Source of the DNA: Patescibacteria group bacterium | GTDB lineage: Bacteria; Patescibacteriota; Patescibacteriia; UBA1558; UBA10009 | Direction of reading: 5' to 3' | DNA length: 64,000 nt | NCBI GenBank assembly: GCA_041662565.1 | Contig: JBAZSE010000001.1 | Coordinates: 257,084-321,083, forward strand | Shown here: piece after piece, positions 1-64,000 of the stretch | How positions within the stretch are numbered: position 1 is the first letter of the stretch | How the letters are laid out: every line of letters starts with the position of its first letter | The notes under the pieces: model-generated | Databases searched by the model: none | Told to the model about the DNA's origin: nothing | What the model saw: only the letters and a program-made list of their open reading frames with translations | Made by a program: the position numbers and the translations under genes

Positions 1-378
1 CGTAGCGGCGGTAAAGCCGGCCTTAATTTAATGGGCATAAAAAGTTATTTGCAAAGAATTCCTAAAAATAAGGGTTTTAACAGCTTGGCTATTAGAAAAG
101 AAACCGTTAATTTGGGCGAATTGGATTTGGCTTTTAAAACAGGCGAATTGGTGGATATCAAGGCCTTGGCTCACAAAGGTTTAATCAGAAGTACTAAATC
201 CGGCCTTAAAGTTTTAGCCGGCGGCAAGCTTACCAAACCATTAATTATTCAGGCCAACGCCTTTTCAGAATCAGCTAAAGAAGCTATTATTAAAGCAGGC
301 GGCAAGGCCGAAGAAATTAAAAAGGAAAAGGTTAAGAATCAAAAGTACGCCCTTAGCCGAGTTAAAAAGTCCAAATAA
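1..378 (+). CDS. rplO: 50S ribosomal protein L15, C-terminal part (5-prime end outside window)
   Basis: The ORF frame is open to position 1. It is Lys/Gly rich and lies immediately upstream of secY, as in the spc operon. Confidence 0.75.
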   Translation, partial: RSGGKAGLNLMGIKSYLQRIPKNKGFNSLAIRKETVNLGELDLAFKTGELVDIKALAHKGLIRSTKSGLKVLAGGKLTKPLIIQANAFSESAKEAIIKAGGKAEEIKKEKVKNQKYALSRVKKSK

Positions 379-423
379 ACTTTAAACTCTTTTCTTTAAC
401 CGTTCTCTCGAGCATCATCTAAT

Positions 424-1695
424 ATGTTGGAAAAATTATTACAAATTTGGAAAGCGAAAGATTTGCGTAATAATATTCTTTTTGTTTTGTTGTTGTTGGT
501 TGTTTTTAGAATCGCCGCCCATGTGCCGATTCCCGGCATCGGCGTCAGCAGCTTAAGGGATTTTTTCAACCAAAACCAAATTTTGGGCTTATTGAATATT
601 TTTTCAGGCGGTGGCTTGGAAAATTTTTCCATTGTTATGCTTGGCGTTGGTCCTTACATTACCGCTTCCATTATCATCCAATTGTTGACTATGATTGTGC
701 CTTCATTGGAAGCTATGTCCAAAGAAACAGCCGGTCAGCATAAAATCAACCAATATACTCGTTTGTTAACCGTGCCTTTGGCCGCTTTACAGGGTTACAG
801 CTTTATTACCTTGCTGACCCGCCAGGGCGGCGGTATTATTAGTCCTTTAAACGGCGCTCAATGGTTTTCGGCAATTATTACCATTATTGCCGGCACGCTC
901 TTTTTAATGTGGATAGGTGAACTTATTTCGGAAAAGAAAATCGGCAACGGTATTTCTTTGTTGATTTTTGCCGGTATCGTGGCTGGTTTGCCTAGTGCCG
1001 TTCAACGGACTTTGGCGGTATTTGATTCTTCGCAATTGCTTAATATGATTATCTTTATTGCCATTGCCATTGTGACCATTGCCGTGATTGTAATTATCAC
1101 CGAGGGCCAGCGCAATGTGCCGGTTAATTACGCCAAAAGAATCAGGGGCAATCGTATGTACGGCGGAGTTTCTACCCACTTGCCTTTGCGGGTTAATATG
1201 GCCGGCGTTATTCCGATCATCTTTGCCATTTCCATTATTTTATTCCCTGCAATGATCGGACAGTTTTTTGTTAATGCCGCTACTCCTTGGATTGCTTCAA
1301 GCGCCAAATTCGTCATTAATCTGTTCCAGAATCAAATTTTTTACGGCGCCTCATATTTTATTTTGGTTTTTGCCTTTACTTATTTTTATACCTATATTAT
1401 TTTCCACCCCAATCAAATTGCCGAAAATTTGCAAAAGCAAGGCGGGTTTATTCCGGGCATCAGGCCGGGTGCTCATACCATCAGCTATTTGCAGGCCACG
1501 GTTAATAAAATTTTGCTGGCCGGCGCTTTGTTTTTAGCCGTTATTGCCATTTTGCCTATTTTAATCCAACCCTTAACCGGCGGCACTAGTTTGGTTATCG
1601 GTGGCACCAGTTTGCTGATTGTTGTTTCGGTAGTAATCGAAACCGCCAAACAGGTGGATTCGCAGTTAACTATGAGGGATTACGAAGGTTTGTAA
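424..1695 (+). CDS. secY: preprotein translocase subunit SecY
   Basis: 423-aa polytopic membrane protein with the typical SecY length and TM pattern, positioned between L15 and adk. Confidence 0.93.
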   Translation: MLEKLLQIWKAKDLRNNILFVLLLLVVFRIAAHVPIPGIGVSSLRDFFNQNQILGLLNIFSGGGLENFSIVMLGVGPYITASIIIQLLTMIVPSLEAMSKETAGQHKINQYTRLLTVPLAALQGYSFITLLTRQGGGIISPLNGAQWFSAIITIIAGTLFLMWIGELISEKKIGNGISLLIFAGIVAGLPSAVQRTLAVFDSSQLLNMIIFIAIAIVTIAVIVIITEGQRNVPVNYAKRIRGNRMYGGVSTHLPLRVNMAGVIPIIFAISIILFPAMIGQFFVNAATPWIASSAKFVINLFQNQIFYGASYFILVFAFTYFYTYIIFHPNQIAENLQKQGGFIPGIRPGAHTISYLQATVNKILLAGALFLAVIAILPILIQPLTGGTSLVIGGTSLLIVVSVVIETAKQVDSQLTMRDYEGL

Positions 1696-1849
1696 TAGTT
1701 TTTTAAATTGATACATTTAACCGCTCGTCTAAATTAGACGGGCGGTTTTTGGTTAAATTTATTATTTTGATTTGAAATAAAAAAGGCCAGCCTAGCTAAA
1801 AGATCAAATATGATTGATCTGGTAGCTAAGCTGGCAGGGTCATCTCTGG

Positions 1850-2458
1850 TTACATGCACATGATGGAGTGTATGCTTGTCAGAGGCACGCCTAATTGTTG
1901 CGCGCGCGGATCATCTTTGTCCAACCGGACTCGGCGACATGATTCATCAATGAAGTTGAAATCAACAACATCGAATTCGCCTGGTCCTTTGCGGATTTTG
2001 GAATGAACCAAGCCGATGGCAGTCAGGCCAGCTGTTTCTTGTGCATGGAAAGCGTGGATTACTTGGGCGCTCACCAGCAAGCTTTGGCCGGCAACTGCTG
2101 GATGATCGATCAGCTCGAATTCTTCTTGGCCATGCTGGAAGTTGGTCATCAAGGTGCCGCCGTTGGGGTTTTTGAACCCGTGTTCTTCTCCCAAGAAGAG
2201 AAAAGTCGTGGCGCCTTTCATATGCAAGTGACAGTCGGTCATAGTGTCCGCTTGCATCAGAATCAGTTCGCACTGGTCGGGTTTGTAGCCCGCGGCAATG
2301 AGCAGAGGATCTGCATCTTTGAACCAGCCGATGCGGAATCCCAGAAGCTCTTGCTGATCGGTCAGCACGGAAAAGGGTTTGTCCGCAGCTTTGCGAACCA
2401 GCTCGGCCGCTGCTTGTAAAACACGCAGCCGTCTTTTTTTCTCGGTCGTTATATCCAT
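1850..2458 (-). CDS. cupin-fold protein (possible metal-dependent dioxygenase-like), compositionally foreign
   Basis: 202 aa with an H-x-H...E cupin-like motif (CHLHMKGATTFLFLGEEHGF). Local GC is about 55% against about 37% in the flanks. Confidence 0.4.
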   Translation of the reverse strand: MDITTEKKRRLRVLQAAAELVRKAADKPFSVLTDQQELLGFRIGWFKDADPLLIAAGYKPDQCELILMQADTMTDCHLHMKGATTFLFLGEEHGFKNPNGGTLMTNFQHGQEEFELIDHPAVAGQSLLVSAQVIHAFHAQETAGLTAIGLVHSKIRKGPGEFDVVDFNFIDESCRRVRLDKDDPRAQQLGVPLTSIHSIMCM

Positions 2459-2495
2459 TGTTTCGTTCCTTGTGGTGGTTTGGTTGTTGGTTTGG

Positions 2496-2822
2496 CTAGT
2501 CAGTTATAAAACTCCAGCCGGTTGGTATTGGTGTATGTTCAGTAGAAGTTTGAGTCAGTGATGGAATCAGTTGAGCTTCAGAAGCATTGGCTGGTTGAAC
2601 GTTTGAATCAGTTGTTGAAGTTAGTTTTTGGTTTTGCCAGCCAGCGCCATCTTCGGTTATTGGGTTGATGATTGACATCGATGTCCTGCGGTTTAAATTG
2701 TAGGGTACAAAAAACTTCCTCAAATGGAAGTCTTCTTGAGAGATATTATTGTTTGGTAAGTTTATTTCATAACATACCCAAAGAAGGCTTTCATCTGAAA
2801 TGAGACAAAATGTTGGCGCCAA
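2496..2822 (-). CDS. hypothetical protein (Thr/Ser/Gln-rich C-terminus)
   Basis: 108-aa ORF between the TrpR-like and cupin genes on the same strand. No recognisable domain. Confidence 0.25.
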   Translation of the reverse strand: MAPTFCLISDESLLWVCYEINLPNNNISQEDFHLRKFFVPYNLNRRTSMSIINPITEDGAGWQNQKLTSTTDSNVQPANASEAQLIPSLTQTSTEHTPIPTGWSFITD

Positions 2823-2844
2823 TTTTGGTTAAGGTAAATTTGTT

Positions 2845-3123
2845 TCATGGTTTAAGTTTTAAAATTTGATTAAATCCGCCTTGGGGATTTTTTAACATGC
2901 GTGCGCCTCGGGTAATGGTGGCAATGGCTATTTTTAGTTTTTTTGCCACAACTCGCTGTGGCAAACCCTGATGCAATAATTTAACTATACTCAGCCGTCT
3001 TTTAATTTCCGCTAGTTCAGCCGGAGTCAATAAATCCTTTAAAAATATGGCCATAAACTTAGGATCTTTGATTTTGGCCAAAACTTTATTTATTTCCCAA
3101 TCCGTTAAAGTATCTTTTTTCAT
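2845..3123 (-). CDS. TrpR/YerC-YecD family DNA-binding protein
   Basis: 92 aa with the LLTPAELAEIKRRLSIVKLL...IATITRGARML pattern typical of the TrpR-like YerC/YecD family. Confidence 0.7.
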   Translation of the reverse strand: MKKDTLTDWEINKVLAKIKDPKFMAIFLKDLLTPAELAEIKRRLSIVKLLHQGLPQRVVAKKLKIAIATITRGARMLKNPQGGFNQILKLKP

Positions 3124-3131
3124 AATATATA

Positions 3132-3145
3132 TTGTACTAGTACAA
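3132..3145. promoter_or_regulatory. perfect palindrome TTGTACTAGTACAA (trp-operator-like GTACT/AGTAC half sites) at the 5-prime end of the TrpR-like gene
   Basis: 14-bp perfect inverted repeat 9 bp upstream of the minus-strand start codon. A further GTAC half-site lies at 3147-3153. Confidence 0.45.
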
Positions 3146-3297
3146 TAGTACAGTATTGCATAAGTAATGTCAAATAGGGGGCTGTGGATAAGTGTTGAGC
3201 TAAAACAGTGGCAACTTTTAGGAAACGGTAATTGTAGTTAAGATTCTATTATTGAATTTTTAGATATTTTTTGGCTAATATTAGCTAAATTATCTGG

Positions 3298-3326
3298 TTG
3301 AAATATTTAACGACAAATGTTATAAT
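3298..3326 (+). promoter_or_regulatory. sigma70-like promoter (TTGAAA-17-TATAAT) upstream of adk
   Basis: Near-consensus hexamers with 17-bp spacing, 28 bp before the adk start. Confidence 0.5.
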
Positions 3327-3353
3327 GTTGATATTGAATAATCAAGTTTATTT

Positions 3354-3986
3354 ATGAATATTATTATTTTTGGGCCCCAAGGGTCTGGTAAGGGTACGCA
3401 AGCCAACGCCTTATCAACCAAGTTAAACATTCCCCAAATTACTATGGGTGATTTATTGCGCGCCGAAGTTGCCAGTAATTCGGCTTTAGGCGAGCAATTA
3501 AAAGCCATTATGAATCAGGGCAGTTTAGTGCCCAATGAAGTTACGGCCACTTTGTTGGAACACCGGTTAAAAAAAGATGATTGCCAAAATGGTTTTATTT
3601 TGGACGGCTATCCTCGCAATCTTGTTCAGGCCCAAACTTTGGATGCTTTAGTTCACCTGGATACGGCAATGGAAATTTGGATTAGTGATGAGGAAGCTTT
3701 AAGTAGGATCGGCGGGCGCAGAAGCTGCCCCAAGTGCGGTACAATTTTTCATTTAATTACCAATCCGTCAAAAACGGATAATGTTTGCGATAAGTGCGGC
3801 ACCGCCTTGATTATCAGGGAAGATGATAAAGAAGAAGTTATTAAAAAGCGTTTAGCGGTTTATCATGAACAAACCGAACCCTTGGTTGCTTATTATCAAA
3901 CCAAAGGAATTTATTTAAAAATCGATGGCCGGCCTTCTATTGCCGAAGTTAATAAAGAAGTTTTTGCCAAATTAAACATTGCTTAA
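3354..3986 (+). CDS. adk: adenylate kinase (with Cys4 zinc lid)
   Basis: P-loop GPQGSGKGTQ, plus lid CPKCG...CDKCG. Confidence 0.95.
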   Translation: MNIIIFGPQGSGKGTQANALSTKLNIPQITMGDLLRAEVASNSALGEQLKAIMNQGSLVPNEVTATLLEHRLKKDDCQNGFILDGYPRNLVQAQTLDALVHLDTAMEIWISDEEALSRIGGRRSCPKCGTIFHLITNPSKTDNVCDKCGTALIIREDDKEEVIKKRLAVYHEQTEPLVAYYQTKGIYLKIDGRPSIAEVNKEVFAKLNIA

Positions 3987-3991
3987 TTTTT

Positions 3992-4747
3992 ATGACTAAC
4001 TATACCATCAAAACTCCCGAGGAGATTAAAAAATTGCAAGCCGGAGGAAAAATCTTGGCAAAAATAGTTAAGGCCTTGGGTAAGGCAGCCAAGCCAGGTA
4101 TGACTACTTTAGAGTTGGATACTTTGGCTAGAAAATTAATGGCTGATTATAAAGTTCAGCCGTCATTTTTGGAATTCGGTGATCCGCCGTATCCGGCCGT
4201 GTTATGCACATCAATTAACGAAGGTATTGTCCATTGTATTCCCAACGAAACCGTTTTAAAAGAAGGTGATATTATTGGGATTGATTGCGGGATTTGGCAT
4301 GAAAATTTATGCACCGATATGGCTATAACCGTGGGTATTGGTAAAGTTAGCGCTGAAGCCAAAAAATTAATGGAAGTAACGGAAAAATCCTTGAATTTGG
4401 CGATTAAGCAGATCAAGCCGGGCAACACTTTGGGCGATATTGGTTATGCTGTGCAAAGCTATGCCGAAAGTTTTGGCTACGGCGTAGTTAGGCAATTGGT
4501 TGGTCATGGTGTTGGCTACGAAGTCCATGAAGAGCCCAGAATTCCTAATTACGGTATTAAGGGTAAGGGTTTGGTGTTAGAGCCCGGCATGGTTATTGCC
4601 GTTGAGCCGATGATTACGGCGGGCAGTTATGATATTGAAGTCAGCTTTAACGGCTGGGATATTGTTACCAAAGATAAATCATTAGCCGCTCATTTTGAAC
4701 ATACCATTGTAGTTACTAAAAAAGGTTGTGAAGTTTTAACCAAGTAA
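3992..4747 (+). CDS. map: methionine aminopeptidase type I
   Basis: 251 aa with the conserved metal ligands D, D, H, E, E in the pita-bread fold pattern (GHGVGYEVHEEP). Confidence 0.95.
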   Translation: MTNYTIKTPEEIKKLQAGGKILAKIVKALGKAAKPGMTTLELDTLARKLMADYKVQPSFLEFGDPPYPAVLCTSINEGIVHCIPNETVLKEGDIIGIDCGIWHENLCTDMAITVGIGKVSAEAKKLMEVTEKSLNLAIKQIKPGNTLGDIGYAVQSYAESFGYGVVRQLVGHGVGYEVHEEPRIPNYGIKGKGLVLEPGMVIAVEPMITAGSYDIEVSFNGWDIVTKDKSLAAHFEHTIVVTKKGCEVLTK

Positions 4748-4757
4748 TTTATTTATC

Positions 4758-5141
4758 ATGAAATTAGTCGGAATTGATTACGGCTCCAGCAAGGTTGGTT
4801 TGGCTTTAGGAGAAAGCGATATTAAAATGGCTTTGCCTCATAAAGTTGTTGCTCCACAAGAACTGTTTCTGGAAATAGAGCGCTTGGTGGAGCGCGAGGG
4901 GTTGGATTTGGCGGTGATGGGTTTGCCAATGGGCATGAACGGCTTAGAAACCGAACAGACCCAAACGGTTAAAAAATTTGCCGCCGAGTTGGCGGAAAAA
5001 ATTACCATACCTTTGGTTTTTGAAGACGAACGTTTATCCACCGCGCAAGCAAAACGAGACGGCCATGATGATGCCGTGGCCGCCATGTATATTTTACAAT
5101 CTTATTTAGACCGGACTTATGGCTCTAACAGTGCTAAATAA
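4758..5141 (+). CDS. ruvX: Holliday junction resolvase-like protein YqgF/RuvX
   Basis: 127 aa starting MKLVGIDYGSSKVGLALG, the RNase H-like YqgF signature. Confidence 0.85.
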   Translation: MKLVGIDYGSSKVGLALGESDIKMALPHKVVAPQELFLEIERLVEREGLDLAVMGLPMGMNGLETEQTQTVKKFAAELAEKITIPLVFEDERLSTAQAKRDGHDDAVAAMYILQSYLDRTYGSNSAK

Positions 5142-6171
5142 TTATCTTTTGCCTTTTGCTTCGGCTTTTATTATTTCGGTTATCTTAACTTATTTAATCA
5201 AAGGGCTGGCTTTAAAGTTGGATATAGTTGATCGGCCGAGCGAACCCCGGAAAATTCATCACGTGCCTATCCCTAAATTGGGCGGGTTGGCAATTTATTT
5301 AACGGTTTTACTTTTAACCGTTATTTTTTATCAATCGGGCATGTTGCTTGACGGCAAAATCCAAGTTGCTTATTTGGTCGGTTTTTTAATCGGTGGGGCG
5401 ATTTTGATGTTAGGTGGCTGGTTGGATGATAAATACGATCTAAAGCCCGGCCAACAGTTTGTTTTTCCGGTGTTGGCCGCGCTTGTTGTTTTATTAAGCG
5501 GAATTTCGGTTAGCTATGTTACCAGCCCCTTGGGGGGCATTATTAATTTAACAAATACCTGGTGGCCGCCGATTTTGGTTTTTGTTTGGCTGGTGGGTAT
5601 GATGTATACTACTAAGTTTTTGGATGGTTTGGATGGTTTGGTTGGTGGAATTTCGGGCATCGGCTATATTATTCTTTTTTTGGTGAGTTTGTTTTGGGAT
5701 GTGCCCTTAAGCGGAACCTCGATACTTTGTTTGATTTTAGCAGGCTCGGCTTTGGGATTTTTGGTTTGGAATTTTTATCCGGCTAAGATTTTTTTGGGCG
5801 AAGGCGGTAGTTTGTTTTTAGGTTTTTCATTGGCCGTGCTGGCCATTATCAGCGGGGCCAAAATCGCCACAGCTTTGTTAATTATGGGTATTCCAATTTT
5901 GGATGTGGCTTGGGTAATTGCCAGACGCATTTTTAAAGAAAAAAAATCCGCCTTTTTGGGCGATAGCAAGCATTTGCATTTTAGATTGTTGGATGCCGGT
6001 TTAACCCAATCCCAAGCGGTTTTATTTTTATATCTGTTAACCTTGCTGTTTGGCTTAAGTTCTTTGTTCCAACAAACAATCGGCAAAATAATAACTTTGA
6101 TAATTTTGGGAGTGGTTATGCTGTTGTTGGCTTGGTGGCTGGTAAGCAGATATAAAAAAAGAATCGGTTAA
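5119..6171 (+). CDS. glycosyltransferase family 4, MraY/WecA-like polyprenyl-phosphate sugar-1-phosphate transferase
   Basis: 10-11 TM segments with DDxxDL and GxGGSLxLG motifs (DDKYDLKPG; FLGEGGSLFLGF). Confidence 0.7.
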   Translation: MALTVLNNYLLPFASAFIISVILTYLIKGLALKLDIVDRPSEPRKIHHVPIPKLGGLAIYLTVLLLTVIFYQSGMLLDGKIQVAYLVGFLIGGAILMLGGWLDDKYDLKPGQQFVFPVLAALVVLLSGISVSYVTSPLGGIINLTNTWWPPILVFVWLVGMMYTTKFLDGLDGLVGGISGIGYIILFLVSLFWDVPLSGTSILCLILAGSALGFLVWNFYPAKIFLGEGGSLFLGFSLAVLAIISGAKIATALLIMGIPILDVAWVIARRIFKEKKSAFLGDSKHLHFRLLDAGLTQSQAVLFLYLLTLLFGLSSLFQQTIGKIITLIILGVVMLLLAWWLVSRYKKRIG

Positions 6172-6173
6172 AT

Positions 6174-6602
6174 ATGCGCAAGCTGTTAATTATTTTGGTT
6201 TTATTTTTTTTGCTTAGCGGTTGCCAATTTAAGGCCATTGAAGATCGGGTAATTAGCGTTAATGGCCAAGAGTTGAATGTGGAAGTTGTTAAGTCATCGG
6301 CAAAAATGTCCAAAGGCTTATCGGGCCGAACCGGCTTATGCCAAAATTGTGGAATGCTTTTTGAATATCAGGGTGATCAAATCAGAAATTTTTGGATGAA
6401 AGATATGGAGTTTCCGCTGGATATTTTATGGATCAAAGACGATCTTGTGGTTGGCTTGCAAGAAAATATCCCAATTTTTGATTTAGCTGGGCAAATTAGC
6501 CAGATGCAATCACCTCAACCGGTTAATCGGATTTTAGAGGTAAATAGCGGCTGGATTAGTAAAAATAAGCCCAAAATAGGGGATAAAGTGCTGGGTTTAT
6601 AG
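6174..6602 (+). CDS. DUF192-family lipoprotein
   Basis: Lipobox LLSGC, followed by the DUF192-like core (GLSGR...FWMKDMEFPLDILWI). Confidence 0.55.
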   Translation: MRKLLIILVLFFLLSGCQFKAIEDRVISVNGQELNVEVVKSSAKMSKGLSGRTGLCQNCGMLFEYQGDQIRNFWMKDMEFPLDILWIKDDLVVGLQENIPIFDLAGQISQMQSPQPVNRILEVNSGWISKNKPKIGDKVLGL

Positions 6603-6674
6603 AGTTCGGCTTGACTATTTTGGCTGTTCTGTTATAATACGCTCAATTAATATTCAGAAATTAAATGTAACCAT

Positions 6675-6983
6675 ATGAAATTAGCAGTGATAAAAACCGG
6701 CGGCAAGCAATACAAGGTTGCTGAAGGCGATAAATTAAAGATTGAAAAATTGGTTTTAGAAACAGGTGCCAATGTTAATTTTGAAGAAGTTTTATTGGTG
6801 GCTGATGGCGAAAAGGTTTCGGTCGGCACTCCAAATTTAGGTGTCAAAGTTTCTGGCAAAGTTTTAGCTCAAGGCAAGGGTGCCAAAATAATGGTAGAAA
6901 AATATAAGCCAAAAGTCCGTTACCATAAAGTTTACGGACATCGCCAGCCCTTTACCGAAGTTTTGATTGAAAAGATTGGATAA
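6675..6983 (+). CDS. rplU: 50S ribosomal protein L21
   Basis: MKLAVIKTGGKQYKV start, the typical L21 N-terminus. Confidence 0.9.
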   Translation: MKLAVIKTGGKQYKVAEGDKLKIEKLVLETGANVNFEEVLLVADGEKVSVGTPNLGVKVSGKVLAQGKGAKIMVEKYKPKVRYHKVYGHRQPFTEVLIEKIG

Positions 6984-7004
6984 CACGGATTACACAGATT
7001 TTTA

Positions 7005-7049
7005 AAAAAGATTACACGGATAATTATTCAGTGTAATCTTTTTAAATTA
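7005..7049 (+). terminator. rho-independent terminator after rplU, built from GATTACAC/GTGTAATC repeats
   Basis: 11-bp perfect stem aaagattacac/gtgtaatcttt with a 13-nt loop, followed by TTTTT. Two further copies of the 8-mer lie at 6988-6998 and 7050-7060. Confidence 0.5.
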
Positions 7050-7140
7050 GTGTAATCTTTGTTGGGTTGACTTATTTTATTAATTGATGTAGGGTTTAAA
7101 TAATCTGAACTTAACATCACATTTTTTTGAGGAAGGAAAC

Positions 7141-7506
7141 ATGGCTTCTTTAAATCCTAAGTACTGGACAGACATTCCAATGGTCTATACTTTCACTAAA
7201 CCTTTAAGGGGTGCAAGTAAAGACAAAAAATTGTCAACACGCGCACTTTCAATATCCGTGCCAGAAAGCGTAGAGGTTGGGAAGATTCAACTCATCGGAC
7301 CTGATGTCCCATCTGGATTTCATCCGGTACCTTTCCCGAAACAGGCTAAGGCCATGGTGGCCAGAGTTCTATCACCTGATGGCAAGGAAACCAGGGGTTA
7401 TATCACTATGATCGATGATCGTCGTGGTAGTTTTACTCCGGCAACTATGACCGATAGGCAAATCTTCAAATGGAGCAAGGAAGTTATCAGTTGCGGCTGT
7501 TGCTAA
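7141..7506 (+). CDS. hypothetical protein ending in SCGCC, atypical codon usage
   Basis: Strong SD (GAGGAAGGAAAC-ATG) and a downstream terminator. Codon usage differs from neighbouring genes. The C-terminus is ...EVISCGCC. Confidence 0.4.
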   Translation: MASLNPKYWTDIPMVYTFTKPLRGASKDKKLSTRALSISVPESVEVGKIQLIGPDVPSGFHPVPFPKQAKAMVARVLSPDGKETRGYITMIDDRRGSFTPATMTDRQIFKWSKEVISCGCC

Positions 7507-7513
7507 ACGCAAC

Positions 7514-7551
7514 AATCCCGTCGAACCCTGACAGGTTAAACGGGATTTTTT
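7514..7551. terminator. bidirectional hairpin terminator (aatcccgt...acgggatt plus T-run)
   Basis: Inverted repeat with T tract, lying between the convergent ORF 7141-7506 and recR. Confidence 0.5.
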
Positions 7552-7563
7552 TATGGAAGAGTT

Positions 7564-8157
7564 TTAGACTTCCCGACGGTTTTTTAACGCGCTACCCAGT
7601 GTAATTTCATCGGCGTATTCAATATCCGAGCCCGAGGGCAGGCCTTTAGCTAGTCGGGTAATTTTTAAGTTTAAGCTTTGTAAAAGCTTTTGTAGATATA
7701 GAGAAGTGGATTCACCTTCCAAATCGGGGTTTAGGCCCAAAATAATTTCTTTAATTTTGCCACTTTGGGTTCTTGATAAAAGCTGTCTGATATTTAAACT
7801 CTCCGGCCCTATGCCTTCCAATGGGTTTAAAATCCCGCCCAACACATGGTAAACGCCTTGGTATTCACCGGTTCGTTCAATGGCTTGCAAATCATGGCTT
7901 TCGGCTACCACGCAAACAATGTCTTGGTCGCGCTCCGGATTGGAGCATAAGCGGCAGGGATTGGTTTGAGCCAGATCCAGGCAAATAGAACAGGTGATAA
8001 TATCGGCTTTGGCGTGAGTAATGCTGTTGGCAAAAGTTTCCAAATCCGCTTGGGGTTTTTTTAATAAAAAGAAAGCCAGCCGGGAAGCGGTTTTTGGCCC
8101 AATGCCCGGCAGTTTGCCAAGTTGATCAATCAATTTTTGAATAGAAGTAGGTAACAT
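7564..8157 (-). CDS. recR: recombination protein RecR
   Basis: HhH N-terminus GIGPKTASRLAFFLL, C4 zinc finger CSICLD...CRLC, and a Toprim-like region. Confidence 0.9.
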   Translation of the reverse strand: MLPTSIQKLIDQLGKLPGIGPKTASRLAFFLLKKPQADLETFANSITHAKADIITCSICLDLAQTNPCRLCSNPERDQDIVCVVAESHDLQAIERTGEYQGVYHVLGGILNPLEGIGPESLNIRQLLSRTQSGKIKEIILGLNPDLEGESTSLYLQKLLQSLNLKITRLAKGLPSGSDIEYADEITLGSALKNRREV

Positions 8158-8164
8158 GCTGTTT

Positions 8165-8255
8165 TGTCATTTCGACTGTAGCGGAGCGGAACGGAGAAAT
8201 CCCTCTTAATCAAAGGCAGAGATTTCTCCACTCACTTCGTTCGGTCGAAATGACA
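8165..8255. repeat. ~90-bp imperfect inverted repeat in the ybaB-recR intergenic region
   Basis: tgtcatttcgac...ggagaaatc pairs with gatttctcc...gtcgaaatgaca (12 + 9 bp arms around an internal loop). Confidence 0.4.
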
Positions 8256-8266
8256 GGATAGTGTAT

Positions 8267-8590
8267 TTAATTTAGTCCCGGAATTTTAAAACTGCCATCG
8301 GCACGCATTTTTTCCACCATGATTTTTTGGATTTTTTGGATGGCTTCGTTATGCAAATCTTTCAATGTTTCTTCCAGCCGGGTTTTTTTGTCCGGCGAAA
8401 GCAGTTCGGGATTAATGTTAACTTTAATCAATTTTTGGTTGCCGTCCATGGTTAAAAACACTCCATGCTTATCAACGGTAACGGATTCTTCGGCCAGCTG
8501 ATTTTGTAATTTTTTGCCTTGTTGCCTTAAATCCTTAATTTGATTGAGTTTGGAAAATAATGACATATGTTTTTGGTTATTTAATTTCAA
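8267..8590 (-). CDS. ybaB: nucleoid-associated protein YbaB/EbfC
   Basis: 107 aa with the YbaB pattern, in conserved synteny with recR. Confidence 0.85.
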   Translation of the reverse strand: MKLNNQKHMSLFSKLNQIKDLRQQGKKLQNQLAEESVTVDKHGVFLTMDGNQKLIKVNINPELLSPDKKTRLEETLKDLHNEAIQKIQKIMVEKMRADGSFKIPGLN

Positions 8591-8595
8591 ATGTT

Positions 8596-9969
8596 CTAAT
8601 AATATCCTTCTCGTTTTTCTAAGTTTTTAAATGAGGCCTGCTCCTCTTGGAAAAAAAGCTTTATTTCGCCGGTTGGGCCGTTACGGTGTTTGGCAATATG
8701 GATTTCGGCCAAGCCCCGTTCTTCCAAGCTAATATCATCTATGCGGTATTTGCGGTCGGCGCTTTTTCTATAAATAAACATTACCACATCGGCATCCTGT
8801 TCAATGGAGCCGGATTCCCTTAAGTGAGCCAAGCGGGGTATGGCTGGGCCTGTCTGTTGTTCTACGGCACGGGAAAGCTGGGAAAGGGCAATAACCGGAA
8901 TTTCTAATTCCCTGGCAATGGCTTTTAAGGCCCTGGTAATTTCTGAAACCTCTTGCACGCGGTTATCGGTTAAGGTGCGACCTTCCATTAACTGCAAGTA
9001 GTCAATAACCAACAAGCCCAAACCATGTTCCAGTTTAAGCCGGCGGGCTTTGGTTCTGATTTCCATAATATTGGCGGTAGCACTATCATCAATAAAGATA
9101 GGAGCTTCGGCCAATGAACCCATAGCAAAATTGATTTTTTGGAAATCATCGTTTTCACCGCTATCCGAAAGGTGCCCTGTTCTCATGTTCCATAAGTTAA
9201 CTCCGGCTTCAGCGCAGAGTAAGCGATCAATTAGCTGTTCTTTGCTCATTTCCAAGCTAAAAATACCTACCGGGATTTTTTCTTTGGTGGCCGCTTGCCT
9301 GGCAATATCCAAGGCGAGTGAGGTTTTACCAACAGAAGGACGGGCGGCAATAATAATCAAATCGCTTTTTTGCAAACCGGCCAGTTTGTTATCCAAATCC
9401 ACAAAGCCCGTAGTAATGCCCCGCAGTTTGCCACCTTGGCGGTGCAGCTCATCAATTCTTTCAAAAGCGCTGGCTAAAATGTTTTTAATGGGAACAAAAT
9501 TCTGCTTAAGGTATTTTTGGGAAATGGAAAAAAGTTTTTGTTCGGCTTGGTCCAAAATATGGTCTACTTCATCATCTTCTTTAAAGCCCAATTCGGTAAT
9601 TTCGCTGGCGGATTTAATCAACCGGCGCAAGGTGGCCTTTTTTTGGATAATCTGGGCGTAGCTTAAAACATGGCTGGCTGTAGGCACCATGTTGGTTAGG
9701 TTGGCTAAGTATGATTGCCCGCCGATTGTATCCAGCTGGTTTTTTTCCCGCAAACGGTTGGCCAAAGATAACAAATCAATCGGCTCGCGTTTTTCATATA
9801 AATCGTACATGGATTCCAAAATCAAGCCGTTGGTTTCTCGGTAAAAATCCTCGGGGCGCAAAATATCAGCTACCTTGGTAATGGCTTCTTTATCAATCAA
9901 AAGACAGCCCAACACGGATTGTTCGGCTTCCAAGTTTTGAGGCGGAATTTTAATTGACCCTTCTGCCAT
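8596..9969 (-). CDS. dnaB: replicative DNA helicase DnaB
   Basis: N-terminal NLEAEQSVLG motif, Walker A ARPSVGKTS, and RecA-like C-domain motifs. Confidence 0.95.
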   Translation of the reverse strand: MAEGSIKIPPQNLEAEQSVLGCLLIDKEAITKVADILRPEDFYRETNGLILESMYDLYEKREPIDLLSLANRLREKNQLDTIGGQSYLANLTNMVPTASHVLSYAQIIQKKATLRRLIKSASEITELGFKEDDEVDHILDQAEQKLFSISQKYLKQNFVPIKNILASAFERIDELHRQGGKLRGITTGFVDLDNKLAGLQKSDLIIIAARPSVGKTSLALDIARQAATKEKIPVGIFSLEMSKEQLIDRLLCAEAGVNLWNMRTGHLSDSGENDDFQKINFAMGSLAEAPIFIDDSATANIMEIRTKARRLKLEHGLGLLVIDYLQLMEGRTLTDNRVQEVSEITRALKAIARELEIPVIALSQLSRAVEQQTGPAIPRLAHLRESGSIEQDADVVMFIYRKSADRKYRIDDISLEERGLAEIHIAKHRNGPTGEIKLFFQEEQASFKNLEKREGYY

Positions 9970-10222
9970 AGAATTAATAAAATCATCTTATCAGAAATCA
10001 ATTTAACAAACAACTGCATTTTTAACACCTTTTGCACTTTAAACTGTGGCTAACAAAAAAGCCGCTTAATTCAGGAACAATTTCTCAAAATACAACTACA
10101 ACCTCAATGTATTGGGGATTTTTCTAATGGAGTCCTGGTCGAGCTAAGCTCGATGGTCCGCATATTCACAATCTTTTTTCGATAGGGCTTTACTTTTAGG
10201 TATCTGGTGTTATTATAAAAGC

Positions 10223-10573
10223 ATGGTTGAAAATATGAGCAAAAACCGAAAAATAATTCTGGATAAACACGACGAAGCATTAACGGATTTTATTCGCACG
10301 GCGATTGACAAAGTTATTGCAAAAGCACATATGCCATCAGGGGTTGCCAAAAGAATTGTTAGTCGTGCTGTGTATCATCGGAATATGGGGCGCAAAGCCG
10401 CCATCGCTAATTACCCATTTAGCGGTATCTGTGAGGTAAGCGGGCTTCCTATAGATGACTCAATCAAGTCGCTTGATGAAATAGAGGGTGCCAAGGGCTA
10501 TGTTAGTGGGAATTTACGTTGGGTATGTCAAAAAGCAAATAATAATGGTACTGGAACTTGCGGTAAATGCTGA
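10223..10573 (+). CDS. small Endonuclease VII/HNH-fold-like protein with substituted catalytic histidines
   Basis: C-terminal pattern C-x...LDEIEG...GNLRWVCQKANNNG...CGKC resembles the Endo VII HLDHDH...RGLLCNLCN block, but has DEIE in place of DHDH. Confidence 0.3.
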   Translation: MVENMSKNRKIILDKHDEALTDFIRTAIDKVIAKAHMPSGVAKRIVSRAVYHRNMGRKAAIANYPFSGICEVSGLPIDDSIKSLDEIEGAKGYVSGNLRWVCQKANNNGTGTCGKC

Positions 10574-10640
10574 ATAAATCATTTCACATAGTATTACTTA
10601 TTTGCGAATTAAATAAAACAATTTATTTAAATATTTTTTT

Positions 10641-10832
10641 ATGAAAAAACAATTTTATACCTTTGTTATTTTAATTATTTTGTTTGTTGTTAGTACTTTC
10701 TATTGGTTTAATATTAGGCCGAGTGATATAAGAAAAACTTGTATAAATTACTCCATGGCTGATGCTGCAAATCAAGAAATTTTTTGGAATAATTATAAAT
10801 TTTGTCTTGCCAGTAAAGGTTTAAAAGAATAA
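10641..10832 (+). CDS. small membrane protein (1 TM)
   Basis: 63-aa ORF with one hydrophobic helix, in an AT-rich island. Confidence 0.3.
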   Translation: MKKQFYTFVILIILFVVSTFYWFNIRPSDIRKTCINYSMADAANQEIFWNNYKFCLASKGLKE

Positions 10833-10845
10833 TTTTATAAAGACA

Positions 10846-11481
10846 ATGAAAAAAATATTAGTAGTATTATTTTTAATTCCAATATTATCAGGGTGTTCTT
10901 TTATTAAAAATAATGTCGTAAAAAATAACAATATAGCCAAAACTGATAACTCAGCGCAGGACAACAATCTTAATTTAGCAACGACAACTGGCAATACACA
11001 AATAAGCAATTTAAATAATGATATATGTAAAACAGCTACTTTTACTCCGCCATTAGAACAAGAGATTGCCTATAATAACGAAATAAAACAAGATGAATAT
11101 GTAAAATATTTAAGGCGTTCGTTAGATGATTATTTATCTTCTAATTTTTCGACTCAATCTCGAGGTTTCGGACTAATTGATGGTATACACTATGCTGACT
11201 CCGCATATGGTAATTTTAATATGATCGACCCTGCTTATCTAAAAAGTAAATTTATAGTTTTATCAACTGATTTTAATCCATTTGGAGGCAAGGGAATAAC
11301 TTTAATATTTAAAAATAAGCCAGATAGAATATTCTATGCGTGGGTTTATAGATATATAGGAGTTGGTTATGATTTGCGTGATCTTAGTGATTACGAAAAA
11401 TTACAAGATGGCTCAAATGGTGTAAAAGAGGTTCAAGCGGGAGCTATTAATCAACTTTGTAATGACGAATTTGGTTTATAA
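10846..11481 (+). CDS. lipoprotein of unknown function
   Basis: Signal peptide with lipobox ILSGCSF, 211 aa. Local GC is very low (<30%). Confidence 0.5.
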   Translation: MKKILVVLFLIPILSGCSFIKNNVVKNNNIAKTDNSAQDNNLNLATTTGNTQISNLNNDICKTATFTPPLEQEIAYNNEIKQDEYVKYLRRSLDDYLSSNFSTQSRGFGLIDGIHYADSAYGNFNMIDPAYLKSKFIVLSTDFNPFGGKGITLIFKNKPDRIFYAWVYRYIGVGYDLRDLSDYEKLQDGSNGVKEVQAGAINQLCNDEFGL

Positions 11482-11673
11482 TTGATAATCAAATTGACTC
11501 GCTCAAGCGATATTGTTATAGTACTGGCAAAGTTAAAATCAATTGTTTTTTTGTGCTGGAATGTGGCAAGGCAAAAATTCTAATTGGGAATTTATAAGTT
11601 TTTATCATTTTGACTTTTCCAATGTTTTTGCTATAATGCCAGTGCTTAAAAAGTATAATATTAATTTACAATT

Positions 11674-12021
11674 ATGCTAAGATTAGCTAATTTATTTCGA
11701 CCAAAATTGCAAGATGAAGCCATGGATGCTTATTTTCATAGATTGCCCAATGGAATACAGGTAGAATGGTTTCGCGATGGGAATTTTATTATCGGTAATA
11801 TTTTTGCAGAGGGGAATAAGTATATGACTCAAGCCGTATCAGCCAATGAATTTATTGAGATGGTTAATGATACTTTATTGGCTGTTTATGATATTCCCAA
11901 AAACTATCAAAACGAACTATTAAAGTATAAAAAATTTAAGCCGTCAATTCAGGAATTTAATGATCTTAATAACGCCGCTATTAAAAAATCTTCGTTAAAA
12001 TTTGAAAAGCAATTAGCGTAA
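11674..12021 (+). CDS. HicB-like antitoxin N-domain protein (UPF0150-like)
   Basis: Pattern VEWFRDGNFIIGNIFAEGNKYMTQAVSANEFIEMVNDTLLAV fits the HicB N-domain consensus (vpdlpg..tqG.t.eEa..n..eai). It is adjacent to a HicA-like ORF. Confidence 0.4.
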   Translation: MLRLANLFRPKLQDEAMDAYFHRLPNGIQVEWFRDGNFIIGNIFAEGNKYMTQAVSANEFIEMVNDTLLAVYDIPKNYQNELLKYKKFKPSIQEFNDLNNAAIKKSSLKFEKQLA

Positions 12022-12027
12022 GAGATT

Positions 12028-12276
12028 ATGACAGAATACGCGGATATTAAATTAAAGAGACTTCGTAATTTTATTAAACATTTAAGCCATAGAACTAACA
12101 TAAAATTAGAAAGAGGCGGTGGCCATGTTGATAAAATTACCTATCCTCATTGGGCAAGGCCATTTCCATTACCCTCAAGGCACGGTACAGTCAATAAGCA
12201 TATTGTTAAGGATTTGTTGGAAAAGTTAATTAACGATGAAATTACCAATCAAGAGGAAATAGATAAAAAATTATAA
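12028..12276 (+). CDS. HicA-like mRNA interferase toxin
   Basis: 82 aa with G-H...YPHWARPFPLPSRHG...HIVKDLLEKL, matching the HicA/YcfA core (GSH...P.H...l....i...l). Confidence 0.5.
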   Translation: MTEYADIKLKRLRNFIKHLSHRTNIKLERGGGHVDKITYPHWARPFPLPSRHGTVNKHIVKDLLEKLINDEITNQEEIDKKL

Positions 12277-12282
12277 ACAAAA

Positions 12283-12310
12283 AACAACGGTTTTAAGCCG
12301 TTGTTTTTGA
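12283..12310 (+). terminator. rho-independent terminator (aacggttttaagccgtt plus T-run)
   Basis: Hairpin followed by TTTTT, immediately after the HicA-like stop. Confidence 0.55.
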
Positions 12311-12346
12311 TACTGGTCCGCCTTATGGGACGAAGTGGGAAGAAAT

Positions 12347-12375
12347 TTGACAGAATTATTGAAATAATCTATAAT
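12347..12375 (+). promoter_or_regulatory. consensus sigma70 promoter TTGACA-17-TATAAT
   Basis: Perfect hexamers with exact 17-bp spacing, about 200 nt upstream of the precursor-like ORF. Confidence 0.55.
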
Positions 12376-12576
12376 ATTATTGTAATAAAATACAGGGTCA
12401 AAATGCCTCAATAAACAGGCCGTTTTGACTTCTTTTATTATAAGGCAATTTTGCTTAAATTAAGCACATTGACAGTAAATTCAGATCTTTATCCGTTAAT
12501 TTCTTATAGTGCAATCAAGTTAAATTGGCGCTGAAAATCAGTAGCCAGCTAAGAGAAAGACGGTTGAGATAAATAC

Positions 12577-12759
12577 ATGGGAGTAAATTTGATGCTTTTT
12601 CCGAACATCAATCGTTGGCGAGATGAAGGATCTAGAATCCCATCATCAGCGCCAAGCAACGTTTCATCGGTCTTAAATGGCACGCAAGATAACAATCTTG
12701 CCGTGTCTCAAGACTGCGAAGCAGACCCGTGCGATTGCACTGGGGATGACGGGGATTAA
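12577..12759 (+). CDS. candidate RiPP precursor peptide (Cys/Asp-rich C-terminal core DCEADPCDCTGDDGD)
   Basis: 60-aa ORF directly upstream of the rSAM/SPASM gene and separated from it by a stem-loop. It has 3 Cys and 7 Asp in the last 16 residues. Confidence 0.4.
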   Translation: MGVNLMLFPNINRWRDEGSRIPSSAPSNVSSVLNGTQDNNLAVSQDCEADPCDCTGDDGD

Positions 12760-12829
12760 TGATTGAAACACCCGGGGTGGTAGAGGTTTTAACAAAATCT
12801 CCGCCACCCCAACATTTCAGGAGAGCAAC

Positions 12830-13858
12830 ATGACTCAACCGGTATTTTCTATCCAGTGGCATATTACTACACGTTGCCAGCAACGTTGCCGTCATTGCTA
12901 TCTTTTTACTTCTCCGGAAGCACAAAAGGAAATATCTGGAGAGAAAAGTGTCACTTTCGACAAGTTAAAACTGATCGCTGACAACTTAGTTTTTTCTTGT
13001 CAAAAGCTAGGCGCTAAACCAAAAACATCAATCACCGGAGGTGATCCAATCCTCCACCCATATTTTTGGGAGCTGCTAGCTTACCTCGAAAAGTTGGGTA
13101 TTAAAGTCAGCATTCTTGGTAATCCATTCAAAATTACCAATAAGGTCGCTGAAAAATTAACTCACCTGGGAGTTAGTAAATACCAAATGTCTTTAGATGG
13201 GCTTCCTGAAACTCATGATCGACTGAGGAAGCCGGGATCATTCGATCGGACAATTCGTGCCAGTAAGATTCTAAAGAAACATGGGATAAAAGTCGGCATC
13301 ATGACTACAGTTTCAAAGTTGAACGCCTCAGAGATACCCTCTTTGATTGAATTAGTAGCTAAAGAAGGAATAAATAGCTACTCATTCGCGCGCTATTGTC
13401 CGACTCACAACGATCTTGGTTATATGTTCAGCCCGCAAGAATACCGCAGTTTTTTAGCTTCGGTTTGGGAAACTTATACTAAGAATGTTGACAGAGGAAC
13501 TAAATTCACATTGAAAGATCATCTTTGGCTTTTATTCCTCAAGGAGGAAGGCCTATTCAGGCCAGAGCCTACTAATGGGATTATTATCAGCGGTTGCGGT
13601 CTTGGCATATCACACTTATCGGTTTTGGCTGATGGTACGGTTTATGCCTGCCGCAGATTTCATAGTCCCGTTGGCCAAGTTCCTGAGCAAAGTTTTTACG
13701 AGATTTTCACCGGAGTTCAAATGAATGAATTTCGGGATTATTCTCGCTTGGAAAAATGCAAGGATTGCGAATTGCTTTGTTACTGCCGTGGCTGTATGGC
13801 AGTCGCCTATGGCTTTACCAATCACTGGACTGCGCCAGATCCACAATGCTGGAAATAA
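12830..13858 (+). CDS. radical SAM enzyme with C-terminal SPASM domain (peptide-modifying maturase-like)
   Basis: N-terminal CQQRCRHC (CxxxCxxC), plus a C-terminal Cys cluster CRRF...CKDCELLCYCRGC typical of SPASM/twitch auxiliary Fe-S domains. Confidence 0.85.
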   Translation: MTQPVFSIQWHITTRCQQRCRHCYLFTSPEAQKEISGEKSVTFDKLKLIADNLVFSCQKLGAKPKTSITGGDPILHPYFWELLAYLEKLGIKVSILGNPFKITNKVAEKLTHLGVSKYQMSLDGLPETHDRLRKPGSFDRTIRASKILKKHGIKVGIMTTVSKLNASEIPSLIELVAKEGINSYSFARYCPTHNDLGYMFSPQEYRSFLASVWETYTKNVDRGTKFTLKDHLWLLFLKEEGLFRPEPTNGIIISGCGLGISHLSVLADGTVYACRRFHSPVGQVPEQSFYEIFTGVQMNEFRDYSRLEKCKDCELLCYCRGCMAVAYGFTNHWTAPDPQCWK

Positions 13859-13927
13859 CCGAATGGGATGGTTTACATTTTAGACCACCCCATTTTTTTT
13901 AAAGCTTATTTGTGATAAAATTGATAT

Positions 13928-14455
13928 ATGCAACAATTCATCAAAGAGGTTTTAAAATATGCCAATAAAGGTAAAATTTTAGACTTGGGAGCCGGGGTAG
14001 GAAAACAGGCCGAGAAATTTTTAGCAACCGGCGCTTCCGTTACTGCGGTTGATAAAAAAAAACCAAAAAAACAAAATCAAAAAATTATCTGGAAAAAATC
14101 CAGAATGGAAGAATTTATTTTTTCTTCGGATTTTACTGATGTTTATGATGTTATTTTCATGCAGAATATAATTCAATTTTTAGATAAAAAATGGACATTA
14201 GCAACTTTAATGCCTGTTTTACAAAGGCACTTATCTAAAAATGGAATAATAGCTATTAGAACTTTTTATAAAAATCCAATTCCTCCCTTTAATAGAGCCC
14301 CTCTCTCACTTTATAAAATCAACACTTTATTATTCTTATTCAAGGGATGGAAAGTTTTATTTGCCAGACAGTTTAAATATGACGGGCCAGGACTTGATGG
14401 AATTAAAAGGCGTTTTTATTTAAGCGATTTAATTGTAAAAAATCAGAAGAAATAA
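13928..14455 (+). CDS. class I SAM-dependent methyltransferase
   Basis: Motif I ILDLGAGVGKQA with a downstream acidic residue. 175 aa. Confidence 0.6.
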   Translation: MQQFIKEVLKYANKGKILDLGAGVGKQAEKFLATGASVTAVDKKKPKKQNQKIIWKKSRMEEFIFSSDFTDVYDVIFMQNIIQFLDKKWTLATLMPVLQRHLSKNGIIAIRTFYKNPIPPFNRAPLSLYKINTLLFLFKGWKVLFARQFKYDGPGLDGIKRRFYLSDLIVKNQKK

Positions 14456-14463
14456 AACAAAAG

Positions 14464-14488
14464 CAACGGCTAAAACCGTTGTTTTTAA
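14464..14488 (+). terminator. rho-independent terminator (aacggctaaaaccgtt plus T-run)
   Basis: Hairpin then TTTTT after the methyltransferase stop. The same hairpin family appears at 12283. Confidence 0.5.
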
Positions 14489-14489
14489 T

Positions 14490-14566
14490 TGGTCCGCACA
14501 GCAGGATTCGAACCTGCGACCGTTTGCTTAAAAGGCAACTGCTCTACCAGGCTGAGCTATGTGCGG
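14490..14566 (-). tRNA. tRNA-Lys (anticodon UUU)
   Basis: Hand-folded cloverleaf: acceptor CCGCACA/TGTGCGG, D-arm GCTC..GAGC, anticodon loop CTTTTAA, T-arm GCAGG-TTCGAAT-CCTGC, encoded CCA. Confidence 0.85.
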
Positions 14567-14760
14567 GCGTGTGGTAGACTATAATTTCATAACTTTCGCT
14601 AGAATAACACAATCTTTGCCGTTTGGCAAGCCCGTAGGCATTTTTGATAAGAAATGAATGGAATTTTTGAGAATTGGCAAAAATTATTTTTTATGGTAAG
14701 ATAGTAGTAGTAATGATGATTTCACGATCATCCATTTTTTATCATTAACCATACAAAAAT

Positions 14761-15555
14761 ATGGAAAATCAAGATCAAGCTTGTTCCGGCAATGGCTGTT
14801 GCCGATCAATGTTTTCAGCAAAGCATCTCATTGCCTTAGTGCTAATTTTAGGCGCTATTACTTTGGGTATTGTGTCTTTAGTGAGGGATAGAATTGTTAA
14901 TCCTGATCGCAATCAGGTTTCGTTTACGGCCGATGCCAAGGTTTTTGCCAAACCGGATATTGCTCAAATCCAACTGGCTGTTAAAACCGAACGCTCCAAA
15001 GATGCCGTTACAGCGGTTAAAAATAACACTGCTAAAATGAATGCGGTAACCGATAAGTTAAAAGAGCTGGGTATTGAAGATAAAGATGTTAAAACAACCA
15101 ATTATAATTTAAGCCCGGAATACGATTACACCATTAATGTGGGCCGAAGCACTTTAGCCGGCTACAGTGTTTATCAGGAAGTAACCGTTAAAATCAGAGA
15201 TTTGGATAAGGTTGGCACGATTATTGAAGCCGCAACATCAGCCGGATCCAATCAAGTTGGCGGTATTTCTTTTACCATTGATGATTTAACTGAAATTAAA
15301 AAGCAAGCCAGAGCCGAGGCCATTGCCAAAGCCAAAGAGCAAGCCAAGAGCATGGCCGAACTAACCGGCATCAAATTAGGCAAACTGGTTAATGTTTACG
15401 AAAATACCGGCAGCCCAATGCCATACTATGATAACGGCATTTACTCGGCTAAAACCATGGGTATGGGCGGCGCGGAACTATCTGTTGCTCCAACCATTCA
15501 AACCGGTGAAAATGAAGTTAGGGTCGAAATTACTTTGAGTTACGAAGTTAAATAA
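14761..15555 (+). CDS. SIMPL (DUF541) family protein with N-terminal CSGNGCC motif and TM anchor
   Basis: The central and C-terminal region matches the SIMPL/26-kDa periplasmic immunogenic protein pattern. The N-terminus is MENQDQACSGNGCC followed by one TM helix. Confidence 0.65.
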   Translation: MENQDQACSGNGCCRSMFSAKHLIALVLILGAITLGIVSLVRDRIVNPDRNQVSFTADAKVFAKPDIAQIQLAVKTERSKDAVTAVKNNTAKMNAVTDKLKELGIEDKDVKTTNYNLSPEYDYTINVGRSTLAGYSVYQEVTVKIRDLDKVGTIIEAATSAGSNQVGGISFTIDDLTEIKKQARAEAIAKAKEQAKSMAELTGIKLGKLVNVYENTGSPMPYYDNGIYSAKTMGMGGAELSVAPTIQTGENEVRVEITLSYEVK

Positions 15556-15661
15556 ATATCAAAAAGCTCCGGCATTACTTACGGTAAAAGTCGGAGCTTT
15601 TTTAATTACCAAAATTTTCAAATTCCTGTATAATAGAGGTATTATTTTTAATATTTGTTAT

Positions 15662-18037
15662 ATGAAAAACATTCTTTGGTTTAATGAACTAAATATTTCC
15701 GATATTCCCAAGGTGGGTGGAAAAAACGCTTCTTTGGGCGAAATGTATCAAAAATTAACGAAAAAAGGGATTAAAGTGCCTAATGGTTTTGCCATCAGTT
15801 CCGGCGCTTATTATACCTTTCTTAAATTAACGGGAATTGATAAGGAAATTAAAAAAATTCTCACAGGTTTGGATACCGGCAATATGAAGGATTTAGCCAA
15901 AAGAGGCGCGCTTGTTAGGGAGGTGATTTTAAATGCCGAATTTCCTAACGAACTTAAAACCGATATTGATTCTGCTTACAAAAAATTATGCACGTTTGCT
16001 AAAAGGCAAAATGTTGATGTGGCTGTCCGCTCCAGCGCTACGGCCGAGGATTTGCCCGATGCTTCTTTTGCCGGCCAACAGGAATCTTATTTAAATATCA
16101 AGGGCGAGCATTCGTTATTGGAAGCGGTTAAGCAATGCATGGCCTCGTTATTTACCGATCGAGCCATTAGCTATCGAGTGGATAAAAAATACGATCATTT
16201 TAAAATTGGCCTTTCGGTCGGGGTGCAAATTATGGTGCGATCGGATTTAGCTTGTTCGGGCGTAATGTTTTCCATTCATACGGAAACAGGTTTTAAAAAC
16301 GCCGTCATTATCAATGCCTCTTACGGTTTGGGCGAATATATTGTTAAAGGCACAGTTACGCCGGATGAATATTTGGTTTTTAAGCCAACTTTAAAGCAGG
16401 GCTTTAAATCCATTATCGGAAAAGAATTGGGCAGTAAAAAACATAAACTAATTTACGCTTCCGGCGGAACAAAACCAACTCAAGATGTGGAAGTTTCGGC
16501 AAGCGATCAAAATAAATACGCGCTTAATGATGCCGAAATTTTGCAGTTGGCCAAATGGGGTTGTTTAATTGAAGATCATTACAAAAAACCCATGGATATG
16601 GAATGGGCCAAAGATGGCCATAGCAAACAATTATTTATCGTCCAGGCCAGGCCCGAAACGGTTGAATCGCGCGTTAATCCCAATGTGATTGAAGAATATA
16701 TTTTGGAAGAAAAAGGCAAAATAATCGTGGAAGGCGCTGCTGTTGGTAAAAAAATCGGGCAGGGCAAGGTGCGGGTAATTCCGGATGTTTCGCAGCTGCA
16801 TGTTTTTAAAGAAGGGGAGATTTTGGTTGCCGAAATGACTGATCCGGATTGGGAGCCGATAATGAAAAAGGCCAAAGGCATTATTACCGATTCCGGTGGC
16901 CGAACTTGCCACGCAGCCATAGTTTCCCGCGAGCTTGGTATTCCTTGCGTGGTGGGCACAGGTAAAGCCACCGAGCTCTTGCGCACCGGCCAAGAAGTTA
17001 CTTTAAGCGGAGTGGAGGGCGAAGTTGGCCGGGTTTATAACGGGCTGTTAAAATATAAAATAAAAAAAACCAATATTAAAAATCTTAAGCGTCCTAAACG
17101 CGTTAAGGTGATGATGAATGTGGGCAATCCCGAAGCGGCATTTGCCGAAAGTTTTATTCCCAATGACGGCGTTGGCTTGGCCCGTGAAGAATTTATTATT
17201 TCCAATTTTATTAAAATTCATCCCTTGGCTTTAATTAATTACAAAAAGATCAAGGATTTGGCTGTTAAAAATCAGATTGATGAGCTAACGGCAGCTTATG
17301 ATAACAAAGTCCAATTTTACATTGATAAGCTGGCTTACGGCATTGGCAGGATTGCCGGCGCGTTTTGGCCCAAGGATGTTATTGTTCGCTTATCCGATTT
17401 TAAAACCAATGAATACGCCGGTTTAATCGGCGGTAAAATGTACGAACCTTTGGAAGATAATCCGATGATCGGCTGGCGCGGGGCTTCTAGATATTACGAT
17501 CCCAAATACATTGAAGGTTTTAAGTTGGAATGCCTGGCGTTTAAAAAAGCCCGTGAAGAAATGGGTTTAACTAATATTAAAATCATGGTGCCGTTTTGCC
17601 GAACTATTGAAGAGGGTGAAAAGGTCTTAAAAATTATGGCGCAACATGGCTTAAAGCGGGGGGTTAAAGGTTTGGAAGTTTACGTGATGTGCGAAATTCC
17701 TTCCAATGTTATTTTAGGCAAAGAATTTTGTAAAATCTTTGACGGTTTTTCGATTGGCTCCAATGATTTAACTCAGCTCACGCTGGGCGTGGATAGGGAT
17801 TCGCAGTTGGTGGCTCATGTGTATAACGAAAAAAACGAGGCCGTTAAAATATTAATCAGGCAGATTATCAAAACAGCTCATCAGTATAAGCGCAAGGTGG
17901 GTATTTGCGGACAGGCACCATCGGATTTTCCAGATTTTGCCCAATTTTTGGTTAGAGAAGGTATAGATTCCATTTCCTTAATTCCGGATACGGTAATTTC
18001 CACTACGGTAAAAATCGCCCAAGCAGAGAAGAAATAG
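15662..18037 (+). CDS. ppsA: phosphoenolpyruvate synthase (pyruvate, water dikinase)
   Basis: 791 aa with an ATP-grasp N-domain, the phosphohistidine region GGRTCHAAIVSRELGIPCVVG, and a PEP-utilising C-domain. Confidence 0.92.
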   Translation: MKNILWFNELNISDIPKVGGKNASLGEMYQKLTKKGIKVPNGFAISSGAYYTFLKLTGIDKEIKKILTGLDTGNMKDLAKRGALVREVILNAEFPNELKTDIDSAYKKLCTFAKRQNVDVAVRSSATAEDLPDASFAGQQESYLNIKGEHSLLEAVKQCMASLFTDRAISYRVDKKYDHFKIGLSVGVQIMVRSDLACSGVMFSIHTETGFKNAVIINASYGLGEYIVKGTVTPDEYLVFKPTLKQGFKSIIGKELGSKKHKLIYASGGTKPTQDVEVSASDQNKYALNDAEILQLAKWGCLIEDHYKKPMDMEWAKDGHSKQLFIVQARPETVESRVNPNVIEEYILEEKGKIIVEGAAVGKKIGQGKVRVIPDVSQLHVFKEGEILVAEMTDPDWEPIMKKAKGIITDSGGRTCHAAIVSRELGIPCVVGTGKATELLRTGQEVTLSGVEGEVGRVYNGLLKYKIKKTNIKNLKRPKRVKVMMNVGNPEAAFAESFIPNDGVGLAREEFIISNFIKIHPLALINYKKIKDLAVKNQIDELTAAYDNKVQFYIDKLAYGIGRIAGAFWPKDVIVRLSDFKTNEYAGLIGGKMYEPLEDNPMIGWRGASRYYDPKYIEGFKLECLAFKKAREEMGLTNIKIMVPFCRTIEEGEKVLKIMAQHGLKRGVKGLEVYVMCEIPSNVILGKEFCKIFDGFSIGSNDLTQLTLGVDRDSQLVAHVYNEKNEAVKILIRQIIKTAHQYKRKVGICGQAPSDFPDFAQFLVREGIDSISLIPDTVISTTVKIAQAEKK

Positions 18038-18046
18038 ATCAGGGGC

Positions 18047-18114
18047 GGTTATCAACTTGACCATTTTTGAAACTTAAGATAAGTTAATAAACAGCGTCAT
18101 GGTGACGCTGTTTT
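18047..18114 (+). repeat. copy 1 of a ~67-bp direct repeat module (TTGACC...TAAGTT promoter-like region plus 21-bp palindrome ACAGCGTCATGGTGACGCTGT plus T-run)
   Basis: Nearly identical to 18496-18562. Each copy precedes a small ORF with a conserved aatggagat RBS context. Confidence 0.6.
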
Positions 18115-18158
18115 TGTTCCTCACCGGTTCATCAACCCGGTAAACAAATGGAGATCTC

Positions 18159-18431
18159 ATGAAAATGAGAGCAGAGCGACAGCGGAAAAAGAAAGACGAA
18201 GAAGATCTTCTTTCTTTGCTACCCCCTGGTATGAAGGGGTTGGGTTCGTCGGGCACGTTGGTCCAAAAAACAGTCAAGGCCTATTTTGTGGGCATTGGCA
18301 CTCGTGACGTGCCTGATATATTCGTTATTGACAAAGAAACGGTGAGATTACCCGGAGGGGTGATTACGGGTAATCGTAATGATAAGAAGATGATTGATGG
18401 CTGTATTATGAACTCATCGCCAAGTGGTTAG
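18159..18431 (+). CDS. hypothetical small protein (GC-rich, Lys/Glu-rich N-terminus)
   Basis: 90-aa ORF downstream of repeat copy 1. GC about 47%. Confidence 0.3.
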   Translation: MKMRAERQRKKKDEEDLLSLLPPGMKGLGSSGTLVQKTVKAYFVGIGTRDVPDIFVIDKETVRLPGGVITGNRNDKKMIDGCIMNSSPSG

Positions 18432-18495
18432 CGGCTGTTACTCTCATTGATTTTTTGGCCCGTTGGAGCATCTGCTCACGGGTCTTTTTTTTGAC

Positions 18496-18562
18496 GGTTA
18501 TCAACTTGACCATTTTTAAAACTTAAGATAAGTTAATAAACAGCGTTAAGGTAACGCTGTTT
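18496..18562 (+). repeat. copy 2 of the ~67-bp direct repeat module (palindrome variant ACAGCGTTAAGGTAACGCTGT)
   Basis: The palindromic symmetry is kept despite substitutions relative to copy 1, which suggests a conserved structure or site. Confidence 0.6.
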
Positions 18563-18605
18563 ATTTGAACACATTCACACACAGGTCTAACAATGGAGAT
18601 GCATC

Positions 18606-18800
18606 ATGCATCATCAGGGAAAGGTCGAGCAGAATGGAACATTAAAAGTTAATGTTCCTGGACATGGGGACGTTGAAGTTTCCAAGGATTATTTGACCGA
18701 AGGTGGTCGTACAGTTCAGGTGCCCGAAAGACTTTTGTCAGAAGGAGGAAAGGGCTATAGAAATGTACCTTATGTGGCGCCACCGAGGCATAAGCGATAA
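18606..18800 (+). CDS. hypothetical small protein (Gly-rich)
   Basis: 64-aa ORF downstream of repeat copy 2. Confidence 0.3.
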   Translation: MHHQGKVEQNGTLKVNVPGHGDVEVSKDYLTEGGRTVQVPERLLSEGGKGYRNVPYVAPPRHKR

Positions 18801-18935
18801 ATTGCTCGCACCGCTTCTCTGATTTTATCAGCCCGTCTCTCTATTAATTCATTGCCATAAAGCTTTGATTAAGAGTTGCGCGGGCTCTTTTTTTTAAACA
18901 AAAAAGAGACAGTTAATCTCTTTTTAAAATCAATG

Positions 18936-18975
18936 GCGTGACGCTTAGCGTCACAATCGTCACGCTAAGTGTGGC
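18936..18975. promoter_or_regulatory. cluster of overlapping palindromes sharing the TGACGCT/AGCGTCA half-site (gtgacgcttagcgtcac...gtcacgctaag)
   Basis: Same half-site as in the 67-bp repeat palindromes. Confidence 0.35.
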
Positions 18976-19140
18976 GGTGTATCATGGTTTGGTACATCGA
19001 AAGTAAGGACATTATAAGGGTTTTTTAGCTTTCTATTCAGGTGGCCTTAGAGGCACTTGGGTCAGGGGAACTAATTAGTGAAATGAAAAAACATTAAGAA
19101 TAGTTCTTTGTAAAAAATAATAAATAATTATACAATAAAA

Positions 19141-19193
19141 AATGCTCTACACTAGGTTATAGTTCCTAAGAACTAACCTGTGTAGAGCATTGG
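19141..19193 (-). terminator. long hairpin terminator (about 22-bp stem) for the minus-strand T9SS-CTD gene
   Basis: aatgctctacac...gtgtagagcatt inverted repeat, followed on the minus strand by TTTTTT. Confidence 0.6.
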
Positions 19194-19199
19194 TTGTGT

Positions 19200-20621
19200 T
19201 CACTTAATCAGCGTCACCTTTTGCATGATTGTTGTAGATGACGACGATTGAAGCTGCAAGAAGTAAAATCCAGAGGGCAAATTTTGCCCGTTAATAGTGA
19301 TGTGAAAGTCCCCAGTGGCCGGACCGTTAAACAGTTTGTTCACTTCTCGTCCATAAGGATCAACGAGTAATAAACTCACTTGCTCAAAACCAGGCGGCAC
19401 TGCGTAATGAATGATTGCCGAAGAGTTGAATGGGTTAGGAAATACCTGTAATAGCGTTCCAACTGGAATCAACGGCATAACCTGGGTTGAAAGCTGATCA
19501 ATACCTGTTTTAACAAGCCACATGTTAGCCGAATATAGATCTGTTGGTCCTTTTGAACCGGCTAAGGTATAACTGCCATCAGGATTTTCTATCAAACTGC
19601 GGCACTCTTCATATTCTTCGGTACCATATGTTTTAGACCAAAGAATATTGCCTCTTGAACCAGTTCGTATTAGCCAGAAGTCTTTATTATTAGCACCAAA
19701 AGATGTCGTGTTTCCGGCTAAAACAAATCCGCCGTCAGGCATTTCAATAATGGAATTGCAGTCATTGTTGCCATTATTTTCATAAAGGCATGATAATAAA
19801 CTGTCGCCGTTTTCATTAATCAGCAACAGCCAAGCATCCCAATTATCCGGATTATGAGAATAGGCAGACCCAACTAAAGCAATTCTGCCATCAGTTGTAA
19901 GAATAGCAGATTCGCAAAAATTATGGCCGCCAATTTCGTAAGTACGGGACCAGATTGAATCGCCATCGGCGTTGATTTTGATCGCCCAGCAATCGCTTCC
20001 ATAGTTCCCGGCTAAAACGAATCCGCCGTCAGGCATTTCAATAATGGAATTACACTTGTCAGACCATAATCCGCCATACGTACGGGACCAGATTGAATCG
20101 CCATCGGCGTTGATTTTGATTATCCACCAATCTATGTCGCCAGCGCCAAAAGACATTGTACTGCCGATTAACATAAAACCGTCATCAGCAGTTTGAATAA
20201 TCGATCGGCAATACTCATGGCTTGCCCCGCCATAAAAGCGGGAATAGATGACGTCACCATCGGAATTGATTTTAGTAAATTTAAAATCTAAACCGAAGAC
20301 GTCAGGCTTCATTGCATCGCCAGCAAAGGCGAATCCGCCATGACATTGGATAAGAGAATTACAGTCTGCAATGAATCCTTCATAAGCGCGTGACCAAACA
20401 GAATCACCACGCTCATTTGTGCGAATTAGCCAAGGACATTCTCCTTGCCCAAAAGATGCAGTAACGCCTCCTAACAAGTATCCCTCGTCAGATCGCAGAG
20501 CAGTCCGACATTGTTCAGTGTGATTTCCGTATTGGTGGCTCCAAACGGTATCAGGTTGCGCCAAACAAGTACTGACAAAAATAGCCAATACAAGCGCGTA
20601 AAGTGAGATCTTTCTAAACAT
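19200..20621 (-). CDS. secreted repeat (beta-propeller-like, GDSIWSRTYGG repeats) protein with T9SS/Por-type C-terminal sorting domain
   Basis: Signal peptide, then at least 6 repeats of about 45 aa with the G-D-S-I/V-W-S-R/K-T/A-Y-G-G core. The C-terminal ~80 aa (VFPNPFNSSAIIHY...GFYFLQLQ...) matches the Por secretion tail pattern. GC about 44%. Confidence 0.6.
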   Translation of the reverse strand: MFRKISLYALVLAIFVSTCLAQPDTVWSHQYGNHTEQCRTALRSDEGYLLGGVTASFGQGECPWLIRTNERGDSVWSRAYEGFIADCNSLIQCHGGFAFAGDAMKPDVFGLDFKFTKINSDGDVIYSRFYGGASHEYCRSIIQTADDGFMLIGSTMSFGAGDIDWWIIKINADGDSIWSRTYGGLWSDKCNSIIEMPDGGFVLAGNYGSDCWAIKINADGDSIWSRTYEIGGHNFCESAILTTDGRIALVGSAYSHNPDNWDAWLLLINENGDSLLSCLYENNGNNDCNSIIEMPDGGFVLAGNTTSFGANNKDFWLIRTGSRGNILWSKTYGTEEYEECRSLIENPDGSYTLAGSKGPTDLYSANMWLVKTGIDQLSTQVMPLIPVGTLLQVFPNPFNSSAIIHYAVPPGFEQVSLLLVDPYGREVNKLFNGPATGDFHITINGQNLPSGFYFLQLQSSSSTTIMQKVTLIK

Positions 20622-20773
20622 CTCAAACCCTTCTTTCTTGAATTTTAAGGTACCTTTTAGGTAAAATTACAATAAATTAACTAAAATGTAAAGCTAAAAT
20701 ATTATATTGGTTATGTTTTAATAAGCAAAAACTGCCTTTCAAAGCAGTTGGATTCATCGATACTTTATTGTAC

Positions 20774-20863
20774 TGGCGGAGAGGCAGGGATTTGAACCCT
20801 GGAAGGCTTTTACACCTTACTTGCTTTCCAAGCAAGCGCACTAGACCACTATGCGACCTCTCC
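20774..20863 (-). tRNA. tRNA-Ser (anticodon GGA), long variable arm
   Basis: Hand-folded: acceptor GGAGAGG/CCTCTCC, anticodon loop TTGGAAA, long variable arm, T-loop TTCAAAT, encoded CCA. Confidence 0.85.
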
Positions 20864-21010
20864 ACGTGTTTCGCCCTAGCCAGCCGAGAAGGGCTGGCGA
20901 AGGCGGATAATTTAGAGTAATATACTATATTTTCCAATTTAAATCAAGCAATGACTACCCATGCAAAATATGGTATAATATGAATAATTATTAATTTAAG
21001 CTTAAAATAT

Positions 21011-22138
21011 ATGAAGAATTTGTTTAAGTTAGCAGTCTTTAGTTTAATTTTAGCTATGCCTATAATATCTTTGGCAGCGGAATTTAGGGCTGGTGATACA
21101 CCTTCAATAGGCAGAGACGAAGCTATTACCAACGATGTTTATATGGGCGGTGGTAATGTTACCAGCGCCGGGAGCATCAGCGGCGATCTTATTACCGGAG
21201 GCGGTAACATTGTTATTAGCGGTGATGTTGGTGCTGATATTATTGTTGCAGGTAATAATATAAGTATATTGTCAAATATCGGTGATGATGTGCGGGCTGT
21301 TGGTAACACCGTTATTATTACAGGTCATGTAGAGGGAGATTTGTTGGCTGGTGGCGGGCAAATAGTTGTGAGCGGAGTCGGTGTGGGTGGGGATGTGGTT
21401 ATCGGCGGGGGCAATATTCGGCTGGATGCGCCGGTATCAGGAAATCTTTTGATTGGCGGTGGAACTGTTTATATTAATTCTGCGATAGGCGGTAATGTAA
21501 AAATAGACGCGGAAAAAATCACTTTTGGGAAAAATGCCGTTATTTCCGGTAATGTAACTTACAAGTCCATTAAGGAGATGGTTAAAGAAGATGGGGTAAC
21601 AATTAAGGGTTCTGTTGATTTTAAATTAAGAGAAAAGAAAACTGTTTCTCATCAAGCGCTGTTGGGGATTTTTTCCGCTTTTATGTTATGGAAATTTTTA
21701 GCGCTGTTGGCCTGTTCATTGGTTATTGGGCTATCATTTAAGCGTTATAGTAAGGAAATTGTTGCTTTAGCTGTTAAGAAGCCGTGGCTAGAGCTTGGTA
21801 GGGGCCTGATTGTTATGATAGTTACGCCAATTATCTCCATCATGCTTTTATTTACCTTAGTGGGAATTCCATTCGGCATACTTGGTTTGTTGGCTTATGT
21901 TATTATGATGATGTTTGCTTGGATGATAGCGCCGATAATTTTGGGGAGCGTTGTTTACGGTTACTTTGCCAAAAAAGAATTTATTGTTTCTTGGAAAACC
22001 ATTCTTTTGGGAACATTAATTTTTGTGCTTTTGGGGTTGGTGCCGTTTATCGGCTGTTTTGCTCAAGCATTACTGATGTTTATTACTCTTGGTGCCATCA
22101 TTGCTCTTAAATTACACGTTATCAAAGATTGGAGATAA
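21011..22138 (+). CDS. membrane protein with secreted bactofilin-like beta-helical repeat domain and C-terminal 4-TM domain
   Basis: Signal peptide, then about 150 aa of G-x-V-x-G-D-V repeats similar to bactofilin/polymer-forming DUF583, followed by four hydrophobic helices. Confidence 0.4.
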   Translation: MKNLFKLAVFSLILAMPIISLAAEFRAGDTPSIGRDEAITNDVYMGGGNVTSAGSISGDLITGGGNIVISGDVGADIIVAGNNISILSNIGDDVRAVGNTVIITGHVEGDLLAGGGQIVVSGVGVGGDVVIGGGNIRLDAPVSGNLLIGGGTVYINSAIGGNVKIDAEKITFGKNAVISGNVTYKSIKEMVKEDGVTIKGSVDFKLREKKTVSHQALLGIFSAFMLWKFLALLACSLVIGLSFKRYSKEIVALAVKKPWLELGRGLIVMIVTPIISIMLLFTLVGIPFGILGLLAYVIMMMFAWMIAPIILGSVVYGYFAKKEFIVSWKTILLGTLIFVLLGLVPFIGCFAQALLMFITLGAIIALKLHVIKDWR

Positions 22139-22201
22139 AAAATTGTTATAAAAAGAGCCCCGACGTTTGCTACGCAAAGTCGGGGCTCTTTTAAATTTAA
22201 T

Positions 22202-22873
22202 TTAAACTTTTAAACTAAACGGATTAAAGTTAGTTTCCTTGTCGTAGTAATCTTCCTGTTCCGATTTTTTAAGGTAGCCAACAACTTTGTAAGTCAGGGG
22301 AGTTAATAAAACTTCCACACCGCATTTAAAGATGTAGTTGGAAAAAATAATAGTAATCAATAGTTCGGTGGGTAAAATTCCCCAAAAAGCAATCAGGCAA
22401 AATAAAATCGTGTCTAATCCTTCACCAATCAAGGTGGAGCCAATGGTTCTAAGCCACAACCATTTGCCGGCAGTGGCAATTTTTAATTTTGCCAAAGTAA
22501 AAGAGTTGGCAAATTCGCCGGCAAAGTAAGCAATTAAACTGGCTAAAACCAATCTAGGAGTTAAGCCCAAAATGGCTTGATAAGCGCTTTGGTTTTCCCA
22601 ACCCTCGGCCGCCGGTAGCCAACCCACAATCATTAACACAGCCGACATTAACAGGGCGCTAAAAAACCCGAGCCAAATAACTCTACGTGATTTTTTGTAG
22701 CCGTAAACTTCGGTTAAAATATCGCCAAAAATGTAGGCCAGCGGGAAAAGCAAAGTTCCGCCATCAAAGCTAAACAATCCAAGATTTAAAATCTTAGTAG
22801 AAGCAATGTTGGAAATTAACAACACGGCCACAAACAGTCCTAAAATAATATCAAAATGTTTATAATTTTTCAT
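22202..22873 (-). CDS. yhhQ: queuosine precursor transporter, YhhQ/DUF165 family
   Basis: Hallmark FPLAYIFGDILTEVYGY motif and 6 TM segments. ATG start at 22873; the ORF track extends to an upstream GTG inside the leader. Confidence 0.8.
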   Translation of the reverse strand: MKNYKHFDIILGLFVAVLLISNIASTKILNLGLFSFDGGTLLFPLAYIFGDILTEVYGYKKSRRVIWLGFFSALLMSAVLMIVGWLPAAEGWENQSAYQAILGLTPRLVLASLIAYFAGEFANSFTLAKLKIATAGKWLWLRTIGSTLIGEGLDTILFCLIAFWGILPTELLITIIFSNYIFKCGVEVLLTPLTYKVVGYLKKSEQEDYYDKETNFNPFSLKV

Positions 22874-22892
22874 AATGACAATGTTATTGTTC

Positions 22893-23016
22893 GGGCAAGA
22901 CACAAAAATTTTTTTGTCTGCGGAACTCGTGCCCTCGCTGCTGCCCGGCTTTGCCGGTCATAGCTCGGTCACTCAAACAAGTCCTCGTCTGCAAAAATTC
23001 TTATGTCTTGCCCTCA
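22893..23016 (-). promoter_or_regulatory. GC-rich structured 5-prime leader of yhhQ (candidate riboswitch, possibly preQ1-responsive)
   Basis: ~124-nt leader closed by a long-range helix, GGGCAAGACA...UGUCUUGCCC, enclosing GC-rich hairpins (ccggcaaagccgg). It sits next to a queuosine-precursor transporter gene. Confidence 0.3.
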
Positions 23017-23110
23017 TTAAATAATAATAAGTATTCATTAATATACAACATAGGGTTAATTTTCGCAATATTTGCTAAAACCCTTGATTTTGCTATGATA
23101 CCAAAGCCAT

Positions 23111-24871
23111 ATGCCCAGTGATGTAGAAGATATAAAAAATCGTTTGGATTTGGGGGATTTAATTGGCGAATACGTTAAGTTAACTCCGGCCGGTGTTAAC
23201 TTTAAGGCCAATTGCCCTTTCCATAACGAAAAAACCGCCTCTTTTATTGTTAGCCCAGATAAGCAAATCTGGCATTGTTTTGGTTGCGGCAAAGGCGGGG
23301 ATCATTTTAGTTTTATTCAACAATTAGAGGGCTTGGAATTTCCCGAGGCCTTGCGAGTTTTGGCGGCACGGGCCGGTGTTAAGTTGGAATATCGTAATCC
23401 CGAACAGCATAACCACAAAACCCGTTTGTTGGATTTAAATAAAGCCATTATGGAGCATTGGCAGAATTTACTGGCCAAAGATCCTTCTGCCCAGTTAGCC
23501 AGAGATTATTTACAGCAAAGGCAATTAAAAGAAGAAACCATCAAGCAATTTTGTTTGGGTTATGGTTTGGAGGCCTGGGATAGCGCTGTTAAGTTTTTGC
23601 AAAGCAAGGGTTTTACTTTAAAAGAAATGGCTGATGCCGGTATTACCGTAGTAGGAGAAAAAGGCCGGCCCTATGATAGGTTCAGGGGGCGCTTGATTTT
23701 TCCCATCAGAGACGTGCACGGCAATGTAGTTGGTTTTACCGCCCGCAAACTTAAAGAAGAAGATCACGGCGGCAAATACGTAAATTCTCCGCAAACCGAA
23801 ATTTACAACAAAAGCCAGATTTTATATAACTTGGATTTAGCCAAAACCGAAATCAAGCGATTAAATTACGCCATTTTGGTAGAAGGCAATATGGATGCCA
23901 TTGCTTGTTATCAAGCAGGCACCAAAAACGCCGTGGCAATTTCGGGCACGGCATTAACGCCCGAACAGATAAAATTATTAAAACGCTACACCCAAAATGT
24001 GATGATTGCTTTTGATGCCGACCCGGCCGGAGTTCAAGCCAATTTACGGGGCATTGATTTGGCTTGGCAAGCAGGTCTTAATGTTAAAGTTATCAGCATG
24101 ATTTCCGGCAAAGATCCCGATGAATTGATTAGGGAAAATCCTGATAAATGGCGCGAATCGGTAAAAGGCGCTTACAATTTTATGGATTACGCTTTTGTGG
24201 CGATTTTGCAGGGTTTGGATCTTGCCCGAGTGGACCATAAAAAAACAGCGGCCAAAAAAATCCTACCTTTAATTAGAAATTTGGGCGATGAAGTGGAAAA
24301 ATCCCATTATTTAAGGAAACTAGCCGATATTTTAGGGGTTAATGAAGAATCTTTGGCTAATACCTTATCAGCCATTAAAGTGGCGCCAAGTTTACAGCCA
24401 ATTAAAGAAAAAACCCGCCAAAGCGAAGAAATCGACCATAATCGCACTTTAGCCGAGCATTTACTGGCATTATTGGTTAAATTTCCCCATCAGCTTAAAG
24501 AAGTTGCTCAACATCTGGAGCCGGCCATGCTCAATTATCAGCCGGCCGCGCGCCTTTACACGGAACTGATAATACATTATAATAAGAATCATCATTTGCC
24601 CGAAACGGAGTTATTAAAAGATTTTGACTCCGAACAGCCGGGTTATCTGGATCAGCTGTTTTTATTGGTTGGTGAAGAATTTATCAATCCAACGCCTGAT
24701 TTGCTTAATCATGAAATTTTAAGCGCTGTTAAACGCTTAAAAGATAATCATATTCGCGCTCGACTTCAACACATTGCTTGGGCGTTAAAACAAGCCGAAC
24801 AAGCCGGCCAAACAGATGAGGTCAGCAGATTAATCCAAGAATCAACCAATTTGTCTCGCCAGCTAAAATAA
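23111..24871 (+). CDS. dnaG: DNA primase DnaG
   Basis: Zinc-ribbon CPFHNEKTASF...CFGCGKGGD, Toprim EGNMDA...D-x-D, and a C-terminal helicase-interaction region. Confidence 0.92.
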   Translation: MPSDVEDIKNRLDLGDLIGEYVKLTPAGVNFKANCPFHNEKTASFIVSPDKQIWHCFGCGKGGDHFSFIQQLEGLEFPEALRVLAARAGVKLEYRNPEQHNHKTRLLDLNKAIMEHWQNLLAKDPSAQLARDYLQQRQLKEETIKQFCLGYGLEAWDSAVKFLQSKGFTLKEMADAGITVVGEKGRPYDRFRGRLIFPIRDVHGNVVGFTARKLKEEDHGGKYVNSPQTEIYNKSQILYNLDLAKTEIKRLNYAILVEGNMDAIACYQAGTKNAVAISGTALTPEQIKLLKRYTQNVMIAFDADPAGVQANLRGIDLAWQAGLNVKVISMISGKDPDELIRENPDKWRESVKGAYNFMDYAFVAILQGLDLARVDHKKTAAKKILPLIRNLGDEVEKSHYLRKLADILGVNEESLANTLSAIKVAPSLQPIKEKTRQSEEIDHNRTLAEHLLALLVKFPHQLKEVAQHLEPAMLNYQPAARLYTELIIHYNKNHHLPETELLKDFDSEQPGYLDQLFLLVGEEFINPTPDLLNHEILSAVKRLKDNHIRARLQHIAWALKQAEQAGQTDEVSRLIQESTNLSRQLK

Positions 24872-24903
24872 ATATTTTTTTAAATTATTTTCTTTAATTT
24901 TCC

Positions 24904-26289
24904 ATGGCTACTAAAAAAAATACTTCTTCCTCAAAGCTTAAAGAGCAAAAGGGGAAAAGCAAAAAAAACGCCGGTAAAAAAGTTTTTAAAAAAAAGGCCA
25001 AAACAATAAAGGCCAAAGCCAAGCCGGCTAAAAAGGCGGATAAAAAAAAGCCCGCGATTTTTAAATCCAAAAAAGCCAAACAACGCATCATTAAAGCCAA
25101 GCCATTTAAAAAACATTACCGCCTGCCGGAAGTTAAGCATAAAAATGTTCAACCCCAGCAGGATGAAACCACAGTTAAGGGCTTGGATTTGGCAGTTGTT
25201 AGGGCCTTGGAAGAAAAAGGCCGTTTTAGAAGTTTTATTACCGAAGAAGAAGTGCTGTATGTTTTTACCGAAGCTGAAGAATATCTGGATCAGTTAGAAG
25301 AATTTTTAGATCGTTTAAACGAAGCCGGCATTCAAATGGTTTCGCGCGAAGGCGGATTTTTGGGTGAAACGGAAAATATTCCCGTAACTCCGGCCAGCAA
25401 AAAAAAGACCCACGAACTTTCGGCTAAGGAATTGTTGGAACTGCAAAAATTGGATCTAACCGATATTTCTTCCGATTCCATTCAGATGTACCTGCGGGAA
25501 ATCGGCAAGGTTCATTTGCTAACTACCGAAGAAGAAGTGCAATTGGCCAAGCGCAAAGAAAAAGGGGATATGGAAGCCAAGAAAAGGTTGGTTGAAGCCA
25601 ACTTGCGTTTGGTGGTATCCATTGCCAAAAAGTTTACTGGCCGCAGTTTAAGTTTGTTGGATTTAATCCAAGAGGGCAATATTGGCTTATTTAGGGCAGT
25701 AGAAAAATTTGATTATCGCAAAGGTTATAAGTTTTCCACTTACGCTACTTGGTGGATCAGGCAAGCTATTACTCGCGCGCTGGCCGATCAATCTAGAACA
25801 ATCCGCATTCCGGTGCACATGGTAGAAACCATTAATCGTTTCCAACAGGCCGAAAGAAGGTTGATTCAGGATTTAGGCAGAGAGCCAATGCCCGAAGAAA
25901 TTGCCGCGGAAATGGGCGAGGAGCTTGACAAAGTCCGCCAAATCATTAAAATATCACAAGAAACCGTTTCGCTGGAAACATCGGTAGGCGAAGATGACGA
26001 AGATTCCACTTTAGGTGATTTTATAGAGGATGAAAAAACCATTTCACCGGATAAGGTTGCGGCTTTGCAATTGTTAAAAGATCATGTTCAGCAGATTATT
26101 TCTGACCTTACCCCCAGAGAGCAAAAGATTTTGGAAATGCGTTTTGGTCTTTTAGACGGTGTAGCCCATACTTTGGAAGAAGTGGGTCAGGAATTTGGCG
26201 TAACCCGCGAGCGCATTAGGCAAATTGAAGCCAAAGCCCTGGAAAGAATTCAGCATAACACAGGCATGCGTAAATTAAGAGATTATTAA
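24904..26289 (+). CDS. rpoD: RNA polymerase sigma factor RpoD with Lys/Ala-rich N-terminal extension
   Basis: Regions 1.2 through 4.2 are recognisable ([10 protein letters not shown], the [16 protein letters not shown] block, and [22 protein letters not shown]). The first ~60 aa are a KKAK-repeat tail. Confidence 0.92.
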
Positions 26290-26462
26290 TTTTATAAAAT
26301 TGTTCATTAAATTGTTGATTTAAAAATCGCCGAGCTCGAAAGGGCGAGGCGAAGAGGAAGAAGTTGATTGAAGCCGGAGTGGCTTCGCGATAAGCGGAGG
26401 CACGGAGGCTGAAAGCAACTTTTGACGATCGGGAGTAGCTCAGTGGTAGAGCAGTTGGCTGT

Positions 26463-27010
26463 GAACACGGTCTTTGCTATAATCAGTTTATGGCTAAAGA
26501 CAAAAGAACCTATCGTGATCGCGCTGAATATCTTAAAAAAGCTGTTGATAAAAGGCGTAAGAGTTTACGTTTAATGGCTGTAAGATATAAAGGCGGCAAG
26601 TGTCAACTTTGCGGATACAAAAAGTGCATTCAAGCATTAGATTTTCATCATTTAGATCCTAAAAAGAAAGATTTTGGAATTTCAGAATCCGGAACAACAA
26701 GATCTTGGATGAAAATTAAAACGGAATTGGATAAATGTCTAATGATTTGTGCTAATTGTCATCGTGAAGTTCATCATGGTAAAACGCAGCTTTTTGCCGT
26801 AAGGCAGATTGAAAAATGAGGTGAACTCGGGGAAGCCTGAAATGGTAATCCCGAGCCAAGCCCTGATCTTGCTTAAGCAAGCGTCGGGGAAGGTGTAGAG
26901 ACTATCCTTAACAGGAGTACCTTGTAATGATTACAAGGGAAGCGCCTCATCTCCTAAAAGTTTTAGGAGAATGATATAGTCCACCCTTTAGAGAAATCTA
27001 GAGACAAGTG
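26463..27010 (+). mobile_element. group I self-splicing intron (~548 nt) carrying an HNH homing-endonuclease ORF
   Basis: The 5-prime exon ends in U and the intron ends in G, as group I splicing requires. R-like (GUAGAGACUAUCC) and S-like (GAUAUAGUCC) elements sit at 26895-26906 and 26973-26982. There is also a CGGGGAAGG P-like element. Confidence 0.55.
26490..26819 (+). CDS. HNH homing endonuclease (intron-encoded)
   Basis: CQLCG...LDFHHLDPKKKD...CANCHREVHHG: the classic HNH His-Asn-His/zinc-finger arrangement. Confidence 0.8.
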   Translation: MAKDKRTYRDRAEYLKKAVDKRRKSLRLMAVRYKGGKCQLCGYKKCIQALDFHHLDPKKKDFGISESGTTRSWMKIKTELDKCLMICANCHREVHHGKTQLFAVRQIEK

Positions 27011-27045
27011 TAACCAATTGGTCGTGGGTTCGAATCCCTCCTCCC

Positions 27046-27115
27046 GAGCCATTAAAAAACCACCAAAGAAATTTGATGGTTTTTTATTATTCCAAGATTA
27101 ACGATATTGAGGGAT
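27046..27115 (+). repeat. 70-bp direct repeat R, copy A (contains a terminator-like hairpin aaccaccaaa/tttgatggtt plus T-run)
   Basis: About 94% identical to 30092-30161. It begins at the GAGCCA 3-prime end of the tRNA. Confidence 0.6.
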
Positions 27116-27272
27116 TCGAACGGGCAGAAGCGAGGCAAGCCCTCAGGGCGCAGATGAGCGTCGACAAAAGCGACCAATCGGAAGCTTTTGGCGCTGCCCA
27201 GGACAACGAGACCCGCAAAGCGGGGCGAGGCGGAAATCTTTACCCGCCTTTGGCTGGCCTCCTCCCGAGCCA
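27111..27272 (+). ncRNA. GC-rich structured element ending in a second copy of the tRNA 3-prime end (GGCCTCCTCCCGAGCCA). Candidate small RNA or att-site remnant. It contains a tmRNA-like GGAUUCGAACGGG motif.
   Basis: About 60% GC in a 37% GC genome. It starts with GAGGGATTCGAACGGG, which resembles the conserved tmRNA 5-prime motif, and ends with a 17-nt match to the tRNA acceptor/CCA end followed by a terminator hairpin. Confidence 0.2.
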
Positions 27273-27360
27273 GTAAAAGTGCATCAACGATTGTTGGTGC
27301 TTTTTTAATAAATAAGCTTTTAAAAACCACAAAAATATGATAACATGTATTTAATAAAAA

Positions 27361-28620
27361 ATGCTTGAACAGGCAAATTGTATGAGAAATGTTTTTATAA
27401 AATTTATCCCTTTTTGGATTTTTCTAATTATCTATAAGCTAGGAGGCAGTTTGCACTATTCCTTAATCTCACCTCTTGGGGAAAGGCTTTTACCTTTATG
27501 GATTGTCGGGCTTTTAATGGGCGGCAGCTCAATTATCCAAATGTTGCTTGATGTTCCGGCAGGTCATTTTTTGGATCGCTTTGGTTATCTTAAACTGTTA
27601 AAACTAACGACTTTTATTTTTCTCTTTGCCGGCATTGCCTTTATTTTTAATTTTACCATTGCCACTTATATTATTAGCCTGATAGCCGCCACTTTCGGTT
27701 GGGTGTTGTTTGGTCCCGGAGTTAACGCCTATATTCTTTCTCAGGCACCTAAAAAAAATTCCGGCACTTTCATCTCCTTTAGGGATATTTTCGGCTCAGC
27801 TGGTGTTTTTCTGGCCAGCGCCGTTTTAGGCCTAGTACTTGCCTTAACTCCGACCACCATAGGAACAATAATATTCGCCATAATGCTGGCGGCACTGGCA
27901 GCGCTTTACTTTAGCCCTCCAGATACCATTTCTGTTCATCATGAACAAAAACTCCCCACACAACATCATTATATAAGAAGAAATTATCCTCATAAACTTT
28001 TGCCTATTTTAAAAAAGCTTAATCCGGCTAGTTCCATGCTTTTGCTAACAGGACTTACTTCTTCTATTTTTTACGGCGTCATCTGGTTTGTAGTGCCTAT
28101 AGTAATTGCCAATAGCGCTAACTCGGGCTTGCTCAGTATCGGTCTAGGTATTTTTGATTTTGCCATAGTAGCGCTTGGATTTCTATTAGGTAAGATGGCG
28201 GACAAAGGCAATAAAAGAACGCTGGTCTTTTTTGGATTGTTATTGTTTGCCGTATCGGGAATTCTGATCGGTTTTAATTTTAACTGGCTGTTCCTGGTTT
28301 TGGGATTTTTAGCTACCACTGGCGACGAAATGGCAAGCATTTCCTTATGGTCATGGTTGCATAGTTTAGATAAAGAACACGCTAATGATGGCCTGCTTTC
28401 CGGCGCCATTAACCTTTTTCAAGATTTGGGCTGGGCCATCGGACCGATTATTTCTGGATTTCTTTTTACCTTGATCGGGCCTTCATGGACTATTATGTTT
28501 TCAGCTGTCTTGTTATTCGCCACTTGGATTGTTTACCAATTTTTAATCAAACAGCACCGCCTGTCTTCAACCGGAATTGATATTCCTAAAAAGCCGCATC
28601 GAGCCAGGCATCATGTGTAA
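27361..28620 (+). CDS. MFS transporter
   Basis: 419 aa, 12 predicted TM helices, and an MFS-like loop motif (GHFLDRFGY). Confidence 0.75.
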   Translation: MLEQANCMRNVFIKFIPFWIFLIIYKLGGSLHYSLISPLGERLLPLWIVGLLMGGSSIIQMLLDVPAGHFLDRFGYLKLLKLTTFIFLFAGIAFIFNFTIATYIISLIAATFGWVLFGPGVNAYILSQAPKKNSGTFISFRDIFGSAGVFLASAVLGLVLALTPTTIGTIIFAIMLAALAALYFSPPDTISVHHEQKLPTQHHYIRRNYPHKLLPILKKLNPASSMLLLTGLTSSIFYGVIWFVVPIVIANSANSGLLSIGLGIFDFAIVALGFLLGKMADKGNKRTLVFFGLLLFAVSGILIGFNFNWLFLVLGFLATTGDEMASISLWSWLHSLDKEHANDGLLSGAINLFQDLGWAIGPIISGFLFTLIGPSWTIMFSAVLLFATWIVYQFLIKQHRLSSTGIDIPKKPHRARHHV

Positions 28621-28785
28621 GAAAAAGATATTTCACAATTTGTATAATAAGTTATAACCTCGTCTACTATGGTGAGCCACTAAAAAGGCCTTATTTTATA
28701 GGGCTTTTTTGATTGACCGCAAAAGGGATTAGAACTTTTCATAATTATCAAAATATGATAATCTATCTTTATAAGTATATCCAAT

Positions 28786-29640
28786 ATGAAAAATATTATT
28801 ATAGAAAAACCAATAAATGATTCCCTGCCAGCTCAATTATTATCTTTATATAATGCATTTAAAAATATTAAGGATGGCGAAGATTTAAATTTTGATTTGA
28901 ATAAACTGGTTTGGGTTAGTCCATTGTTGGTTTTACCTATCAGTGCTTACATCGGTTCAACTAACAGTAGTTATAATTTAGATAACTGTTCGGTTAAAGA
29001 ATATCTAAGTATAATTAATTTTCCAAAAGGAATTGATTCGGTATCGTCTTTAGACGAGGCTATGCAAATAAATAAAAGTTATATTCCGATTGGTAAATTA
29101 ATAAAAAATCTAGGCATAGAACGGGAGCGCCTGGAGTCTATGTTTAGTAAAATGATCTATAAAGTAGTTGATACTTCTGCGCAAGGAGCCAGAAGTGCGA
29201 TTTACTATCCTATTGAGGAATTGGTTGGTAATATTTTTGAGCATAGTAAAAAAGAGGAGGGTTTTATCTTTGGGCAGTATTACCCAAAAAAAGAATACCT
29301 GGATATTTGTATCGTTGATAGAGGCCGAGGATTAAAAGGTTCTTATAAAGAAGAGCAAAATATAATAATTACCGATGCAGAAGCTATTAACAGAGTGATG
29401 AGCGGTCATTCCGTTAAATCGGATATAGAGAGAGGTTATGGTGTTAGAACTTCTAAACGTGTAGTGTGCGAAGGTTTGGGAGGAAGTTTTATATTATTAT
29501 CAGGATCAGTCGCTTTAATTTCTTCCCAAAATCAAGACAAAATAGTTGAATTGCCAAATTTTTATTGGCAAGGTGTAATTGTTGCGTATCGAATTCCAAA
29601 ACCAATCAAATCATTTGATATTTCTAAGTATGTGGAATAG
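28786..29640 (+). CDS. GHKL/histidine-kinase-like ATPase domain protein (no HisKA domain)
   Basis: N-box-like ELVGNIFEHS, the G1 motif DRGRGL, and the G2 motif GYGVRTS in the C-terminal half. Confidence 0.5.
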   Translation: MKNIIIEKPINDSLPAQLLSLYNAFKNIKDGEDLNFDLNKLVWVSPLLVLPISAYIGSTNSSYNLDNCSVKEYLSIINFPKGIDSVSSLDEAMQINKSYIPIGKLIKNLGIERERLESMFSKMIYKVVDTSAQGARSAIYYPIEELVGNIFEHSKKEEGFIFGQYYPKKEYLDICIVDRGRGLKGSYKEEQNIIITDAEAINRVMSGHSVKSDIERGYGVRTSKRVVCEGLGGSFILLSGSVALISSQNQDKIVELPNFYWQGVIVAYRIPKPIKSFDISKYVE

Positions 29641-29678
29641 TATTACAAGTTATGTTATACTAAAAAAAGAGGAGAAAT

Positions 29679-30026
29679 ATGGAAAAAATTACTAAAAACA
29701 CTATAAAAATAGCCGATTTAGTCGCCCCTGTAATTAGCTCCAGGGATATAGCTCTTATTCTTAAGAGTAGTATTTTAAAGTCTAATTTCTCTATAGTTGA
29801 GTTGGATTTTTCTAATGTTGAATTTATTTCCAGGTCCGCCGCTCACAGCTTGATTTTAATGAAAGAAGATTTAAAAAGAAGATTTTTTAAAAAGAGAGAT
29901 GTAATTCTTGTTAATACCAATGAAGAGGTTAGTAAAATGTTGCGTATAATTGCGGCTAATAGAGTTTCCCCTAAATCCAAGCCCAATTTTAAAGCTGAAA
30001 AAATAGATATAACAACCTTGGCTTAA
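29679..30026 (+). CDS. STAS-like (DUF4325-like) small protein, partner of the upstream GHKL ATPase
   Basis: 115 aa with ELDFSNVEFISRSAAHSL, resembling anti-sigma-antagonist/STAS-like folds. It is probably translationally coupled to the GHKL ATPase gene, with a 38-bp gap. Confidence 0.4.
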   Translation: MEKITKNTIKIADLVAPVISSRDIALILKSSILKSNFSIVELDFSNVEFISRSAAHSLILMKEDLKRRFFKKRDVILVNTNEEVSKMLRIIAANRVSPKSKPNFKAEKIDITTLA

Positions 30027-30091
30027 ATTTCGGGTATAAAAATATAACCCTTTTTCTCCTTAAATACCGTTATAATATCGTTGACTAAGCG

Positions 30092-30161
30092 GAGCCATTA
30101 AAAAACCACCAAAGAAATTTGATGGTTTTTTATTATTCCGAGATTAATGATATTAAGGGAT
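30092..30161 (+). repeat. 70-bp direct repeat R, copy B, followed (30186-30205) by a third 20-nt tRNA-3-prime-end mimic GAATCCCTCCTCCCGAGCCA
   Basis: Sequence identity with 27046-27115. The 20-mer is identical to tRNA positions 27032-27051. Confidence 0.6.
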
Positions 30162-30251
30162 GAGAAGTTTACACCTCGGAGGGGTGAATCCCTCCTCCCG
30201 AGCCATCAAAAAACATTAGTGAAAACTAGTGTTTTTTGTTATAATGTTTCT

Positions 30252-30428
30252 ATGAATAAAAACAGATTACTATATTTAATTCTCGGCATATTAGCCATAT
30301 TATTCGGAGCATTTCTGTTTGTTTATGGTGAATTTGACGATAGTCCTGGAGGACAAGTGATTGGCCTCGTATTGGCTATTACCGGCATTGTAGTTATTAT
30401 TAAGAGCAGGAAGCAAAATTTTAGCTAA
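30252..30428 (+). CDS. small 2-TM membrane protein
   Basis: MNKNRLLYLILGILAILFGAFLF... The ORF track extends further upstream into the repeat, but the internal ATG start is more plausible. Confidence 0.3.
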   Translation: MNKNRLLYLILGILAILFGAFLFVYGEFDDSPGGQVIGLVLAITGIVVIIKSRKQNFS

Positions 30429-30521
30429 GCTAAATCAGATCTAATTTTGTTTTAGGGGGCAAATCATAAGCCCAGGTTATTTAAAAGTACATTAAAGAAT
30501 TTTAGCGTACTTTTTTGTTTG

Positions 30522-30550
30522 TTTGACACTATATTATAAGGGTAGTATAA
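30522..30550 (+). promoter_or_regulatory. consensus sigma70 promoter TTGACA-17-TATAAT
   Basis: Perfect hexamers preceded by a hairpin terminator (30482-30516), upstream of ORF 30658-30984. Confidence 0.5.
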
Positions 30551-30657
30551 TAAGGATAGTATAACTTTAGGATTATTAAATCTTCTTTTCCATTGGTATG
30601 TGGACAAGCTAATGGATTGGCTGATAAATTATTTTATTATTAATAACAAATATCTAT

Positions 30658-30984
30658 ATGGAAAATAAATTCAAAAAAGGCCTTATCTTGGGCGGATTGC
30701 TCGCTGTTGGCGCGGCCATTGGCTTTGCTTTAACCAAAGAAGGCCAAGAATTAACCGAAGAATTGCAAAAAGACGTTAAAACTTTGGCTAAGCATTTAAA
30801 AAAGAATCTTGGCGATTTGGAAGATGTTACCAAAGAAAACTTTAATGAATTGGTGGATAACTTGGTTGAAGAGTATGCCGCCAAGCATGAACTGGCTGCT
30901 GAAGCCAAAATTTCCTTAATTAAGGCCTTACAAGCCAAATGGCATGAAATGGAAGAAGAATATTTGTCCGAGCAAGATAAATAA
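30658..30984 (+). CDS. YtxH-like/DUF948-like small protein (N-terminal TM, coiled-coil)
   Basis: N-terminal GLILGGLLAVGAAIGFAL followed by a charged helical region. Confidence 0.35.
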   Translation: MENKFKKGLILGGLLAVGAAIGFALTKEGQELTEELQKDVKTLAKHLKKNLGDLEDVTKENFNELVDNLVEEYAAKHELAAEAKISLIKALQAKWHEMEEEYLSEQDK

Positions 30985-31077
30985 AAGACGTAAGATTAAA
31001 AATAGGCAATTATAAAACCCGGATCTTTTAAGATCTGGGTTTTTTAAAGTTACAGAAAAGTGATAGGGATAACAAAT

Positions 31078-31287
31078 TTATTTTAACAACTCGTCTATGG
31101 TGCAACGTAAGGCGTCAGAAATCCTTTTAACGGTTTCTACTCGGGGATCCAGGGTAGCGCCGGATTCAATTTTAGTTATGGTATAAAGAGTTACGCCCGC
31201 TAACTTAGAGAGTTTATCTTGAGACAAACCGGCCTTTAAGCGGTATTTTTTGATATTTCTGGCAATAGAAATAGTGATTTCCGGCAT
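31078..31287 (-). CDS. XRE-family HTH transcriptional regulator
   Basis: 69 aa with IKKYRLKAGLSQDKLSKLAGVTLYTITKIESG, the Cro/C1 HTH pattern. Confidence 0.8.
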   Translation of the reverse strand: MPEITISIARNIKKYRLKAGLSQDKLSKLAGVTLYTITKIESGATLDPRVETVKRISDALRCTIDELLK

Positions 31288-31498
31288 ATGTTTGACAGTT
31301 TATTAATTTAATGGTAAAATTATACTATACTTATTTTATATATATTATTGTACTACCAAAATTATAATAGTAGTAAATCACCCTTTTTACCGATTTTTAA
31401 TTTAAGAAATACTAAACTAATATTAGTTTACATTAATTAAACTAAAAAAACAAGACCTAACTCCCTTATAAGTAAAAAATTAAAATTAGCTCAAGGAG

Positions 31499-32080
31499 GT
31501 GAAAAATATGGTAAATAATAAAGTAGATGAAAATATCAAAGAGTCAAAAGAAGTCGCCTTGCATTACATGAAAACATTAGTCGAGGTTGCCAGGGAATCT
31601 TTTTTAATTCTTGATTCCGAGCTTAGGGTTGTTTCGGCCAACCCGACTTTTTATCAGAGTTTTAAGGTTTCAGAAAAAGAAACCGAAAATATGCTTCTTT
31701 ATAATTTAGGCAATGGGCAATGGGATATTGTTGAACTTAAAAAATTATTGGAAGAAATTCTTCCGGAAAATAATGTAATTAAGGATTATGAAGTTACGCA
31801 TGTTTTTGAAAATATCGGACAAAAAACAATTGTGCTTAATGCCAGGCAAATTGATTCGGTGCAATTGATTATTTTGGCTATGGAAGATGTAACTGCTAAA
31901 AATCAGTTGGAACATAAATTATCCGAGTATACTAAAAATCTGGAAATTAAAATCGCTGAGCGGACCAAGCAGCTTACCATCAAAGTTAAGGAACTGGAAG
32001 ATCTTAATAAAAGCATGGTTGGCAGAGAAATAAAAATGGTTGAACTGCAGAAAACAATTGAAGAGTTGAAGAAAGATTAA
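31499..32080 (+). CDS. PAS-domain protein with C-terminal coiled coil
   Basis: PAS-like fold pattern in residues about 20-130, followed by a heptad-rich tail. Confidence 0.45.
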   Translation: MKNMVNNKVDENIKESKEVALHYMKTLVEVARESFLILDSELRVVSANPTFYQSFKVSEKETENMLLYNLGNGQWDIVELKKLLEEILPENNVIKDYEVTHVFENIGQKTIVLNARQIDSVQLIILAMEDVTAKNQLEHKLSEYTKNLEIKIAERTKQLTIKVKELEDLNKSMVGREIKMVELQKTIEELKKD

Positions 32081-32198
32081 TAACATTCAAAAAAACAGCT
32101 CGGGTTTTACTTTAACAAAAATTGAAGCTGTTTTGTTTATAATTTTTTGGTTTAAATTGAGGTTTTTTGAAATCTAAAAAAGTGGTATAATATGAAAT

Positions 32199-33722
32199 AT
32201 GAATACCATTTCAACAAAAAGAGTTTATTTCGTTGCAGTTGTTTCTTTAGTATTGGGAATCTTATTTGATTATCTGTTTTACGATAAACAAATAGGCATT
32301 TCATTTTTGATTTATGAAGTTTTACTCTTGGCCGGCTTATTTTGCTTTTTGTTTGCTTTTAAAATCCGGCCGGATAAGGCCGTTTTTTTGTTTTTGCCGG
32401 CAATTTTATTTTTTGCCTTAATGGTCGGGATTAGAGATAATATTTTTTTGCTATTTTGGAATGTTGTGATGACGATTGGTTTAATGCTGTTAATGGCGCA
32501 TCAAATAATCGGCCGAAAAATAAATCAGATCCTGTTTTTAGATTATCTTAAAACCGCCGTTATTGTGCCTTTTAGCATGTTAGGTAAATCTATTGGAGCT
32601 TTAGGTAGAATAATTGCCGTGGGTAAAGGCAATAAAGAGAACCAAAAAACTTCGCAAATTGCCAAAGGTATTTTAATTACCTTGCCCATTGCCTTGGCTT
32701 TTTTATTTTTATTAACTTCGGCGGATTTGGTTTTTAAAAAATTGCTTACTAATTTATTCAGTTTTAATTTTAGCATTAATCCCGATGTGGTGGCGCAAAT
32801 TTGGTGGGCCGCGTTTTTTGCTTTTTTGTGGCTGGGTGTTTATATTTACATTTTAGAAAATGCCGGCCAGCCGAAAAATTCCGAGCCGGATTTATTAAAC
32901 CGGATTTATAAGTTTGGCAATATTGAAGCCGGCATTTTATTTACTACCCTAAATGTTTTATTTTTGTCTTTTGTAATTATCCAAATAAAATATTTATTTG
33001 CCGGCCATGGCGCCATAACCCAATTCGGTTACACTTACGCCGAATACGCTCACAAGGGTTTTGGAGAGCTGATCGCGGTTGCTGTAGTAACTTTTGCCCT
33101 TGTTTTTTTGGCCGAAAAGCATATTGAGCGAAGTGAAAATAAACCCAACAGGTTATTTAAAATTTTAACATGTATTTTAATGCTGCTGGTAATAGTGATC
33201 ATGGCTTCGGCTTTTACCAGATTAGGCATTTATGAACAGGCCTATGGTTTTACCTTGTTGCGCCTTTTGGTTCAGGCCTTTATTATCTGGCTAGCCGTTG
33301 TATTTTTGTGGTTAACTTATAAAATTATCAGGAACACAAAAGATCGGCCGTTTATCTTTGGCATATTTTTGTCGGTTGTAACGTTTTTTGTCGTTTTTAA
33401 TCTGTTTAATCCCGATGCTTTTGTGGCTAAAAAAAACATCAATCAATTTGTTAAAACAGGCGCTTTGGATACCAAATATTTGTCAACTTTATCAGCGGAT
33501 GTGGTGCCTGATTTGATGCCATTGTTAGCCATGCCTCAAATCCAGGATAAATACGGTAATCAGCTGGCTATAGAGATTGCGTTCATCTTAAAGAATTTTT
33601 ATGATTTATCAGCCAAACAACCTTGGCAATCTTACAATCTTTCTCGCATAAGGGCTATTGAGCTGATAAATAGCCAGTGGGGTCTGATTTCAACCTTAGC
33701 CCAGAAGAAGTTAATTAATTAA
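32199..33722 (+). CDS. polytopic membrane protein of unknown function
   Basis: 507 aa with at least 10 hydrophobic helices. Confidence 0.4.
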   Translation: MNTISTKRVYFVAVVSLVLGILFDYLFYDKQIGISFLIYEVLLLAGLFCFLFAFKIRPDKAVFLFLPAILFFALMVGIRDNIFLLFWNVVMTIGLMLLMAHQIIGRKINQILFLDYLKTAVIVPFSMLGKSIGALGRIIAVGKGNKENQKTSQIAKGILITLPIALAFLFLLTSADLVFKKLLTNLFSFNFSINPDVVAQIWWAAFFAFLWLGVYIYILENAGQPKNSEPDLLNRIYKFGNIEAGILFTTLNVLFLSFVIIQIKYLFAGHGAITQFGYTYAEYAHKGFGELIAVAVVTFALVFLAEKHIERSENKPNRLFKILTCILMLLVIVIMASAFTRLGIYEQAYGFTLLRLLVQAFIIWLAVVFLWLTYKIIRNTKDRPFIFGIFLSVVTFFVVFNLFNPDAFVAKKNINQFVKTGALDTKYLSTLSADVVPDLMPLLAMPQIQDKYGNQLAIEIAFILKNFYDLSAKQPWQSYNLSRIRAIELINSQWGLISTLAQKKLIN

Positions 33723-33788
33723 TATAAAGTTTTTGTTTCACTTAAATTGTGGTATAATATTAATCTAAACAGTAATCAATAATACTAT

Positions 33789-33854
33789 ATGGCCAAAGGC
33801 AATAATTCGCGCAGAAAAGAAACCAAGAAACCAAAAAAAGGCGCTAAAAAATAA
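33789..33854 (+). CDS. 21-aa Lys-rich peptide MAKGNNSRRKETKKPKKGAKK (not in ORF track)
   Basis: Extended -10 promoter TGTGGTATAAT at 33749-33759, then the ORF, then a hairpin terminator at 33866-33898 (aaccccg...cggggtt plus T-run). Confidence 0.3.
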   Translation: MAKGNNSRRKETKKPKKGAKK

Positions 33855-33953
33855 ATTCTGCTCTAAAACCCCGTTCTTTGCAAAGGGCGGGGTTTTTATT
33901 TTAGACAAATGCACAGATTATGATTTTAGGTCATTTTTTGCTATTATAAGTAA

Positions 33954-34451
33954 ATGCAAACACCTTTTAGAAAACCCGGTGAATTTACTAACATCGTGCC
34001 TGATCCTCATTTAACTCAAGCCAAGTTTAATCAACTTCAGGATAAATTAGCTAAGCTTAAATCGGCCTTGCCAGGAGCAATTAAAGAACTTCAGCGCTTG
34101 GCGGAAATGGGCGATTTTTCCGAAAACGCCGCTTACCAAATGGCCAAAGGCAGGGTTAGATCCTTAAACGATAAGATTTTTGGGATTGAAGAGCATTTAA
34201 AATCCGCTATTATTATCCAGCCAGTTGATCAATCAGGCAGTGTGCAATTGGGCAGTACGGTAACCATTAATTTGGCCGGCCAAGAAAAAACCTATTTGAT
34301 CCTGGGTTCGGCGGAAATTGATTTGTCTCAAAATATTATTTCCCATAATTCACCCTTGGGCTTTGCCTTAATGGGTAAAAAACCCGGAGATGACTTTACT
34401 ATTAAACAAGGTGATAAAGAAACAATTGGCCAAGTAATTAAAGTTGAATAA
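33954..34451 (+). CDS. greA: transcription elongation factor GreA
   Basis: GDFSENAAYQMAKGR motif and a C-terminal FKBP-like domain. Confidence 0.85.
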   Translation: MQTPFRKPGEFTNIVPDPHLTQAKFNQLQDKLAKLKSALPGAIKELQRLAEMGDFSENAAYQMAKGRVRSLNDKIFGIEEHLKSAIIIQPVDQSGSVQLGSTVTINLAGQEKTYLILGSAEIDLSQNIISHNSPLGFALMGKKPGDDFTIKQGDKETIGQVIKVE

Positions 34452-34456
34452 TTTTC

Positions 34457-34708
34457 ATGTATTACCTTTATTTGGTTAAATGCTCGGATGCCACTTTGTA
34501 CGCCGGCATAACCATTGATTTAAAAAGGCGGATTAATGAACATAATGGTTCGCCTCTGGGAGCAAAATATACCAGAGGCCGCAGGCCGGTTAAGCTTGTT
34601 TTTTTTAAAAAGTATAAGAATAAATCTTTAGCTACCAAAGCCGAGTCCAAAATTAAAAAACTATCCAGAACGGAAAAATTAAAATTATGTATAAAAAAAT
34701 CATTATAG
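34457..34708 (+). CDS. GIY-YIG nuclease family protein (YhbQ/UPF0213-like)
   Basis: MYYLYLVKCSDATLYAGIT...RRINEHN, the GIY-YIG core. Confidence 0.8.
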   Translation: MYYLYLVKCSDATLYAGITIDLKRRINEHNGSPLGAKYTRGRRPVKLVFFKKYKNKSLATKAESKIKKLSRTEKLKLCIKKSL

Positions 34709-35664
34709 TAGTTTCTTTAATTTTAGTAATTTTACTTGGCTTGTTTGTTTGGCAAAAGTTTTTTAAAGCTCCTAATTGGCAGGCAGGGTGCACTATGGAA
34801 GCTAAATTATGCCCAGATGGCTCGGCTGTGGGCCGAAGCGGACCTAATTGCGAGTTTAGCGCTTGTCCGGAAGTTGTTAAAGATAACCCTGATAACGGCT
34901 GGAAAACTTTAACTGATTCATTACAGGGCATAAGTTTTAAATATCCCGAAAAATTATCGGCAAATTTTACCAGCACTGTGGCCTGGCCGCCGGTAGTTAA
35001 AGTTGAAATTGGAAAATTTATCTGTAATGCTCAAGATGGCACAGCCAGTTTGCCTTCAAGAATTATTAAAAGATTGGTTGATGATAGGGTTTATTGCGTT
35101 GAAGCTATGAGTGAAGGCGCGGCCGGCAGTACATATACTTCTTACGCTTATACCACCGCGCAGTTTGGTAAATTAATAACGTTGTCTTTTACTTTGCGTT
35201 ATCCGCAATGTTTAAATTATGATGATCCGCAAAAAACATCTTGCCAAAATGAAAGAGAGAGTTTTGATTTGGACGGCGTAGTTGATAGGATGTTTCAGAG
35301 CATTGTTTTTATTGGCAATGTTGCTGCTAAAGCCGATTTAGTTAAAGTTGATTTTCCATTAGTTAATCAAGTTGTTAGCAGTCCGTTAACAGTTAGCGGT
35401 CAAGCCAGGGGAGTATGGTTTTTTGAAGCCAGTTTTCCGGTTCAGCTAATAGATGTTGACGGACAAATTATAGCTTCGGGAATTGCCCAGGCCAAAGGCG
35501 ATTGGATGACTCAGGAATTTGTGCCATTTGAAGCCAAATTATCTTTTACTCCACCTCCTCAAAGCACCAAAGGCCTGTTAATTCTTAAAAAAGATAATCC
35601 CTCGGGTTTGCCGGAGCATGATGATTTTTTGGAAATGCCGGTTGTTTTTAACAATAGTAATTAA
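34687..35664 (+). CDS. secreted protein with C-terminal Gmad2 Ig-like domain
   Basis: N-terminal TM/signal. The C-terminal ~110 aa (SGQARGVWFFEASFPVQLIDVDGQII...GLLILKKDNPSGLPE) matches the Gmad2/GerM-associated pattern. Confidence 0.55.
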   Translation: MYKKIIIVVSLILVILLGLFVWQKFFKAPNWQAGCTMEAKLCPDGSAVGRSGPNCEFSACPEVVKDNPDNGWKTLTDSLQGISFKYPEKLSANFTSTVAWPPVVKVEIGKFICNAQDGTASLPSRIIKRLVDDRVYCVEAMSEGAAGSTYTSYAYTTAQFGKLITLSFTLRYPQCLNYDDPQKTSCQNERESFDLDGVVDRMFQSIVFIGNVAAKADLVKVDFPLVNQVVSSPLTVSGQARGVWFFEASFPVQLIDVDGQIIASGIAQAKGDWMTQEFVPFEAKLSFTPPPQSTKGLLILKKDNPSGLPEHDDFLEMPVVFNNSN

Positions 35665-35670
35665 TATTTT

Positions 35671-36336
35671 ATGATTTTGTGGAATTTTTTTAAATCAATT
35701 TATTTTCAGCACAAGGATTTTTGGACCAAAGAAAGATGCGCTTTATTGATCGGCGGAATTTTATTTTTTGTTGCGGCTTTGGTGTTGCAGGGTGTTGCCG
35801 GTCGTTACTTGGCATCCGTGGTGGGTACGCCGGTTAATGATTTAATTTTAAAATATTTGCCTCTTTTGGATATTGATTTGTTGATTGTCCAAGGCGCCTT
35901 GGTATTAACTTTTATTTTAATTTGGCTGTTTTTAACCAAGCCCAAATATTTGTTGTTTGCCCTTAAAGCCCTGGCCTTGTTTGTGATGATCCGCTCATTT
36001 TTTATTACTTTAACCCATTTGGGCATTAGCCCACATCAACTGGTTTTTGACGCTAACAGTTTTGGTTTTGGTTTGTATAATTTTTTGTATAACAGTAAAA
36101 GCGATTTTTTCTTTTCCGGGCACACCGGCGTGCCATTTTTAATGGGGTTGATTTTTTGGCCGGAAAAATGGTGGCGGATTTTTTTCTTTACGGTTTCTTT
36201 TTTATTCGGTTGCGGCGTTTTAATCGCTCGGGTTCATTATTCCATAGATGTTTTTGCCGCGCCTTTTATTACTTACGCCATTTTTGCCATGGCTAAAAAA
36301 CTGTTTCCCAAAGATTATTTTTTGCTGCGATCATAG
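35671..36336 (+). CDS. PAP2-superfamily-like membrane protein
   Basis: SGHTG and RVHYSID motifs (PSGH / SR-x5-H-x3-D-like) within a 5-6 TM protein. Confidence 0.4.
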   Translation: MILWNFFKSIYFQHKDFWTKERCALLIGGILFFVAALVLQGVAGRYLASVVGTPVNDLILKYLPLLDIDLLIVQGALVLTFILIWLFLTKPKYLLFALKALALFVMIRSFFITLTHLGISPHQLVFDANSFGFGLYNFLYNSKSDFFFSGHTGVPFLMGLIFWPEKWWRIFFFTVSFLFGCGVLIARVHYSIDVFAAPFITYAIFAMAKKLFPKDYFLLRS

Positions 36337-36407
36337 GATTAATTTTAATTTAAACGGGGCTGGGATACGCCCTGTTTTAAGTTGTGATTTTCTGTTAAAA
36401 TTACTTT

Positions 36408-37817
36408 ATGTTTTGGAAAAATAATTTATCAATACCAATAGGGGTTTTACTGGTAATATTATTAATGCCGTTATTTGGTGTTTTTTCACAAGAAGCCGCT
36501 TCAAACCAACTAACAGCGGAGCAAACCAAAGAATTGCAAACAGAATTGGATAAGATTGAATTTGAAATAGCTCAATACGAAAGCCAGCTTTCTTCGGTTA
36601 AATCGGAAAAAAACACTTTAAATAAAAAAATCAGCCAGCTTAAGTTGCAACAAAGCAAGCTTAAAGCCCAAATTAAGCAATCAACTTTAGCCATAAAAAG
36701 TTTGGAAAATCAGTTAACGGAGGTGGAAAAAGATATTCAAGCCCGGGCCGAAAAAGTTTCTTTGTTAAACAATTCGGTAGCAGAATTAATTAGGCAAATC
36801 AACCAAAAAGACCGTCATTCGATTTTGGCAATTTTAACCAATCAAAACGGTTTGGGTGCTTTTTTTGAATCTTTAAGCGAATACAAAAAAATCAGTGCCA
36901 GTTTAACAACAGCGGTAGAGGAATTAAAAGCTGAACAAGCGGCTTTGGCTGTTGACGGTGAAAAGCTTAATAACCAGCGAGATGACCAGCAGAATTTATT
37001 ATCTATCGTTAGTTTGCAAAATAAAGAACTTGCTTCCACTTTGGCCGAACGAAGCGATTTGTTGGCCAAAACCAAGGACCAGGAAAAAAATTATCAGGCC
37101 GTTTTGGCTGACCGTAAAAAACGTGCCGCTCAAATCAAAAGCCGGATTTACGAACTTTTGGGCATTAGCACCCAAGTTACTTTTGGTCAGGCCTTAGTTA
37201 TTGCTCAGTGGGCCGAAAGTCAAACAGGGGTTAGGGCGGCTTTTTTGTTGGCTATATTAACTCAAGAATCCAATTTGGGCAAAAACGTGGGTACCTGCAA
37301 TCGCGTTGGCGATCCACCAGAAAAAAGTTGGCAGGTAATTATGCCTGGTCCGATCCATTACGCTAACTATGTTAAAAACGGCAAATCCTGCGAAGGGGCC
37401 GATACCCCTTGCTCTTATCGTAATGACCAAGATGCTTTTGTTTCTATAACTTCCGAGCTAGGCATGGATCCTGATATCACTCCTGTTTCCTGCCCCATGA
37501 AAGATAGTAAGGGTAATCGGCTGGGTTGGGGAGGTGCCATGGGGCCGGCACAGTTTATTCCAACCACTTGGCTGGGGTATAAAGCCAAGGTTGCCGCTTT
37601 AACCGGCAAGGCCGCTAATCCTTGGGATATTAGGGATGCTTTTGCCGCGGCCGCCATTAAATTAAAGGCCGACGGTGCCGGCAGTAAATCCGGTGAATGG
37701 GCGGCGGCTATGAAATATTTTTCAGGTTCAACCAATACCAGGTATCGTTTTTACGGGGATAATGTGGCAGCTACAGCTGAAAAATACCAGCAGGATATTG
37801 ATGATTTAGCTAATTAA
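36408..37817 (+). CDS. coiled-coil protein with C-terminal lytic murein transglycosylase (MltB/SLT_2-like) domain
   Basis: Signal peptide, a long heptad-repeat region, then LTQESNLG...GWGGAMGPAQFIPTTW, characteristic of MltB-family transglycosylases. Confidence 0.7.
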   Translation: MFWKNNLSIPIGVLLVILLMPLFGVFSQEAASNQLTAEQTKELQTELDKIEFEIAQYESQLSSVKSEKNTLNKKISQLKLQQSKLKAQIKQSTLAIKSLENQLTEVEKDIQARAEKVSLLNNSVAELIRQINQKDRHSILAILTNQNGLGAFFESLSEYKKISASLTTAVEELKAEQAALAVDGEKLNNQRDDQQNLLSIVSLQNKELASTLAERSDLLAKTKDQEKNYQAVLADRKKRAAQIKSRIYELLGISTQVTFGQALVIAQWAESQTGVRAAFLLAILTQESNLGKNVGTCNRVGDPPEKSWQVIMPGPIHYANYVKNGKSCEGADTPCSYRNDQDAFVSITSELGMDPDITPVSCPMKDSKGNRLGWGGAMGPAQFIPTTWLGYKAKVAALTGKAANPWDIRDAFAAAAIKLKADGAGSKSGEWAAAMKYFSGSTNTRYRFYGDNVAATAEKYQQDIDDLAN

Positions 37818-38005
37818 AAATTAAGTATCAGGTATTAGTGATCAGATGACATTGTTTTAGTTTATAGTGTTTAACCCGAATGTTGTTGGGTAAAACACTT
37901 TTTTATTTTTTAGCTGATTTGACAAAATTCAATTATTGTAGTATAGTTAAATGTTTCGTTCGTAAACATCAAAAAAATGCCCAAAAACGGGTAAGAAAGG
38001 CCAAA

Positions 38006-39352
38006 ATGAAGAAAATCTGGTTGCTATCTCTTGCCATTGTTGCGATAATCGTCATTATTGCAATATTTGCAAATCGTCAGACCGTTAACATTGAACCAAC
38101 GGAAACGGTAATGATTGATTCAACGGAGCAGGCATCTGCTGCTGTTACAAGTCCTACTTCCTCGGAAGTGATTACCAGTAGTCCTTTACCTGAAATTCTT
38201 GATTCAACTGATGAATCAATTCGAATTAAGCTTGATCAGGTTCGGGTAGTTGCTCGTGAGGACACTTTGATTATTATGGCTAGGCAGGAATCTACTGATG
38301 AACAATCAGCGCGCCTTGCCGTCAAAGTTGAGCCGGTTGTGGAAGTTGAAGATGAAGTTGACTTGGTTCAAACCATCGCCACTCCAGCGAAGATGATTGT
38401 TCAAGAAGTAATTCTTGGTCAAGGCCAAGATACTCTTTGGTCCGATGAACGTCCTTCACCTTGGAAACGAGTTGCTGGTTCAAGCGGTGTGGCTAAAGGA
38501 GCGTTGGTTGATTATCAGTATAGTTACGGCGATCGACCTGTAAAAAAGGTGGAATATGTCGTAATTGGCAATCAACTTCAGATTTTGAGCGAGGAATTGA
38601 TTCAAGCCATGCTTGAGCAATACCGGCAGAATCTCGCTAATGTTTCTGCTACCGAAACAGAAGAATTTGATCTGATTGTAAATCTTGATTTGTCCGGCTC
38701 TTCAGCCAATTCAAATTCGAGCAACAATTATCGTTTTGCTCGAGTTGATGAGGTTGAGTGGTCAACTGATAAGATTAAGGTCATGGAGTTTACGCTTCGT
38801 GACCAAAATCCTGATTTAAGTGAGTTACTTGGTCAGATTAAATCTGAGTTGTCTTCTTCGGTTGTTGACCTTCCTTTTGTCCAGGTTGTAATTCATGTGA
38901 TTCGACTTGGACAGGCAACGCCAAATTTGGCTATTCAAACGGGGGAAAGCGTTCCTAACTGGCTTAAGCCGGATGGGATCTATGCTTTCTCAGCGAATTT
39001 CCAAGGCGATAATGATTATAATCCAAACTTACCGAAACCATTTACCGGAAAATTGTCTGAGTTTGGCGTTTATTGGCATTTGATAGAACTTTCAGAAATT
39101 TCTTTTGCAGTGCCATTGATTGCCCGATTGGCGATTAATAACCATGGACATTTGGTTGGAGTTATAGATGGAGTCACCTTCCAAATAATGATCTATGGGT
39201 TTCGGGTCCAGTTTCCTGTTATAGGTATAAGGTCAGAATTTGGCACAAATGGCATAACCAGCGTATCCGAATTGGGTATTTTTTCTTCAATACAGTCTGG
39301 TTCATACTATGGTCAATCCATTCATTTGCCCACTATCACTTACGAGTGGTAG
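38006..39352 (+). CDS. secreted/anchored hypothetical protein with atypical codon usage
   Basis: MKKIWLLSLAIVAIIVIIAIF signal anchor. GC and codon usage differ from neighbours. A hairpin terminator lies at 39365-39398. Confidence 0.35.
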   Translation: MKKIWLLSLAIVAIIVIIAIFANRQTVNIEPTETVMIDSTEQASAAVTSPTSSEVITSSPLPEILDSTDESIRIKLDQVRVVAREDTLIIMARQESTDEQSARLAVKVEPVVEVEDEVDLVQTIATPAKMIVQEVILGQGQDTLWSDERPSPWKRVAGSSGVAKGALVDYQYSYGDRPVKKVEYVVIGNQLQILSEELIQAMLEQYRQNLANVSATETEEFDLIVNLDLSGSSANSNSSNNYRFARVDEVEWSTDKIKVMEFTLRDQNPDLSELLGQIKSELSSSVVDLPFVQVVIHVIRLGQATPNLAIQTGESVPNWLKPDGIYAFSANFQGDNDYNPNLPKPFTGKLSEFGVYWHLIELSEISFAVPLIARLAINNHGHLVGVIDGVTFQIMIYGFRVQFPVIGIRSEFGTNGITSVSELGIFSSIQSGSYYGQSIHLPTITYEW

Positions 39353-39524
39353 TCATAAGAGGTAATACAGACGTTCAGTGTAAACTGGACGTCTTTTTTT
39401 TGATGTTTTTGATTTAAGGGCTTTAAAACTTGACAAAATTCAAAAAATAAATTACAATATTGTCTATTACCTTGAGAATTGCGGGTTTTCGTGATTCTTT
39501 TAATTTATAGGGGCAAAATTTACT

Positions 39525-41327
39525 ATGGAAATCAGAAATATAGCCATTATCGCTCATGTTGACCATGGCAAAACAACTTTAACCGATGCTTTAATGAAGC
39601 AAACCGGCATGACCGATGGCACAGTAACCATGGACAGCAATACTTTGGAAAAAGAACGGGGGATTACCATTTATTCCAAAAACACCTCGGTTTTTTACCC
39701 TTCGGCAAGCTCAGGGCGTGCCGTTACCAAAATCAACATCGTGGATACTCCGGGACATGCCGACTTTAGTTCGGAAGTGGAACGTATTTTAAGATCCATT
39801 GATTGCGTTTTATTATTGGTTGATGCGCAAGAAGGCCCCATGCCTCAAACCAAATTCGTCCTAAAAAAATCCTTACAACTCGGCTTAAAACCTATTGTGG
39901 TTATTAACAAGATTGATAAACCGGCTGCTAGGCCTTTGGAAGTTCAGGAAATGGTTTACGAATTGTTTTTGGATCTGGGCGCTAGTGATGAACAGTTGGG
40001 TTTTCCGGTAATTTTTGCCGCTTCCAAATTGGGCTTGGCTAAAATGAAATTGGAAGAAGAAGCCAAAGATTTAACTCCTCTGTTAGATTTGATTTTGGAA
40101 AAAGTGCCAAGTATTTCGCCGGAAGCCGTAGCCCAGCCATTTGCCGCTCAGCCGTTTAACCTGGCTTATGATAATTTTTTGGGTAGGTGCGCTATTTGCC
40201 GGGTTTATGCCGGCACAGTTAAAGATGGTCAAACAGTTTCCGTTATCAACGGTTCCGCTCGCACTGGAAAAATTACCAAACTTTTTACTTTTCAAGGATT
40301 AACCAGGCAGGAAGTGGCAGAATCCCAAGCCGGGGATATTGTGATGATTGCCGGCATTCCGGATATTGAAATAGGTGAAACCATTGCCGCCTCTTCTTCA
40401 CAAAAACCTTTACCCGCTATTTCTATTGATGAACCGACAATTTCTTTGAATTTTTTAGTCAACAATTCGCCGTTTGCCGGACGCGAAGGTAAATTTGTTA
40501 CCAATCGCCAGATTAAGGAAAGATTGGAAAAAGAATTGGAAGTTAACGTTGGCTTAAAAATCGATTTTTCCGATAATGCTTTTTACAATGTTTGCGGCCG
40601 CGGTGAACTTCATATTGCCATTTTACTGGAAAACTTAAGGCGCGAGGGCTATGAGTTGCAGGTTTCTCAACCCCAGGTAATTATTAAAGAAGTTAATGGT
40701 CAAAAATTAGAGCCGTTTGAAGAAGTAACGATTGATGTGCCCGAGGCCTCTCAGGGCACGGTGATTGAAAAAGTTTCCAAGCGAAAAGGCCTGCTAACTG
40801 ATTTAAAAACCCATAACGGCCAAACTCGATTGGTTTTTGAAATGCCTACCCGCGGTTTGCTTGGTTACCGCAATGAATTTGTAGTTGATACCAGAGGCGA
40901 AGGCATATTATGTACTCATGTTTTGGGCTTTAAACCTTATGCCGGTGAAATTGAAAGAACCGAACTGGGAAGCATGATTTCTATGGCAACCGGCAAGGCC
41001 TTGGCTTTTTCTTTGGCTAATTTGCAGGAAAGAGGCACTTTGTATATTACCGCCAATACCGAAGTTTACGAAGGCATGGTTATCGGCAACGCCGCTAAAG
41101 GCAACGATATGGCTGTTAATCCCATTAAGGGCAAACAGTTAACCAACATGCGCGCTTCCGGATCGGATGATGCTATTAAGCTGGTAACCCCCATGGAAAT
41201 AACACTGGAAACCGGCTTGGCGATTATGAATGAAGATGAATATTTGGAAGTAACTCCTAAAAGCGTGCGTTTGCGCAAACAGTATTTAACCGAAAATGAA
41301 CGGGTCAGATACAAGCGCAAAAATTAA
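39525..41327 (+). CDS. typA: translational GTPase TypA/BipA
   Basis: G1 [11 protein letters not shown]3 DTPGHADF, G4 NKID, and EF-G-like domains. 600 aa. Confidence 0.95.
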
Positions 41328-41480
41328 AACGTCGTTGTTGTAAAATTTATGGTAATTTCACCGTAGAGGCGGGGTAACCCCGCCTCTACTTTGTTTTCGA
41401 TAATAATGGTTTTATCATACCGTTTTAATTTTTGCGCTTTTTGTGTTATGATTAAGGTATAATTATTAACCTTTTAATAT

Positions 41481-41690
41481 ATGCAGGATAATAATATGTG
41501 TTCCGGCAAGGGCTGTTGCCCATGCCCTCATCATAAAATCATCTCGGTGTTAATCACCCTGTTTGGTTTGCTTTTTTTGCTGGGCGCTATGGAAATTTTT
41601 AGCGAAACAACGGTTGGTTTTGTTTGGCCGGTTTTGGTTATTATAGCCGGTTTGTTTAAAATGACTTCCAATAAGTGTAAGTGTTGTTAA
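41481..41690 (+). CDS. small Cys-rich membrane protein (N-terminal MCSGKGCCPCPHH, C-terminal KCKCC)
   Basis: 69 aa with 2 TM helices. It shares the CSG[NK]GCC N-terminal motif with the SIMPL protein at 14761. A terminator follows at 41708-41740. Confidence 0.4.
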   Translation: MQDNNMCSGKGCCPCPHHKIISVLITLFGLLFLLGAMEIFSETTVGFVWPVLVIIAGLFKMTSNKCKCC

Positions 41691-41746
41691 GAATTTAGCA
41701 TATTTAAAAACCCCGCCCTTTGTAAAGAGCGGGGTTTTTGTTTTAT

Positions 41747-42385
41747 TTAAGAGTTCGGCGCCAGTTGATTTATGGCTAGGGCGGCGTCTTTATTTTCTAC
41801 AATAATCGTTAATTCGGAAGATGAAGAAATCACCTCAATGATGTTTATTTTTTTAATGGCGATTTTTTTAATTAAACTGTAAATAATGTTGGGCTCTGAA
41901 AGGTAGCTAAGCGGAAATTTTAATGAAATGCCGGTAAGGTTTTTTTTGTGAAAAAGGTGGTTTGGGCCGAAATCGTTTTTTATTCTGGCCATGGATTTTT
42001 GATCGCCAACCATGGTAATTTCGGTGATGCTTTGGGTAATGGCCAAAAAGTTTTGTTCCTGATGAGCCAGTTGTTTGTAAGAGTGGGAAAGTTTTTGTAA
42101 AAAAACCGAGGTTTTTTCGTAAGACAATTCTTCCAAATCAGCGTAAACCGCCAGACGGGAAATTTTTAAGTTTTTCTCTTCTGCTTGTTCCGGCAAACTT
42201 TTGGCTATTCTGGAAAGGGTAACCACGATAGAGCTGGTTTTGATGTTTTTTTTCGTTAAAACTTCAACTTTACTTTTGATTTTTTTGGCATAGGCCGAAA
42301 GGTTAATTAAACCCTTTTTTAAAGGAGAGTGAAGTTCCATGTCTTGTTCCACCAGATTTTTTACCGCTTCAGATATTTTTAACAT
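41747..42385 (-). CDS. hypothetical protein (possible ACT-like C-terminal domain)
   Basis: 212 aa. The C-terminal region shows a beta-alpha-beta-beta-alpha-beta-like pattern. It is transcribed divergently from the lysW operon. Confidence 0.25.
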   Translation of the reverse strand: MLKISEAVKNLVEQDMELHSPLKKGLINLSAYAKKIKSKVEVLTKKNIKTSSIVVTLSRIAKSLPEQAEEKNLKISRLAVYADLEELSYEKTSVFLQKLSHSYKQLAHQEQNFLAITQSITEITMVGDQKSMARIKNDFGPNHLFHKKNLTGISLKFPLSYLSEPNIIYSLIKKIAIKKINIIEVISSSSELTIIVENKDAALAINQLAPNS

Positions 42386-42502
42386 ATTTGTTATAAATTA
42401 AACATTTAGTAAATATATTGTAACAAATTCATAAAAATTTTACAAGCTGGCATTAATCCGATAAATTATTGTTAGTATTATCATAATTTAATTGTTTAAT
42501 AT

Positions 42503-42736
42503 ATGTCTAACTTAACCGTTTCCTGTCCGTGGGATGATTGCCAAAATTTAGTTGCCATTGCCGATTCCGCTCAAGAAAGCGATGTTTTGGTTTGTCGCAC
42601 AAACGAGCAAACACCAGCCAATGCCCAAGGTTGTAACCGCAATGTGGAAGTAACCTCATTGGTTAAAGCAGAAAATAATTTGCCTGTTTCAGCCGTGCTG
42701 AGCCCTTTGGCAGTAAGCGAAGATTGGGGAGAATAA
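42503..42736 (+). CDS. lysW: amino-group carrier protein LysW
   Basis: Zinc-finger Cys pairs CPWDDC...CRTN...GC, acidic linker, and the diagnostic C-terminal EDWGE. Confidence 0.8.
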   Translation: MSNLTVSCPWDDCQNLVAIADSAQESDVLVCRTNEQTPANAQGCNRNVEVTSLVKAENNLPVSAVLSPLAVSEDWGE

Positions 42737-42741
42737 CAACT

Positions 42742-43596
42742 ATGCCAAATCTTATCGCTTTATTGCATACCGGCATCCGTGAGGAAGAGCGGATGATTTT
42801 GGAAAAAGCTAAAGAACTGGGAGTGGCCATGGAACCCTTGGACGCCCGAGGTGTTGTTTTTGGTTCTCAAAATAGAGATTCTTTTACCAAATACAGTTTG
42901 GTTTTACAGCGTTGTGTGGCGGCCAATAAAGCCGAGAATGTTTTGTGGTATTTTGAAGAAATGGGAATTCCGGTGGTTAACAGCTTAGCCATTTCTGAAT
43001 TGTGTAAAAATAAATTCGCCACTTCTTTAAGGTTATTTGAAAAAGGTGTGCCCACTCCACGCTTTGCTTTGGTTTTTAACGAAGCATCCGCTTTAAATGC
43101 GGTAAAAGATTTAGGCGGTTTTCCGGTGGTGATTAAGCCCATCAAGGGTACTTCTTGGGGCCGGTTAATGGGTAAGGTTAATGATGCCGATGGCCTAGAA
43201 ATGATTTTGGAACACAAAGAAGCCATGGGCGTTAATCATCAATCGTTTTATTTACAAGAATATATCAATAAGCCGGGAAGAGATATTAGAATTTATGTAG
43301 CTCAAGGTGAAGTGTACGCCGCAATATATCGTTTTGCCCCCCATTGGATAACTAATACGGCCAGGGGCGCCACGGTAGAAGTTTGCCCAATTACGCCCGA
43401 GATTCAAGAACTGGGCAAAAAAATCCAATCAGCTATGGGTAATGGATTATTGGCCGTTGATCTTTTTGAAAGTGAACAGGGTTTACTGGTTAATGAAGTT
43501 AACGATAATATGGAATTTAAAAACGTGGTAAAAATTACAGGCCAGGATGTGCCTAAGAAAATTATTGAATACTGTCTGTCAGTCATGAAGAGTTAG
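42742..43596 (+). CDS. lysX: ATP-grasp ligase LysX/ArgX (RimK family), LysW C-terminal Glu ligase
   Basis: RimK-like ATP-grasp pattern (GGFPVVIKP...GSWGR...FYLQEYI...RDIRIYV...VNEVN), immediately downstream of lysW. Confidence 0.8.
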   Translation: MPNLIALLHTGIREEERMILEKAKELGVAMEPLDARGVVFGSQNRDSFTKYSLVLQRCVAANKAENVLWYFEEMGIPVVNSLAISELCKNKFATSLRLFEKGVPTPRFALVFNEASALNAVKDLGGFPVVIKPIKGTSWGRLMGKVNDADGLEMILEHKEAMGVNHQSFYLQEYINKPGRDIRIYVAQGEVYAAIYRFAPHWITNTARGATVEVCPITPEIQELGKKIQSAMGNGLLAVDLFESEQGLLVNEVNDNMEFKNVVKITGQDVPKKIIEYCLSVMKS

Positions 43597-43775
43597 TTTT
43601 AAGTCGGCTGAGATTGGTAATTTTTTTCGTAACGGGACTGTGTGAGCCGAAATTACATCGCGCAACCAAAGTCGCTAAAAGGAGCATTAGATTAAATCAA
43701 AGCACAAATGGTAGGCGAGTTTCGCGAGCGGAAAAAATTAGCAATTTCAGCCGACATTTTAGTAGAGATATTTTT

Positions 43776-44819
43776 ATGAATCAAGAAAAAATAAAAATAG
43801 CCATAGTTGGCGCCAGCGGTTATGCCGGCGGGGAATTATTAAGGATTTTACTCAATCATCCTTTGGTTGAAGTTGTTCAAGCCACTTCACGCAAGTTTTT
43901 TGGCAAAAAAGTTGCTTTGTTGCATCCAAATTTGCGCGGGCTTACGGATTTAAAATTTTGCCAACCCGCTGAACTAGTTAAGTGCGATTTGCTTATTTTA
44001 GCCACGCCCCATGGCGAGGTCATGGGCAATTTGGATCATTATTTAAAATTAGCCGATAAAATTATTGATTTATCAGCTGATTTTAGATTAAAAAATCCGG
44101 CTGATTATCCTAAATGGTATAAGCTTAATCATCCTGCCCCCAATTATTTGCCTAAATTTATCGGCGGTTTAGCCGAGCTTTATCGTGAGCAAATTAAAAC
44201 TGCCAATTTGGTATCTTGTTACGGGTGTGAAGCCACTTGCGCCATTTTAGGGCTTTATCCTTTATTTAAAGAAGGGGTAGTGGAAAATCATCAGGTTTTT
44301 TTGGATGTTAAAATAGGTTCCAGTGCGGCCGGGGCCGAAAGTTCCAGTTCCAGTCATCATCCCGAAAGAGCCGGCGCTGTTCGCTCTTATAAACCAACCG
44401 GGCACAGGCATATGGCCGAAATTTCTCAAGAATTGGGTAGCAACAAAGTTTATCTTTCCGCCACAGCGATTGAAATGGTTAGAGGTATTTTAATCACTTC
44501 GCAAATTTTATTAAATAAGGATTTAACCGAAGAGGATATTTTAGGCATTTACCGCAAGTTTTATTTAAACGAACCGTTTATTAGAATCATTCGCGATAAA
44601 ATGGGCTTGTATCGTTTTCCGGAACCAAAGATATTAGCCGGCAGTAATTTTTGCGATATTGGTTTTGAAAAAGAACAGGGGACTAATCGTTTGGTAGTTG
44701 TTTCGGCCATCGATAATTTGGTTAAAGGTACGGCTGGTCAGGCCATTCAGGCATTAAATATTATGTACGGCTTTGAAGAAAGAATTGGTTTGGAATTTCC
44801 CGGGCTTCATCCAATATAA
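43776..44819 (+). CDS. lysY: N-acetyl-gamma-glutamyl-phosphate reductase family (LysY/ArgC)
   Basis: IAIVGASGYAGGELLRIL Rossmann N-terminus and the active-site Cys region (SCYGCEAT). Confidence 0.85.
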   Translation: MNQEKIKIAIVGASGYAGGELLRILLNHPLVEVVQATSRKFFGKKVALLHPNLRGLTDLKFCQPAELVKCDLLILATPHGEVMGNLDHYLKLADKIIDLSADFRLKNPADYPKWYKLNHPAPNYLPKFIGGLAELYREQIKTANLVSCYGCEATCAILGLYPLFKEGVVENHQVFLDVKIGSSAAGAESSSSSHHPERAGAVRSYKPTGHRHMAEISQELGSNKVYLSATAIEMVRGILITSQILLNKDLTEEDILGIYRKFYLNEPFIRIIRDKMGLYRFPEPKILAGSNFCDIGFEKEQGTNRLVVVSAIDNLVKGTAGQAIQALNIMYGFEERIGLEFPGLHPI

Positions 44820-44832
44820 TTTTTATTTTTAT

Positions 44833-45639
44833 ATGATTTTAGTAAAAATTGGCGGTGGACAGGCAATAAATTTTGATTATATCGTTTCTGATATTGCCGA
44901 GCTTATTAAAAAAGGCGAACAATTTATTTTAGTGCACGGAGCTAATTATGAAAGAAACGAACTGGCTCGCAAACTGGGCATTGAAGTTAAAAAAATTACC
45001 GCTCCTTCGGGTATTTCTTCGGTTTACACCACGCCCCAGGTAATGGAAACAATTTTAATGAGCTACGCCGGGCTGGTTAATAAAAAATTAGTGGCTAAAT
45101 TGCAAAGCTTGAATGTTCCAGCTATTGGTTTAACCGGTGCAGATGGGCGGTTAATTGAAGCTGAAAGAAAAGAATTAATATTATCCCAAGAAGGTGAACG
45201 AGTTAGAGCCATCAGGGATGATTTAAGCGGTAAAGTAGTTAAAATAAATACCAATCTGTTGGAACTTTTATTGGCTAATAAATATGTGCCTGTTTTAACC
45301 ATTCCGGCTATAACCGCTTCAGGGCAGTTGCTTAATGTTGATAACGACCAGTTTTGCGCTATGCTGGTTAAAAGTTTAAAAATCAGTAGAATGGTTTTTT
45401 TATTTGAAGAAAAAGGTTTATTAAAAGAATCCGATAATCCCGATTCTGTGGTAAAAAAAATAACTTTTGCCAATTTAAATCAAGCTATGGCTTGGTCTAA
45501 CGGCCGGATGAAACAAAAGATATTGGGTGTTATTGGTTCATTACAAACCGGAGTTAAAGAAATTTATTTTGCCGATGGCCGAATAGAGCAGCCAATTTCC
45601 AATGCTTTAGCCGGCGAAGGCACGATTATCACCAATTAA
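44833..45639 (+). CDS. lysZ: amino acid kinase family (LysZ/ArgB)
   Basis: MILVKIGGG N-terminus and the AAK fold pattern. Confidence 0.8.
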   Translation: MILVKIGGGQAINFDYIVSDIAELIKKGEQFILVHGANYERNELARKLGIEVKKITAPSGISSVYTTPQVMETILMSYAGLVNKKLVAKLQSLNVPAIGLTGADGRLIEAERKELILSQEGERVRAIRDDLSGKVVKINTNLLELLLANKYVPVLTIPAITASGQLLNVDNDQFCAMLVKSLKISRMVFLFEEKGLLKESDNPDSVVKKITFANLNQAMAWSNGRMKQKILGVIGSLQTGVKEIYFADGRIEQPISNALAGEGTIITN

Positions 45640-45674
45640 ATTAATCCATTCCTTATTAATTATTTACTTCCCCT

Positions 45675-46331
45675 ATGTGCCGTTTTCTTATTATTAATCA
45701 ACAAGAGCCAAAAAACATTCAAGAATATCTTGTTCCCTTTGCAACCAGTTGCCAGCAAAGCGAACGCTGGCAAGGCGACGGTTGGGGAATCTCTTGGTTG
45801 GATAAGGGAGTTTGGAAAACTTATTATTCTTTAAAACCGATCTGGGAAGATCAAAAAAATTTCAGTCAGATCCCCATTAGCCAATTATTTTTAATCCATG
45901 CTCGGGGTTCTTCTTTTCCTAAAGATAAAGGCAATTTGGAATATAACCAACCGTTTATCAAGGGCAATTTGGCCTTTGTGTTTAACGGATTTTTAAATGG
46001 CGTTAAATTATCCCAACCAATTGAAGGCAAGGTTGGTTCGCAAAAGATTTTTAATTTATTACTTTCCTCATCCGGTTCTTTGGCTGCTGAAAAATTACAG
46101 CAAGCCACAAATGCCTTGCTTGGTAATTCTTCCATTGTTGAGGCCTTAAATATCGGCTTAGCCACACCTCAAGAAATTATTTTATTTAATCATTTTATTA
46201 CCCAAGGGACTTATCACCAGCTTTATAATTATCACACCAATAATTTAAGATTGGTTTCTCTGGAACCTTTTGGTGATTTTGCTTGGCAGGCCTTGCCTCA
46301 TGATCAGGTTATTAATATTCCGGTTTTGTAA
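45675..46331 (+). CDS. class II glutamine amidotransferase-like Ntn hydrolase (Cys2 nucleophile)
   Basis: MC N-terminus plus HARGSS...NQPF...FVFNGFLNG, matching the GATase-II HxRxAT...NxHPF...HNGxIxN pattern. It is embedded between lysZ and lysJ. Confidence 0.65.
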   Translation: MCRFLIINQQEPKNIQEYLVPFATSCQQSERWQGDGWGISWLDKGVWKTYYSLKPIWEDQKNFSQIPISQLFLIHARGSSFPKDKGNLEYNQPFIKGNLAFVFNGFLNGVKLSQPIEGKVGSQKIFNLLLSSSGSLAAEKLQQATNALLGNSSIVEALNIGLATPQEIILFNHFITQGTYHQLYNYHTNNLRLVSLEPFGDFAWQALPHDQVINIPVL

Positions 46332-46332
46332 T

Positions 46333-47493
46333 ATGGATAATTTAGCCATCCAAAAACAATTCATGTTGTCGCTTTATCCCAACCGCCAATTGGTTTTAAC
46401 CAAGGGCGAGGGCGTTTATTTATTTGATGAAGAGAATAATAAATATCTTGATTTGTTAAGCAATTACGGCGTTAATATTTTGGGTTATAATAATTTAGCG
46501 ATCAATCAGGTTTTGTCTGAACAGCTAAATAAATTAATTAATCTGCACGGCAGTTTTGGCAATGACCAAAGATCTTTGGCTTTGCAAAGTTTAGCTGATT
46601 GTTTGCCCAGTGGTTTAAATAAAGTTTTTTTTAGCAATTCCGGCACCGAAAGTATAGAAGCGGCTTTAAAGTTTGCTTTATTTGCTAGCGGCAAAACTCA
46701 ACTGTTAGCCGCGCGCAACGGTTATCACGGTAAAACCCTGGGCGCTTTAGGAGCTACCACCAGCCACCAGGATCATTATCGTCAGCCGTTTTTAAAATTT
46801 GTTCCCAAGTTTGATTTTATAGAATTTAACAACATCGCCAGTTTATCGGCTATTACCAATCAAACTGCCGCGGTTATTATTGAACCCTTGCAAGGTGAAG
46901 GCGGGGTAGTGGTTGGTAATAAAGATTTTTTTACCAAGTTACGGCAAATTTGCGACCAAACCGGAACATTACTTATTATGGATGAGGTGCAAACGGGATT
47001 AGGCAGAACCGGCCGGCTGTTCGCTTATGAGCATTTTGGCATTATTCCGGATATTTTGTGCTTAGGCAAGGGTTTGGCGGGCGGATTGCCGGCCGGCCTA
47101 ACTATTATTTCAGATTCAGTGGCTGCTAAATTAACCAAGGGCTTGCACACCAATACTTTTGGCGGCGGCCCGTTGGTTTGTGCGGGAATTAGTACTACTT
47201 TAAAGTTTTTGCAAGATAACAAGTTGCCTGTTCAGACCTCATTTAACGGATTGTATTTTATGAGTGAATTACAAAAATTAAATTCCCCGTTGATTAAAGA
47301 AGTTAGGGGATTGGGTTTGATGATTGCCATTGAATTAACAGCCAAGGCCTTACCCTATTTAATGGCTTTGCAAAAAAACGGCATAATTGCCGGACCAAGT
47401 GAAGAAAACGTGATTCGCTTGTTACCGCCTTTAATAATTTCTCAATCCGAAATTGATGAGGCCATTAGAATATTTAAGAAAGTTTTAAGTTAA
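46333..47493 (+). CDS. lysJ: class III PLP aminotransferase (LysJ/ArgD, acetylornithine aminotransferase family)
   Basis: DEVQTGLGRTG and the GKGLAGGLP PLP-lysine region. Confidence 0.85.
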   Translation: MDNLAIQKQFMLSLYPNRQLVLTKGEGVYLFDEENNKYLDLLSNYGVNILGYNNLAINQVLSEQLNKLINLHGSFGNDQRSLALQSLADCLPSGLNKVFFSNSGTESIEAALKFALFASGKTQLLAARNGYHGKTLGALGATTSHQDHYRQPFLKFVPKFDFIEFNNIASLSAITNQTAAVIIEPLQGEGGVVVGNKDFFTKLRQICDQTGTLLIMDEVQTGLGRTGRLFAYEHFGIIPDILCLGKGLAGGLPAGLTIISDSVAAKLTKGLHTNTFGGGPLVCAGISTTLKFLQDNKLPVQTSFNGLYFMSELQKLNSPLIKEVRGLGLMIAIELTAKALPYLMALQKNGIIAGPSEENVIRLLPPLIISQSEIDEAIRIFKKVLS

Positions 47494-47581
47494 AATTTTT
47501 TTAAATAAAAAATATCGTAGCAGTAAATTGTCTCCAATTCAAGAACCGATAGCTGGAGGCATTTTTATTTTTATCTAAAAA

Positions 47582-48184
47582 GTGCTAACCTTACCTCGGA
47601 TAAATATCCAGTTTATGCCGGAAAATAAGGATGAACAGCTGGCGGCTGCCTATTTGCAGGGCGATGCCGTGGCTTTAGAAACTTTGATTAAACATTATTT
47701 AAAGCCGATTTATGGTTTTGTTTTTAGGTTTGTTGGTAATAGATCGGATGCCGAAGATATTACGCAGGAAGTTTTTTTGCGTGTTTGGCGTTCTATGAAA
47801 AAGTTTGACCTTAAACGGTCTTTTCGGCCGTGGCTTTATGCTATTGCCAAAAACGTGGTTATTGATTGGTTGCGGCGCAAGAAAATTTTATCAGCCGCCC
47901 AACTGAGTTTAACCGAAGAAGATGAAGATTTGCTTGATAATTTGCCAGATGTTGGCCCGTTACCCGATGAAGTTTTGGATCAGCAATTTTTAGCTCAAGA
48001 GCTTGATCGGTTATTAACGGAACTGCCGGTTAAATATAAAACAGTCTTAGTACTTTATTATCAATCTGATTTTAGTTTGCCCGAGATCGCTGGAATTTTA
48101 AAAAAACCTTTAAATACGGTTAAAAGCTGGCATCGCCGGGGATTGCTTAATTTACGTCAGTTGGTTGATAAAAATCGTTTTTGA
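47582..48184 (+). CDS. ECF-subfamily RNA polymerase sigma factor
   Basis: Sigma-70 region 2 (DAEDITQEVFLRVWRS...RPWLYAIAKN) and region 4 (SLPEIAGILKKPLNTVKSWHRRG). Confidence 0.85.
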   Translation: MLTLPRINIQFMPENKDEQLAAAYLQGDAVALETLIKHYLKPIYGFVFRFVGNRSDAEDITQEVFLRVWRSMKKFDLKRSFRPWLYAIAKNVVIDWLRRKKILSAAQLSLTEEDEDLLDNLPDVGPLPDEVLDQQFLAQELDRLLTELPVKYKTVLVLYYQSDFSLPEIAGILKKPLNTVKSWHRRGLLNLRQLVDKNRF

Positions 48185-48235
48185 TTTTTTGCACCCAATT
48201 GGCTGGCGATTACGTATTAACTAATAGACACATCT

Positions 48236-48661
48236 ATGCCGCAAAATTATCAACAATTATTCAAATCATTGCCTTTACCCGAGCCGGCGGACGGTTTAGC
48301 CGATAAAATCATATCCGCCATTAGTGAGCAGGCCTTGCTTAAGCTACGCTTTAGGCTATTTTTTGGCTTAACGGCCATATTGGCTTGCGGCGTTGGTTTT
48401 TGGTGGTCGGGCGGTTTGTTGCAAAATAGTTTGGTTCAATCGGGTTTTTGGGAATTTTTTAAGTTATTTTTTTCCGACGCCAGCTCGGTGGTTTATTATT
48501 GGCAAAGTTTTTTATTAGCGCTTTTAGAATCTCTACCTGTTTTGGGGCTGGCAGCTATATTAGCTGTGACCTTGGTTTTTATCATGTCGCTTAAATTTAT
48601 TAATATTAATTGGTTAAGCTATAAAGCTTTTAACCGGCCTAATAATTATGGAACAAACTAA
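48236..48661 (+). CDS. putative anti-sigma factor / membrane protein
   Basis: Position immediately after the ECF sigma gene, with 2-3 TM helices. Confidence 0.3.
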   Translation: MPQNYQQLFKSLPLPEPADGLADKIISAISEQALLKLRFRLFFGLTAILACGVGFWWSGGLLQNSLVQSGFWEFFKLFFSDASSVVYYWQSFLLALLESLPVLGLAAILAVTLVFIMSLKFININWLSYKAFNRPNNYGTN

Positions 48662-49163
48662 TTTTTTTCAATCTAAAATATTTAAAATCTGCTTGTTGGT
48701 TTTGGTCTGGCTAATTTCTTTATTACTGGTTTTTAAAGCCGGTTTATTGATTGGCCTCACTAAAGCCAGGTTTAATTTTAGCTGGGGTGAAAATTATCAG
48801 GATAATTTTTTGGGCCGCCGGCCTGGGCCGAGCAAAATGATGATTAGGGATCTTGATGATCGGCTGTTAATGCCGGCTCATGGCGTAGCTGGCCAGATTA
48901 TTAAACTGAATGGACTGGAATTAGTGATTAAAGGGGATGATGGAGCGGAAAAAATAGTTTTGGTTAATGATCAGACCGAAATCAGGGAATTTCAAGATAA
49001 AGCCGCTTTAGCTGATCTTAAAATTGATGATTTTATCGTGGTCATTGGCGAACCCAATGAGACAGGACAAATTGCAGCTAAGTTTATCCGTTTAATGCCA
49101 CCTCGTCCGTCTAGCGGATTATTTGAGCCGATAATGGGGTTACCTAGACATCTTAAGATTTAA
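48648..49163 (+). CDS. membrane-anchored hypothetical protein
   Basis: N-terminal TM anchor. 171 aa. Confidence 0.3.
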   Translation: MEQTNFFQSKIFKICLLVLVWLISLLLVFKAGLLIGLTKARFNFSWGENYQDNFLGRRPGPSKMMIRDLDDRLLMPAHGVAGQIIKLNGLELVIKGDDGAEKIVLVNDQTEIREFQDKAALADLKIDDFIVVIGEPNETGQIAAKFIRLMPPRPSSGLFEPIMGLPRHLKI

Positions 49164-49174
49164 TTGATTATTTT

Positions 49175-50965
49175 ATGGTTGCTAAATTTTTAAGTTTTAT
49201 TTTTGCCCATAAGGTCTTAATGTTTTTTCTGGTAATTATTTTAGCCGGTGGCGGTTATTGGTTTTATCAGGACGCTCATTCTCAGGGCGCGGTTAGTACT
49301 TATGTGCTAGCCAAGGTTACTAAAGATACGCTAATTTCTACGGTTTCCGGCAGTGGACAGATGGCCGCCTCTAATCAGGTGGATCTTAAAGCTAAGGCCT
49401 CGGGTAAAGCTTTGTATGTGGGTGTGATTCAAGGGCAGGAAGTTAAAAGTGGCGCTTTGTTGGTTCAATTAGATACCCGTGAGGCGCAAAAATCGGTAAG
49501 GGATGCTCAAGCTAATTTGGCTTCGGCCGAACTGGCCATGGAAAAATTACAGCAGCCGGCCGATCAGTTAAGTTTATTGCAGCAAGAAAATTCTTTAGCT
49601 CAGGCAGAAGAAAATAAACAGACAACCCTTGATGATTTGGAAAAAGATTACGATGACGGTTTTAATTCCGTGGCTAACGCCTTTTTGGATTTGCCTGATG
49701 TGATGAATGGCTTGACCGCAGTTTTATTTGGTACAGATTTAAGTACGCAAAAAAGTTGGAATATGAATTTTTTTACCGACAGCGTTAAGTCTTATGATCC
49801 GACCGTAGAAATTTATCGTCAGAGCGCCGAGAACTCTTATCTCCAGGCACAAGAAGCTTATGAAGAAAATTTTAATAACTACAAGGTGGAAGGGCGTTTT
49901 TCCGATACTGAGGCTATTGAAAATTTAATTGATCAGACCTACAATACCACTAAAAAAATCGCTGAAGCCATTAAAAATTCTAACAATTTGATTCAATTTT
50001 ATCTTAATAATTTAGCTAATCGTAATATAAAACCCAGCGCCACGGTGACCGCCTATCTGGCTGATTTGAATAGCTATACCAGCCAAACCAATAACCATCT
50101 TTCCAGTTTGTTATCTATTAAGCGCGCTATTCAAACCGGCAAAGAAGATATTATTAACGCCGATCGGACAATTGCCGAACGCACTCAATCTTTGGCCGAT
50201 CTTAAGGCCGGAACCGATCAATTGGATCTTAAATCCGAGCAGTTAAGTTTAAAGCAGCGTCAAAATGCGCTTTTGGATGCTCAAGAAAAATTAGCCGATT
50301 ATTATATCCGCGCTCCTTTTGCAGGGGTGGCGGCTCAGGTTGAGGTTAAAAAAGGCGATGATGTTTCTTCGGGTTTAGTGGCTATTACTTTAATTACCAA
50401 ACAGCAGTTGGCGGAGATTTCTTTAAATGAGGTTGATGCCGCTAAAGTTAAGGCCGGCCAAAAAGCGACTTTGACTTTTGATGCTGTACCGGATCTGACT
50501 TTAACCGGCAGTGTGGTTTATTTAGATGCCGTCGGTACTGTTTCTCAGGGTGTTAGTTCTTATGTGGCCAAAATTGCTTTTGATGCTCAAGATGATCGGG
50601 TAAAACCCGGTATGAGCGTTTCTGCCAGTATTATTACCGAAGTTAAATCCGATGCTTTGTTGGTTCCAAATACTGCGTTAAAGATTCAAGGAGAAAGTTA
50701 TTATGTGGAAATGCCCGATTCAGCCGATCCTGCCTTGATTTCGGGTAATCAGTCAGGTGTGGTTTTAACGCTCCCAACAACTCGCAAAACAGTTTTAATT
50801 GGTTCTGCTAATGACGAATTTACCGAAATTATTTCTGGTTTAGCAGAGGGCGAAAATATTATTTCCAATACCCTTAGTGCGGTTAAAACCACGGCCACTC
50901 AAACATCCGCCAAAAGCGGTGGGTTTAGTATTCCCGGTTTAACAGGCGGAGGGCCTGGTCGATAA
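49175..50965 (+). CDS. efflux transporter periplasmic adaptor (HlyD/MacA family)
   Basis: N-terminal TM, long coiled-coil hairpin region, and a beta-barrel/lipoyl-like C-terminal region. It precedes the ABC ATPase and FtsX-like permease. Confidence 0.75.
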   Translation: MVAKFLSFIFAHKVLMFFLVIILAGGGYWFYQDAHSQGAVSTYVLAKVTKDTLISTVSGSGQMAASNQVDLKAKASGKALYVGVIQGQEVKSGALLVQLDTREAQKSVRDAQANLASAELAMEKLQQPADQLSLLQQENSLAQAEENKQTTLDDLEKDYDDGFNSVANAFLDLPDVMNGLTAVLFGTDLSTQKSWNMNFFTDSVKSYDPTVEIYRQSAENSYLQAQEAYEENFNNYKVEGRFSDTEAIENLIDQTYNTTKKIAEAIKNSNNLIQFYLNNLANRNIKPSATVTAYLADLNSYTSQTNNHLSSLLSIKRAIQTGKEDIINADRTIAERTQSLADLKAGTDQLDLKSEQLSLKQRQNALLDAQEKLADYYIRAPFAGVAAQVEVKKGDDVSSGLVAITLITKQQLAEISLNEVDAAKVKAGQKATLTFDAVPDLTLTGSVVYLDAVGTVSQGVSSYVAKIAFDAQDDRVKPGMSVSASIITEVKSDALLVPNTALKIQGESYYVEMPDSADPALISGNQSGVVLTLPTTRKTVLIGSANDEFTEIISGLAEGENIISNTLSAVKTTATQTSAKSGGFSIPGLTGGGPGR

Positions 50966-50968
50966 TTT

Positions 50969-51673
50969 ATGCTGTCCGTTAAAAACATCAGTAAAATTTA
51001 TCAGATCGGCGATAATATTACCACAGCTTTGAATAATGTCAGTTTTGATATTAAAGACGGTGAGTTTGTGGCGATTATGGGGCCTTCTGGGAGCGGCAAA
51101 TCTACGCTGATGCATATTTTGGGTTGTTTGGATATACCAACTTCCGGATCTTATTTGTTAGATGAGCATGATGTTGCTCATATGTCCGATGATCAGTTGG
51201 CCGAAATTCGCAATCAAAAAATCGGTTTTGTTTTTCAGGGATTTAATTTGTTAGCCAGGGCTACTGTTTTGCGCAATGTTATTTTGCCCCTGGTTTACGC
51301 TGGTTTGGAAAAATCCAAGCGTCAGGCCGCAGTCAAGTTGGCTTTGGAGGCAGCAGCTTTTCCGGAAAAATTTTGGCAGCATCGGCCTAATGAACTTTCT
51401 GGCGGTATGATGCAACGAGTGGCGATTGCTAGAGCCCTGGTTAATAATCCGGCTTTAATTTTGGCCGATGAGCCGACCGGTAATTTGGATACCAAAACTG
51501 GCGAGGCCGTATTGGCGACTTTTCAGCATTTGCATCAAGTCCAGCATCGTACCATTATTTTAATTACCCACGAACTTTATGTAGCCGAGCACGCTCAAAG
51601 AATTATTCAGATTCGTGATGGCGCTTTAATTTCCGATACGCAGGTGGTTAATCGCCGTTTAGCAAAGTTATAA
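50969..51673 (+). CDS. ABC transporter ATP-binding protein (MacB/LolD-like)
   Basis: Walker [13 protein letters not shown] signature [15 protein letters not shown], Walker [12 protein letters not shown]. Confidence 0.9.
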
Positions 51674-51682
51674 GATATTTTT

Positions 51683-52894
51683 ATGAAAACCGAAGATATT
51701 TTTCAAGAAACCTTTTCCGCCTTATTGGCCAATAAAGTCCGCTCGGGCCTGACTATTTTAGGTATTGTGATTGGTATTGCTTCGGTAATTGCTATGGTAG
51801 CTATTGGCCAAGGCGCTAGCAGCAACATTCAATCCAGCATCGAGGGATTGGGTTCAAATTTACTAACAGTTTCGCCAGGGGCGGCGCAAGCAGGCAGTGG
51901 TTTTGTTTCTTCCGGCCGCGGTGGCGCGCAAACTTTAAAAAATGGCGACGCCGAAGCTTTGCGGGATTTGGATGGTGTCGCGGCGGTTTCGCCGGAATAT
52001 CAAAGCCGTTTTCAAATTGTCGCGCCTGGTTATAATACTAATTCCACTGTGATTGGCGCAACTGCCGGTTATGCCGAAGTCAGAAATGTGACCATTGATC
52101 GCGGCTCGTTTTTAACTTCCAGTCATGAATCTGCGATATCCAAAGTGGCGGTTGTCGGGCCTACAGCAGCCGTTGATTTATTTGGCGAAGGCGTTGATCC
52201 AGTAGGTAAAACTATTAGGATTAAGGGAGTAAATTTTAAAGTGATTGGTATATTAAAGGCCATTGGCGGTTCAGGGTTTTTTAATCCAGATGAAGCCGTG
52301 TTAGTGCCTTTAAGCACAATGCATAAGATTTTAGCCGGAGTGGAACATCTTTCCAATATTTCCATCAAAGTAATTACTAAAGAGCAAATGAGTTTGGTTC
52401 AGGAACGAGCAACTGCTTTATTACTGAGTCGCCATAAAGTTGTTGAGGCGGATTTTTCCGTTGTTTCTCAGGCCGATATTTTAGGTGCCTTAACTTCAGT
52501 CACCAATACTTTTACTTTTTTCTTAGCATCCATTGCTGGTATTTCTTTATTGGTTGGCGGTATAGGAATTATGAATATGATGTTAACGGCCGTAACCGAA
52601 AGAACCAGGGAAATCGGTTTAAGAAAAGCCATCGGCGCGCGCAAACGCGACATTTCCACTCAATTTTTAATTGAAGCGATTATGTTGACTTTTTTTGGTG
52701 GTGCTGTTGGCGTTATTTTAGGCAGTTTAACGGCTTCTTTGGTAACGCGTTTTTCGGGTATTGCTACCACAATTTCTCTTCAGTCGGTTTTATTGGCTTT
52801 TGGCGTGTCTGCTTTTATTGGCATTCTCTTTGGTTATTATCCGGCGGCCAGGGCGGCGGGTTTAAGGCCGATTGAAGCCTTGAGATATGAATAA
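51683..52894 (+). CDS. ABC transporter permease (MacB_PCD plus FtsX domain)
   Basis: N-terminal TM, large periplasmic domain, and a C-terminal FtsX 3-TM bundle. Confidence 0.85.
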   Translation: MKTEDIFQETFSALLANKVRSGLTILGIVIGIASVIAMVAIGQGASSNIQSSIEGLGSNLLTVSPGAAQAGSGFVSSGRGGAQTLKNGDAEALRDLDGVAAVSPEYQSRFQIVAPGYNTNSTVIGATAGYAEVRNVTIDRGSFLTSSHESAISKVAVVGPTAAVDLFGEGVDPVGKTIRIKGVNFKVIGILKAIGGSGFFNPDEAVLVPLSTMHKILAGVEHLSNISIKVITKEQMSLVQERATALLLSRHKVVEADFSVVSQADILGALTSVTNTFTFFLASIAGISLLVGGIGIMNMMLTAVTERTREIGLRKAIGARKRDISTQFLIEAIMLTFFGGAVGVILGSLTASLVTRFSGIATTISLQSVLLAFGVSAFIGILFGYYPAARAAGLRPIEALRYE

Positions 52895-53059
52895 AACTTT
52901 TCTGCAATTTTAGATTTTTGGCTGCGACTTCGTCAAACTGCGCAAAATGATTTTCGACGTAACTTTATTACGCCTCAAATCATTTTGCTGGTTTTCCTTG
53001 TCTCGCCTAGAAATCTAAAATTGTATGGTATAAGTAAATTAATAATTAATTTTAAAAAA

Positions 53060-53512
53060 ATGAAGAAAATATTATTGTATGTTGTTATCGCGGTAGTTGT
53101 GGCCGGTGCTGGCGGTTTTTATGGCGGAATAAAATATAACCAGGTCAAGTCAGACGCTGCCTTTGCCAAGGGCAATCTTCAAAATTTCCGAACCGGTTCA
53201 GGCGCTGGATTAATAGGTGGTCGTGGCAATGGCGCTATTAACGGTGGGTTTTTAAGCGGTGAAATTATAGCTAAAGATGATAAAAGCATGACTCTTAAAT
53301 TAAGAGACGGCGGTTCTAAAATAGTTTTTTATAGTTTAACCACCGAAGTAAGTAAATTTGATGCGGGTACGGCTGATGATTTAGTTATCGGCCAAACCGT
53401 ATCGGTGAATGGTAAGGTTAATACTGACGGCACCGTAGTGGCTCAATCTGTTCAGATTAGGCCAGCTATGCCAATCGTTAATCCGGTTAATAATGTGGTT
53501 CAGCCAAAATAA
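53060..53512 (+). CDS. membrane-anchored hypothetical protein (DUF5666-like)
   Basis: N-terminal TM anchor and a Gly-rich linker. Terminator at 53615-53655. Confidence 0.35.
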   Translation: MKKILLYVVIAVVVAGAGGFYGGIKYNQVKSDAAFAKGNLQNFRTGSGAGLIGGRGNGAINGGFLSGEIIAKDDKSMTLKLRDGGSKIVFYSLTTEVSKFDAGTADDLVIGQTVSVNGKVNTDGTVVAQSVQIRPAMPIVNPVNNVVQPK

Positions 53513-53663
53513 TTAAATTTTGGTATTTATTAAGATGGTGGTCAAAGTTTGTTTATGCAGAATTTAGGTAGTTTAAAAATCGGTGAATTATAAAAAGGGA
53601 TTTGAGTATTATAAAACCCCGCTTCGAGCATAGCTGAGAAGCGGGGTTTAATTTTAGCAGTTA

Positions 53664-54221
53664 TTATTCAACAATCAAATTGCCTTTCATGCCCATAGCG
53701 CGATGCTGTCCAACGGAACAGTAATATTCAAAAGTTCCTGTTTTATCGGCTGTAAAGGTAACTTCGGTTTGTTGATTGGCTTTAAGTTGAGCGCTTTTAA
53801 CGTTAAATTCATCAATCAAAATATCATGAAAACCTTCCTGATTATCCAAAATGATTTTTACGATATCACCATTGTTAACCCTAATTTCAGGCAAGGAAAA
53901 GGAAAAGTTTTTGGCTATTACGGTAAAAGTTTTTACCTCTTGGGTTGTTTTAGAAGGTTGTTCCGGGTTAACAATTGCTTCGTTAACGTTACCTGATTGA
54001 CCTTCTTCCAAAGCGGGCATTTGTTGATTAATCGGATTTTGTTCTTGGTTTTGATTTAAATCCTGAGTATTGGGTTGGGCTGATTTTTTTTCTTCAGATT
54101 GGTTGGACATTTTGCTAATGGCCAAAATAGACGAAACAACTACCACGATCACGATTGCCGCAATAACAATAGCGGTTGATTTGCTGGAGGGATCTACTGG
54201 CTGAGGAATATTTTCTTCCAT
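53664..54221 (-). CDS. cupredoxin (type 1 blue copper, plastocyanin/amicyanin-like), membrane anchored
   Basis: C-terminal ligand set H...C-x4-H-x4-M (FHDI...YYCSVGQHRAMGM), plus an N-terminal TM helix. Confidence 0.75.
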   Translation of the reverse strand: MEENIPQPVDPSSKSTAIVIAAIVIVVVVSSILAISKMSNQSEEKKSAQPNTQDLNQNQEQNPINQQMPALEEGQSGNVNEAIVNPEQPSKTTQEVKTFTVIAKNFSFSLPEIRVNNGDIVKIILDNQEGFHDILIDEFNVKSAQLKANQQTEVTFTADKTGTFEYYCSVGQHRAMGMKGNLIVE

Positions 54222-54392
54222 ATGTATAAAAAAATTAATTATTAATCAAGTTATCCCCAATTTTTTGAATTTTTATTTTGAGGTGAGGGTATGATATCAT
54301 TTTTTTGCTTTTTCATCAAGTGATTTTTTTGCTACATCGCCCTTTTTGTGGTTATATGCTAAAATTAATGGGTAATTTTTTAATTTTAAAAA

Positions 54393-54992
54393 ATGAAAAA
54401 AAACCATATTTATACGGCTATATTACTGGCAGTTCTACTAATTGTCGGTTTTAGCTGGTTTTGGAGAAATCAAGGCAACAGTACCCAACAAACAGCGGTT
54501 GATCAAGCTGATCAAGAAGCGCAATCTGTAGAAAGAACAATCACTAAAACTTCTTTTAATATTTTGGCCCCTACCGGTTGGGCCGAAATTGTTGCTCCGG
54601 CCAATACCAGTTTGTTGATTGTAAATACCGCCGAAAAATTTCCCAACCCTATTTTGGAAAAATTGAATTTTAAAACCTATTACGCTTTAACCGATAAATC
54701 CTTAAACGGTTCGGATTTGAGCGGTTTTATTGCCGAAACCAAAACCCAACTTGCCGGTCTGTATCCTTTAATGAAGCTTGAGCCCTTACCCAGCCGTTTG
54801 GTTAATGGGAAAGAGGTAAAAATTTTTGGCGGTGAAATGGTGGAGCAAGGCGCGCAGTTTAAAATGATGCTGGCATTTTTTGCGGGAAAAAATAATGATG
54901 CTTGGACGCTAAGCTTTAACACAGGTGCTGATAATTGGGAAGTGTACCAACCCGTTATTAATAGTGTTATTGATTCTTTCAAGCTAAACTAA
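54393..54992 (+). CDS. secreted hypothetical protein
   Basis: Signal anchor. 199 aa. Confidence 0.3.
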   Translation: MKKNHIYTAILLAVLLIVGFSWFWRNQGNSTQQTAVDQADQEAQSVERTITKTSFNILAPTGWAEIVAPANTSLLIVNTAEKFPNPILEKLNFKTYYALTDKSLNGSDLSGFIAETKTQLAGLYPLMKLEPLPSRLVNGKEVKIFGGEMVEQGAQFKMMLAFFAGKNNDAWTLSFNTGADNWEVYQPVINSVIDSFKLN

Positions 54993-55018
54993 CGGCTTAA
55001 TAATTATTTAATAAAAGT

Positions 55019-55249
55019 ATGTTAGCTAATTTAGGTTTAATTTTAATTATTTTGGGTTGGCTGTACCAGCTTAGTTGGATTTTAAAATCCCAAAAAGAAA
55101 TCCAGACCGGTTTTTTAACGCTTTACGGCCTGGGAGTTTTACTTCTGATAATTGATGGATTTTACAGCGAAGCCAAAGTATTAGCTTGGTTGAATTTGAT
55201 TATTTTGGGAATTATTTTTTTAATTCGGCAAAGGGTTTCGAAAAGGTAA
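55019..55249 (+). CDS. small 2-TM membrane protein
   Basis: 76-aa hydrophobic ORF. Confidence 0.25.
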   Translation: MLANLGLILIILGWLYQLSWILKSQKEIQTGFLTLYGLGVLLLIIDGFYSEAKVLAWLNLIILGIIFLIRQRVSKR

Positions 55250-56417
55250 ACCAAATTACGGCAATTATTGAAGTTAGGGCGCCAAATAAGAAAGGCGCGC
55301 TCGGGTTAAGGTATTTCCATAATAAGCCGGCTCCAAAAGAAGCAAAAAAGACGCAAAAACCTGTTAGCATTAAATAGGCACCCAATGCTGTGCCTATTTT
55401 TTCTTTTGGAACCATTTTGGCAATGTAGGCCTTGCTAATCCCATCGGTTAAAGCCATGTAAATTCCATAAATGGGGAATAAAAACCAAATCCAAAGATCA
55501 TTTTTTATCAAACCCAAACTAAGATAAACCAAAGCAAAGAGCCAATAGCCCAAGGTTAAGATTTTTTTGGCGCCGATTTTATCCGCAATAATGCCAGCCG
55601 GGTAAGAAAATAAAGAATAAGTTAAATTGAATAAAACGTAAGCGGAAACGGTTAAGGTAGCGGCCAGGCCCAAATCAATGGCTCTTAAAATTAAAAAAGC
55701 ATCGGAGCTGTTGCCAATGGCAAAAATTATTGAAATCAGCAGAAATTTTTTAAAAGCCGGGTCTAGTTCTTTCCAGGAAAATTTGTAATTGGCTATTAAG
55801 GGCTTATTTAATCCGCTGGGTGCTTTTTCTTTGATTTTTTCTTTAACAAACAACAAAAGCAAAATGACGCCGATGGTAGAAGGGATGCCGGCCAAAAAGA
55901 AAATCAATCTAAAATTATTTTGATATAAAAAAATAAGCAATAAAGCCAAGATGGGGCCGATAACAGCTCCTAAAGAATCCATGGAGCGATGCAAGCCAAA
56001 GGCCCGGCCTTGGTTTTGGGGTTCTACCGAATCTATTATCAGAGCGTCTCTGGCCGCCGTTCTAGTGCCTTTGCCAAAGCGATCTAAAAAGCGGGCAAAT
56101 AAAACAAACGGCCAAGCGTGCGCCAGGCCGATTAAAAATTTGGAAGCAGCGGATAATGAATAGCCCACGGCCACAAAGATTTTTCTTTTTTGTAAGCGGT
56201 CCGATAACCAACCAGAAATCATTTTTAGCAAGCTGGCGGTTGATTCGGCCGCGCCTTCAATTAAGCCCACGGCCGTGGCCGGGGCGCCCAAAACCGTAGT
56301 TAAAAAAATCGGAACAATCGGATAAATCATTTCCGAAGAAATATCGTTAAATAAGCTGACCAAACCCATGATTTTAACATTCCTGGGCATGGTTATTTTT
56401 TTTGGATTTTCCATCAT
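55212..56417 (-). CDS. MFS transporter
   Basis: 401 aa, 12 TM, with MFS loop motifs (GWLSDRLQKRK). Confidence 0.75.
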   Translation of the reverse strand: MMENPKKITMPRNVKIMGLVSLFNDISSEMIYPIVPIFLTTVLGAPATAVGLIEGAAESTASLLKMISGWLSDRLQKRKIFVAVGYSLSAASKFLIGLAHAWPFVLFARFLDRFGKGTRTAARDALIIDSVEPQNQGRAFGLHRSMDSLGAVIGPILALLLIFLYQNNFRLIFFLAGIPSTIGVILLLLFVKEKIKEKAPSGLNKPLIANYKFSWKELDPAFKKFLLISIIFAIGNSSDAFLILRAIDLGLAATLTVSAYVLFNLTYSLFSYPAGIIADKIGAKKILTLGYWLFALVYLSLGLIKNDLWIWFLFPIYGIYMALTDGISKAYIAKMVPKEKIGTALGAYLMLTGFCVFFASFGAGLLWKYLNPSAPFLFGALTSIIAVIWFTFSKPFAELKK

Positions 56418-56531
56418 AAAAGTTGGTTAGGTAATTGATTATATTTTAACCGTAATAAGCCAGGCGGTCAATGTTGTGATAGTTGTTAAGTTGATATATA
56501 ATAAAGAAAATAATCATTAATCATCAATTTT

Positions 56532-56930
56532 ATGCAGGGATATCACGGCAATGTTGAACAATTAACTTTAGCTAACGAAAATTTTAGGCAAGTATTATAT
56601 ACTGCCGAACATTCCCAATTGGTTTTAATGTCACTTAAGCCTAATGAGGAAATTGGCGAGGAAATTCACCAAGAAAATGATCAGTTTTTCCGTTTTGAAG
56701 CAGGGGAGGGCAAGGCAATAATTGACGGTAATGAATATGAATTGGTTGACGGTGATGTTATTATCGTACCGGCGGGCGCCAAACATAATATTATTAACAC
56801 CTCAGCTAGCCAATCTCTCAAACTATATACCTTATATTGCCCAGCTCACCACCGCGATGGCGTGATTCACGCCACCAAAGAGCAGGCCCAAGGAGACGAT
56901 GAAGAATTTGATGGCCAGACAACGGAATAA
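56532..56930 (+). CDS. cupin-2 domain protein
   Basis: EEIHQENDQFFRFEAGEG...GDVIIVPAGAKHNI cupin barrel motifs. Confidence 0.6.
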   Translation: MQGYHGNVEQLTLANENFRQVLYTAEHSQLVLMSLKPNEEIGEEIHQENDQFFRFEAGEGKAIIDGNEYELVDGDVIIVPAGAKHNIINTSASQSLKLYTLYCPAHHRDGVIHATKEQAQGDDEEFDGQTTE

Positions 56931-57535
56931 TGAATAAACTATTCAAAGTTAAACATCTAAACAATCAATATTATATTTTGCGCCATGGCCAAAGCAAGGC
57001 CAATGTTTTAGGTTTAATTGTTAGCCAGCCAAAAAATGCTTTAAATAAATTTGGTTTAACCCCCATTGGCCGTAAACAAGTTGTTAAATCAATAAGCCGA
57101 GTTAAACTTTTGTTAAATGATCCGATCATTTATAGTTCTGATTTTTTAAGAACCAAGCAAACCGCTCAAATTGCTCAAAAAATATTAAAAGTTAAAAAAA
57201 TAACTTTAACTCCTTTGCTTAGAGAAAGAAATTTTGGCCAACTGGAATTAACCAGCCATGTTAATTATCCCAAAGTTTGGGTTTATGATCGTCAAAGCCC
57301 GCGTTTGCACGGGCATGGCGCGGAAAGCGTGGCGGAAGTTATTAAACGATTAATAAAGTTAATCGGCCGATTGGAAAAAAAATATCAAGGCCGGAAAATT
57401 TTATTGGTCAGCCATGGCGATCCGTTAAAAATTTTACGAGGCGTTTTTAAAGGATTAAAAAATCCTTTTGTTAGGCGAATTAAAGAAATCGCCGTTGCTC
57501 AATTTATCCGTTTAAGCTTAAGCTCTAAAAATTAA
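56930..57535 (+). CDS. histidine phosphatase family protein (phosphoglycerate mutase-like)
   Basis: RHG motif YILRHGQSKAN and a later SHG region. Confidence 0.75.
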   Translation: MNKLFKVKHLNNQYYILRHGQSKANVLGLIVSQPKNALNKFGLTPIGRKQVVKSISRVKLLLNDPIIYSSDFLRTKQTAQIAQKILKVKKITLTPLLRERNFGQLELTSHVNYPKVWVYDRQSPRLHGHGAESVAEVIKRLIKLIGRLEKKYQGRKILLVSHGDPLKILRGVFKGLKNPFVRRIKEIAVAQFIRLSLSSKN

Positions 57536-57689
57536 TCTCTTTCTTAAAAACCTTACTCTGCCTTAGTAATAAAGCCCTAAAATGGGCTTTATTTTAATAT
57601 TTGTGCATAAGTATCTTGATTTTTTCCGGCTTTTCTGTATAATGATGGAATTTCAGAGGTAGAGTGATTTCTGATTATTAATATTATTT

Positions 57690-59213
57690 ATGGATTCAAC
57701 CGATAGTTTTTTAGCCCTTAAAGATAAGGTATTAAGCAAAAAGCCGATTTTAAGAGAAATTTTAGCCAAGCACGGCAGTAAGAGCTTATTTGATTATGTT
57801 AAGGGCTATATCAGCGTTAATTTAAATCCCCCGATAAAATCTCGGCAAAACGAGCTGATCGGAACAATTAAAGAAGAGGTGGGCAAGCTGTTAGGCAAGC
57901 AAGCCGGCCAAAGCGTGGCTAACCAACTAAAGCGGTATTATTACGTTTCCACCGCCGATCATCATGGGCCAATCTGCCATCCTTTCTTTTTATCATCCAA
58001 TTTAATATCTGCCGCGCCTTATTTTGAACAGGGCGATACCGTGTTAAATAACGTTATTGTTTTATCTTGCGGCAATGTTTCTTTAAATAACTCCTCTTTT
58101 CCGAGGGGTTTGATTTTTAATGCTTTAGGTAAAAACGGCTTGGCCTTGCACCAACTGCCTTTTTCTTCGGCTCAATACAGGCAATGTCCGGTTTTTAATT
58201 TTCCCAAATATACGGAAGAAAATATTACCAGCACCTTTAAATTGCTTTATGAAAAGGTGCAAAGCGGAGAGTTGACCCAAGCAGTTGCCGAAAAAGCCGT
58301 TGGCTTACTGGAAGAAATTTATTTAAAGCCGGATGTGCTGGAGGCTAATGATTATTCGGAACAGATAACCAAAACCAATTTTACTCTGTGGCAAAAATTT
58401 TTTAATGCCATGAAAATCAAGCACGCACCGAACTTGATTTATTTGGAGCAAGAAAGTTTGGTTAATCGGTTGCTGATCAACCATCATTTATTTGAAGATA
58501 CGGTTATTAGTCGGATGATTTTTGATCCTTCATTTGAAAAATTGATCTTAAAATATTTTGATAATATCCAAGGAGCTTTTTCCGTTGCCGAGGGCTGGGG
58601 TACTTATTTTTTCTGGGCTTTGCCTAAAGGCGCTAAATACCGTTTGCAACTGTTTAAGCAAGGCAATTATCTGGCTTCCGCTGATGGTTCTTATAAAGTC
58701 GCTTTAACTCCCGATGGTTTGTATCAGGCCTTGGTTAAAAAAGAACTGATCCCCAGCATGATGATGTGCTATGTCTTATTGACTTTTTATTACGGCCTTA
58801 AGTGTTTGGGCGGTTTTAGCCAGGTAAATTATTTAACTTTCATGAAAAAGGCCTATATTAAAATGCAGGCCGATAGAGGCAAGTTTAAAAGCATTGAACT
58901 GTGTGCCCGTGTTCAAACCAAAGAAATGGGCGGTGATTTTACTTTGGCATTTTTATCAGGCGGCCAGGCCGGCTTGGTGCCGGCTACGGGTTTGGATTTA
59001 TTGCTTTACGGGGATGAAAAAACTTGGCCCTGTTTGGTTAATGAATCCAAAAATATTACTTTGGAAGAAGCCATTAATCCGCTTTTGCCGGAATTTTATC
59101 GGATTATCTATCCCGAAAACATGCGCACTCCGGAATTAATGGAATTATCCTCTCAAGAAATTTCCCGTTTGACTTATTTGGAGAAAAAAATCAGCCCCTG
59201 CGTGACTTTATAA
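57690..59213 (+). CDS. hypothetical protein, 507 aa
   Basis: Long ORF with no recognisable motif by eye. Confidence 0.35.
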   Translation: MDSTDSFLALKDKVLSKKPILREILAKHGSKSLFDYVKGYISVNLNPPIKSRQNELIGTIKEEVGKLLGKQAGQSVANQLKRYYYVSTADHHGPICHPFFLSSNLISAAPYFEQGDTVLNNVIVLSCGNVSLNNSSFPRGLIFNALGKNGLALHQLPFSSAQYRQCPVFNFPKYTEENITSTFKLLYEKVQSGELTQAVAEKAVGLLEEIYLKPDVLEANDYSEQITKTNFTLWQKFFNAMKIKHAPNLIYLEQESLVNRLLINHHLFEDTVISRMIFDPSFEKLILKYFDNIQGAFSVAEGWGTYFFWALPKGAKYRLQLFKQGNYLASADGSYKVALTPDGLYQALVKKELIPSMMMCYVLLTFYYGLKCLGGFSQVNYLTFMKKAYIKMQADRGKFKSIELCARVQTKEMGGDFTLAFLSGGQAGLVPATGLDLLLYGDEKTWPCLVNESKNITLEEAINPLLPEFYRIIYPENMRTPELMELSSQEISRLTYLEKKISPCVTL

Positions 59214-59336
59214 TTGGCTGTTAAATGGCATATTTTTTGATTTAAGATTCGGTCAAGATTTGCCTTTTTTGTCAATCTCTGTTATTTTACAAGGTATTGT
59301 TTAAATTACTGCCAATTATTGGCTTGTTTTTCAAAT

Positions 59337-61625
59337 ATGCCTGATGATTTAATTATTGTAGAATCGCCAACCAAGGCCAAAACCATTGCCAAATTTTTAG
59401 GCAAAGGTTTTAAGGTTGAATCATCTTACGGCCATGTTAGAGATTTGCCCAAGAGTAAAATGGGCGTGGATATTGAGCATGATTTTACTCCGGCTTACAT
59501 CATTCCCACCAAGGCCAAAAAAAAGGTCAGTGAATTAAAAAAATTGGCCGCTAAAGCGAAAAATATCTATTACGCGACTGATGAGGACCGTGAAGGCGAA
59601 GCCATTTCTTGGCATTTGGATTATTTATTCGGTTCACCCAAAAACGCTTCCAGAATAGCTTTTCATGAAATTACCAAAACAGCGATCGAAAACGCTTTAG
59701 CCAACCCGCGGAGCATTAGGATTGATTTGGTTAACGCTCAGCAAGCTAGGCGCATTTTGGATCGGCTGGTGGGCTACGAGCTTTCTCCTTTATTATGGAA
59801 AAAGGTAGCCAGAGGCCTTTCGGCCGGCCGAGTGCAATCGGTTGCCGTTCGTTTGGTGGTAGAGCGCGAACGGGAAATTCTGGCTTTTAATAAAGAAGAG
59901 TATTGGACTATAGAAGCCGTTTTTTCCAAAAGTGGTTCGACTGCGCTCACCACAGGCGGACAGAATTTTTCGGCTATTTTGCACAGTTCTGAAGGTAAAA
60001 AATTGGAAAAGTTTGATTTAACAACTGCCGAACAAGCAAGTAAAATAGTTGAATCCATTAAGCGGGATAATTTTTCAGTAGAAAATATTGAACAAAAAGA
60101 GACCTTTAAAAATCCGCCAACGCCACTGACCACTTCCACCTTGCAACAACGCGCCAATCGTATGTTGGGTTTTTCGGCTAAGCAAACCATGGTCCTGGCT
60201 CAGCAATTATATGAAGGTTTGGATTTGGGTGATAAAGGTTCGGCTGGTTTGATAACTTACATGAGAACCGATTCGCTTAATTTATCGGAACAGTTTTTAA
60301 TTGATGCTCAAGAGGTGATTAAAAATAGGTTTGGTGCCGAATATGCCCAAGGCATAAAAAAATATACCGCTAAATCAAAACTGGCCCAAGAAGCCCATGA
60401 AGCCATTAGGCCGACCAATCCGGCATTTTTTCCTGAAGAAATAAAAGAATTTTTGGATCCCAGGCAATATAAATTGTACGATTTAATTTGGCGCCGAACC
60501 ATGGCTTCGCAAATGCCGCCGGCTAAAGTTTTTAATACTACCGTAGATTTAACCGACGGTGCTGATCATATTTTTAGAGCCAGCGGCTCGGTTATCACCT
60601 TTGAAGGTTTTTTGAAAGTTTTACCTCAAGCAGGAGATAAGGAGATTTTACCTTCTTTGGTTCAGGGCGATTTGGTTAAAACAGAAAGCTTGGAACCCTT
60701 ACAACATTTTACCGAACCGCCGGCTAGGTATAGTGAAGCCAGTTTAATTAAGGCCCTGGAAGAATACGGCATTGGTCGCCCTTCCACTTACGCTCCTACC
60801 ATTGCTACTATTCAAGATCGCAATTACGTTAATCTGGAAGAAAAAAAACTAAAGCCAACCGAAATCGGTTTGGTGGTTAATGATTTGCTGGTGGAAAATT
60901 TTCCTAACATCGTTGATTATTCTTTTACCGCCAGAGTGGAAGATGAGTTTGATAAAATCGCCGAAGGCGAAGAGGATTGGGTTAAAATGCTTAAAGAGTT
61001 TTACGGGCCGTTCCACGAAAATTTATTAGCAAAAGCAGAAACTGTCAGCAAAGAAAGCACCGTGGGCATGCGAGAACTGGGAGCGGATCCGGAGTCGGGC
61101 AAAATGATTTACGTGCGCATGGGCCGGTTTGGGCCGTTTGTGCAAAAGGGCGCCGGTGAAAACGATGAAAAACCCAAGTTTGCTCCTTTAAAAAAAGGAC
61201 AAAGCCAGGCGGACTTAACATTAGCCGATGCCGTGGAACTTTTTAAAATTCCCCGCGTTTTAGGCAAAACAGAAAACGGTGAAGAAGTTATAGTTAATCG
61301 CGGTCGTTTTGGCCCTTATGTTAAAATTGGTTTGCAGAATTTTTCTTTAAAAGATGAAGATCCTTATACGGTAACACTGGAAGAAGCGTTGAATGCCATT
61401 AAAGAACAGCAAGAAAAAAAAGCCAATCGCTTAATTAAAGATTGGCCCGAAGCAACGGTGCAAGTTTTAAACGGCCGGTTTGGCCCGTATATTACCGATG
61501 GCAAAAAAAATGCCAAGATTCCCAAAGAAACAGATCCCGCCAGCTTAACTTTGGAAATTTGCCAAGAACTTTTGGCTAAAGCCCCAATCAGAAGAGCTCG
61601 GTATGTGAGAAAAGGAAAAAAGTAG
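59337..61625 (+). CDS. topA: DNA topoisomerase I
   Basis: Toprim N-terminus (IIVESPTKAKTI...DEDREGE), active-site Tyr region, and C-terminal repeated GRFGPY/GRFGPF zinc-ribbon-like motifs. Confidence 0.95.
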   Translation: MPDDLIIVESPTKAKTIAKFLGKGFKVESSYGHVRDLPKSKMGVDIEHDFTPAYIIPTKAKKKVSELKKLAAKAKNIYYATDEDREGEAISWHLDYLFGSPKNASRIAFHEITKTAIENALANPRSIRIDLVNAQQARRILDRLVGYELSPLLWKKVARGLSAGRVQSVAVRLVVEREREILAFNKEEYWTIEAVFSKSGSTALTTGGQNFSAILHSSEGKKLEKFDLTTAEQASKIVESIKRDNFSVENIEQKETFKNPPTPLTTSTLQQRANRMLGFSAKQTMVLAQQLYEGLDLGDKGSAGLITYMRTDSLNLSEQFLIDAQEVIKNRFGAEYAQGIKKYTAKSKLAQEAHEAIRPTNPAFFPEEIKEFLDPRQYKLYDLIWRRTMASQMPPAKVFNTTVDLTDGADHIFRASGSVITFEGFLKVLPQAGDKEILPSLVQGDLVKTESLEPLQHFTEPPARYSEASLIKALEEYGIGRPSTYAPTIATIQDRNYVNLEEKKLKPTEIGLVVNDLLVENFPNIVDYSFTARVEDEFDKIAEGEEDWVKMLKEFYGPFHENLLAKAETVSKESTVGMRELGADPESGKMIYVRMGRFGPFVQKGAGENDEKPKFAPLKKGQSQADLTLADAVELFKIPRVLGKTENGEEVIVNRGRFGPYVKIGLQNFSLKDEDPYTVTLEEALNAIKEQQEKKANRLIKDWPEATVQVLNGRFGPYITDGKKNAKIPKETDPASLTLEICQELLAKAPIRRARYVRKGKK

Positions 61626-61697
61626 GGCAGTTGACTTACATTAGGTTTTAATATATACTACTTTTCAATACAGTATTCCATTAATCTATATAATACT

Positions 61698-61931
61698 ATG
61701 TCTAGAGTTTGCCAGATTACCGGTCAAAAAACTTCTTCCGGCTGCACTGTCAGCCACAGCAAGCGCCAAGTAAAGCGCCAGGTTTTTTCTAATTTGCAAA
61801 GCAAAAGATTGCTTAATCCCGCTACCGGCAGGATGATGCGATTAACCGTTTCTACCAGCGCGCTTAAAACTTTGGCCAAATGGCAAAGAGCCGGCAAGAA
61901 ATACGATTTAAGCAAATTGATTAAAAACTAG
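61698..61931 (+). CDS. rpmB: 50S ribosomal protein L28
   Basis: MSRVCQITGQK...SHS.RQVKR pattern of bL28. Confidence 0.8.
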   Translation: MSRVCQITGQKTSSGCTVSHSKRQVKRQVFSNLQSKRLLNPATGRMMRLTVSTSALKTLAKWQRAGKKYDLSKLIKN

Positions 61932-62094
61932 TTCTTTTGAAAAAAAATCATAAAATCCTCACCTTAACGGTGGGGGTTTTTGATAAAAACCCAGTAAATA
62001 CTTATCCACTTTTAAGATGCTTCATTTTTCCCTTATTTTTTGCTATAATTTATCCACAAGTCGATAAAACCTTAATAAATAACCAAAATTTACT

Positions 62095-62376
62095 ATGGCC
62101 AAAATGACCAAGTCACAAATGCTCCAAAGTTTGGCTGACAGCACCCAAATGTCCAAAAAGGACCTGTCAACAGTTTTGGAAGCATTAACCTCCTTAGTTT
62201 ATAAGGAAGTTAAAACAAATGGCGAATGCACCATTCCGGGCATTGGCAAGTTAGTCAAAAAGCATCGCAGTGCCAGACAGGGCCGCAATCCTGCCACCGG
62301 CGCAACTATTCAGATTCCTGCCAAAACCGTGGTTAAGTTCAGGGTTTCCAAGGCAGCCAAGGACGCCATTTTGTAA
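62095..62376 (+). CDS. hup: DNA-binding protein HU
   Basis: MTKSQMLQSLA...GIGKL...RQGRNPATG: the HU/IHF fold signature. Terminator at 62391-62424. Confidence 0.9.
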   Translation: MAKMTKSQMLQSLADSTQMSKKDLSTVLEALTSLVYKEVKTNGECTIPGIGKLVKKHRSARQGRNPATGATIQIPAKTVVKFRVSKAAKDAIL

Positions 62377-62457
62377 TTTCGTCCAACTTTTTAAAAAACG
62401 GCGCTTGCTAAGCGCCGTTTTTTTGTTATACTGATAGTTGTAATTATCCGAACCATT

Positions 62458-63735
62458 ATGAAAAAAACTTTATTATTATCAGCTTTATTATCACTGGCTA
62501 TTTGGAGTTTATTTTCTGTAACTCCAACTAAAGCCCAAGAAGCCGCAGATGATTCGGCTGTTAACCAAACGGCTAAGCTTTATTTTTTTTACGGCGATGG
62601 CTGCCCGCATTGCGCTAAAGAGGAAGAGTTTATTAAACAGTTGTTATCCCAGGAAAATAATTTTAGCGTTGTTGCTTTTGAAGTTTGGAAAAATTCTCAA
62701 AACCGCGAGTTAATGGTAAAAGTGGGCGAGGCCCTGGGAGTTAACCCAACAGGCGTACCTTTTAATATTGTTGGTAAACAGAGTTTTACTGGTTATTTAA
62801 ATGATGAAACCAACGGCGAGCAAATCAGACAAATGCTACAATCATGTTTAGTTGAGCAATGCGAAGATGTGGTTGGCCAAATTATCGCCCAAACCGGTTT
62901 AGGCAAAGAAGATAAGAAAATTTTTAAAGAAGTTCAAAACGATCAGCCAAAAAACAATCAACCGGTTGCGGCTGGGCAGGATTTGCCTGAAACTCTAACC
63001 GTGCCGATTTTTGGGACATTGGATTTAAAAACCATTTCCTTGCCCGCCTTTACCATCATTATCGGTTTGCTGGATGGCTTTAATCCCTGCGCTATGTGGG
63101 TTTTGCTATTTTTAATTTCTTTACTGCTGGGAATGAAAAACCGTAAGCGAATGTGGATTTTAGGCGTAACTTTTATTTTAGCTTCGGCCGGGGTTTATTT
63201 TTTGGTCATGGCCGCCTGGCTTAATGTTTTGTTATTGCTCGGGTTTATTATCTGGCTAAGATACGGCATCGGTTTGGTAGCTTTGTTTAGCGGTTTTTAC
63301 CATTTAAGGAGTTTTTCTAAAAATAAAGTCGGCGAATGCGAGGTTACCGATACTCAAAAGCGCCGCCGTTTTTTTGATAAACTTAAAGAAATCACTCAAT
63401 CCAGCCATTGGCTCTTGGCTTTGGGCGGGATTATTATTTTAGCTGCTTCGGTTAATTTGGTGGAGTTGCTGTGTTCGGCCGGTTTGCCTGCGGTTTATAC
63501 CCAGGTGTTAACCATGAATAATTTATCCATGCCCGCTTATTACGGTTACATCCTGTTTTATCTGTTCTTTTTTATGTTGGATGATTTAGCCGTTTTTTTC
63601 ATTGCCATGGTAACTTTGCGCGGCGTAGGTATGTCGGGCAAATACAATCGTTGGTCTTCTTTAATTGGCGGAATTTTAATGCTCTTAATCGGCGTTTTGT
63701 TAATTTTTAAGCCCGGTTGGCTAATGTTTGGGTAA
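62458..63735 (+). CDS. thiol:disulfide interchange protein: N-terminal thioredoxin-like (CPHC) domain fused to a CcdA/DsbD-type TM domain
   Basis: Signal peptide, then YFFYGDGCPHCAKEE (CxxC). The C-terminal 6-TM domain has the conserved Cys pattern NPCAMW. Confidence 0.7.
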   Translation: MKKTLLLSALLSLAIWSLFSVTPTKAQEAADDSAVNQTAKLYFFYGDGCPHCAKEEEFIKQLLSQENNFSVVAFEVWKNSQNRELMVKVGEALGVNPTGVPFNIVGKQSFTGYLNDETNGEQIRQMLQSCLVEQCEDVVGQIIAQTGLGKEDKKIFKEVQNDQPKNNQPVAAGQDLPETLTVPIFGTLDLKTISLPAFTIIIGLLDGFNPCAMWVLLFLISLLLGMKNRKRMWILGVTFILASAGVYFLVMAAWLNVLLLLGFIIWLRYGIGLVALFSGFYHLRSFSKNKVGECEVTDTQKRRRFFDKLKEITQSSHWLLALGGIIILAASVNLVELLCSAGLPAVYTQVLTMNNLSMPAYYGYILFYLFFFMLDDLAVFFIAMVTLRGVGMSGKYNRWSSLIGGILMLLIGVLLIFKPGWLMFG

Positions 63736-63768
63736 ACATTTCTTGGCTAAAAAATTTAACTACGGCGT

Positions 63769-64000
63769 TTATTTACTAATAATAACTTTTAATCTTTGAG
63801 GCAGAATTTCTGCCTCTATTTTATTAACACGAACTTCTTCTCCGTCCAGTTGGATTATTTTTCCAGCCAAACAGCTTGCTTCAATTTTAATTTGTTTGGC
63901 TTTATGCCAAAAAAGATAAGGGATGAATTTTTTATTCAGCCAGGAAAAAAAAGCGATCATAAAAAATGACCAAACCGAACTGTTTTTAGTTACCATAACT
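63769..64000 (-). CDS. hypothetical protein, C-terminal part (gene start outside window)
   Basis: Minus-strand ORF running to the window edge. Confidence 0.25.
   Translation of the reverse strand, partial: VMVTKNSSVWSFFMIAFFSWLNKKFIPYLFWHKAKQIKIEASCLAGKIIQLDGEEVRVNKIEAEILPQRLKVIISK

Follow-up and report, generated by a model that had tools for sequence, protein, structure and literature searches.

Pfam matches in the 64-kb window (the whole stretch of DNA analysed here) located rplO (31-378, + strand) and secY (424-1695, +) on one side and adk (3354-3986, +) and map (3992-4747, +) on the other side of a secY-adk gap of 1658 bp (1696-3353, ~1.66 kb). A preliminary description of this DNA had reported that rplO-secY and adk-map are split by about 1.65 kb carrying reverse-strand genes, among them a TrpR-like gene and a cupin gene; the coordinates and the Pfam matches confirmed the layout, and both genes were found on the opposite strand. 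The features determined in and around the gap are as follows:

1719-1752, + strand: intrinsic terminator of secY, a 13-bp stem followed by a T-run (terminator scan)
1779-1835, - strand: intrinsic terminator ending the predicted reverse-strand operon, stem 1786-1835 and U-run 1779-1784 (inverted repeat I2)
1850-2458, - strand: p202, cargo gene for a divergent cupin of 202 aa (AlphaFold and Foldseek)
2496-2678, - strand: ORF60, candidate frame of 60 aa (MSIINPITEDG...PTGWSFITD), the first ORF past the attenuator and the 3' part of the longer ORF108
2709-2731, - strand: predicted attenuator terminator, hairpin (A)CTTCC-ATTTGA-GGAAG(T) and then U6 at 2709-2714
2720-2798, - strand: predicted antiterminator with 30-nt arms, 2769-2798 and 2720-2749, 73% complementary (inverted repeat I1)
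2762-2848, - strand: trpL-like leader ORF of 28 codons, MKQIYLNQNWRQHFVSFQMKAFFGYVMK and stop, read from the sequence
2845-3123, - strand: trpR, TrpR-like repressor of 92 aa (PF01371)
3130-3151, no strand assigned: predicted TrpR operator, an 18-bp perfect palindrome TATTGTACTAGTACAATA (3130-3147) with an extra GTACT half-site 8 bp upstream (- strand)
3145-3173, - strand: predicted operon promoter, TTGACA (3173-3168), 17 nt, TACTAT (3150-3145), 10 of 12 positions in the promoter scan
3183-3191, - strand: DnaA-box-like TTATCCACA, 9 nt upstream of the -35 hexamer
3274-3326, + strand: adk promoter, TTGAAA (3298-3303) and TG-TATAAT (3321-3326), with the palindrome GCTAATATTAGC (3274-3285)

The mechanical list of open reading frames also held ORF108 (2496-2822, - strand, TTG start), which the preliminary description had taken as the middle gene of the gap. 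It was not called by the gene callers and its 5' half crosses the conserved attenuator in the wrong frame, and it was rejected as a gene; what lies there is instead a predicted Trp leader and attenuator that had been overlooked. Two hairpins lie on the secY side: the secY terminator folds with -21.8 kcal/mol (z = -6.3) and the terminator of the reverse strand with -32.9 kcal/mol (z = -7.4), a value that none of 200 shuffles equalled. The latter, a strong terminator, faces secY and should shield it from antisense read-through.

Analysis of the 92-aa protein indicated that it belongs to the TrpR family (PF01371, E 8.8e-21, 74.2 bits against a cut-off of 27, profile positions 8-85 of 88), and a search of the PDB matched TrpR structures. 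The NCBIfam TrpR equivalog TIGR01321 was the best-scoring model, although with 53.9 bits its cut-off of 67.25 was not reached; the YerC/YecD (HisR) model TIGR02531 gave 28.7 bits, also below its cut-off of 42.2. Alignment with E. coli TrpR revealed that T44, R54, I79, T81, T83, R84 and G85 are invariant and that the recognition helix, IATITRG, is identical in the two proteins. In E. coli TrpR the corepressor pocket is formed by T44, R54, R84 and G85, and the DNA is read by I79, A80, T81 and T83. Homologues with 70-86% identity are present in Komeilibacteria-type MAGs.

The palindrome ends 6 nt from the trpR ATG; a perfect palindrome adjoining this start codon had been described before, and it is here extended to 18 bp. 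The predicted operator, which reads GTACTATTGTACTAGTAC on the - strand, lies across the -10 hexamer and the start point expected for transcription, and from the position of the promoter the operon would have a 5' UTR of ~14 nt, in which no Shine-Dalgarno sequence was seen. The TTGAC-17-TACTAT arrangement is conserved in the regions upstream of trpR in the relatives. The core GTACTAGTAC (3134-3143) occurs as a single copy in the 64 kb, where 0.28 copies are expected even with one mismatch allowed. Of 76 distinct loci, 33 have the same core exactly in the 130 nt preceding the gene of the TrpR homologue and 54 have it with at most one mismatch, the background being 0.0003 and 0.005 per 130 nt, respectively, and it adjoins the -10 hexamer or the ATG of homologues with identities down to ~44%. 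A CTAG-centred operator, as expected for TrpR proper, is thus present as GTACTAGTAC at the regulated promoter. The DnaA-box-like TTATCCACA, of which the 64 kb hold two copies in total, had exact copies upstream of TrpR in 26 of the 76 distinct regions, where 0.0024 would be expected per 130 nt; 32 of the 34 matches lay on the trpR strand. The recurrence of the operator at homologues and the conserved TrpR residues support the earlier proposal of an autoregulated TrpR-like repressor: the protein is of the TrpR type and very probably controls its own operon through the palindrome.

The ATG of the leader and the stop codon of trpR overlap in ATGA, and the leader stop lies at 2762-2764. The 28 codons of the leader include four for Phe, two for Tyr and a single one for Trp (2819-2821); where a second Trp codon would stand it has CGC (Arg), and WW or WWW is frequent among the relatives. 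The leaders of the relatives, e.g. ..LNQNWW(W)Q.., start between about -17 and +15 nt from the TrpR stop; leader ORFs with W, WW or WWW at or beside this stop were found in ~40 distinct loci, and small ORFs with tandem Trp codons in 29 of 74 regions as against 0 in both control sets. Downstream of the leader, homologous hairpins with a T-run occupy the equivalent place in the relatives. The 3' arm of the antiterminator sequesters the 5' half of the terminator, and the free leader adopts the antiterminator in its minimum-energy fold.

A locus was considered switch-like in silico when a ribosome placed on the Trp codons gave a predicted terminator probability of at most 0.1 and one placed on the leader stop a probability of at least 0.7. 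Of the 43 loci in which both leader and terminator were present, 33 behaved in this way. In the window the predicted terminator probability rose from 0.00 (ribosome at Trp, antiterminator free) to 0.74 (ribosome at the leader stop), while shuffles of the middle segment averaged 0.77, no more than 2 in 100 of them being as low as the observed value. With a Trp-codon ORF, a terminator and a mutually exclusive antiterminator, the stretch after trpR is predicted to be a ribosome-dependent attenuator of the trp type. Since the leader of the window carries one Trp codon where relatives often have WW or WWW, it may respond only weakly to tryptophan, or the attenuator may be in decay; the attenuator could also be leaky, the terminator hairpin being the weakest in the set of loci (-4.8 kcal/mol, probability 0.74).

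Several other readings of this stretch were tried. The conserved CAAAATTGGTGGCA was first taken for the UGGN-like motif by which a T-box pairs with the tRNA 3' end, and this was dropped because in ~40 loci its TGG TGG turned out to be Trp codons, read in the frame of a short ORF. A ten-codon mini-ORF (MKAFFGYVMK or MEGFFGYVIK) was rejected as the leader since its frame is lost in L085 and L087; its conservation is better read as that of the antiterminator RNA, the true leader being the one predicted to begin at the trpR stop. Rfam Trp_leader (RF00513) did not match the window at E <= 10, nor any of 18 related loci at the gathering score. No Rfam family was significant in the window and none matched over the leader in those 18 loci; Phe_leader matches had E values of 2-4 and fell on both strands, and a sub-threshold match to the trpB motif at 1679-1757 is merely the secY terminator.

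Comparison with related loci separated the control region from the genes behind it. The promoter, operator, trpR and leader share ~76% nucleotide identity with those of L087, which lies at the same adk-secY junction and has other cargo, and the module of a second junction relative, L088, also with other cargo, matches at ~65%. Nucleotide homology to the relatives runs from 3153 to 2698 of the window (promoter through terminator), breaks, and resumes at the secY stop (1697). In dozens of metagenomic loci TrpR homologues are accompanied by an operator, leader and terminator of this kind. Many of these loci consist of trpR, leader and trpB, and by our reading of the sequences the cargo clusters across the TrpR loci include 17 trpE-like, 13 trpB-like and 12 trpG-like proteins; tRNA-Trp genes lie within the cargo of L088, L091 and L092, and no his genes were recognised among the cargo clusters. 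Since the control elements recur with trp cargo while the cupin is confined to the window among the TrpR loci, the module appears native to the lineage and the cargo swapped.

The cargo gene p202 has a GC content of 0.52 (GC3 0.58), the highest in the window (z = 3.1; window 0.392, 51 ORFs 0.401 +/- 0.038). The preliminary description was right in naming this gene a GC outlier, while its figures of 55% against 37% are to be replaced by the measured 52% and 39%. The p202 protein itself matched no Pfam or NCBIfam model, and a sequence search against the PDB gave nothing. Its family comprises 29 representative clusters, from which a 23-sequence alignment (A3) was obtained; a database search with the A3 profile returned 4 proteins only. 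Pfam matches among the relatives were weak, 4 of the 23 matching Cupin_1 (best E 4.5e-6) and two Cupin_2. An early structure model, built on two aligned sequences, was of no use (pLDDT 52) and was superseded by the AlphaFold model from the 23 sequences (pLDDT 94, pTM 0.88). The top Foldseek matches of this model in the PDB are all cupins (probability 1.00 for many, best E 2.4e-7), including Ni-quercetinase, Pac13, phosphomannose isomerase and cysteine dioxygenase. Of the putative metal ligands, H77 and H135 do not vary among the 23 sequences, and E64 and H79 are kept in at least 90% of them. The HxH...H + Glu constellation and the fold are those of cupin metalloenzymes (Ni-quercetinase, cysteine dioxygenase, Pac13 and cupin-type sugar isomerases), from which p202 differs by identities of 10-16%, query-normalised TM-scores of ~0.4-0.45 and an extra N-terminal helix. 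On the strength of the model p202 is a cupin, as the preliminary description had it, and has the double-stranded beta-barrel fold.

The p202 gene was probably acquired from a GC-richer donor, as it is a GC outlier, it is absent from all other TrpR loci compared, and its nearest homologue (45% identity) lies on a short, GC-rich contig (~57% by our estimate). The earlier idea that a foreign cupin gene had been captured is supported on these grounds, and the atypical composition and patchy distribution of a genomic island apply to p202 only. As for features of mobility, no integrase- or transposase-like ORF was found in the gap, no convincing repeats flank it and no tRNA lies in the segment. Homologues of p202 occur elsewhere without a neighbouring TrpR (L178 and L179): P0026, from a Paceibacterota genome, directly follows map with no TrpR nearby, and around P0024, whose contig has a GC content of 55%, neither TrpR nor operator nor leader was seen. 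The contexts of these two gave no functional clue, and nothing ties cupins of this family to tryptophan. A relationship of p202 to the UCP032817-like cargo of L085 was rejected (hhalign probability 7.7%).

It is uncertain whether ORF60 is a real gene. It has AGGA 6 nt upstream of its ATG, and its C-terminal GWSFxD-stop motif is shared with a called gene of 59 aa at the same position in L085 and L086, but global alignment with the 59-aa ORF of L085 was not significant, 247 of 2000 shuffles being as good.

On the adk side, the promoter scan confirmed the near-consensus promoter that had been placed at 3298-3326 (TTGAAA-17-TATAAT with an upstream TG, 11 of 12 positions). The locus L006, which has no insert between secY and adk, carries an equivalent secY terminator and the same TTGAAA-17-(TG)TATAAT promoter, and the promoter together with the palindrome GCTAATATTAGC is also present in L006, L008 and L088. 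The promoter belongs to adk and not to the insert, and the proposal that the insertion had uncoupled adk-map from secY and driven a new promoter is not supported. The secY-adk-map adjacency had been named among the most conserved gene orders in bacteria; the junction is not invariant in the phylum, since secY and adk are at least 500 bp apart in 19 of 58 relatives; it is an unreliable synteny anchor in Patescibacteria.

Taken together, we read segment 1779-3191 as a single reverse-strand operon under dual tryptophan control, in which exchanged cargo stands behind a control module native to the lineage, and give this reading a probability of about 0.75. A rival model, developed from the preliminary description, is that three foreign genes (TrpR/YerC-like, 108-aa and cupin) entered the spc operon under control of the repressor only and forced adk to gain a promoter. 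The confirmed palindrome and TrpR family membership, the atypical GC of the cupin gene, and the finding that none of 80 species-representative genomes with a retrieved secY locus has a TrpR or cupin near secY all agree with it. Against it, trpR, operator and leader are common to the junction relatives L087, L088 and L089 and to L085 and L091 at another locus, the GC content of trpR (0.36) is host-like and counts against trpR as foreign, ORF108 gives way to a conserved attenuator, and L006 has both terminator and promoter without any insert. Given the homology limits of the module and the insert-free L006, this proposal is largely refuted and we consider it quite unlikely.

The hairpin might, on the other hand, be a mere terminator of a monocistronic, autoregulated trpR, with the cupin gene, with or without ORF60, served by its own unrecognised promoter and free of tryptophan control. 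The single Trp codon and the weak terminator of the window, the cupin homologues unlinked to TrpR, and the fact that patescibacterial promoters may not fit a sigma-70 scan would fit this arrangement, but the competing antiterminator is kept with differing sequences in the 33 of 43 loci, the cargo is co-directional and close behind the terminator in nearly all loci, the same leader precedes trpB elsewhere, and no promoter-like site was detected on the - strand of 2459-2700; we regard it as unlikely. That the effector is another one, histidine as for HisR/YerC or another aromatic compound, with a leader answering to aromatic amino acids or to general translation instead of tryptophan, appears very improbable. 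The TrpR family does include the histidine repressor HisR (YerC) (PMC9413887), the TrpR equivalog cut-off was not reached and the leader is rich in Phe and Tyr; yet the TrpR model outscores the YerC/YecD model, the residues of the Trp pocket are conserved, leaders of the relatives have WW or WWW and no His runs, and the cargo across loci includes trpB, trpE, trpG and tRNA-Trp. By the geometry, a stall at the FF codons would moreover mask the 5' arm of the antiterminator and favour termination.

Under the dual-control reading, Trp-bound TrpR would cover the -10 hexamer and the start of the sigma-70-type promoter when tryptophan is plentiful, repressing its own operon. What the analysis shows is the sequence elements, their conservation across loci and the thermodynamic behaviour of the switch; tryptophan as the corepressor, the stalling and read-through themselves and a role of the cargo in tryptophan supply are what we infer. 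The transcript would carry TrpR first and then the 28-codon leader with its ATG on the trpR stop, an overlap that suggests that ribosomes ending TrpR re-initiate on the leader and trail the polymerase closely. When charged tRNA-Trp is scarce, the ribosome would stall at 2819-2821, the antiterminator (2769-2798/2720-2749) would form and the cargo would be transcribed. A ribosome that reaches the leader stop would mask the 5' arm of the antiterminator, so that the terminator hairpin (2715-2731) and U6 form and the transcript ends. The cargo, possibly ORF60 and the cupin-fold metalloenzyme, would then be expressed only under tryptophan starvation, and may have a role in tryptophan supply.

Such a circuit would be a variant of the control logic of E. 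coli trp and of Chlamydia trpRBA. In Chlamydia trachomatis trpR is the first gene of a self-repressed operon and is followed by an intergenic region with an annotated leader peptide and alternative hairpins and by tryptophan-salvage cargo; the chlamydial TrpL, which is unvalidated, has 59 aa with no Trp codons in tandem, and its predicted performance as an attenuator is poor (PMC7755916). The order trpR-leader-cargo is shared, and trpR-leader-trpB is found in many of the loci related to the window; these loci differ in that their leaders are short, mostly have WW/WWW, start at the trpR stop and switch in silico, and the window differs in having a cupin as cargo instead of trpBA. Neighbouring sites in the trp operator of E. 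coli lie 8 bp apart. The E. coli trp system further shares with the window the dual control by free tryptophan and charged tRNA-Trp (predicted for the window), an operator on ACTAGT/GTAC half-sites read by the same recognition helix, and a leader logic of Trp codons, antiterminator and terminator (logic described in PMC7755916). The E. coli operator employed as a TrpR roadblock, CGAACTAGTTAACTAGTACGCAAG, includes ACTAGTAC and has this half-site design (PMC11748629). In E. coli, however, trpR is an unlinked gene, and trpL, at the mRNA 5' end, is served by a ribosome-binding site of its own; in the window the leader comes after trpR and re-initiation is the probable mode of its translation, the genes controlled are not those of tryptophan biosynthesis, and Rfam Trp_leader is unmatched. 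HisR (YerC/YecD) of Firmicutes is a histidine repressor of the TrpR family with a palindromic operator and, in some lineages, leader-peptide attenuators (PMC9413887). Its likeness to the window extends to the small TrpR-fold repressor (<100 aa) and the palindrome; TIGR02531 was not reached by the window protein, and the context is one of Trp codons and trp genes, not of his genes.

Behind the attenuator different lineages carry trpB, which would serve indole salvage, tRNA-Trp or uncharacterised enzymes, and the uncharacterised cargo includes the cupin with the 60-aa peptide, an AstE/AspA-type deacylase, histidine phosphatases and radical-SAM-like or ATP-grasp-like proteins (ATP-grasp by sequence reading). 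Patescibacteria typically cannot make tryptophan, and auxotrophy of the window organism is assumed from this. We tentatively suggest, as a conjecture with well under even odds, that the unit of promoter/operator, trpR and coupled trpL is a conserved tryptophan-starvation sensor of Patescibacteria whose outputs are swapped by lineage, that the uncharacterised outputs are new tryptophan-scavenging or host-exploitation functions, and that the cupin and the small peptide are induced together by starvation, the one as the enzyme that modifies the other.

Little is known of regulation in Patescibacteria, and the text searches made for this analysis found no description of such a circuit for this phylum; literature searches on TrpR or tryptophan synthase in Patescibacteria/CPR and on the CTAG operator gave nothing useful. 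Here a complete and testable circuit of promoter, operator, repressor, coupled leader, antiterminator and terminator could be read from sequence alone, and it recurs across dozens of uncultured lineages. Its leader, placed directly after the repressor stop, differs from the textbook attenuator, and this position may substitute for polymerase pausing in keeping ribosome and polymerase in synchrony. The circuit would flag the genes behind it as induced by tryptophan starvation, which gives a functional handle on orphans such as the cupin, and it raises the question of how bacteria that typically depend on tryptophan respond once it runs out.

Protein comparison indicated that the SecY closest to that of the window (87% identity) is from a Candidatus Komeilibacteria MAG, and the source MAG of the window is closest to Komeilibacteria. 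The secY and adk genes are separated by 1658 bp in the window, and the features of this region are as follows.

Features in and around the secY-adk gap of the window
31-378, forward strand: rplO (Pfam)
424-1695, forward strand: secY (Pfam)
1786-1835, reverse strand: strong operon-closing terminator facing secY (fold -32.9 kcal/mol, z = -7.4)
1850-2458, reverse strand: p202, 202-aa ORF, no Pfam or NCBIfam match
2678-2496, reverse strand: candidate ORF60, 60 aa, AGGA 6 nt upstream, preceding p202
2496-2822, reverse strand: ORF108, mechanical 108-aa ORF with TTG start
2715-2730 and 2709-2714, reverse strand: attenuator terminator, CTTCC-ATTTGA-GGAAG and U6
2845-3123, reverse strand: TrpR-family gene, 92 aa (PF01371, E 8.8e-21)
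3173-3145, reverse strand: sigma-70-like trpR promoter, TTGACA-17-TACTAT (promoter scan)
3354-3986, forward strand: adk (Pfam)
3992-4747, forward strand: map (Pfam)

Alignment of the 92-aa protein with E. coli TrpR revealed that T44, R54, I79, T81, T83, R84 and G85 (E. coli numbering), the residues responsible for tryptophan binding and DNA reading, are invariant, and that its recognition helix IATITRG is that of E. coli TrpR. The best NCBIfam model was TrpR proper (TIGR01321, 53.9 bits, under the cut-off of 67.25) and the YerC/YecD model scored lower (28.7 bits), so that of the earlier label "TrpR/YerC-like" the TrpR side is preferred. YerC is now considered to be the histidine repressor HisR (PMC9413887).

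The perfect palindrome reported to adjoin the trpR start codon is real: it is 18 bp long (3130-3147), lies 6 nt from the ATG and has as its core GTACTAGTAC (3134-3143), a single copy in the 64 kb. Since the order on the reverse strand is TTGACA-N17-TACTAT-TGTACTAGTACA-N9-ATG, the predicted operator GTACTATTGTACTAGTAC extends over the -10 hexamer and the point where transcription is expected to start. A recent roadblock study (PMC11748629) used CGAACTAGTTAACTAGTACGCAAG as the E. coli trp operator, which shares ACTAGTAC with this site. TrpR homologues were gathered via the protein database, contig look-ups and one metagenome scan, and GTACTAGTAC was present exactly in 33 of 76 distinct upstream regions and, when one mismatch was allowed, in 54 of them, the background in the same loci being 0.0003 and 0.005 per 130 nt, respectively. 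The site nearly always adjoins the -10 hexamer or the ATG, and its flanks differ between loci. This comparative occurrence is the strongest evidence for the putative operator, and the recurrence and position of the site make autoregulation of trpR, as proposed earlier, a well supported prediction.

Two TrpR paralogues in tandem were observed in one related locus (L094, 4177-7428); behind the first come a 379-aa protein carrying a radical-SAM-like CX3CX2C motif and a hydrophobic ORF of 60 aa, whereas the second is preceded by GTACTAGTAC and followed by a GTACTAGTGC site, before an M24 peptidase gene. The DnaA-box consensus TTATCCACA occurs at 3183-3191 of the window (reverse strand), 9 nt upstream of the trpR -35 hexamer, and exactly in 26 of the 76 distinct TrpR upstream regions (expected 0.0024 per 130 nt), with 32 of 34 matches on trpR's own strand. 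An HU-like gene (62095-62376) has the sole other exact copy in the window (62050-62058, forward strand) at its promoter, and a second element, TTATCCAC, stands about 40 nt upstream of that copy, at 62002-62010. DnaA-dependent control may be indicated.

The sequence 3' of trpR, where the preliminary description placed a gene for an unknown 108-aa protein, is kept in relatives up to a hairpin and T-run and holds a predicted trp-type attenuator; ORF108, absent from the public gene calls, was rejected as a gene. The leader ORF of the window (2848-2762, reverse strand) encodes MKQIYLNQNWRQHFVSFQMKAFFGYVMK and overlaps the trpR stop in ATGA (2848-2845), and leader peptides of relatives include MKNIQLSQNWWQ..., MKNRLNNQNWWQSHFWRSR, MKMDLNNQNWWWNAFLWQSH and MNHHKNNQTWWWTVHI. 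Tandem-Trp small ORFs follow TrpR genes in 29 of 74 distinct regions and were found in none of the reverse-complement or downstream controls, and in most loci the leader starts about -17 to +15 nt from the TrpR stop. Because the window leader lacks a Shine-Dalgarno sequence, re-initiation is the likely route of its translation.

The terminator competes with an inverted repeat whose arms, 30 nt each, lie at 2769-2798 and 2720-2749. The classical attenuation model was tested by partition-function folding under ribosome masks. In the window, the terminator had a probability of 0.00 with the ribosome at the Trp codon and 0.74 with the ribosome at the leader stop; shuffles of the intervening segment averaged 0.77, two in 100 being as low as observed. 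Switch behaviour, defined as a probability of at most 0.1 at the Trp codon and at least 0.7 at the leader stop, was found in 33 of the 43 loci having leader and terminator, despite unrelated sequences, and no Rfam family covers the leaders of the window and 18 related loci. The window's attenuator case has two weaknesses: a single Trp codon, the second position being CGC, and the weakest terminator of the set.

Nucleotide homology of relatives to the window comprises adk and the promoter-operator-trpR-leader region (3153 to 2698), stops at the attenuator terminator and picks up again precisely at the stop codon of secY (1697). This module is found at the adk-secY junction, and between prfA/rpmE and rpsB in other Komeilibacteria-type contigs, with different cargo behind the attenuator.

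Module and cargo in related loci
L087, adk-secY junction: 216-aa uncharacterised protein
L088, adk-secY junction: AstE/AspA-type deacylase, 464-aa uncharacterised protein, tRNA-Trp
L089, adk-secY junction: module
L085 and L086, prfA/rpmE-rpsB: 59-aa ORF and UCP032817-like protein
L091, prfA/rpmE-rpsB: 342-aa uncharacterised protein, tRNA-Trp, histidine phosphatase
L092 and L093, module: 260-aa uncharacterised protein and histidine phosphatase, with tRNA-Trp in L092

L085 and L005 come from one assembly, and the secY-adk gap of L005 carries an unrelated reverse-strand ORF instead. The tRNA-Trp (CCA) genes of L088 (5270-5344), L091 (1862-1937) and L092 (3679-3755) are co-directional and are either inside the cargo or its last element, which suggests that in some lineages tRNA-Trp supply is itself under the attenuator; a tRNA search found no tRNA-Trp gene in the window operon or across the 64 kb. 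Read with genetic code 11, the public gene call at 2471-3061 of L086 is interrupted by an in-frame stop codon.

The p202 gene (GC 0.52, GC3 0.58; window GC 0.392) is the top GC outlier among 51 window ORFs (z = 3.1; mean 0.401 +/- 0.038), as had been noticed, but the contrast is somewhat smaller than was stated. The p202 family is small (29 representative clusters), and its alignment has two invariant residues, H77 and H135, and two that are nearly so, E64 and H79. A first structure model, built on an alignment of two sequences, was unusable (pLDDT 52). The model from a 23-sequence alignment reached pLDDT 94, and its leading Foldseek matches were all cupins (Ni-quercetinase, Pac13, phosphomannose isomerases, cysteine dioxygenase, ADO and KdgF) at 10-16% sequence identity, which upholds the cupin call and allows no substrate assignment. 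A short contig with an estimated GC of about 57% carries the nearest homologue (45% identity), a contig of 55% GC carries another, and a third follows map in a Paceibacterota genome; TrpR linkage is absent at all three sites. Horizontal acquisition of p202, in agreement with the foreign origin already suggested, is the simplest reading.

The C-terminus is GWSFITD in candidate ORF60 and GWSFND in the 59-aa product of the gene called at that position in L085 (6447-6626), each being the first ORF behind its attenuator; S, T, Q, N and P are abundant in both proteins, which have two Trp each at similar positions, and over their full length they show no significant similarity. In L097, a DUF3182 protein is preceded by a 79-aa ORF with the C-terminus GYGYGFTW. 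In a Paceibacterota locus (L178, 753-3701) secY and map are each two overlapping ORFs, by either frameshift or assembly error.

The segment had been explained by the capture of a foreign cupin gene into the spc operon, within one of the most conserved gene orders, which probably uncoupled adk from secY, adk gaining its own promoter. Synteny comparison showed a variable junction in these relatives: the gap is between 14 and 2390 bp (L005-L084) and reaches at least 500 bp, with diverse ORFs inside, in 19 of the 58 relatives having both genes, and in six further loci map directly follows secY with no adk. The adk promoter is indeed present, but in the insert-free locus L006 secY already has a terminator and adk the same promoter, TTGAAA-17-(TG)TATAAT, preceded by GCTAAGATTAGC; L008 and L088 have a similar promoter and the same palindrome, and L087 the promoter only. 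Both the uncoupling and the promoter therefore predate the cargo. A cargo-swapped operon under dual tryptophan control is the best explanation, with a probability of about 0.75; the original observation is confirmed in part and its interpretation partly supported.

Insertions between secY and adk are frequent in Patescibacteria (L005-L084), and similar large ORFs occur in unrelated junction loci (L021/L030/L049; L075/L077/L082; L039/L053). A 12-bp palindrome, GCTAATATTAGC, lies at 3274-3285 of the window just upstream of the adk -35 hexamer, is kept as GCTAAGATTAGC or GCTAATATTAGC in L006 (7326-7337), L008 and L088, and has a one-mismatch copy at an ORF start (11676-11687); it may be an operator for some regulator. 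At 4758-6171 of the window, ruvX (4758-5141), found there in most relatives too, and an MraY-like glycosyltransferase gene (5119-6171) follow map in place of the usual infA-rpmJ-rpsM continuation.

The logic predicted for the window is that of E. coli trp control, where the repressor senses free tryptophan and the attenuator charged tRNA-Trp, and the module shares its gene order with the trpRBA operon of Chlamydia, in which the annotated TrpL is an atypical, unvalidated leader (PMC7755916). In contrast to both systems, coupling links the window leader to the stop codon of trpR, a conserved DnaA-box-like element lies upstream of the -35 hexamer and the genes of the cargo have no relation to tryptophan biosynthesis. 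The literature searched gave no account of TrpR or trpL for this phylum. The cargo of more distant loci was read, from sequences and clusters, as trpE-like (17 proteins), trpB-like (13) and trpG-like (12), and from this context the TrpR family of these loci is predicted to be a genuine tryptophan regulator, behind which the window contributes a different output.

Follow-up and report, generated by a model that had tools for sequence, protein, structure and literature searches.

A compact Patescibacteria cassette that probably yields a modified, cysteine-rich peptide at the edge of the ACGX system

In the window, i.e., the whole 64-kb stretch of Patescibacteria DNA analysed here, a promoter, a gene for a small Cys-rich peptide, a hairpin, a radical SAM (rSAM) gene, a methyltransferase gene and a tRNA-Lys gene follow one another (Table 1), all of them present where the initial annotation had placed them. 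The compact unit of peptide, rSAM enzyme and methyltransferase is a genuine peptide-modification cassette. That this is an rSAM/SPASM locus devoted to peptide modification, as had been proposed, is borne out both by the Pfam matches of the enzyme (Radical_SAM, 81 bits; SPASM, 40.6 bits) and by the conserved precursor that co-occurs with it.

Table 1. Features of the cassette and its borders, in window coordinates
Feature	Position	Strand	Basis
Left att-like direct repeat: terminator hairpin + TGGTCCGC	12283..12321	.	aligns with 14461-14497
Sigma-70-type promoter TTGACA-17-TATAAT	12347..12375	+	12/12 positions match
Promoter-proximal hairpin followed by U-run, terminator- or attenuator-like (predicted)	12395..12443	+	folding z-score
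Conserved structured 5' leader, ending in Shine-Dalgarno GGAG (12579-12582)	12483..12582	+	RNAalifold
Precursor peptide gene, 55 aa, leader N-x-W-R motif + core DCEADPCDCTGDDGD	12592..12759	+	relatives' starts, GGAG
Intergenic stem-loop between precursor and maturase genes	12774..12810	+	16/17 pairs
Radical SAM/SPASM enzyme, 342 aa, no RRE domain, borderline ACGX-system member	12830..13858	+	TIGR04340, Pfam
Class I SAM-dependent methyltransferase, 175 aa, weakly TehB-like	13928..14455	+	Pfam
Right att-like direct repeat: bidirectional terminator + tRNA-Lys 3' end	14461..14497	.	alignment with left copy
tRNA-Lys (UUU), apparent integration target	14490..14566	-	ARAGORN

The perfect promoter reported earlier holds at every position of the consensus; sites of this quality occur twice in the window, against 0.04 expected. 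It is kept in the related loci L161 and L173; in a related locus the -10 element reads TACAAT. Downstream, a 69-nt stretch (12382-12450) that contains the promoter-proximal hairpin folds at -18.1 kcal/mol (z = -4.5), and L161 keeps a hairpin of different sequence (z = -6.0). For the 5' leader, RNAalifold predicts 36 pairs from 3 sequences, 6 of them with compensatory changes, and a covariance model matches only the window, L161 and L162, the three closest loci. Rfam contains no family for the leader or the hairpins. The GC-rich inverted repeat that had been noticed between the small ORF and the next gene is indeed a hairpin, the 70-nt intergenic region around it folding at -26.3 kcal/mol (z = -4.6), and it is a conserved feature, found at the same position in 6/6 loci (the window and five others) with unrelated sequences. 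In the relatives it is mostly followed by a U-run, whereas the window copy has only a short U-tract and may thus act on RNA stability rather than on termination. The consensus promoter drives a transcript whose structured leader precedes the 55-aa precursor, and the intergenic stem-loop would let the precursor message outnumber that of the enzyme.

The 60-aa ORF of the initial annotation (12577-12759) exists, but its product is 55 aa long. Translation is placed at the second ATG (12592), yielding MLFPNINRW...DCEADPCDCTGDDGD, because two relatives have ATA in place of the first ATG and a conserved GGAG precedes the second. The exact peptide sequence does not occur in the protein collection and is not annotated in the public protein sets for this genome. 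By HMMER search it belongs to a class of 18 peptide clusters (clustered at ~50 %) with the pattern FNHWR...DCxADPCxCTG, a precursor class added here that current annotation misses. C42, C47 and C49 are invariant within the core D-C-x-x-D-P-C-x-C-T-G. The proposal that the small ORF is a real precursor is supported by this conservation, by an excess of synonymous over non-synonymous codon changes (14/9 and 19/12 in comparison with two relatives), and by its co-occurrence with the enzyme: a homologous peptide adjoins this rSAM clade in all 11 loci for which flanking sequence is available, across rSAM identities of 57-97 %.

The enzyme aligns with positions 2-339 of the 341 of TIGR04340 and scores 407.2 bits, the cutoff being 400; canonical members reach 553-581 and CPR relatives 373-420. 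L001 and L081, which are closest to it, stand at 373 and 377 bits, and in a neighbour-joining tree it groups with these two, beside other CPR branches. By sequence, it is an ACGX-system enzyme of borderline membership, in an outlying Patescibacteria branch of that family. The N-terminal CxxxCxxC (C16/C20/C23) and the seven SPASM cysteines (C256, C274, C310, C313, C319, C322 and C340) are conserved without exception in 157 homologues, in agreement with the two cysteine motifs recognized previously. An AF2 model (pLDDT 94) starts its fold at residue 5. As to an RRE, the ORF cannot be extended upstream, CxxxCxxC begins at residue 16, and no PqqD-like match was found in seven neighbouring ORFs. 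The initial annotation was right that RRE, protease and exporter are lacking; it had called this unusual, but such a lack is normal throughout the ACGX family.

A PDB sequence search and Foldseek return generic SPASM/twitch relatives (anSME, SuiB, PqqE and SkfB, at 16-21 % identity), which do not discriminate between chemistries. The best Foldseek matches among solved structures are anSME, SuiB and PqqE; anSME has the lowest E-value with a TM-score of 0.69-0.71, and SuiB has a TM-score of 0.76. The enzyme resembles anSMEcpe (PDB 4K37), which acts on the beta-carbon of Cys or Ser, in overall fold (TM-score ~0.7), size, two auxiliary clusters and, in sequence comparison, the lack of an RRE domain. 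It differs in sequence (19-20 % identity) and in context, since the window locus contains neither a sulfatase nor a C/S-x-P-x-R motif and instead has a dedicated small peptide. An anSME or cofactor-biosynthesis identity was rejected on the basis of HMM scores (68.2 bits on the anSME model TIGR03942, against 349) and of the co-occurrence with the peptide.

The ACGX system was defined bioinformatically by NCBIfam as an rSAM/SPASM protein (TIGR04340) together with an ACGX-repeat peptide (TIGR04341). Homologues of its rSAM protein number 2,411 at E <= 1e-20, and many come from Lachnospiraceae of the human gut; this wide distribution is one reason why the locus matters. The window locus shares with the system the end-to-end alignment of an RRE-less enzyme of ~340 aa with a seven-Cys SPASM motif, a precursor gene directly upstream of the rSAM gene on the same strand, and the lack of any linked protease or exporter. 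Its leader begins with a motif of the x-N-x-x-x-W kind, and this x-N-x-W-R may correspond to the canonical M-A-L-S-N-L-x-G-W; hhalign aligns LFPNINRWRDEG with ALSNLSGWNNGT, albeit weakly (probability 2 %, E = 0.023). In contrast, the precursor has a single short core, DCxADPCxCTG, without any A-C-G-x repeat or even one ACG unit, and the rSAM score is borderline (407 vs 553-581). In a TIGR04341 scan, neither the window peptide nor any of four CPR relatives gave a match, even at E <= 10; of four other rSAM-adjacent peptides in the same scan, three match (31-113 bits) but not that of L032, which is short. The hosts also differ, groundwater-type Patescibacteria here and gut Firmicutes in the canonical case. 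Around the canonical genes, a neighbourhood observed here and lying outside the curated family definition, 159 fetched loci contain a Sir2-like protein (107), a divergent HxlR-type regulator (99), a PNPOx-ferredoxin fusion (85), a nitroreductase (63) or a Zn-dehydrogenase (26), and no linked transporter or protease. The window and the other CPR loci have no such redox neighbours but a methyltransferase; the HxlR, nitroreductase, PNPOx-ferredoxin and Sir2-like genes are all missing from the window. The peptide type found here is not described by any family model, and the enzyme stands at the edge of the database-defined system. Reduced to a single core of 15 residues, one rSAM enzyme and one methyltransferase, the locus is a minimal, non-repetitive version of ACGX and an easy entry point to the chemistry of the family.

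The class I methyltransferase noted earlier is confirmed, as it passes the Pfam cutoffs for both TehB and Methyltransf_11. Such a gene adjoins the rSAM gene in 8/8 loci with enough sequence, although it belongs to three mutually unrelated types, and is thus consistently linked to the rSAM gene despite non-orthologous replacement. A gene of the window type also lies 3' of the rSAM gene in L165 and L173, and a 74 %-identical copy is found in a FibroRumin-type rSAM cluster. Close homologues also occur beside non-RiPP genes (L166 and L167). In general, the methyltransferases give weak TehB/TPMT matches mixed with generic methyltransferase models. Acting last, the enzyme would methylate the rSAM product.

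These data bear on the reading that the small ORF is spurious, the rSAM enzyme acts on some other protein or on a small molecule, and the methyltransferase is an unrelated neighbour. The E-value rank of anSME among solved structures, the missing annotation of the precursor in public records and the occurrence of methyltransferase homologues away from rSAM genes would all fit. However, the peptide lies beside the rSAM gene at every one of the 11 loci even where the enzymes have diverged to 57 % identity, its core motif is invariant, its coding region shows the synonymous excess, the anSME model is matched at 68 bits with a cutoff of 349, and the methyltransferase stays in place (8/8) through its own replacement. 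Conservation contradicts this reading, which we regard as highly improbable and, judged from the sequences, close to refuted. The best explanation, taken as a whole, is that 12341-14443 (~2.1 kb) is a self-contained Patescibacteria cassette yielding a post-translationally modified, Cys-rich acidic peptide by means of an ACGX-branch enzyme and a methyltransferase, and that it entered the genome through recombination with the 3' end of the tRNA-Lys gene; we consider this account probable in its entirety.

Since a literature search found no experimental study of any ACGX-family member, the chemistry is deduced from homology and motifs. The RRE-less rSAM enzyme would bind the leader directly and modify the invariant C42, C47 and C49. 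The initial annotation had pointed to a ranthipeptide-like product, but by HMM the enzyme is neither a ranthipeptide nor a sactipeptide maturase: PapB (NF047865) gives 62.4 bits (cutoff 340), AlbA 59.8 (850) and StsB 76.7 (625), and the SCIFF (TIGR03974) and QhpD models are not among the 25 best matches of the enzyme. After TIGR04340, the next-best family is SbtM (TIGR04082) with 212 bits (cutoff 350, E = 1.6e-62; model positions 195-515 of 516); all others remain at or below 133 bits, and the thioether formers PapB, AlbA and StsB at or below 104. CPR members outscore canonical ACGX members on the SbtM model.

SbtM is a thio(seleno)oxazole-forming enzyme and not a thioether former (PMC11002830). 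SbtM/SbtMa is the nearest characterised rSAM family to the window enzyme, the match spans the whole rSAM-SPASM region, and the SbtM substrate is likewise a ribosomal peptide containing Cys(Sec). Unlike in SbtM/SbtMa, the enzyme does not carry an extra N-terminal ~190 aa and the precursor has no selenocysteine codon (there is no in-frame TGA in 12592-12759 and the ORF stops with TAA). An SbtM-like four-electron oxidation of Cys to 5-thiooxazole is ranked first among the chemistries, as a tentative lead that sequence comparison suggests. The rank of SbtM as next-best family and the weak TehB/TPMT matches of the methyltransferases count in its favour; a score below the cutoff (212 < 350) and the missing N-terminal region of SbtM count against it. 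5-Thiooxazoles are readily S-alkylated (bioRxiv 10.1101/2025.11.18.689057). Being a heterocyclic thiol, a 5-thiooxazole product might accept an S-methyl group and might act as a ligand of soft metals.

A different outcome would be a ranthipeptide-like product, in which the rSAM enzyme closes thioether rings from the sulfur of Cys to Asp (at its beta-carbon), Glu or some other acceptor, and the methyltransferase acts on a carboxylate or an amine. Many characterised SPASM enzymes acting on Cys-rich peptides form thioethers, among them QhpD, a maturase that makes Cys-Asp/Glu thioethers, and PapB, which uses a Cx3D spacing for the Cys-Asp thioether of freyrasin. As with PapB/freyrasin, CteB/SCIFF and QhpD, a SPASM rSAM enzyme is here paired with a Cys-rich peptide whose nearby acidic residues could serve as acceptors: D45 is kept in most CPR cores, and acidic residues follow the last Cys. 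The freyrasin spacing itself belongs to the canonical ACGX repeat, the last Cys of the unit having D or E at +4 in 332/382 cases. Unlike the ranthipeptide maturases, however, the enzyme lies far below their HMM cutoffs and lacks an RRE, and its nearest characterised relative, SbtM, forms no thioethers. The Asp positions are moreover only partly conserved. The initial annotation had based its prediction on Cx2D, CD and Cx2D pairs in the core, of which two are not conserved (D48 is N, S or T in relatives, and D52 mostly C) and only C42-x-x-D45 is mostly kept, some members having Cys or Ala instead of D45. The core thus permits a Cys-Asp thioether without pointing to one, and crosslinks from Cys to Asp/Glu, or other thioethers, would come second, as a possibility that falls short of the thiooxazole. 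Some other chemistry is ranked third and seems unlikely.

A bolder version of the thiooxazole reading would see in the Patescibacteria ACGX branch an O2-independent route to methylated 5-thiooxazoles, with the RRE-less, SbtM-related enzyme turning the three invariant Cys of the DCxADPCxCTG core into heterocyclic thiols, the TehB/TPMT-like methyltransferase capping them, and the genes carried on a ~2.1-2.5 kb cassette able to circularise and to recombine with host genes at their 3' ends (that of tRNA-Lys in the window, that of pgk in another context). We consider this combination quite unlikely. If true, the abundant ACGX peptides of gut anaerobes would be the anaerobic counterparts of the thiooxazole metallophores made by MNIO enzymes.

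Whatever the modification, no protease or exporter is linked anywhere in the family, which makes it probable that the product either remains intracellular or is released by an unlinked route. Mycofactocin and PQQ are also made by SPASM enzymes, and by analogy the peptide could be an intracellular redox- or metal-handling peptide or a cofactor precursor rather than a secreted natural product. Such a role fits either chemistry and would account for the lack of both linked genes. The canonical ACGX loci sit among redox genes, none with a transporter or protease; the core, rich in Cys and Asp, resembles metal-binding peptides; and heme and mycofactocin rSAM models are among the weaker matches of the window enzyme. 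However, the window and the other CPR loci have the methyltransferase in place of redox neighbours, and mobility as a tiny cassette is more in keeping with an accessory trait than with a core cofactor. On balance, we find this role doubtful.

Recombination with the 3' end of the tRNA-Lys(UUU) gene, which is confirmed at the end of the locus, seems to have brought the cassette in. In the left repeat, which is also scored as a minus-strand terminator, TGGTCCGC corresponds to the last 8 nt of the tRNA read on the plus strand, and the 24-nt repeat pattern CCGTTGTTTTTNATNNTGGTCCGC gave 0 matches in 100 shuffles. Homology with other copies of the cassette begins at 12341 and stops at 14441-14443, limits that are sharp in L161, L165 and L173; the insertion itself would span 12322-14460. 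A third, possible att fragment at 10154 (TGGTCCGCA) was set aside as weak, since it does not align beyond 9 nt; a fourth TGGTCCGC at 31960 lies inside an ORF and is due to chance. The 2.1-kb unit looks horizontally mobile because of the flanking repeat and of its different contexts elsewhere, and not because of its composition. Horizontal acquisition had been proposed before, partly on the grounds that the GC content of the whole module is unlike that of the host; mobility stands, but foreign composition was rejected for the rSAM gene, whose GC content (0.42) is that of the flanking host genes (0.41-0.445). Only the methyltransferase gene (0.30) and the 10.4-12.3 kb segment (0.25-0.32) are rich in AT. 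Scans against PHROGs and Pfam found no integrase in or near the cassette, and in its AT-rich neighbours only a weak HNH-endonuclease match and a lipoprotein signal. Patescibacteria are seen here to retain and exchange a RiPP-like cassette despite their tiny genomes. In another sample, ERZ27249422, the unit assembles as a circularly permuted 2.5-kb contig, L173. Together with the att-like repeats, this contig hints at a mobile unit of very small size that lacks an integrase and that, if confirmed, would deserve attention in its own right.

The locus is a genuine radical SAM (rSAM)/SPASM peptide-modification cassette, as the initial annotation had proposed in general terms, and it belongs to a known, database-defined family rather than to a new category. 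What is new here is the precursor class and the accessory gene set. The 342-aa enzyme carries, as described, a CxxxCxxC motif (C16/C20/C23), together with seven further cysteines which are 100 % conserved among 157 homologues and thus make up a full SPASM motif. Its best NCBIfam match is TIGR04340 (“radical SAM/SPASM domain protein, ACGX system”), where its 407.2 bits lie just above the curated cutoff of 400, and the NCBI record of an identical protein from a Patescibacteria MAG already bears the ACGX-system name. On score the window's enzyme is a borderline member of the family: canonical ACGX enzymes (Lachnospiraceae, Selenomonadales and Synergistaceae) range from 553 to 581 bits, and the Patescibacteria (CPR) relatives L001, L081, L006 and L082 reach 373, 377, 397 and 420, respectively. 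In a neighbour-joining tree of the 157 homologues it groups with L001 and L081, then with L082/L083 and then with Saccharibacteria; canonical ACGX enzymes fall outside this group. An AF2 model (pLDDT 94) is without an N-terminal domain, and the closest solved structures (anSME, SuiB, PqqE and SkfB; 16–21 % identity) are those of generic SPASM or twitch enzymes. Close to its C-terminus, the rSAM of one groundwater contig (L163) is broken by a frameshift and an in-frame stop, which points to a pseudogene or else to a misassembly; a gene with a C39-peptidase domain, 5.5 kb upstream of that cassette, is probably unrelated to it. No experimental study of the ACGX family was found in the literature searched, and the cassette offers a tractable minimal system for it, in an intriguing mobile context.

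Features of the cassette, its surroundings and related loci (window positions unless a locus is named)
Feature	Positions	Remark
AT-rich segment between dnaB and cassette	10154-12276	GC 0.25-0.32; five small ORFs
Left direct repeat	12283-12321	imperfect, ~39 nt
Homology to three other cassette copies	12341 to 14441-14443	flanks differ beyond
Promoter TTGACA-17-TATAAT	12347-12375	12/12 consensus positions
Promoter-proximal hairpin with U-run	12382-12450	terminator-like, 20-70 nt past promoter; z = -4.5
Extended helix	12483-12582	~100 nt, ends at Shine-Dalgarno
First ATG	12577	ATA in both close relatives
Precursor start codon (second ATG)	12592	
Intergenic stem-loop	12774-12810	16/17 pairs formed
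rSAM gene	12830-13858	
Methyltransferase gene	13928-14455	class I
Right direct repeat	14461-14497	
Second AT-rich stretch	28500-32500	GC ~0.32
Second perfect promoter	30523-30551	inside second AT-rich stretch
L161, junction as in L173	1-1249	
L162, partial second leader copy	1-37	
L163, rSAM gene	6231-7400	
L170, methyltransferase locus	1-2074	
L017 and L020, canonical ACGX loci	1660-5461; 5008-6292	

The small, Cys/Asp-rich ORF upstream of the enzyme is real but shorter than the 60 residues originally given, since translation starts at the second ATG: the first one is lost in the close relatives, a GGAG within the first-ATG region, 9 nt ahead of the second ATG, is conserved, and an 84 % identical homologue (P0127) is called as a 55-aa protein with the N-terminus MLF. 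Codons differing from the two closest relatives are synonymous/non-synonymous in ratios of 14/9 and 19/12, several silent changes even falling within the invariant core, a sign of purifying selection on the reading frame. Neither the 55-aa nor the 60-aa form of the peptide has an exact match among ~15 billion proteins, so it lacks annotation in the source genome. A nine-member profile, run against 1.84 billion representatives, recovered 18 peptide clusters with the consensus ...FNHWRK..DK...AP(R/H)TV....DC(S/T)ADPC(S/N/T)CTGCS(E/D)WD; W9, P21, D41-C42 and P46-C47-x-C49-T50-G51 are invariant among the nine aligned peptides. The window's peptide, which ends in CTGDDGD, has neither the Trp nor the fourth Cys; both residues are also missing from P0142 and P0145. 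Homologues of the peptide adjoin an rSAM gene of the CPR clade in all 11 distinct loci with flanking sequence. The peptide has no match to the ACGX-repeat model TIGR04341 even at E <= 10 and belongs to a separate class, within which P0148 forms a bridge to the ACG type by its core, DCAACGSGCSGGGCSGSC. Other CPR branches (Saccharibacteria L006, L008, L011 and L087; L082/L083) possess further cores, ...CNGGCAECGAAGCDTGGSTSCSGCGACGNL and ...GNSTCTTSCSGGP, behind the common leader motifs F-N-x-W and P-x-x-V-x-x-V-L; precursors have therefore diversified broadly within this rSAM family.

The rSAM gene is preceded in 121 of the 159 fetched loci by a MALSNLxGWN...(ACGxACGxxDKPEEKP)n peptide matching TIGR04341. 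These canonical loci have no RRE, protease or exporter either, so that absences initially regarded as unusual are instead family traits. Their neighbours encode a Sir2-like protein (107 loci), a divergent HxlR regulator (99), a PNPOx-ferredoxin fusion (85), a nitroreductase (63) and a Zn-dehydrogenase (26), typically in the order divergent HxlR, nitroreductase, PNPOx-ferredoxin, Sir2-like and sometimes Zn-dehydrogenase. No transporter or protease was found in L002–L160. The family-wide absences suggest an intracellular role, at least for canonical ACGX systems, and the neighbourhood hints at redox or electrophile-stress functions rather than an antibiotic one.

As to the chemistry, the proposed ranthipeptide assignment is unsupported: PapB (62 bits), AlbA (60), StsB (77) and anSME (68) models all score far under their cutoffs. 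The nearest characterised family, by a wide margin, is the thio(seleno)oxazole maturase SbtM (212 bits, all others <=133), which favours thiooxazole formation; we regard such a product as a tentative first choice, held at less than even confidence. SbtM converts Cys or Sec into a thio(seleno)oxazole with the loss of four hydrogens (PMC11002830), and 5-thiooxazoles readily undergo S-alkylation (bioRxiv 10.1101/2025.11.18.689057), which would suit a thiol methyltransferase. The initial annotation had favoured a Cys-Asp thioether, and thioether chemistry would be a somewhat more doubtful candidate. In its favour, D45 is mostly conserved among CPR cores, and D or E occupies position +4 of the last Cys per unit in 87 % of canonical repeats, the same spacing as the Cx3D of freyrasin; D48 and D52, also invoked as partners, are not conserved. 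A chemistry other than these two is the least likely of the three options.

The gene following the rSAM gene does encode a class I methyltransferase, and one adjoins the enzyme in 8/8 loci of the wider CPR branch with enough sequence, including the sister locus L082/L083. Three types, which do not detect one another by BLAST, are involved: the window type (also L165 and L173) and that of L082/L083 lie on the same strand as the rSAM gene, and that of L001, L081, L163 and L175 is convergent to it. Recruitment that is both repeated and non-orthologous speaks for methylation as a step in the pathway. However, the window type has an AMP-binding enzyme as its neighbour in L166/L167, which counts against this role. 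A 74 %-identical homologue in L170 (also L168, L169, L171 and L172) follows an HExxH protein, weakly similar to YydH/LiaK in L168, and a FibroRumin-system rSAM maturase represented by its C-terminus only (TIGR04136, 148 bits). Weak TehB matches in all three types, with the L081 type also above the TPMT model cutoff, are no more than a hint that a thiol might be methylated. L170 also contains TGGTCCGCGCAG twice, beside a sequence resembling a tRNA 3' end by its look, a second att-like duplication.

The whole module had been considered foreign in composition. This holds for the methyltransferase gene (GC 0.30) and the 10.4–12.3 kb segment (0.25–0.32), but the rSAM gene (0.42) resembles its flanking genes (0.41–0.445). 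Better evidence for mobility is the direct repeat, whose two copies frame the cassette exactly. It comprises a terminator hairpin plus TGGTCCGC, the last 8 nt (3' end) of the tRNA-Lys(UUU) which, as reported, lies past the methyltransferase gene, on the opposite strand, and it looks like an attL/attR pair. The 2,493-nt contig L173 carries, in this order, the methyltransferase C-terminus, a 3' fragment of pgk (393 nt, 130 aa), promoter, peptide, rSAM and methyltransferase N-terminus; L161 shares its junction, and both cassettes are ~88 % identical to the window's. Because L173 is circularly permuted, with ends that lie in the methyltransferase gene and meet to within 2 nt, it points to a unit of ~2.49 kb, circular or in tandem, in which the pgk fragment would be a host-gene piece serving as recombination site. 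No integrase was found in or near the cassette; we infer that a small cassette recombining at the 3' ends of host genes is the likeliest form of the element. The AT-rich segment upstream encodes an HNH-endonuclease-like protein (116 aa), a lipoprotein (211 aa) and three proteins without family (63, 115 and 82 aa); TGGTCCGCA at its start may be a further tRNA-end remnant, the match being only 9 nt.

The intergenic stem-loop noted initially lies in a 70-nt region with a folding z of -4.6. Stem-loops of unrelated sequence occupy this place in 6/6 loci examined, a conserved structure which fits the attenuator idea; a U-run follows in more distant relatives, but the window's U-tract is short. The perfect promoter is also present as claimed, one of two such sites in the 64-kb window (0.04 expected), and a related cassette, recovered from another sample, keeps it with TACAAT as -10; the 216 nt from promoter to start codon are likewise conserved. 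L161 retains the promoter-proximal hairpin under a different sequence (z = -6.0), and six compensatory pairs among three sequences occur in the extended helix. Together, hairpin and helix may constitute a cis-regulatory leader. An Rfam search of the leader gave no match, and a leader model search recovered no copies beyond close loci. In L162, a partial second copy of the leader stands at the very start of the contig.

Follow-up and report, generated by a model that had tools for sequence, protein, structure and literature searches.

How a secreted protein with a T9SS sorting tag came to be encoded in a chromosome of the Patescibacteria, and what becomes of such a tag there, are the two questions raised by this locus. 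The window, meaning the whole stretch of 64,000 nucleotides (64 kb) that was analysed, carries one gene of this kind. It is probably a horizontally acquired member of a family of ~480-aa secreted proteins from uncultivated FCB bacteria, in which a signal peptide is followed by a seven-bladed propeller and then by a T9SS type-A C-terminal domain (CTD). The gene would now reside in a variable spacer 3' of the tRNA-Ser(GGA) gene of a Komeilibacteria-like host after a transfer that was not recent, and its product would be exported by Sec with the tag uncleaved.

The propeller gene and its protein family

The gene and its parts are located as follows.

19141..19191 (-): intrinsic terminator of the propeller gene, dG -30.1 kcal/mol, z -6.0, followed by U6
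19200-20621 (-): open reading frame of the propeller gene, 473 aa
19203..19454 (-): T9SS type-A C-terminal sorting domain, aa 390-473 (PF18962, TIGR04183, AF2)
19491..20555 (-): seven-bladed beta-propeller, aa 23-377 (AF2, blade list, DNA repeats)
20559..20621 (-): predicted Sec signal peptide, aa 1-21 (sequence reading, alignment of family N-termini, AF2 helix)

A preliminary description of this DNA had reported a 473-aa minus-strand protein with a signal peptide, at least six repeats, a C-terminus matching the T9SS sorting-domain pattern and a strong hairpin terminator, and all of these are present, the repeats being seven blades. The N-terminus, MFRKISLYALVLAIFVSTCLA followed by QPD, reads as a signal peptide with a basic n-region, a hydrophobic helix and a predicted cleavage site between CLA and QP. 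It aligns with the '...AQPDSLWS' start of the family members, and the AF2 model has a helix at residues 2-19, within the putative signal peptide. An SD-like AGAAGGG is found 6 nt upstream of the ATG. The NCBI annotation of the gene already names a T9SS sorting-domain protein, but its start codon drops the signal peptide and two blades, giving 370 aa as against 473 aa here.

The blades are 46-52 aa long and built on (G)DSxWSxxYGG...C.S.I...DGG..LAG. In the AF2 model the propeller (residues 25-372, pLDDT 89.5) consists of 28 strands, that is seven blades of four strands, and the gene contains direct DNA repeats with periods of 138-156 nt, two of which (D1 and D2) are near-identical. At the extreme C-terminus (aa 393-469 of 473) the CTD passes both curated models, PF18962 with 31.2 bits against a cut-off of 27 and TIGR04183, the check proposed with the preliminary description, barely, with 23.7 bits against 23. 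It is modelled as a seven-strand Ig-like beta-sandwich (strands at 390-395, 401-408, 415-420, 426-433, 437-444, 451-459 and 464-471; pLDDT ~80-94) ending in ...QKVTLIK. The family profile also matches the T9SS substrate CTD chains 8glj_D and 8glk_D (PDB 8GLJ, 8GLK).

A family search returned 1,574 matches, the top ones aligning over 96-100% of the query and also containing PF18962. Most of the close homologues are labelled just 'bacterium'. The taxon-named homologues other than the protein itself belong to Calditrichaeota, KSB1, Electryonea or unclassified 'bacterium', together with one Bathyarchaeota protein without the tag. Homologues are encoded in ordinary genomes from outside the candidate phyla radiation (CPR), and in one of them, L162, another Por_Secre_tail gene is found at a distance of 3.5 kb. 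The propeller protein is 33-44% identical to the family members, which share 47% on average with one another, and it is the most divergent member sampled, the nearest other being 44% identical. In a domain-wise comparison of the alignment the propeller and the CTD both track one and the same family. Set against the identity within the family, the values are 0.35/0.38 for the CTD and 0.41/0.51 for the propeller; the CTD is thus no more diverged than the propeller, and all its motifs are kept. The available copies of the propeller gene itself are identical.

The host locus and its assembly

The sequence identifies the host as a Komeilibacteria-like Patescibacterium. Two NCBI MAGs carry identical flanking proteins under the name Patescibacteria, and DnaG is 66-68% identical to that of Komeilibacteria MAGs. 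Genes for L15, SecY, Adk, Map, RecR, DnaB, DnaG, RpoD, GreA, BipA and TopA mark the window as core chromosome. The gene is flanked by the following features.

15662..18037 (+): PpsA (phosphoenolpyruvate synthase; Pfam PPDK_N, PEP-utilizers, PEP-utilizers_C), conserved left flank
20730..20749 (-): terminator-like hairpin just downstream of tRNA-Ser
20774..20863 (-): tRNA-Ser(GGA), a host gene (ARAGORN; Rfam 58.8 bits)
21011..22138 (+): hyp375 (DUF8173, PF26514), a lineage-specific membrane protein across the tRNA
22202..24871: Vut_1 transporter (-) and DnaG (+), conserved right flank

The gene had been described as lying beside tRNA-Ser, and 152 bp separate the 3' end of the tRNA from the ATG. 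In 12 relatives checked, and again in a further locus, L083, this tRNA gene has PpsA on one side and DnaG on the other, within a frame conserved across the phylum (SIMPL-PpsA-...-tRNA-Ser-...-Vut-DnaG-RpoD). In L002, where PpsA is 83% identical and SIMPL is likewise upstream in synteny, a 166-aa lipoprotein takes the position of hyp375. The content between PpsA and Vut/DnaG is different in each relative examined, for example orf92 and a Vut paralogue in L002 and a GIY-YIG protein, a restriction-enzyme-like protein and a LexA-methyltransferase in L083, and the propeller gene is in none of them. The interval PpsA-tRNA-Ser(GGA)-DnaG is a variable hot spot in the Komeilibacteria-like group. No repeat of tRNA-Ser or its flanks longer than 12 nt, as expected of att sites, was found in 17500-21500 or in the whole window, and no recombinase or integrase domain was found in the three genes of the islet (orf90, orf64 and the propeller gene).

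The islet had been delimited at 18040-20870. This span does contain the gene, but 1.16 kb of the region (18038-19199) lies outside it and holds two small-ORF cassettes. These orphan cassettes, with a duplicated 68-nt promoter/palindrome, occupy 18040-18900.

18046..18113 (+): 68-nt repeat, copy 1 (repeat D4), 94% identical to copy 2
18159..18431 (+): orf90, orphan small ORF with ribosome-binding site AATGGAGAT
18457..18492 (+): intrinsic terminator of cassette 1 (GGCCCGU...ACGGGUC, then U8), dG -16.9, z -4.1
18495..18562 (+): 68-nt repeat, copy 2, with palindrome AAACAGCGTTA-AGG-TAACGCTGTTT, dG -15.4, z -6.1
18606..18800 (+): orf64, orphan small ORF with the same ribosome-binding site as orf90
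18933..18980 (no strand assigned): strong hairpin with GACGCT/AGCGTC cores in a 300-bp spacer, plus-strand dG -25.3, z -5.2

Copy 1 of the repeat has, as read by eye, a promoter with a TTGACC -35-like box, 17 nt and TAAGTT, followed by the perfect palindrome AAACAGCGTCA-TGG-TGACGCTGTTT (hairpin dG -14.8, z -4.6) and a T-run. In copy 2 a compensatory C>T / G>A change preserves the stem of the palindrome. There is no third copy in the window, in 162 loci or in viral contigs, and Rfam gave nothing above chance for the repeat. The two small proteins are unrelated to each other and have no Pfam, NCBIfam or PHROG family; orf90 had no real match except itself among 1.84 billion representatives, and orf64 matched only itself among 5.8 billion proteins. 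The region 18038-19199 had no match in phage or plasmid collections. The sole resemblance to the hairpin at 18933-18980 is a double hairpin downstream of tRNA-Ser(TGA) in L071. The idea that it is a displaced tRNA terminator was rejected, as not one of the 41 tRNA-Ser(GGA) genes of the fetched loci has this motif behind it, and the motif is confined to the window and L071.

A chimeric contig had been put forward as an alternative to transfer: an FCB-type fragment might have been misjoined into a Patescibacteria contig during assembly or binning, for instance where k-mers are shared within the tRNA. One Logan contig from the right flank does end at 20836, inside tRNA-Ser, and 36 nt of the tRNA (20829-20864) are 100% identical in another Patescibacterium (L038), so that the assembly graph branches there. 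Overlapping read sets may also underlie the two NCBI MAGs and the ENA contig; the sample accessions SRR6484324 and ERZ27249449 were not mentioned in the literature searched. Two wrong joins would be required, however, and the left one has no causative repeat and is independently crossed by a Logan contig (L165, 17686-19755, present in two runs) that runs from PpsA into the gene. The same gene order is annotated in the two NCBI MAGs, and an 809-kb MEGAHIT contig from ENA is 100% identical over 8159-28431, agreeing base for base with the MAG contig. Exact-protein matches were found for hyp375, orf90 and orf64, and none for the 473-aa protein, its 370-aa NCBI version or PpsA. Both flanks are syntenic Patescibacteria core, arranged as in the relatives, and the GC3 and codon usage of the gene, given below, are host-like. 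A misassembly is accordingly very improbable, and the gene is most likely an old horizontal capture.

Composition and origin of the gene

The preliminary description regarded the islet as foreign in composition and its codon usage as unlike that of the host, neither of which was confirmed. The propeller gene has a GC content of 43.2%, where the window averages 39.2% (z 0.97 among 58 genes), and its GC3 of 0.395 (z 0.32) is host-like. GC2 is 0.441 (z 1.9); the elevated GC therefore comes from codon position 2 and is an effect of amino acid composition. In codon usage the gene has a distance of 0.169, the average over all genes being 0.167 (z 0.04), so the gene is no outlier, and among genes of at least 400 codons it ranks third of 19 (z 1.7). 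Tetranucleotide distance is mildly raised for the gene (z 2.4, top 2% of same-size windows) and for the islet (z 2.1), but the internal repeats confound this measure. Elsewhere in the window, several stretches deviate in tetranucleotides as much as the propeller gene. Two contigs bearing homologues have a GC content of 47-52%.

The claim of horizontal transfer is supported by the Patescibacterium host, by the absence of the gene from relatives and by the named homologues, which lie outside the Patescibacteria. No homologue of the gene or of its CTD was found in 160 related loci (2.1 Mb in total), and at the syntenic site the gene is absent from every relative fetched, all of them distant (DnaG at most 68%). 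Neither an integrase nor a direct repeat derived from the tRNA is present and composition gives no clear signal, so the case for transfer is one of distribution and synteny. The transfer had been called recent, which does not agree with an identity of at most 44% to anything known and a host-like GC3; both indicate that it is not. The time of the gain is poorly bounded because the nearest syntenic relatives are distant (DnaG 66-68%). In a metagenome scan with PpsA the closest relative was 81% identical, and that contig stops 359 bp past PpsA. The earlier suggestion of a Bacteroidota-like donor is too narrow, for the named relatives come from the FCB superphylum (Fibrobacteres-Chlorobi-Bacteroidetes) at large. 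Plausibly, foreign DNA was taken up and the gene then entered the chromosome at the hot spot by illegitimate recombination.

It is unlikely, though the least so of the alternatives weighed here, that the gene encodes a native, vertically inherited surface protein of the Patescibacteria, whose 'T9SS' domain would be a generic Ig-like module caught by the HMMs and unlinked to FCB. The host-like composition would fit, as would the TIGR04183 score of just 0.7 bit over the cut-off, and giant Patescibacteria surface proteins do contain native SBBP-type propellers. The repeats in the one at L078 are of another subtype, however, and it has no tail. The lack of homologues at the syntenic site and in the 2.1 Mb of related loci also speaks against vertical inheritance, and among the best 120 of the 1,574 matches the sole Patescibacteria entry is the protein itself. 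Moreover, the whole architecture, from the AQPD junction to the PNPFN...GxY...K-x-x-L-x-K tail, is common to the FCB-type family. Old horizontal capture thus remains the preferred explanation.

Fate of the sorting tag and comparison with known systems

T9SS is confined to the FCB superphylum, where PorU takes off a type-A CTD and the cargo is joined to A-LPS (PMC11205867, PMC12398890). For the Patescibacteria, which are widely described as epibionts, an outer membrane has been proposed to be absent (PMC12102498). A literature search found no paper describing T9SS tags in this phylum. The likeliest course is export of the protein by Sec, with the tag retained as an uncleaved Ig-like domain. Export would use the protein's own signal peptide, with SecY encoded in the same window, and without an outer membrane Sec alone would put the protein outside the cell. 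Because T9SS would be neither needed nor available, the CTD would not be cut by a PorU-type sortase and might stay as an Ig-like beta-sandwich appended to the propeller. The propeller could serve as a binding module.

That the host instead possesses T9SS, and that the protein is ordinary cargo secreted and anchored canonically, is barely credible. The tag is intact and passed both models, which is what such cargo would show, but among the ~58 proteins of the window (genome ~0.8 Mb) there is no outer-membrane biogenesis protein and no component of the T9SS machinery, to which GldK/L/M/N, SprA/Sov, PorV, PorU and PorZ belong. The proposed lack of an outer membrane in the phylum (PMC12102498) and the description of T9SS in the FCB superphylum only (PMC11205867, PMC12398890) are also difficult to reconcile with it. 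A genome of ~0.8 Mb, as suggested by the 809-kb longest contig, would furthermore leave little room for ~15 T9SS genes together with BAM and LPS pathways.

The CTD is intact and shows no extra decay relative to the propeller, which is unexpected for a useless appendage and counts against Sec export with an idle tag. There is a small chance that the tag has been repurposed, so that the CTD of the displayed cargo would dock on an FCB host cell, at its T9SS or its surface, or would tether the protein to the Patescibacterium's own envelope. This would agree with the undegraded CTD, with the epibiont habit of the Patescibacteria (PMC12102498) and with a gene family that points to an FCB source, whereas the occurrence of the gene in one lineage only speaks against it. 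Slightly less probable still is the fuller account in which a CPR epibiont took an FCB surface cargo gene, possibly from the very cell it lives on, and retained the T9SS tag intact for a new job, either docking on T9SS/PorV-type surface components of the host or anchoring the propeller in an envelope without an outer membrane. If that were true, the gene would record which cells the Komeilibacteria lineage lives on and would be the first T9SS signal working outside a T9SS-bearing cell.

Under the preferred explanation, Sec export of a captured protein, this is a single out-of-place gene of modest importance. It would represent a clean, assembly-verified case in which a reduced CPR genome took up a gene from another phylum into its core chromosome, and a T9SS tag may stay whole in a lineage expected to be incapable of using it. 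Cargo tags alone hence do not prove a secretion system. The gene also points to FCB bacteria as DNA donors, perhaps partners, of the Komeilibacteria lineage.

Compared with tRNA-linked genomic islands, the islet is similar in its position downstream of a tRNA 3' end and in content that varies between relatives (a restriction-modification-like module in L083). It differs in lacking an integrase and a direct repeat derived from the tRNA, in showing no clear signature in its composition, and in its size of only 2.7 kb. The blades resemble SBBP / delta-60 repeats (TIGR02608; Leptospira LipL53-type NF047494) in repeat type and length, with a weak NF047494 match. By HMM they fall outside that family, as TIGR02608 gave 41.7 bits, below the cut-off of 76.5, and no Pfam propeller-repeat family was returned.

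The best structure and profile match is the propeller of CylK, a Friedel-Crafts alkylating enzyme (PDB 7RON/7FH6), with a Foldseek E of 5e-21, a TM of 0.65 and a profile E of 4e-35. The identity is ~20%, and the N-terminal Ca-binding domain that forms the active site of CylK together with the propeller is missing here; no catalytic role can be assigned.

The closest known system is T9SS type-A cargo (TIGR04183/PF18962 Por_Secre_tail), represented by the uncharacterised ~480-aa propeller family (P0013; P0018 from Calditrichaeota; P0031 from Ca. Electryonea clarkiae). The present protein departs from it in that its host is a Patescibacterium and not FCB, that blade 4 is shortened to 46 aa and that the secretion machinery for the tag is neither found within the 64 kb nor expected. 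With that family it shares the signal peptide ending ...AQPD, the seven blades of ~52 aa, the linker and the ~80-aa tail with PNPFN, GxY and a terminal K-x-x-L-x-K.

A seven-bladed propeller with a T9SS tail

The gene next to tRNA-Ser(GGA) encodes a protein with a signal peptide, a beta-propeller and a C-terminal T9SS type-A domain (CTD, here called the tail).

19200-20621, minus strand: propeller gene, open reading frame of 473 amino acids with the T9SS tail
19141-19191, minus strand: terminator hairpin of the propeller gene (dG -30 kcal/mol, z -6), then U6
20774-20863, minus strand: tRNA-Ser(GGA), on the same strand as the propeller gene, its 3' end 152 bp from the ATG

The preliminary description had given this minus-strand reading frame, its signal peptide, the strong terminator and the adjoining tRNA gene, and all are borne out. 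The N-terminus reads MFRKISLYALVLAIFVSTCLA|QPDTVW and aligns with homologues of ~480 amino acids, whose signal peptides finish ...AQPDSLWS. An SD-like AGAAGGG is located 6 nt 5' of the ATG, and a small terminator-like hairpin sits between the ATG and the tRNA gene. The NCBI annotation starts at Met104 (370 amino acids) and so lacks the signal peptide as well as two of the blades; the JGI and ENA annotations both give all 473 amino acids, and the full-length family alignment favours this longer version.

After the signal region there are seven repeats of 46-52 amino acids on (G)DSxWSxxYGG...C.S.I...DGG..LAG, previously counted as at least six. The AlphaFold2 model based on 41 sequences (mean pLDDT 89.5) has a helix at residues 2-19 and 28 strands at 25-372 that form seven four-stranded blades; a linker modelled with low confidence (381-386) leads to a sandwich of seven strands (390-471). 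Some segments are nearly identical also in nucleotide sequence (blades 3-4 and 4-5, 91% over 56 nt; blades 4 and 6, 94% over 51 nt), and these repeats point to duplication or conversion inside the gene.

The tail (amino acids 393-469) scores above the curated cut-off of Pfam PF18962 (31.2 vs 27 bits) and narrowly above that of NCBIfam TIGR04183 (23.7 vs 23 bits). The outcome that would have refuted the preliminary description, a tail failing the TIGR04183 model, therefore did not occur.

Contig integrity and composition

A protein of this kind in a Patescibacteria contig could be explained by a chimeric assembly, as suggested earlier. An 809-kb MEGAHIT contig, k141_1565377 in ENA ERZ27249449, is 100% identical to window positions 8159-28431 with unchanged gene order. 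Positions 17686-19755 are matched exactly by a Logan contig of run SRR6484324 that was recovered in two runs; it starts within PpsA, crosses two small-gene cassettes, covers the final 184 codons of the propeller gene and stops at the onset of the exact internal repeats, which lie at 19755-20132. The left junction thus has independent support. A second Logan contig (20836-25755) stops within tRNA-Ser, where a graph break is expected because a 36-nt stretch at this point is identical in other Patescibacteria. The right junction is carried by the MEGAHIT contig, the MAG contigs and synteny. A chimera is thus unlikely, and two wrong joins at the islet (18040-20870) are very unlikely.

The surroundings are those of a core chromosome, with L15, SecY, Adk, Map, RuvX, L21, RecR, DnaB, PpsA, DnaG, RpoD, GreA, BipA and TopA. 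The flanking proteins have identical counterparts, under the name 'Patescibacteria group bacterium', in two NCBI MAGs with locus tags WCV73_ and WC669_, in which the accessions run consecutively through PpsA, orf90, (orf64), the T9SS protein and hyp375, a DUF8173 membrane protein on the other side of the tRNA. DnaG is 66-68% identical to that of Candidatus Komeilibacteria MAGs.

A foreign composition and a codon usage unlike the host had also been claimed, and neither is supported. The propeller gene has a GC content of 43.2%, above the window value of 39.2% (z 0.97 in the set of 58 genes), and its codon usage lies at a distance of 0.169, where the mean is 0.167 (z 1.7 and rank 3 of 19 when genes of 400 codons or more are compared). 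The GC excess lies at the second codon position (GC2 0.441, z 1.9) with a host-like third position (GC3 0.395, z 0.32), and is therefore due to a protein rich in Gly, Asp, Ser and Trp and not to a foreign mutational bias. Two contigs bearing homologues have 47-52% GC. The tetranucleotide distance is high (z 2.4, top 2%) in a gene that is itself internally repetitive, and is equalled by window regions near 10.5, 31-32 and 38 kb.

The variable interval around tRNA-Ser(GGA)

Many Patescibacteria share the frame tRNA-Lys ... SIMPL-PpsA-(x)-tRNA-Ser(GGA)-(y)-Vut-DnaG-RpoD-tRNA-Asn, where Vut is the Vut_1 transporter, so the tRNA belongs to the resident frame and was not imported with the islet. The content of x and y is unlike in each relative, and in several the distance from PpsA to DnaG is less than 1.5 kb. 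In the related locus L002, whose PpsA is 83% identical, the 3' side of the tRNA is occupied by an ORF of 92 amino acids together with a Vut paralogue, and a 166-aa lipoprotein takes the place of hyp375 on the other side. In locus L083 (12740-19300), the interval from PpsA through tRNA-Ser to Vut codes for a GIY-YIG protein, a protein resembling restriction enzymes, a DNA methyltransferase fused to LexA, an uncharacterised 421-aa protein, a hydrolase and a membrane protein; this varied cargo makes the interval a hot spot. In 160 related loci (2.1 Mb), homologues are missing for the propeller protein and its tail as well as for orf90 and orf64, and no integrase or tRNA-derived repeat was found to mark the islet. 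In two other Patescibacteria (L038, 9530-9565; L034, 2866-2902), 36-37 nt of the 5' part of tRNA-Ser(GGA) are duplicated at a distance of 300-400 bp from the complete gene; the duplicate may be the scar of an element targeting this tRNA in those genomes.

The region 18038-19199 holds two tandem cassettes that were absent from the preliminary description:

18046-18113 and 18495-18562: two copies of a 68-nt repeat, 94% identical
18159-18431: orf90, 90 amino acids, with a clear terminator at its end
18606-18800: orf64, 64 amino acids, followed by a T-run; the associated hairpin is not significant

Each repeat copy contains TTGACC, 17 nt and TAAGTT, a promoter-like box judging from its sequence, then a perfect palindrome with 11-bp arms. 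The two palindromes differ by a compensatory C>T/G>A change. A ribosome-binding site, AATGGAGAT, and a small ORF come 3' of each copy, and a further strong hairpin is found at 18933-18980. The proteins of orf90 and orf64 are unrelated to each other, and searches of protein and family databases gave no homologues or families for either. The cassettes may have come in with the propeller gene or independently of it.

Some further observations concern the window and the dataset. An apparent tRNA gene at 26430-27050, not called by ARAGORN, is interrupted by a group I intron (RF00028, 26723-27003, 71.6 bits) carrying an HNH endonuclease ORF (26490-26819). The 5' exon is TCGGGAGTAGCTCAGTGGTAGAGCAGTTGGCTGTGAA, the 3' exon finishes ...GGTTCGAATCCCTCCTCCCGAGCCA and the anticodon is probably GTG. 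A 70-nt direct repeat (27046-27115 and 30092-30161, 95.7% identical) and partial copies of the 3' end of this tRNA (CCTCCTCCCGAGCCA, at ~27262-27276 and ~30191-30205) flank a low-GC segment (~32%) with an MFS transporter, a 284-aa ORF and a STAS protein; they resemble att-type repeats, as of an element that integrated beside the split tRNA. A radical SAM/SPASM maturase of the 'ACGX system' (12830-13858; TIGR04340, 407 vs 400 bits) is preceded by several small ORFs without family (10223-12276), among which its precursor peptides could be found. Many loci whose synteny is clearly that of Patescibacteria (DnaG-RpoD, tRNA-Ser) carry the title 'uncultured Gammaproteobacteria bacterium' (binchicken/SRP TPA assemblies) and one is titled Planctomycetota; these records are probably mislabelled.

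Family, origin and possible role

The protein search rendered 1,574 hits. The top family members have 475-495 amino acids, cover 96-100% of the query and contain PF18962; those named are from Calditrichaeota, KSB1 and Ca. Electryonea clarkiae, and the others are unclassified 'bacterium'. One homologue, from Bathyarchaeota, is without the tail, and the query is the only Patescibacteria entry among the 120 best hits. Two homologues viewed in context belong to ordinary non-CPR genomes, one with a second Por_Secre_tail gene 3.5 kb off. Among 41 aligned members the window protein is the most divergent, with a mean identity to the others of 39% compared with 47% among themselves. Its propeller is 41% identical to the other members (family-internal mean 51%) and its tail 35% (38%), thus the tail has not decayed faster than the rest. 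In another Patescibacteria MAG, locus L078 encodes (from 15670, plus strand) a giant surface protein of at least 2,042 amino acids with SBBP-type propeller repeats in two blocks and Ig-like modules in repeated copies, without a T9SS tail.

The reading with the best support is that a Komeilibacteria-like genome captured, long ago and by horizontal transfer, a T9SS cargo gene of the type found in the Fibrobacteres-Chlorobi-Bacteroidetes (FCB) superphylum, which came to lie at a variable site. The recent transfer proposed earlier is not supported, given a closest family member that is 44% identical and a GC3 z of 0.32, and the named relatives do not support a Bacteroidota donor.

T9SS has been described only in the FCB superphylum, where PorU cuts off the type-A tail and the protein is then joined to A-LPS (PMC11205867, PMC12398890). 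An outer membrane is proposed to be absent in Patescibacteria (PMC12102498). To read the tail as an orphan tag presupposes a T9SS-free host, a key premise based on the 64-kb window, where none of the ~58 genes encodes a T9SS or outer-membrane biogenesis protein. Sec export by itself would place the propeller protein outside a cell that has no outer membrane, and the tail might be kept uncleaved as an Ig-like domain on the propeller, a putative ligand-binding module.

Among solved structures the CylK propeller comes closest (Foldseek E 5e-21, profile E 4e-35), a likeness of fold only, and the tail profile matches the substrate CTD chains of the T9SS translocon structures 8GLJ and 8GLK. The known family of T9SS-tagged propellers now has a member in an unexpected host, the Patescibacteria.
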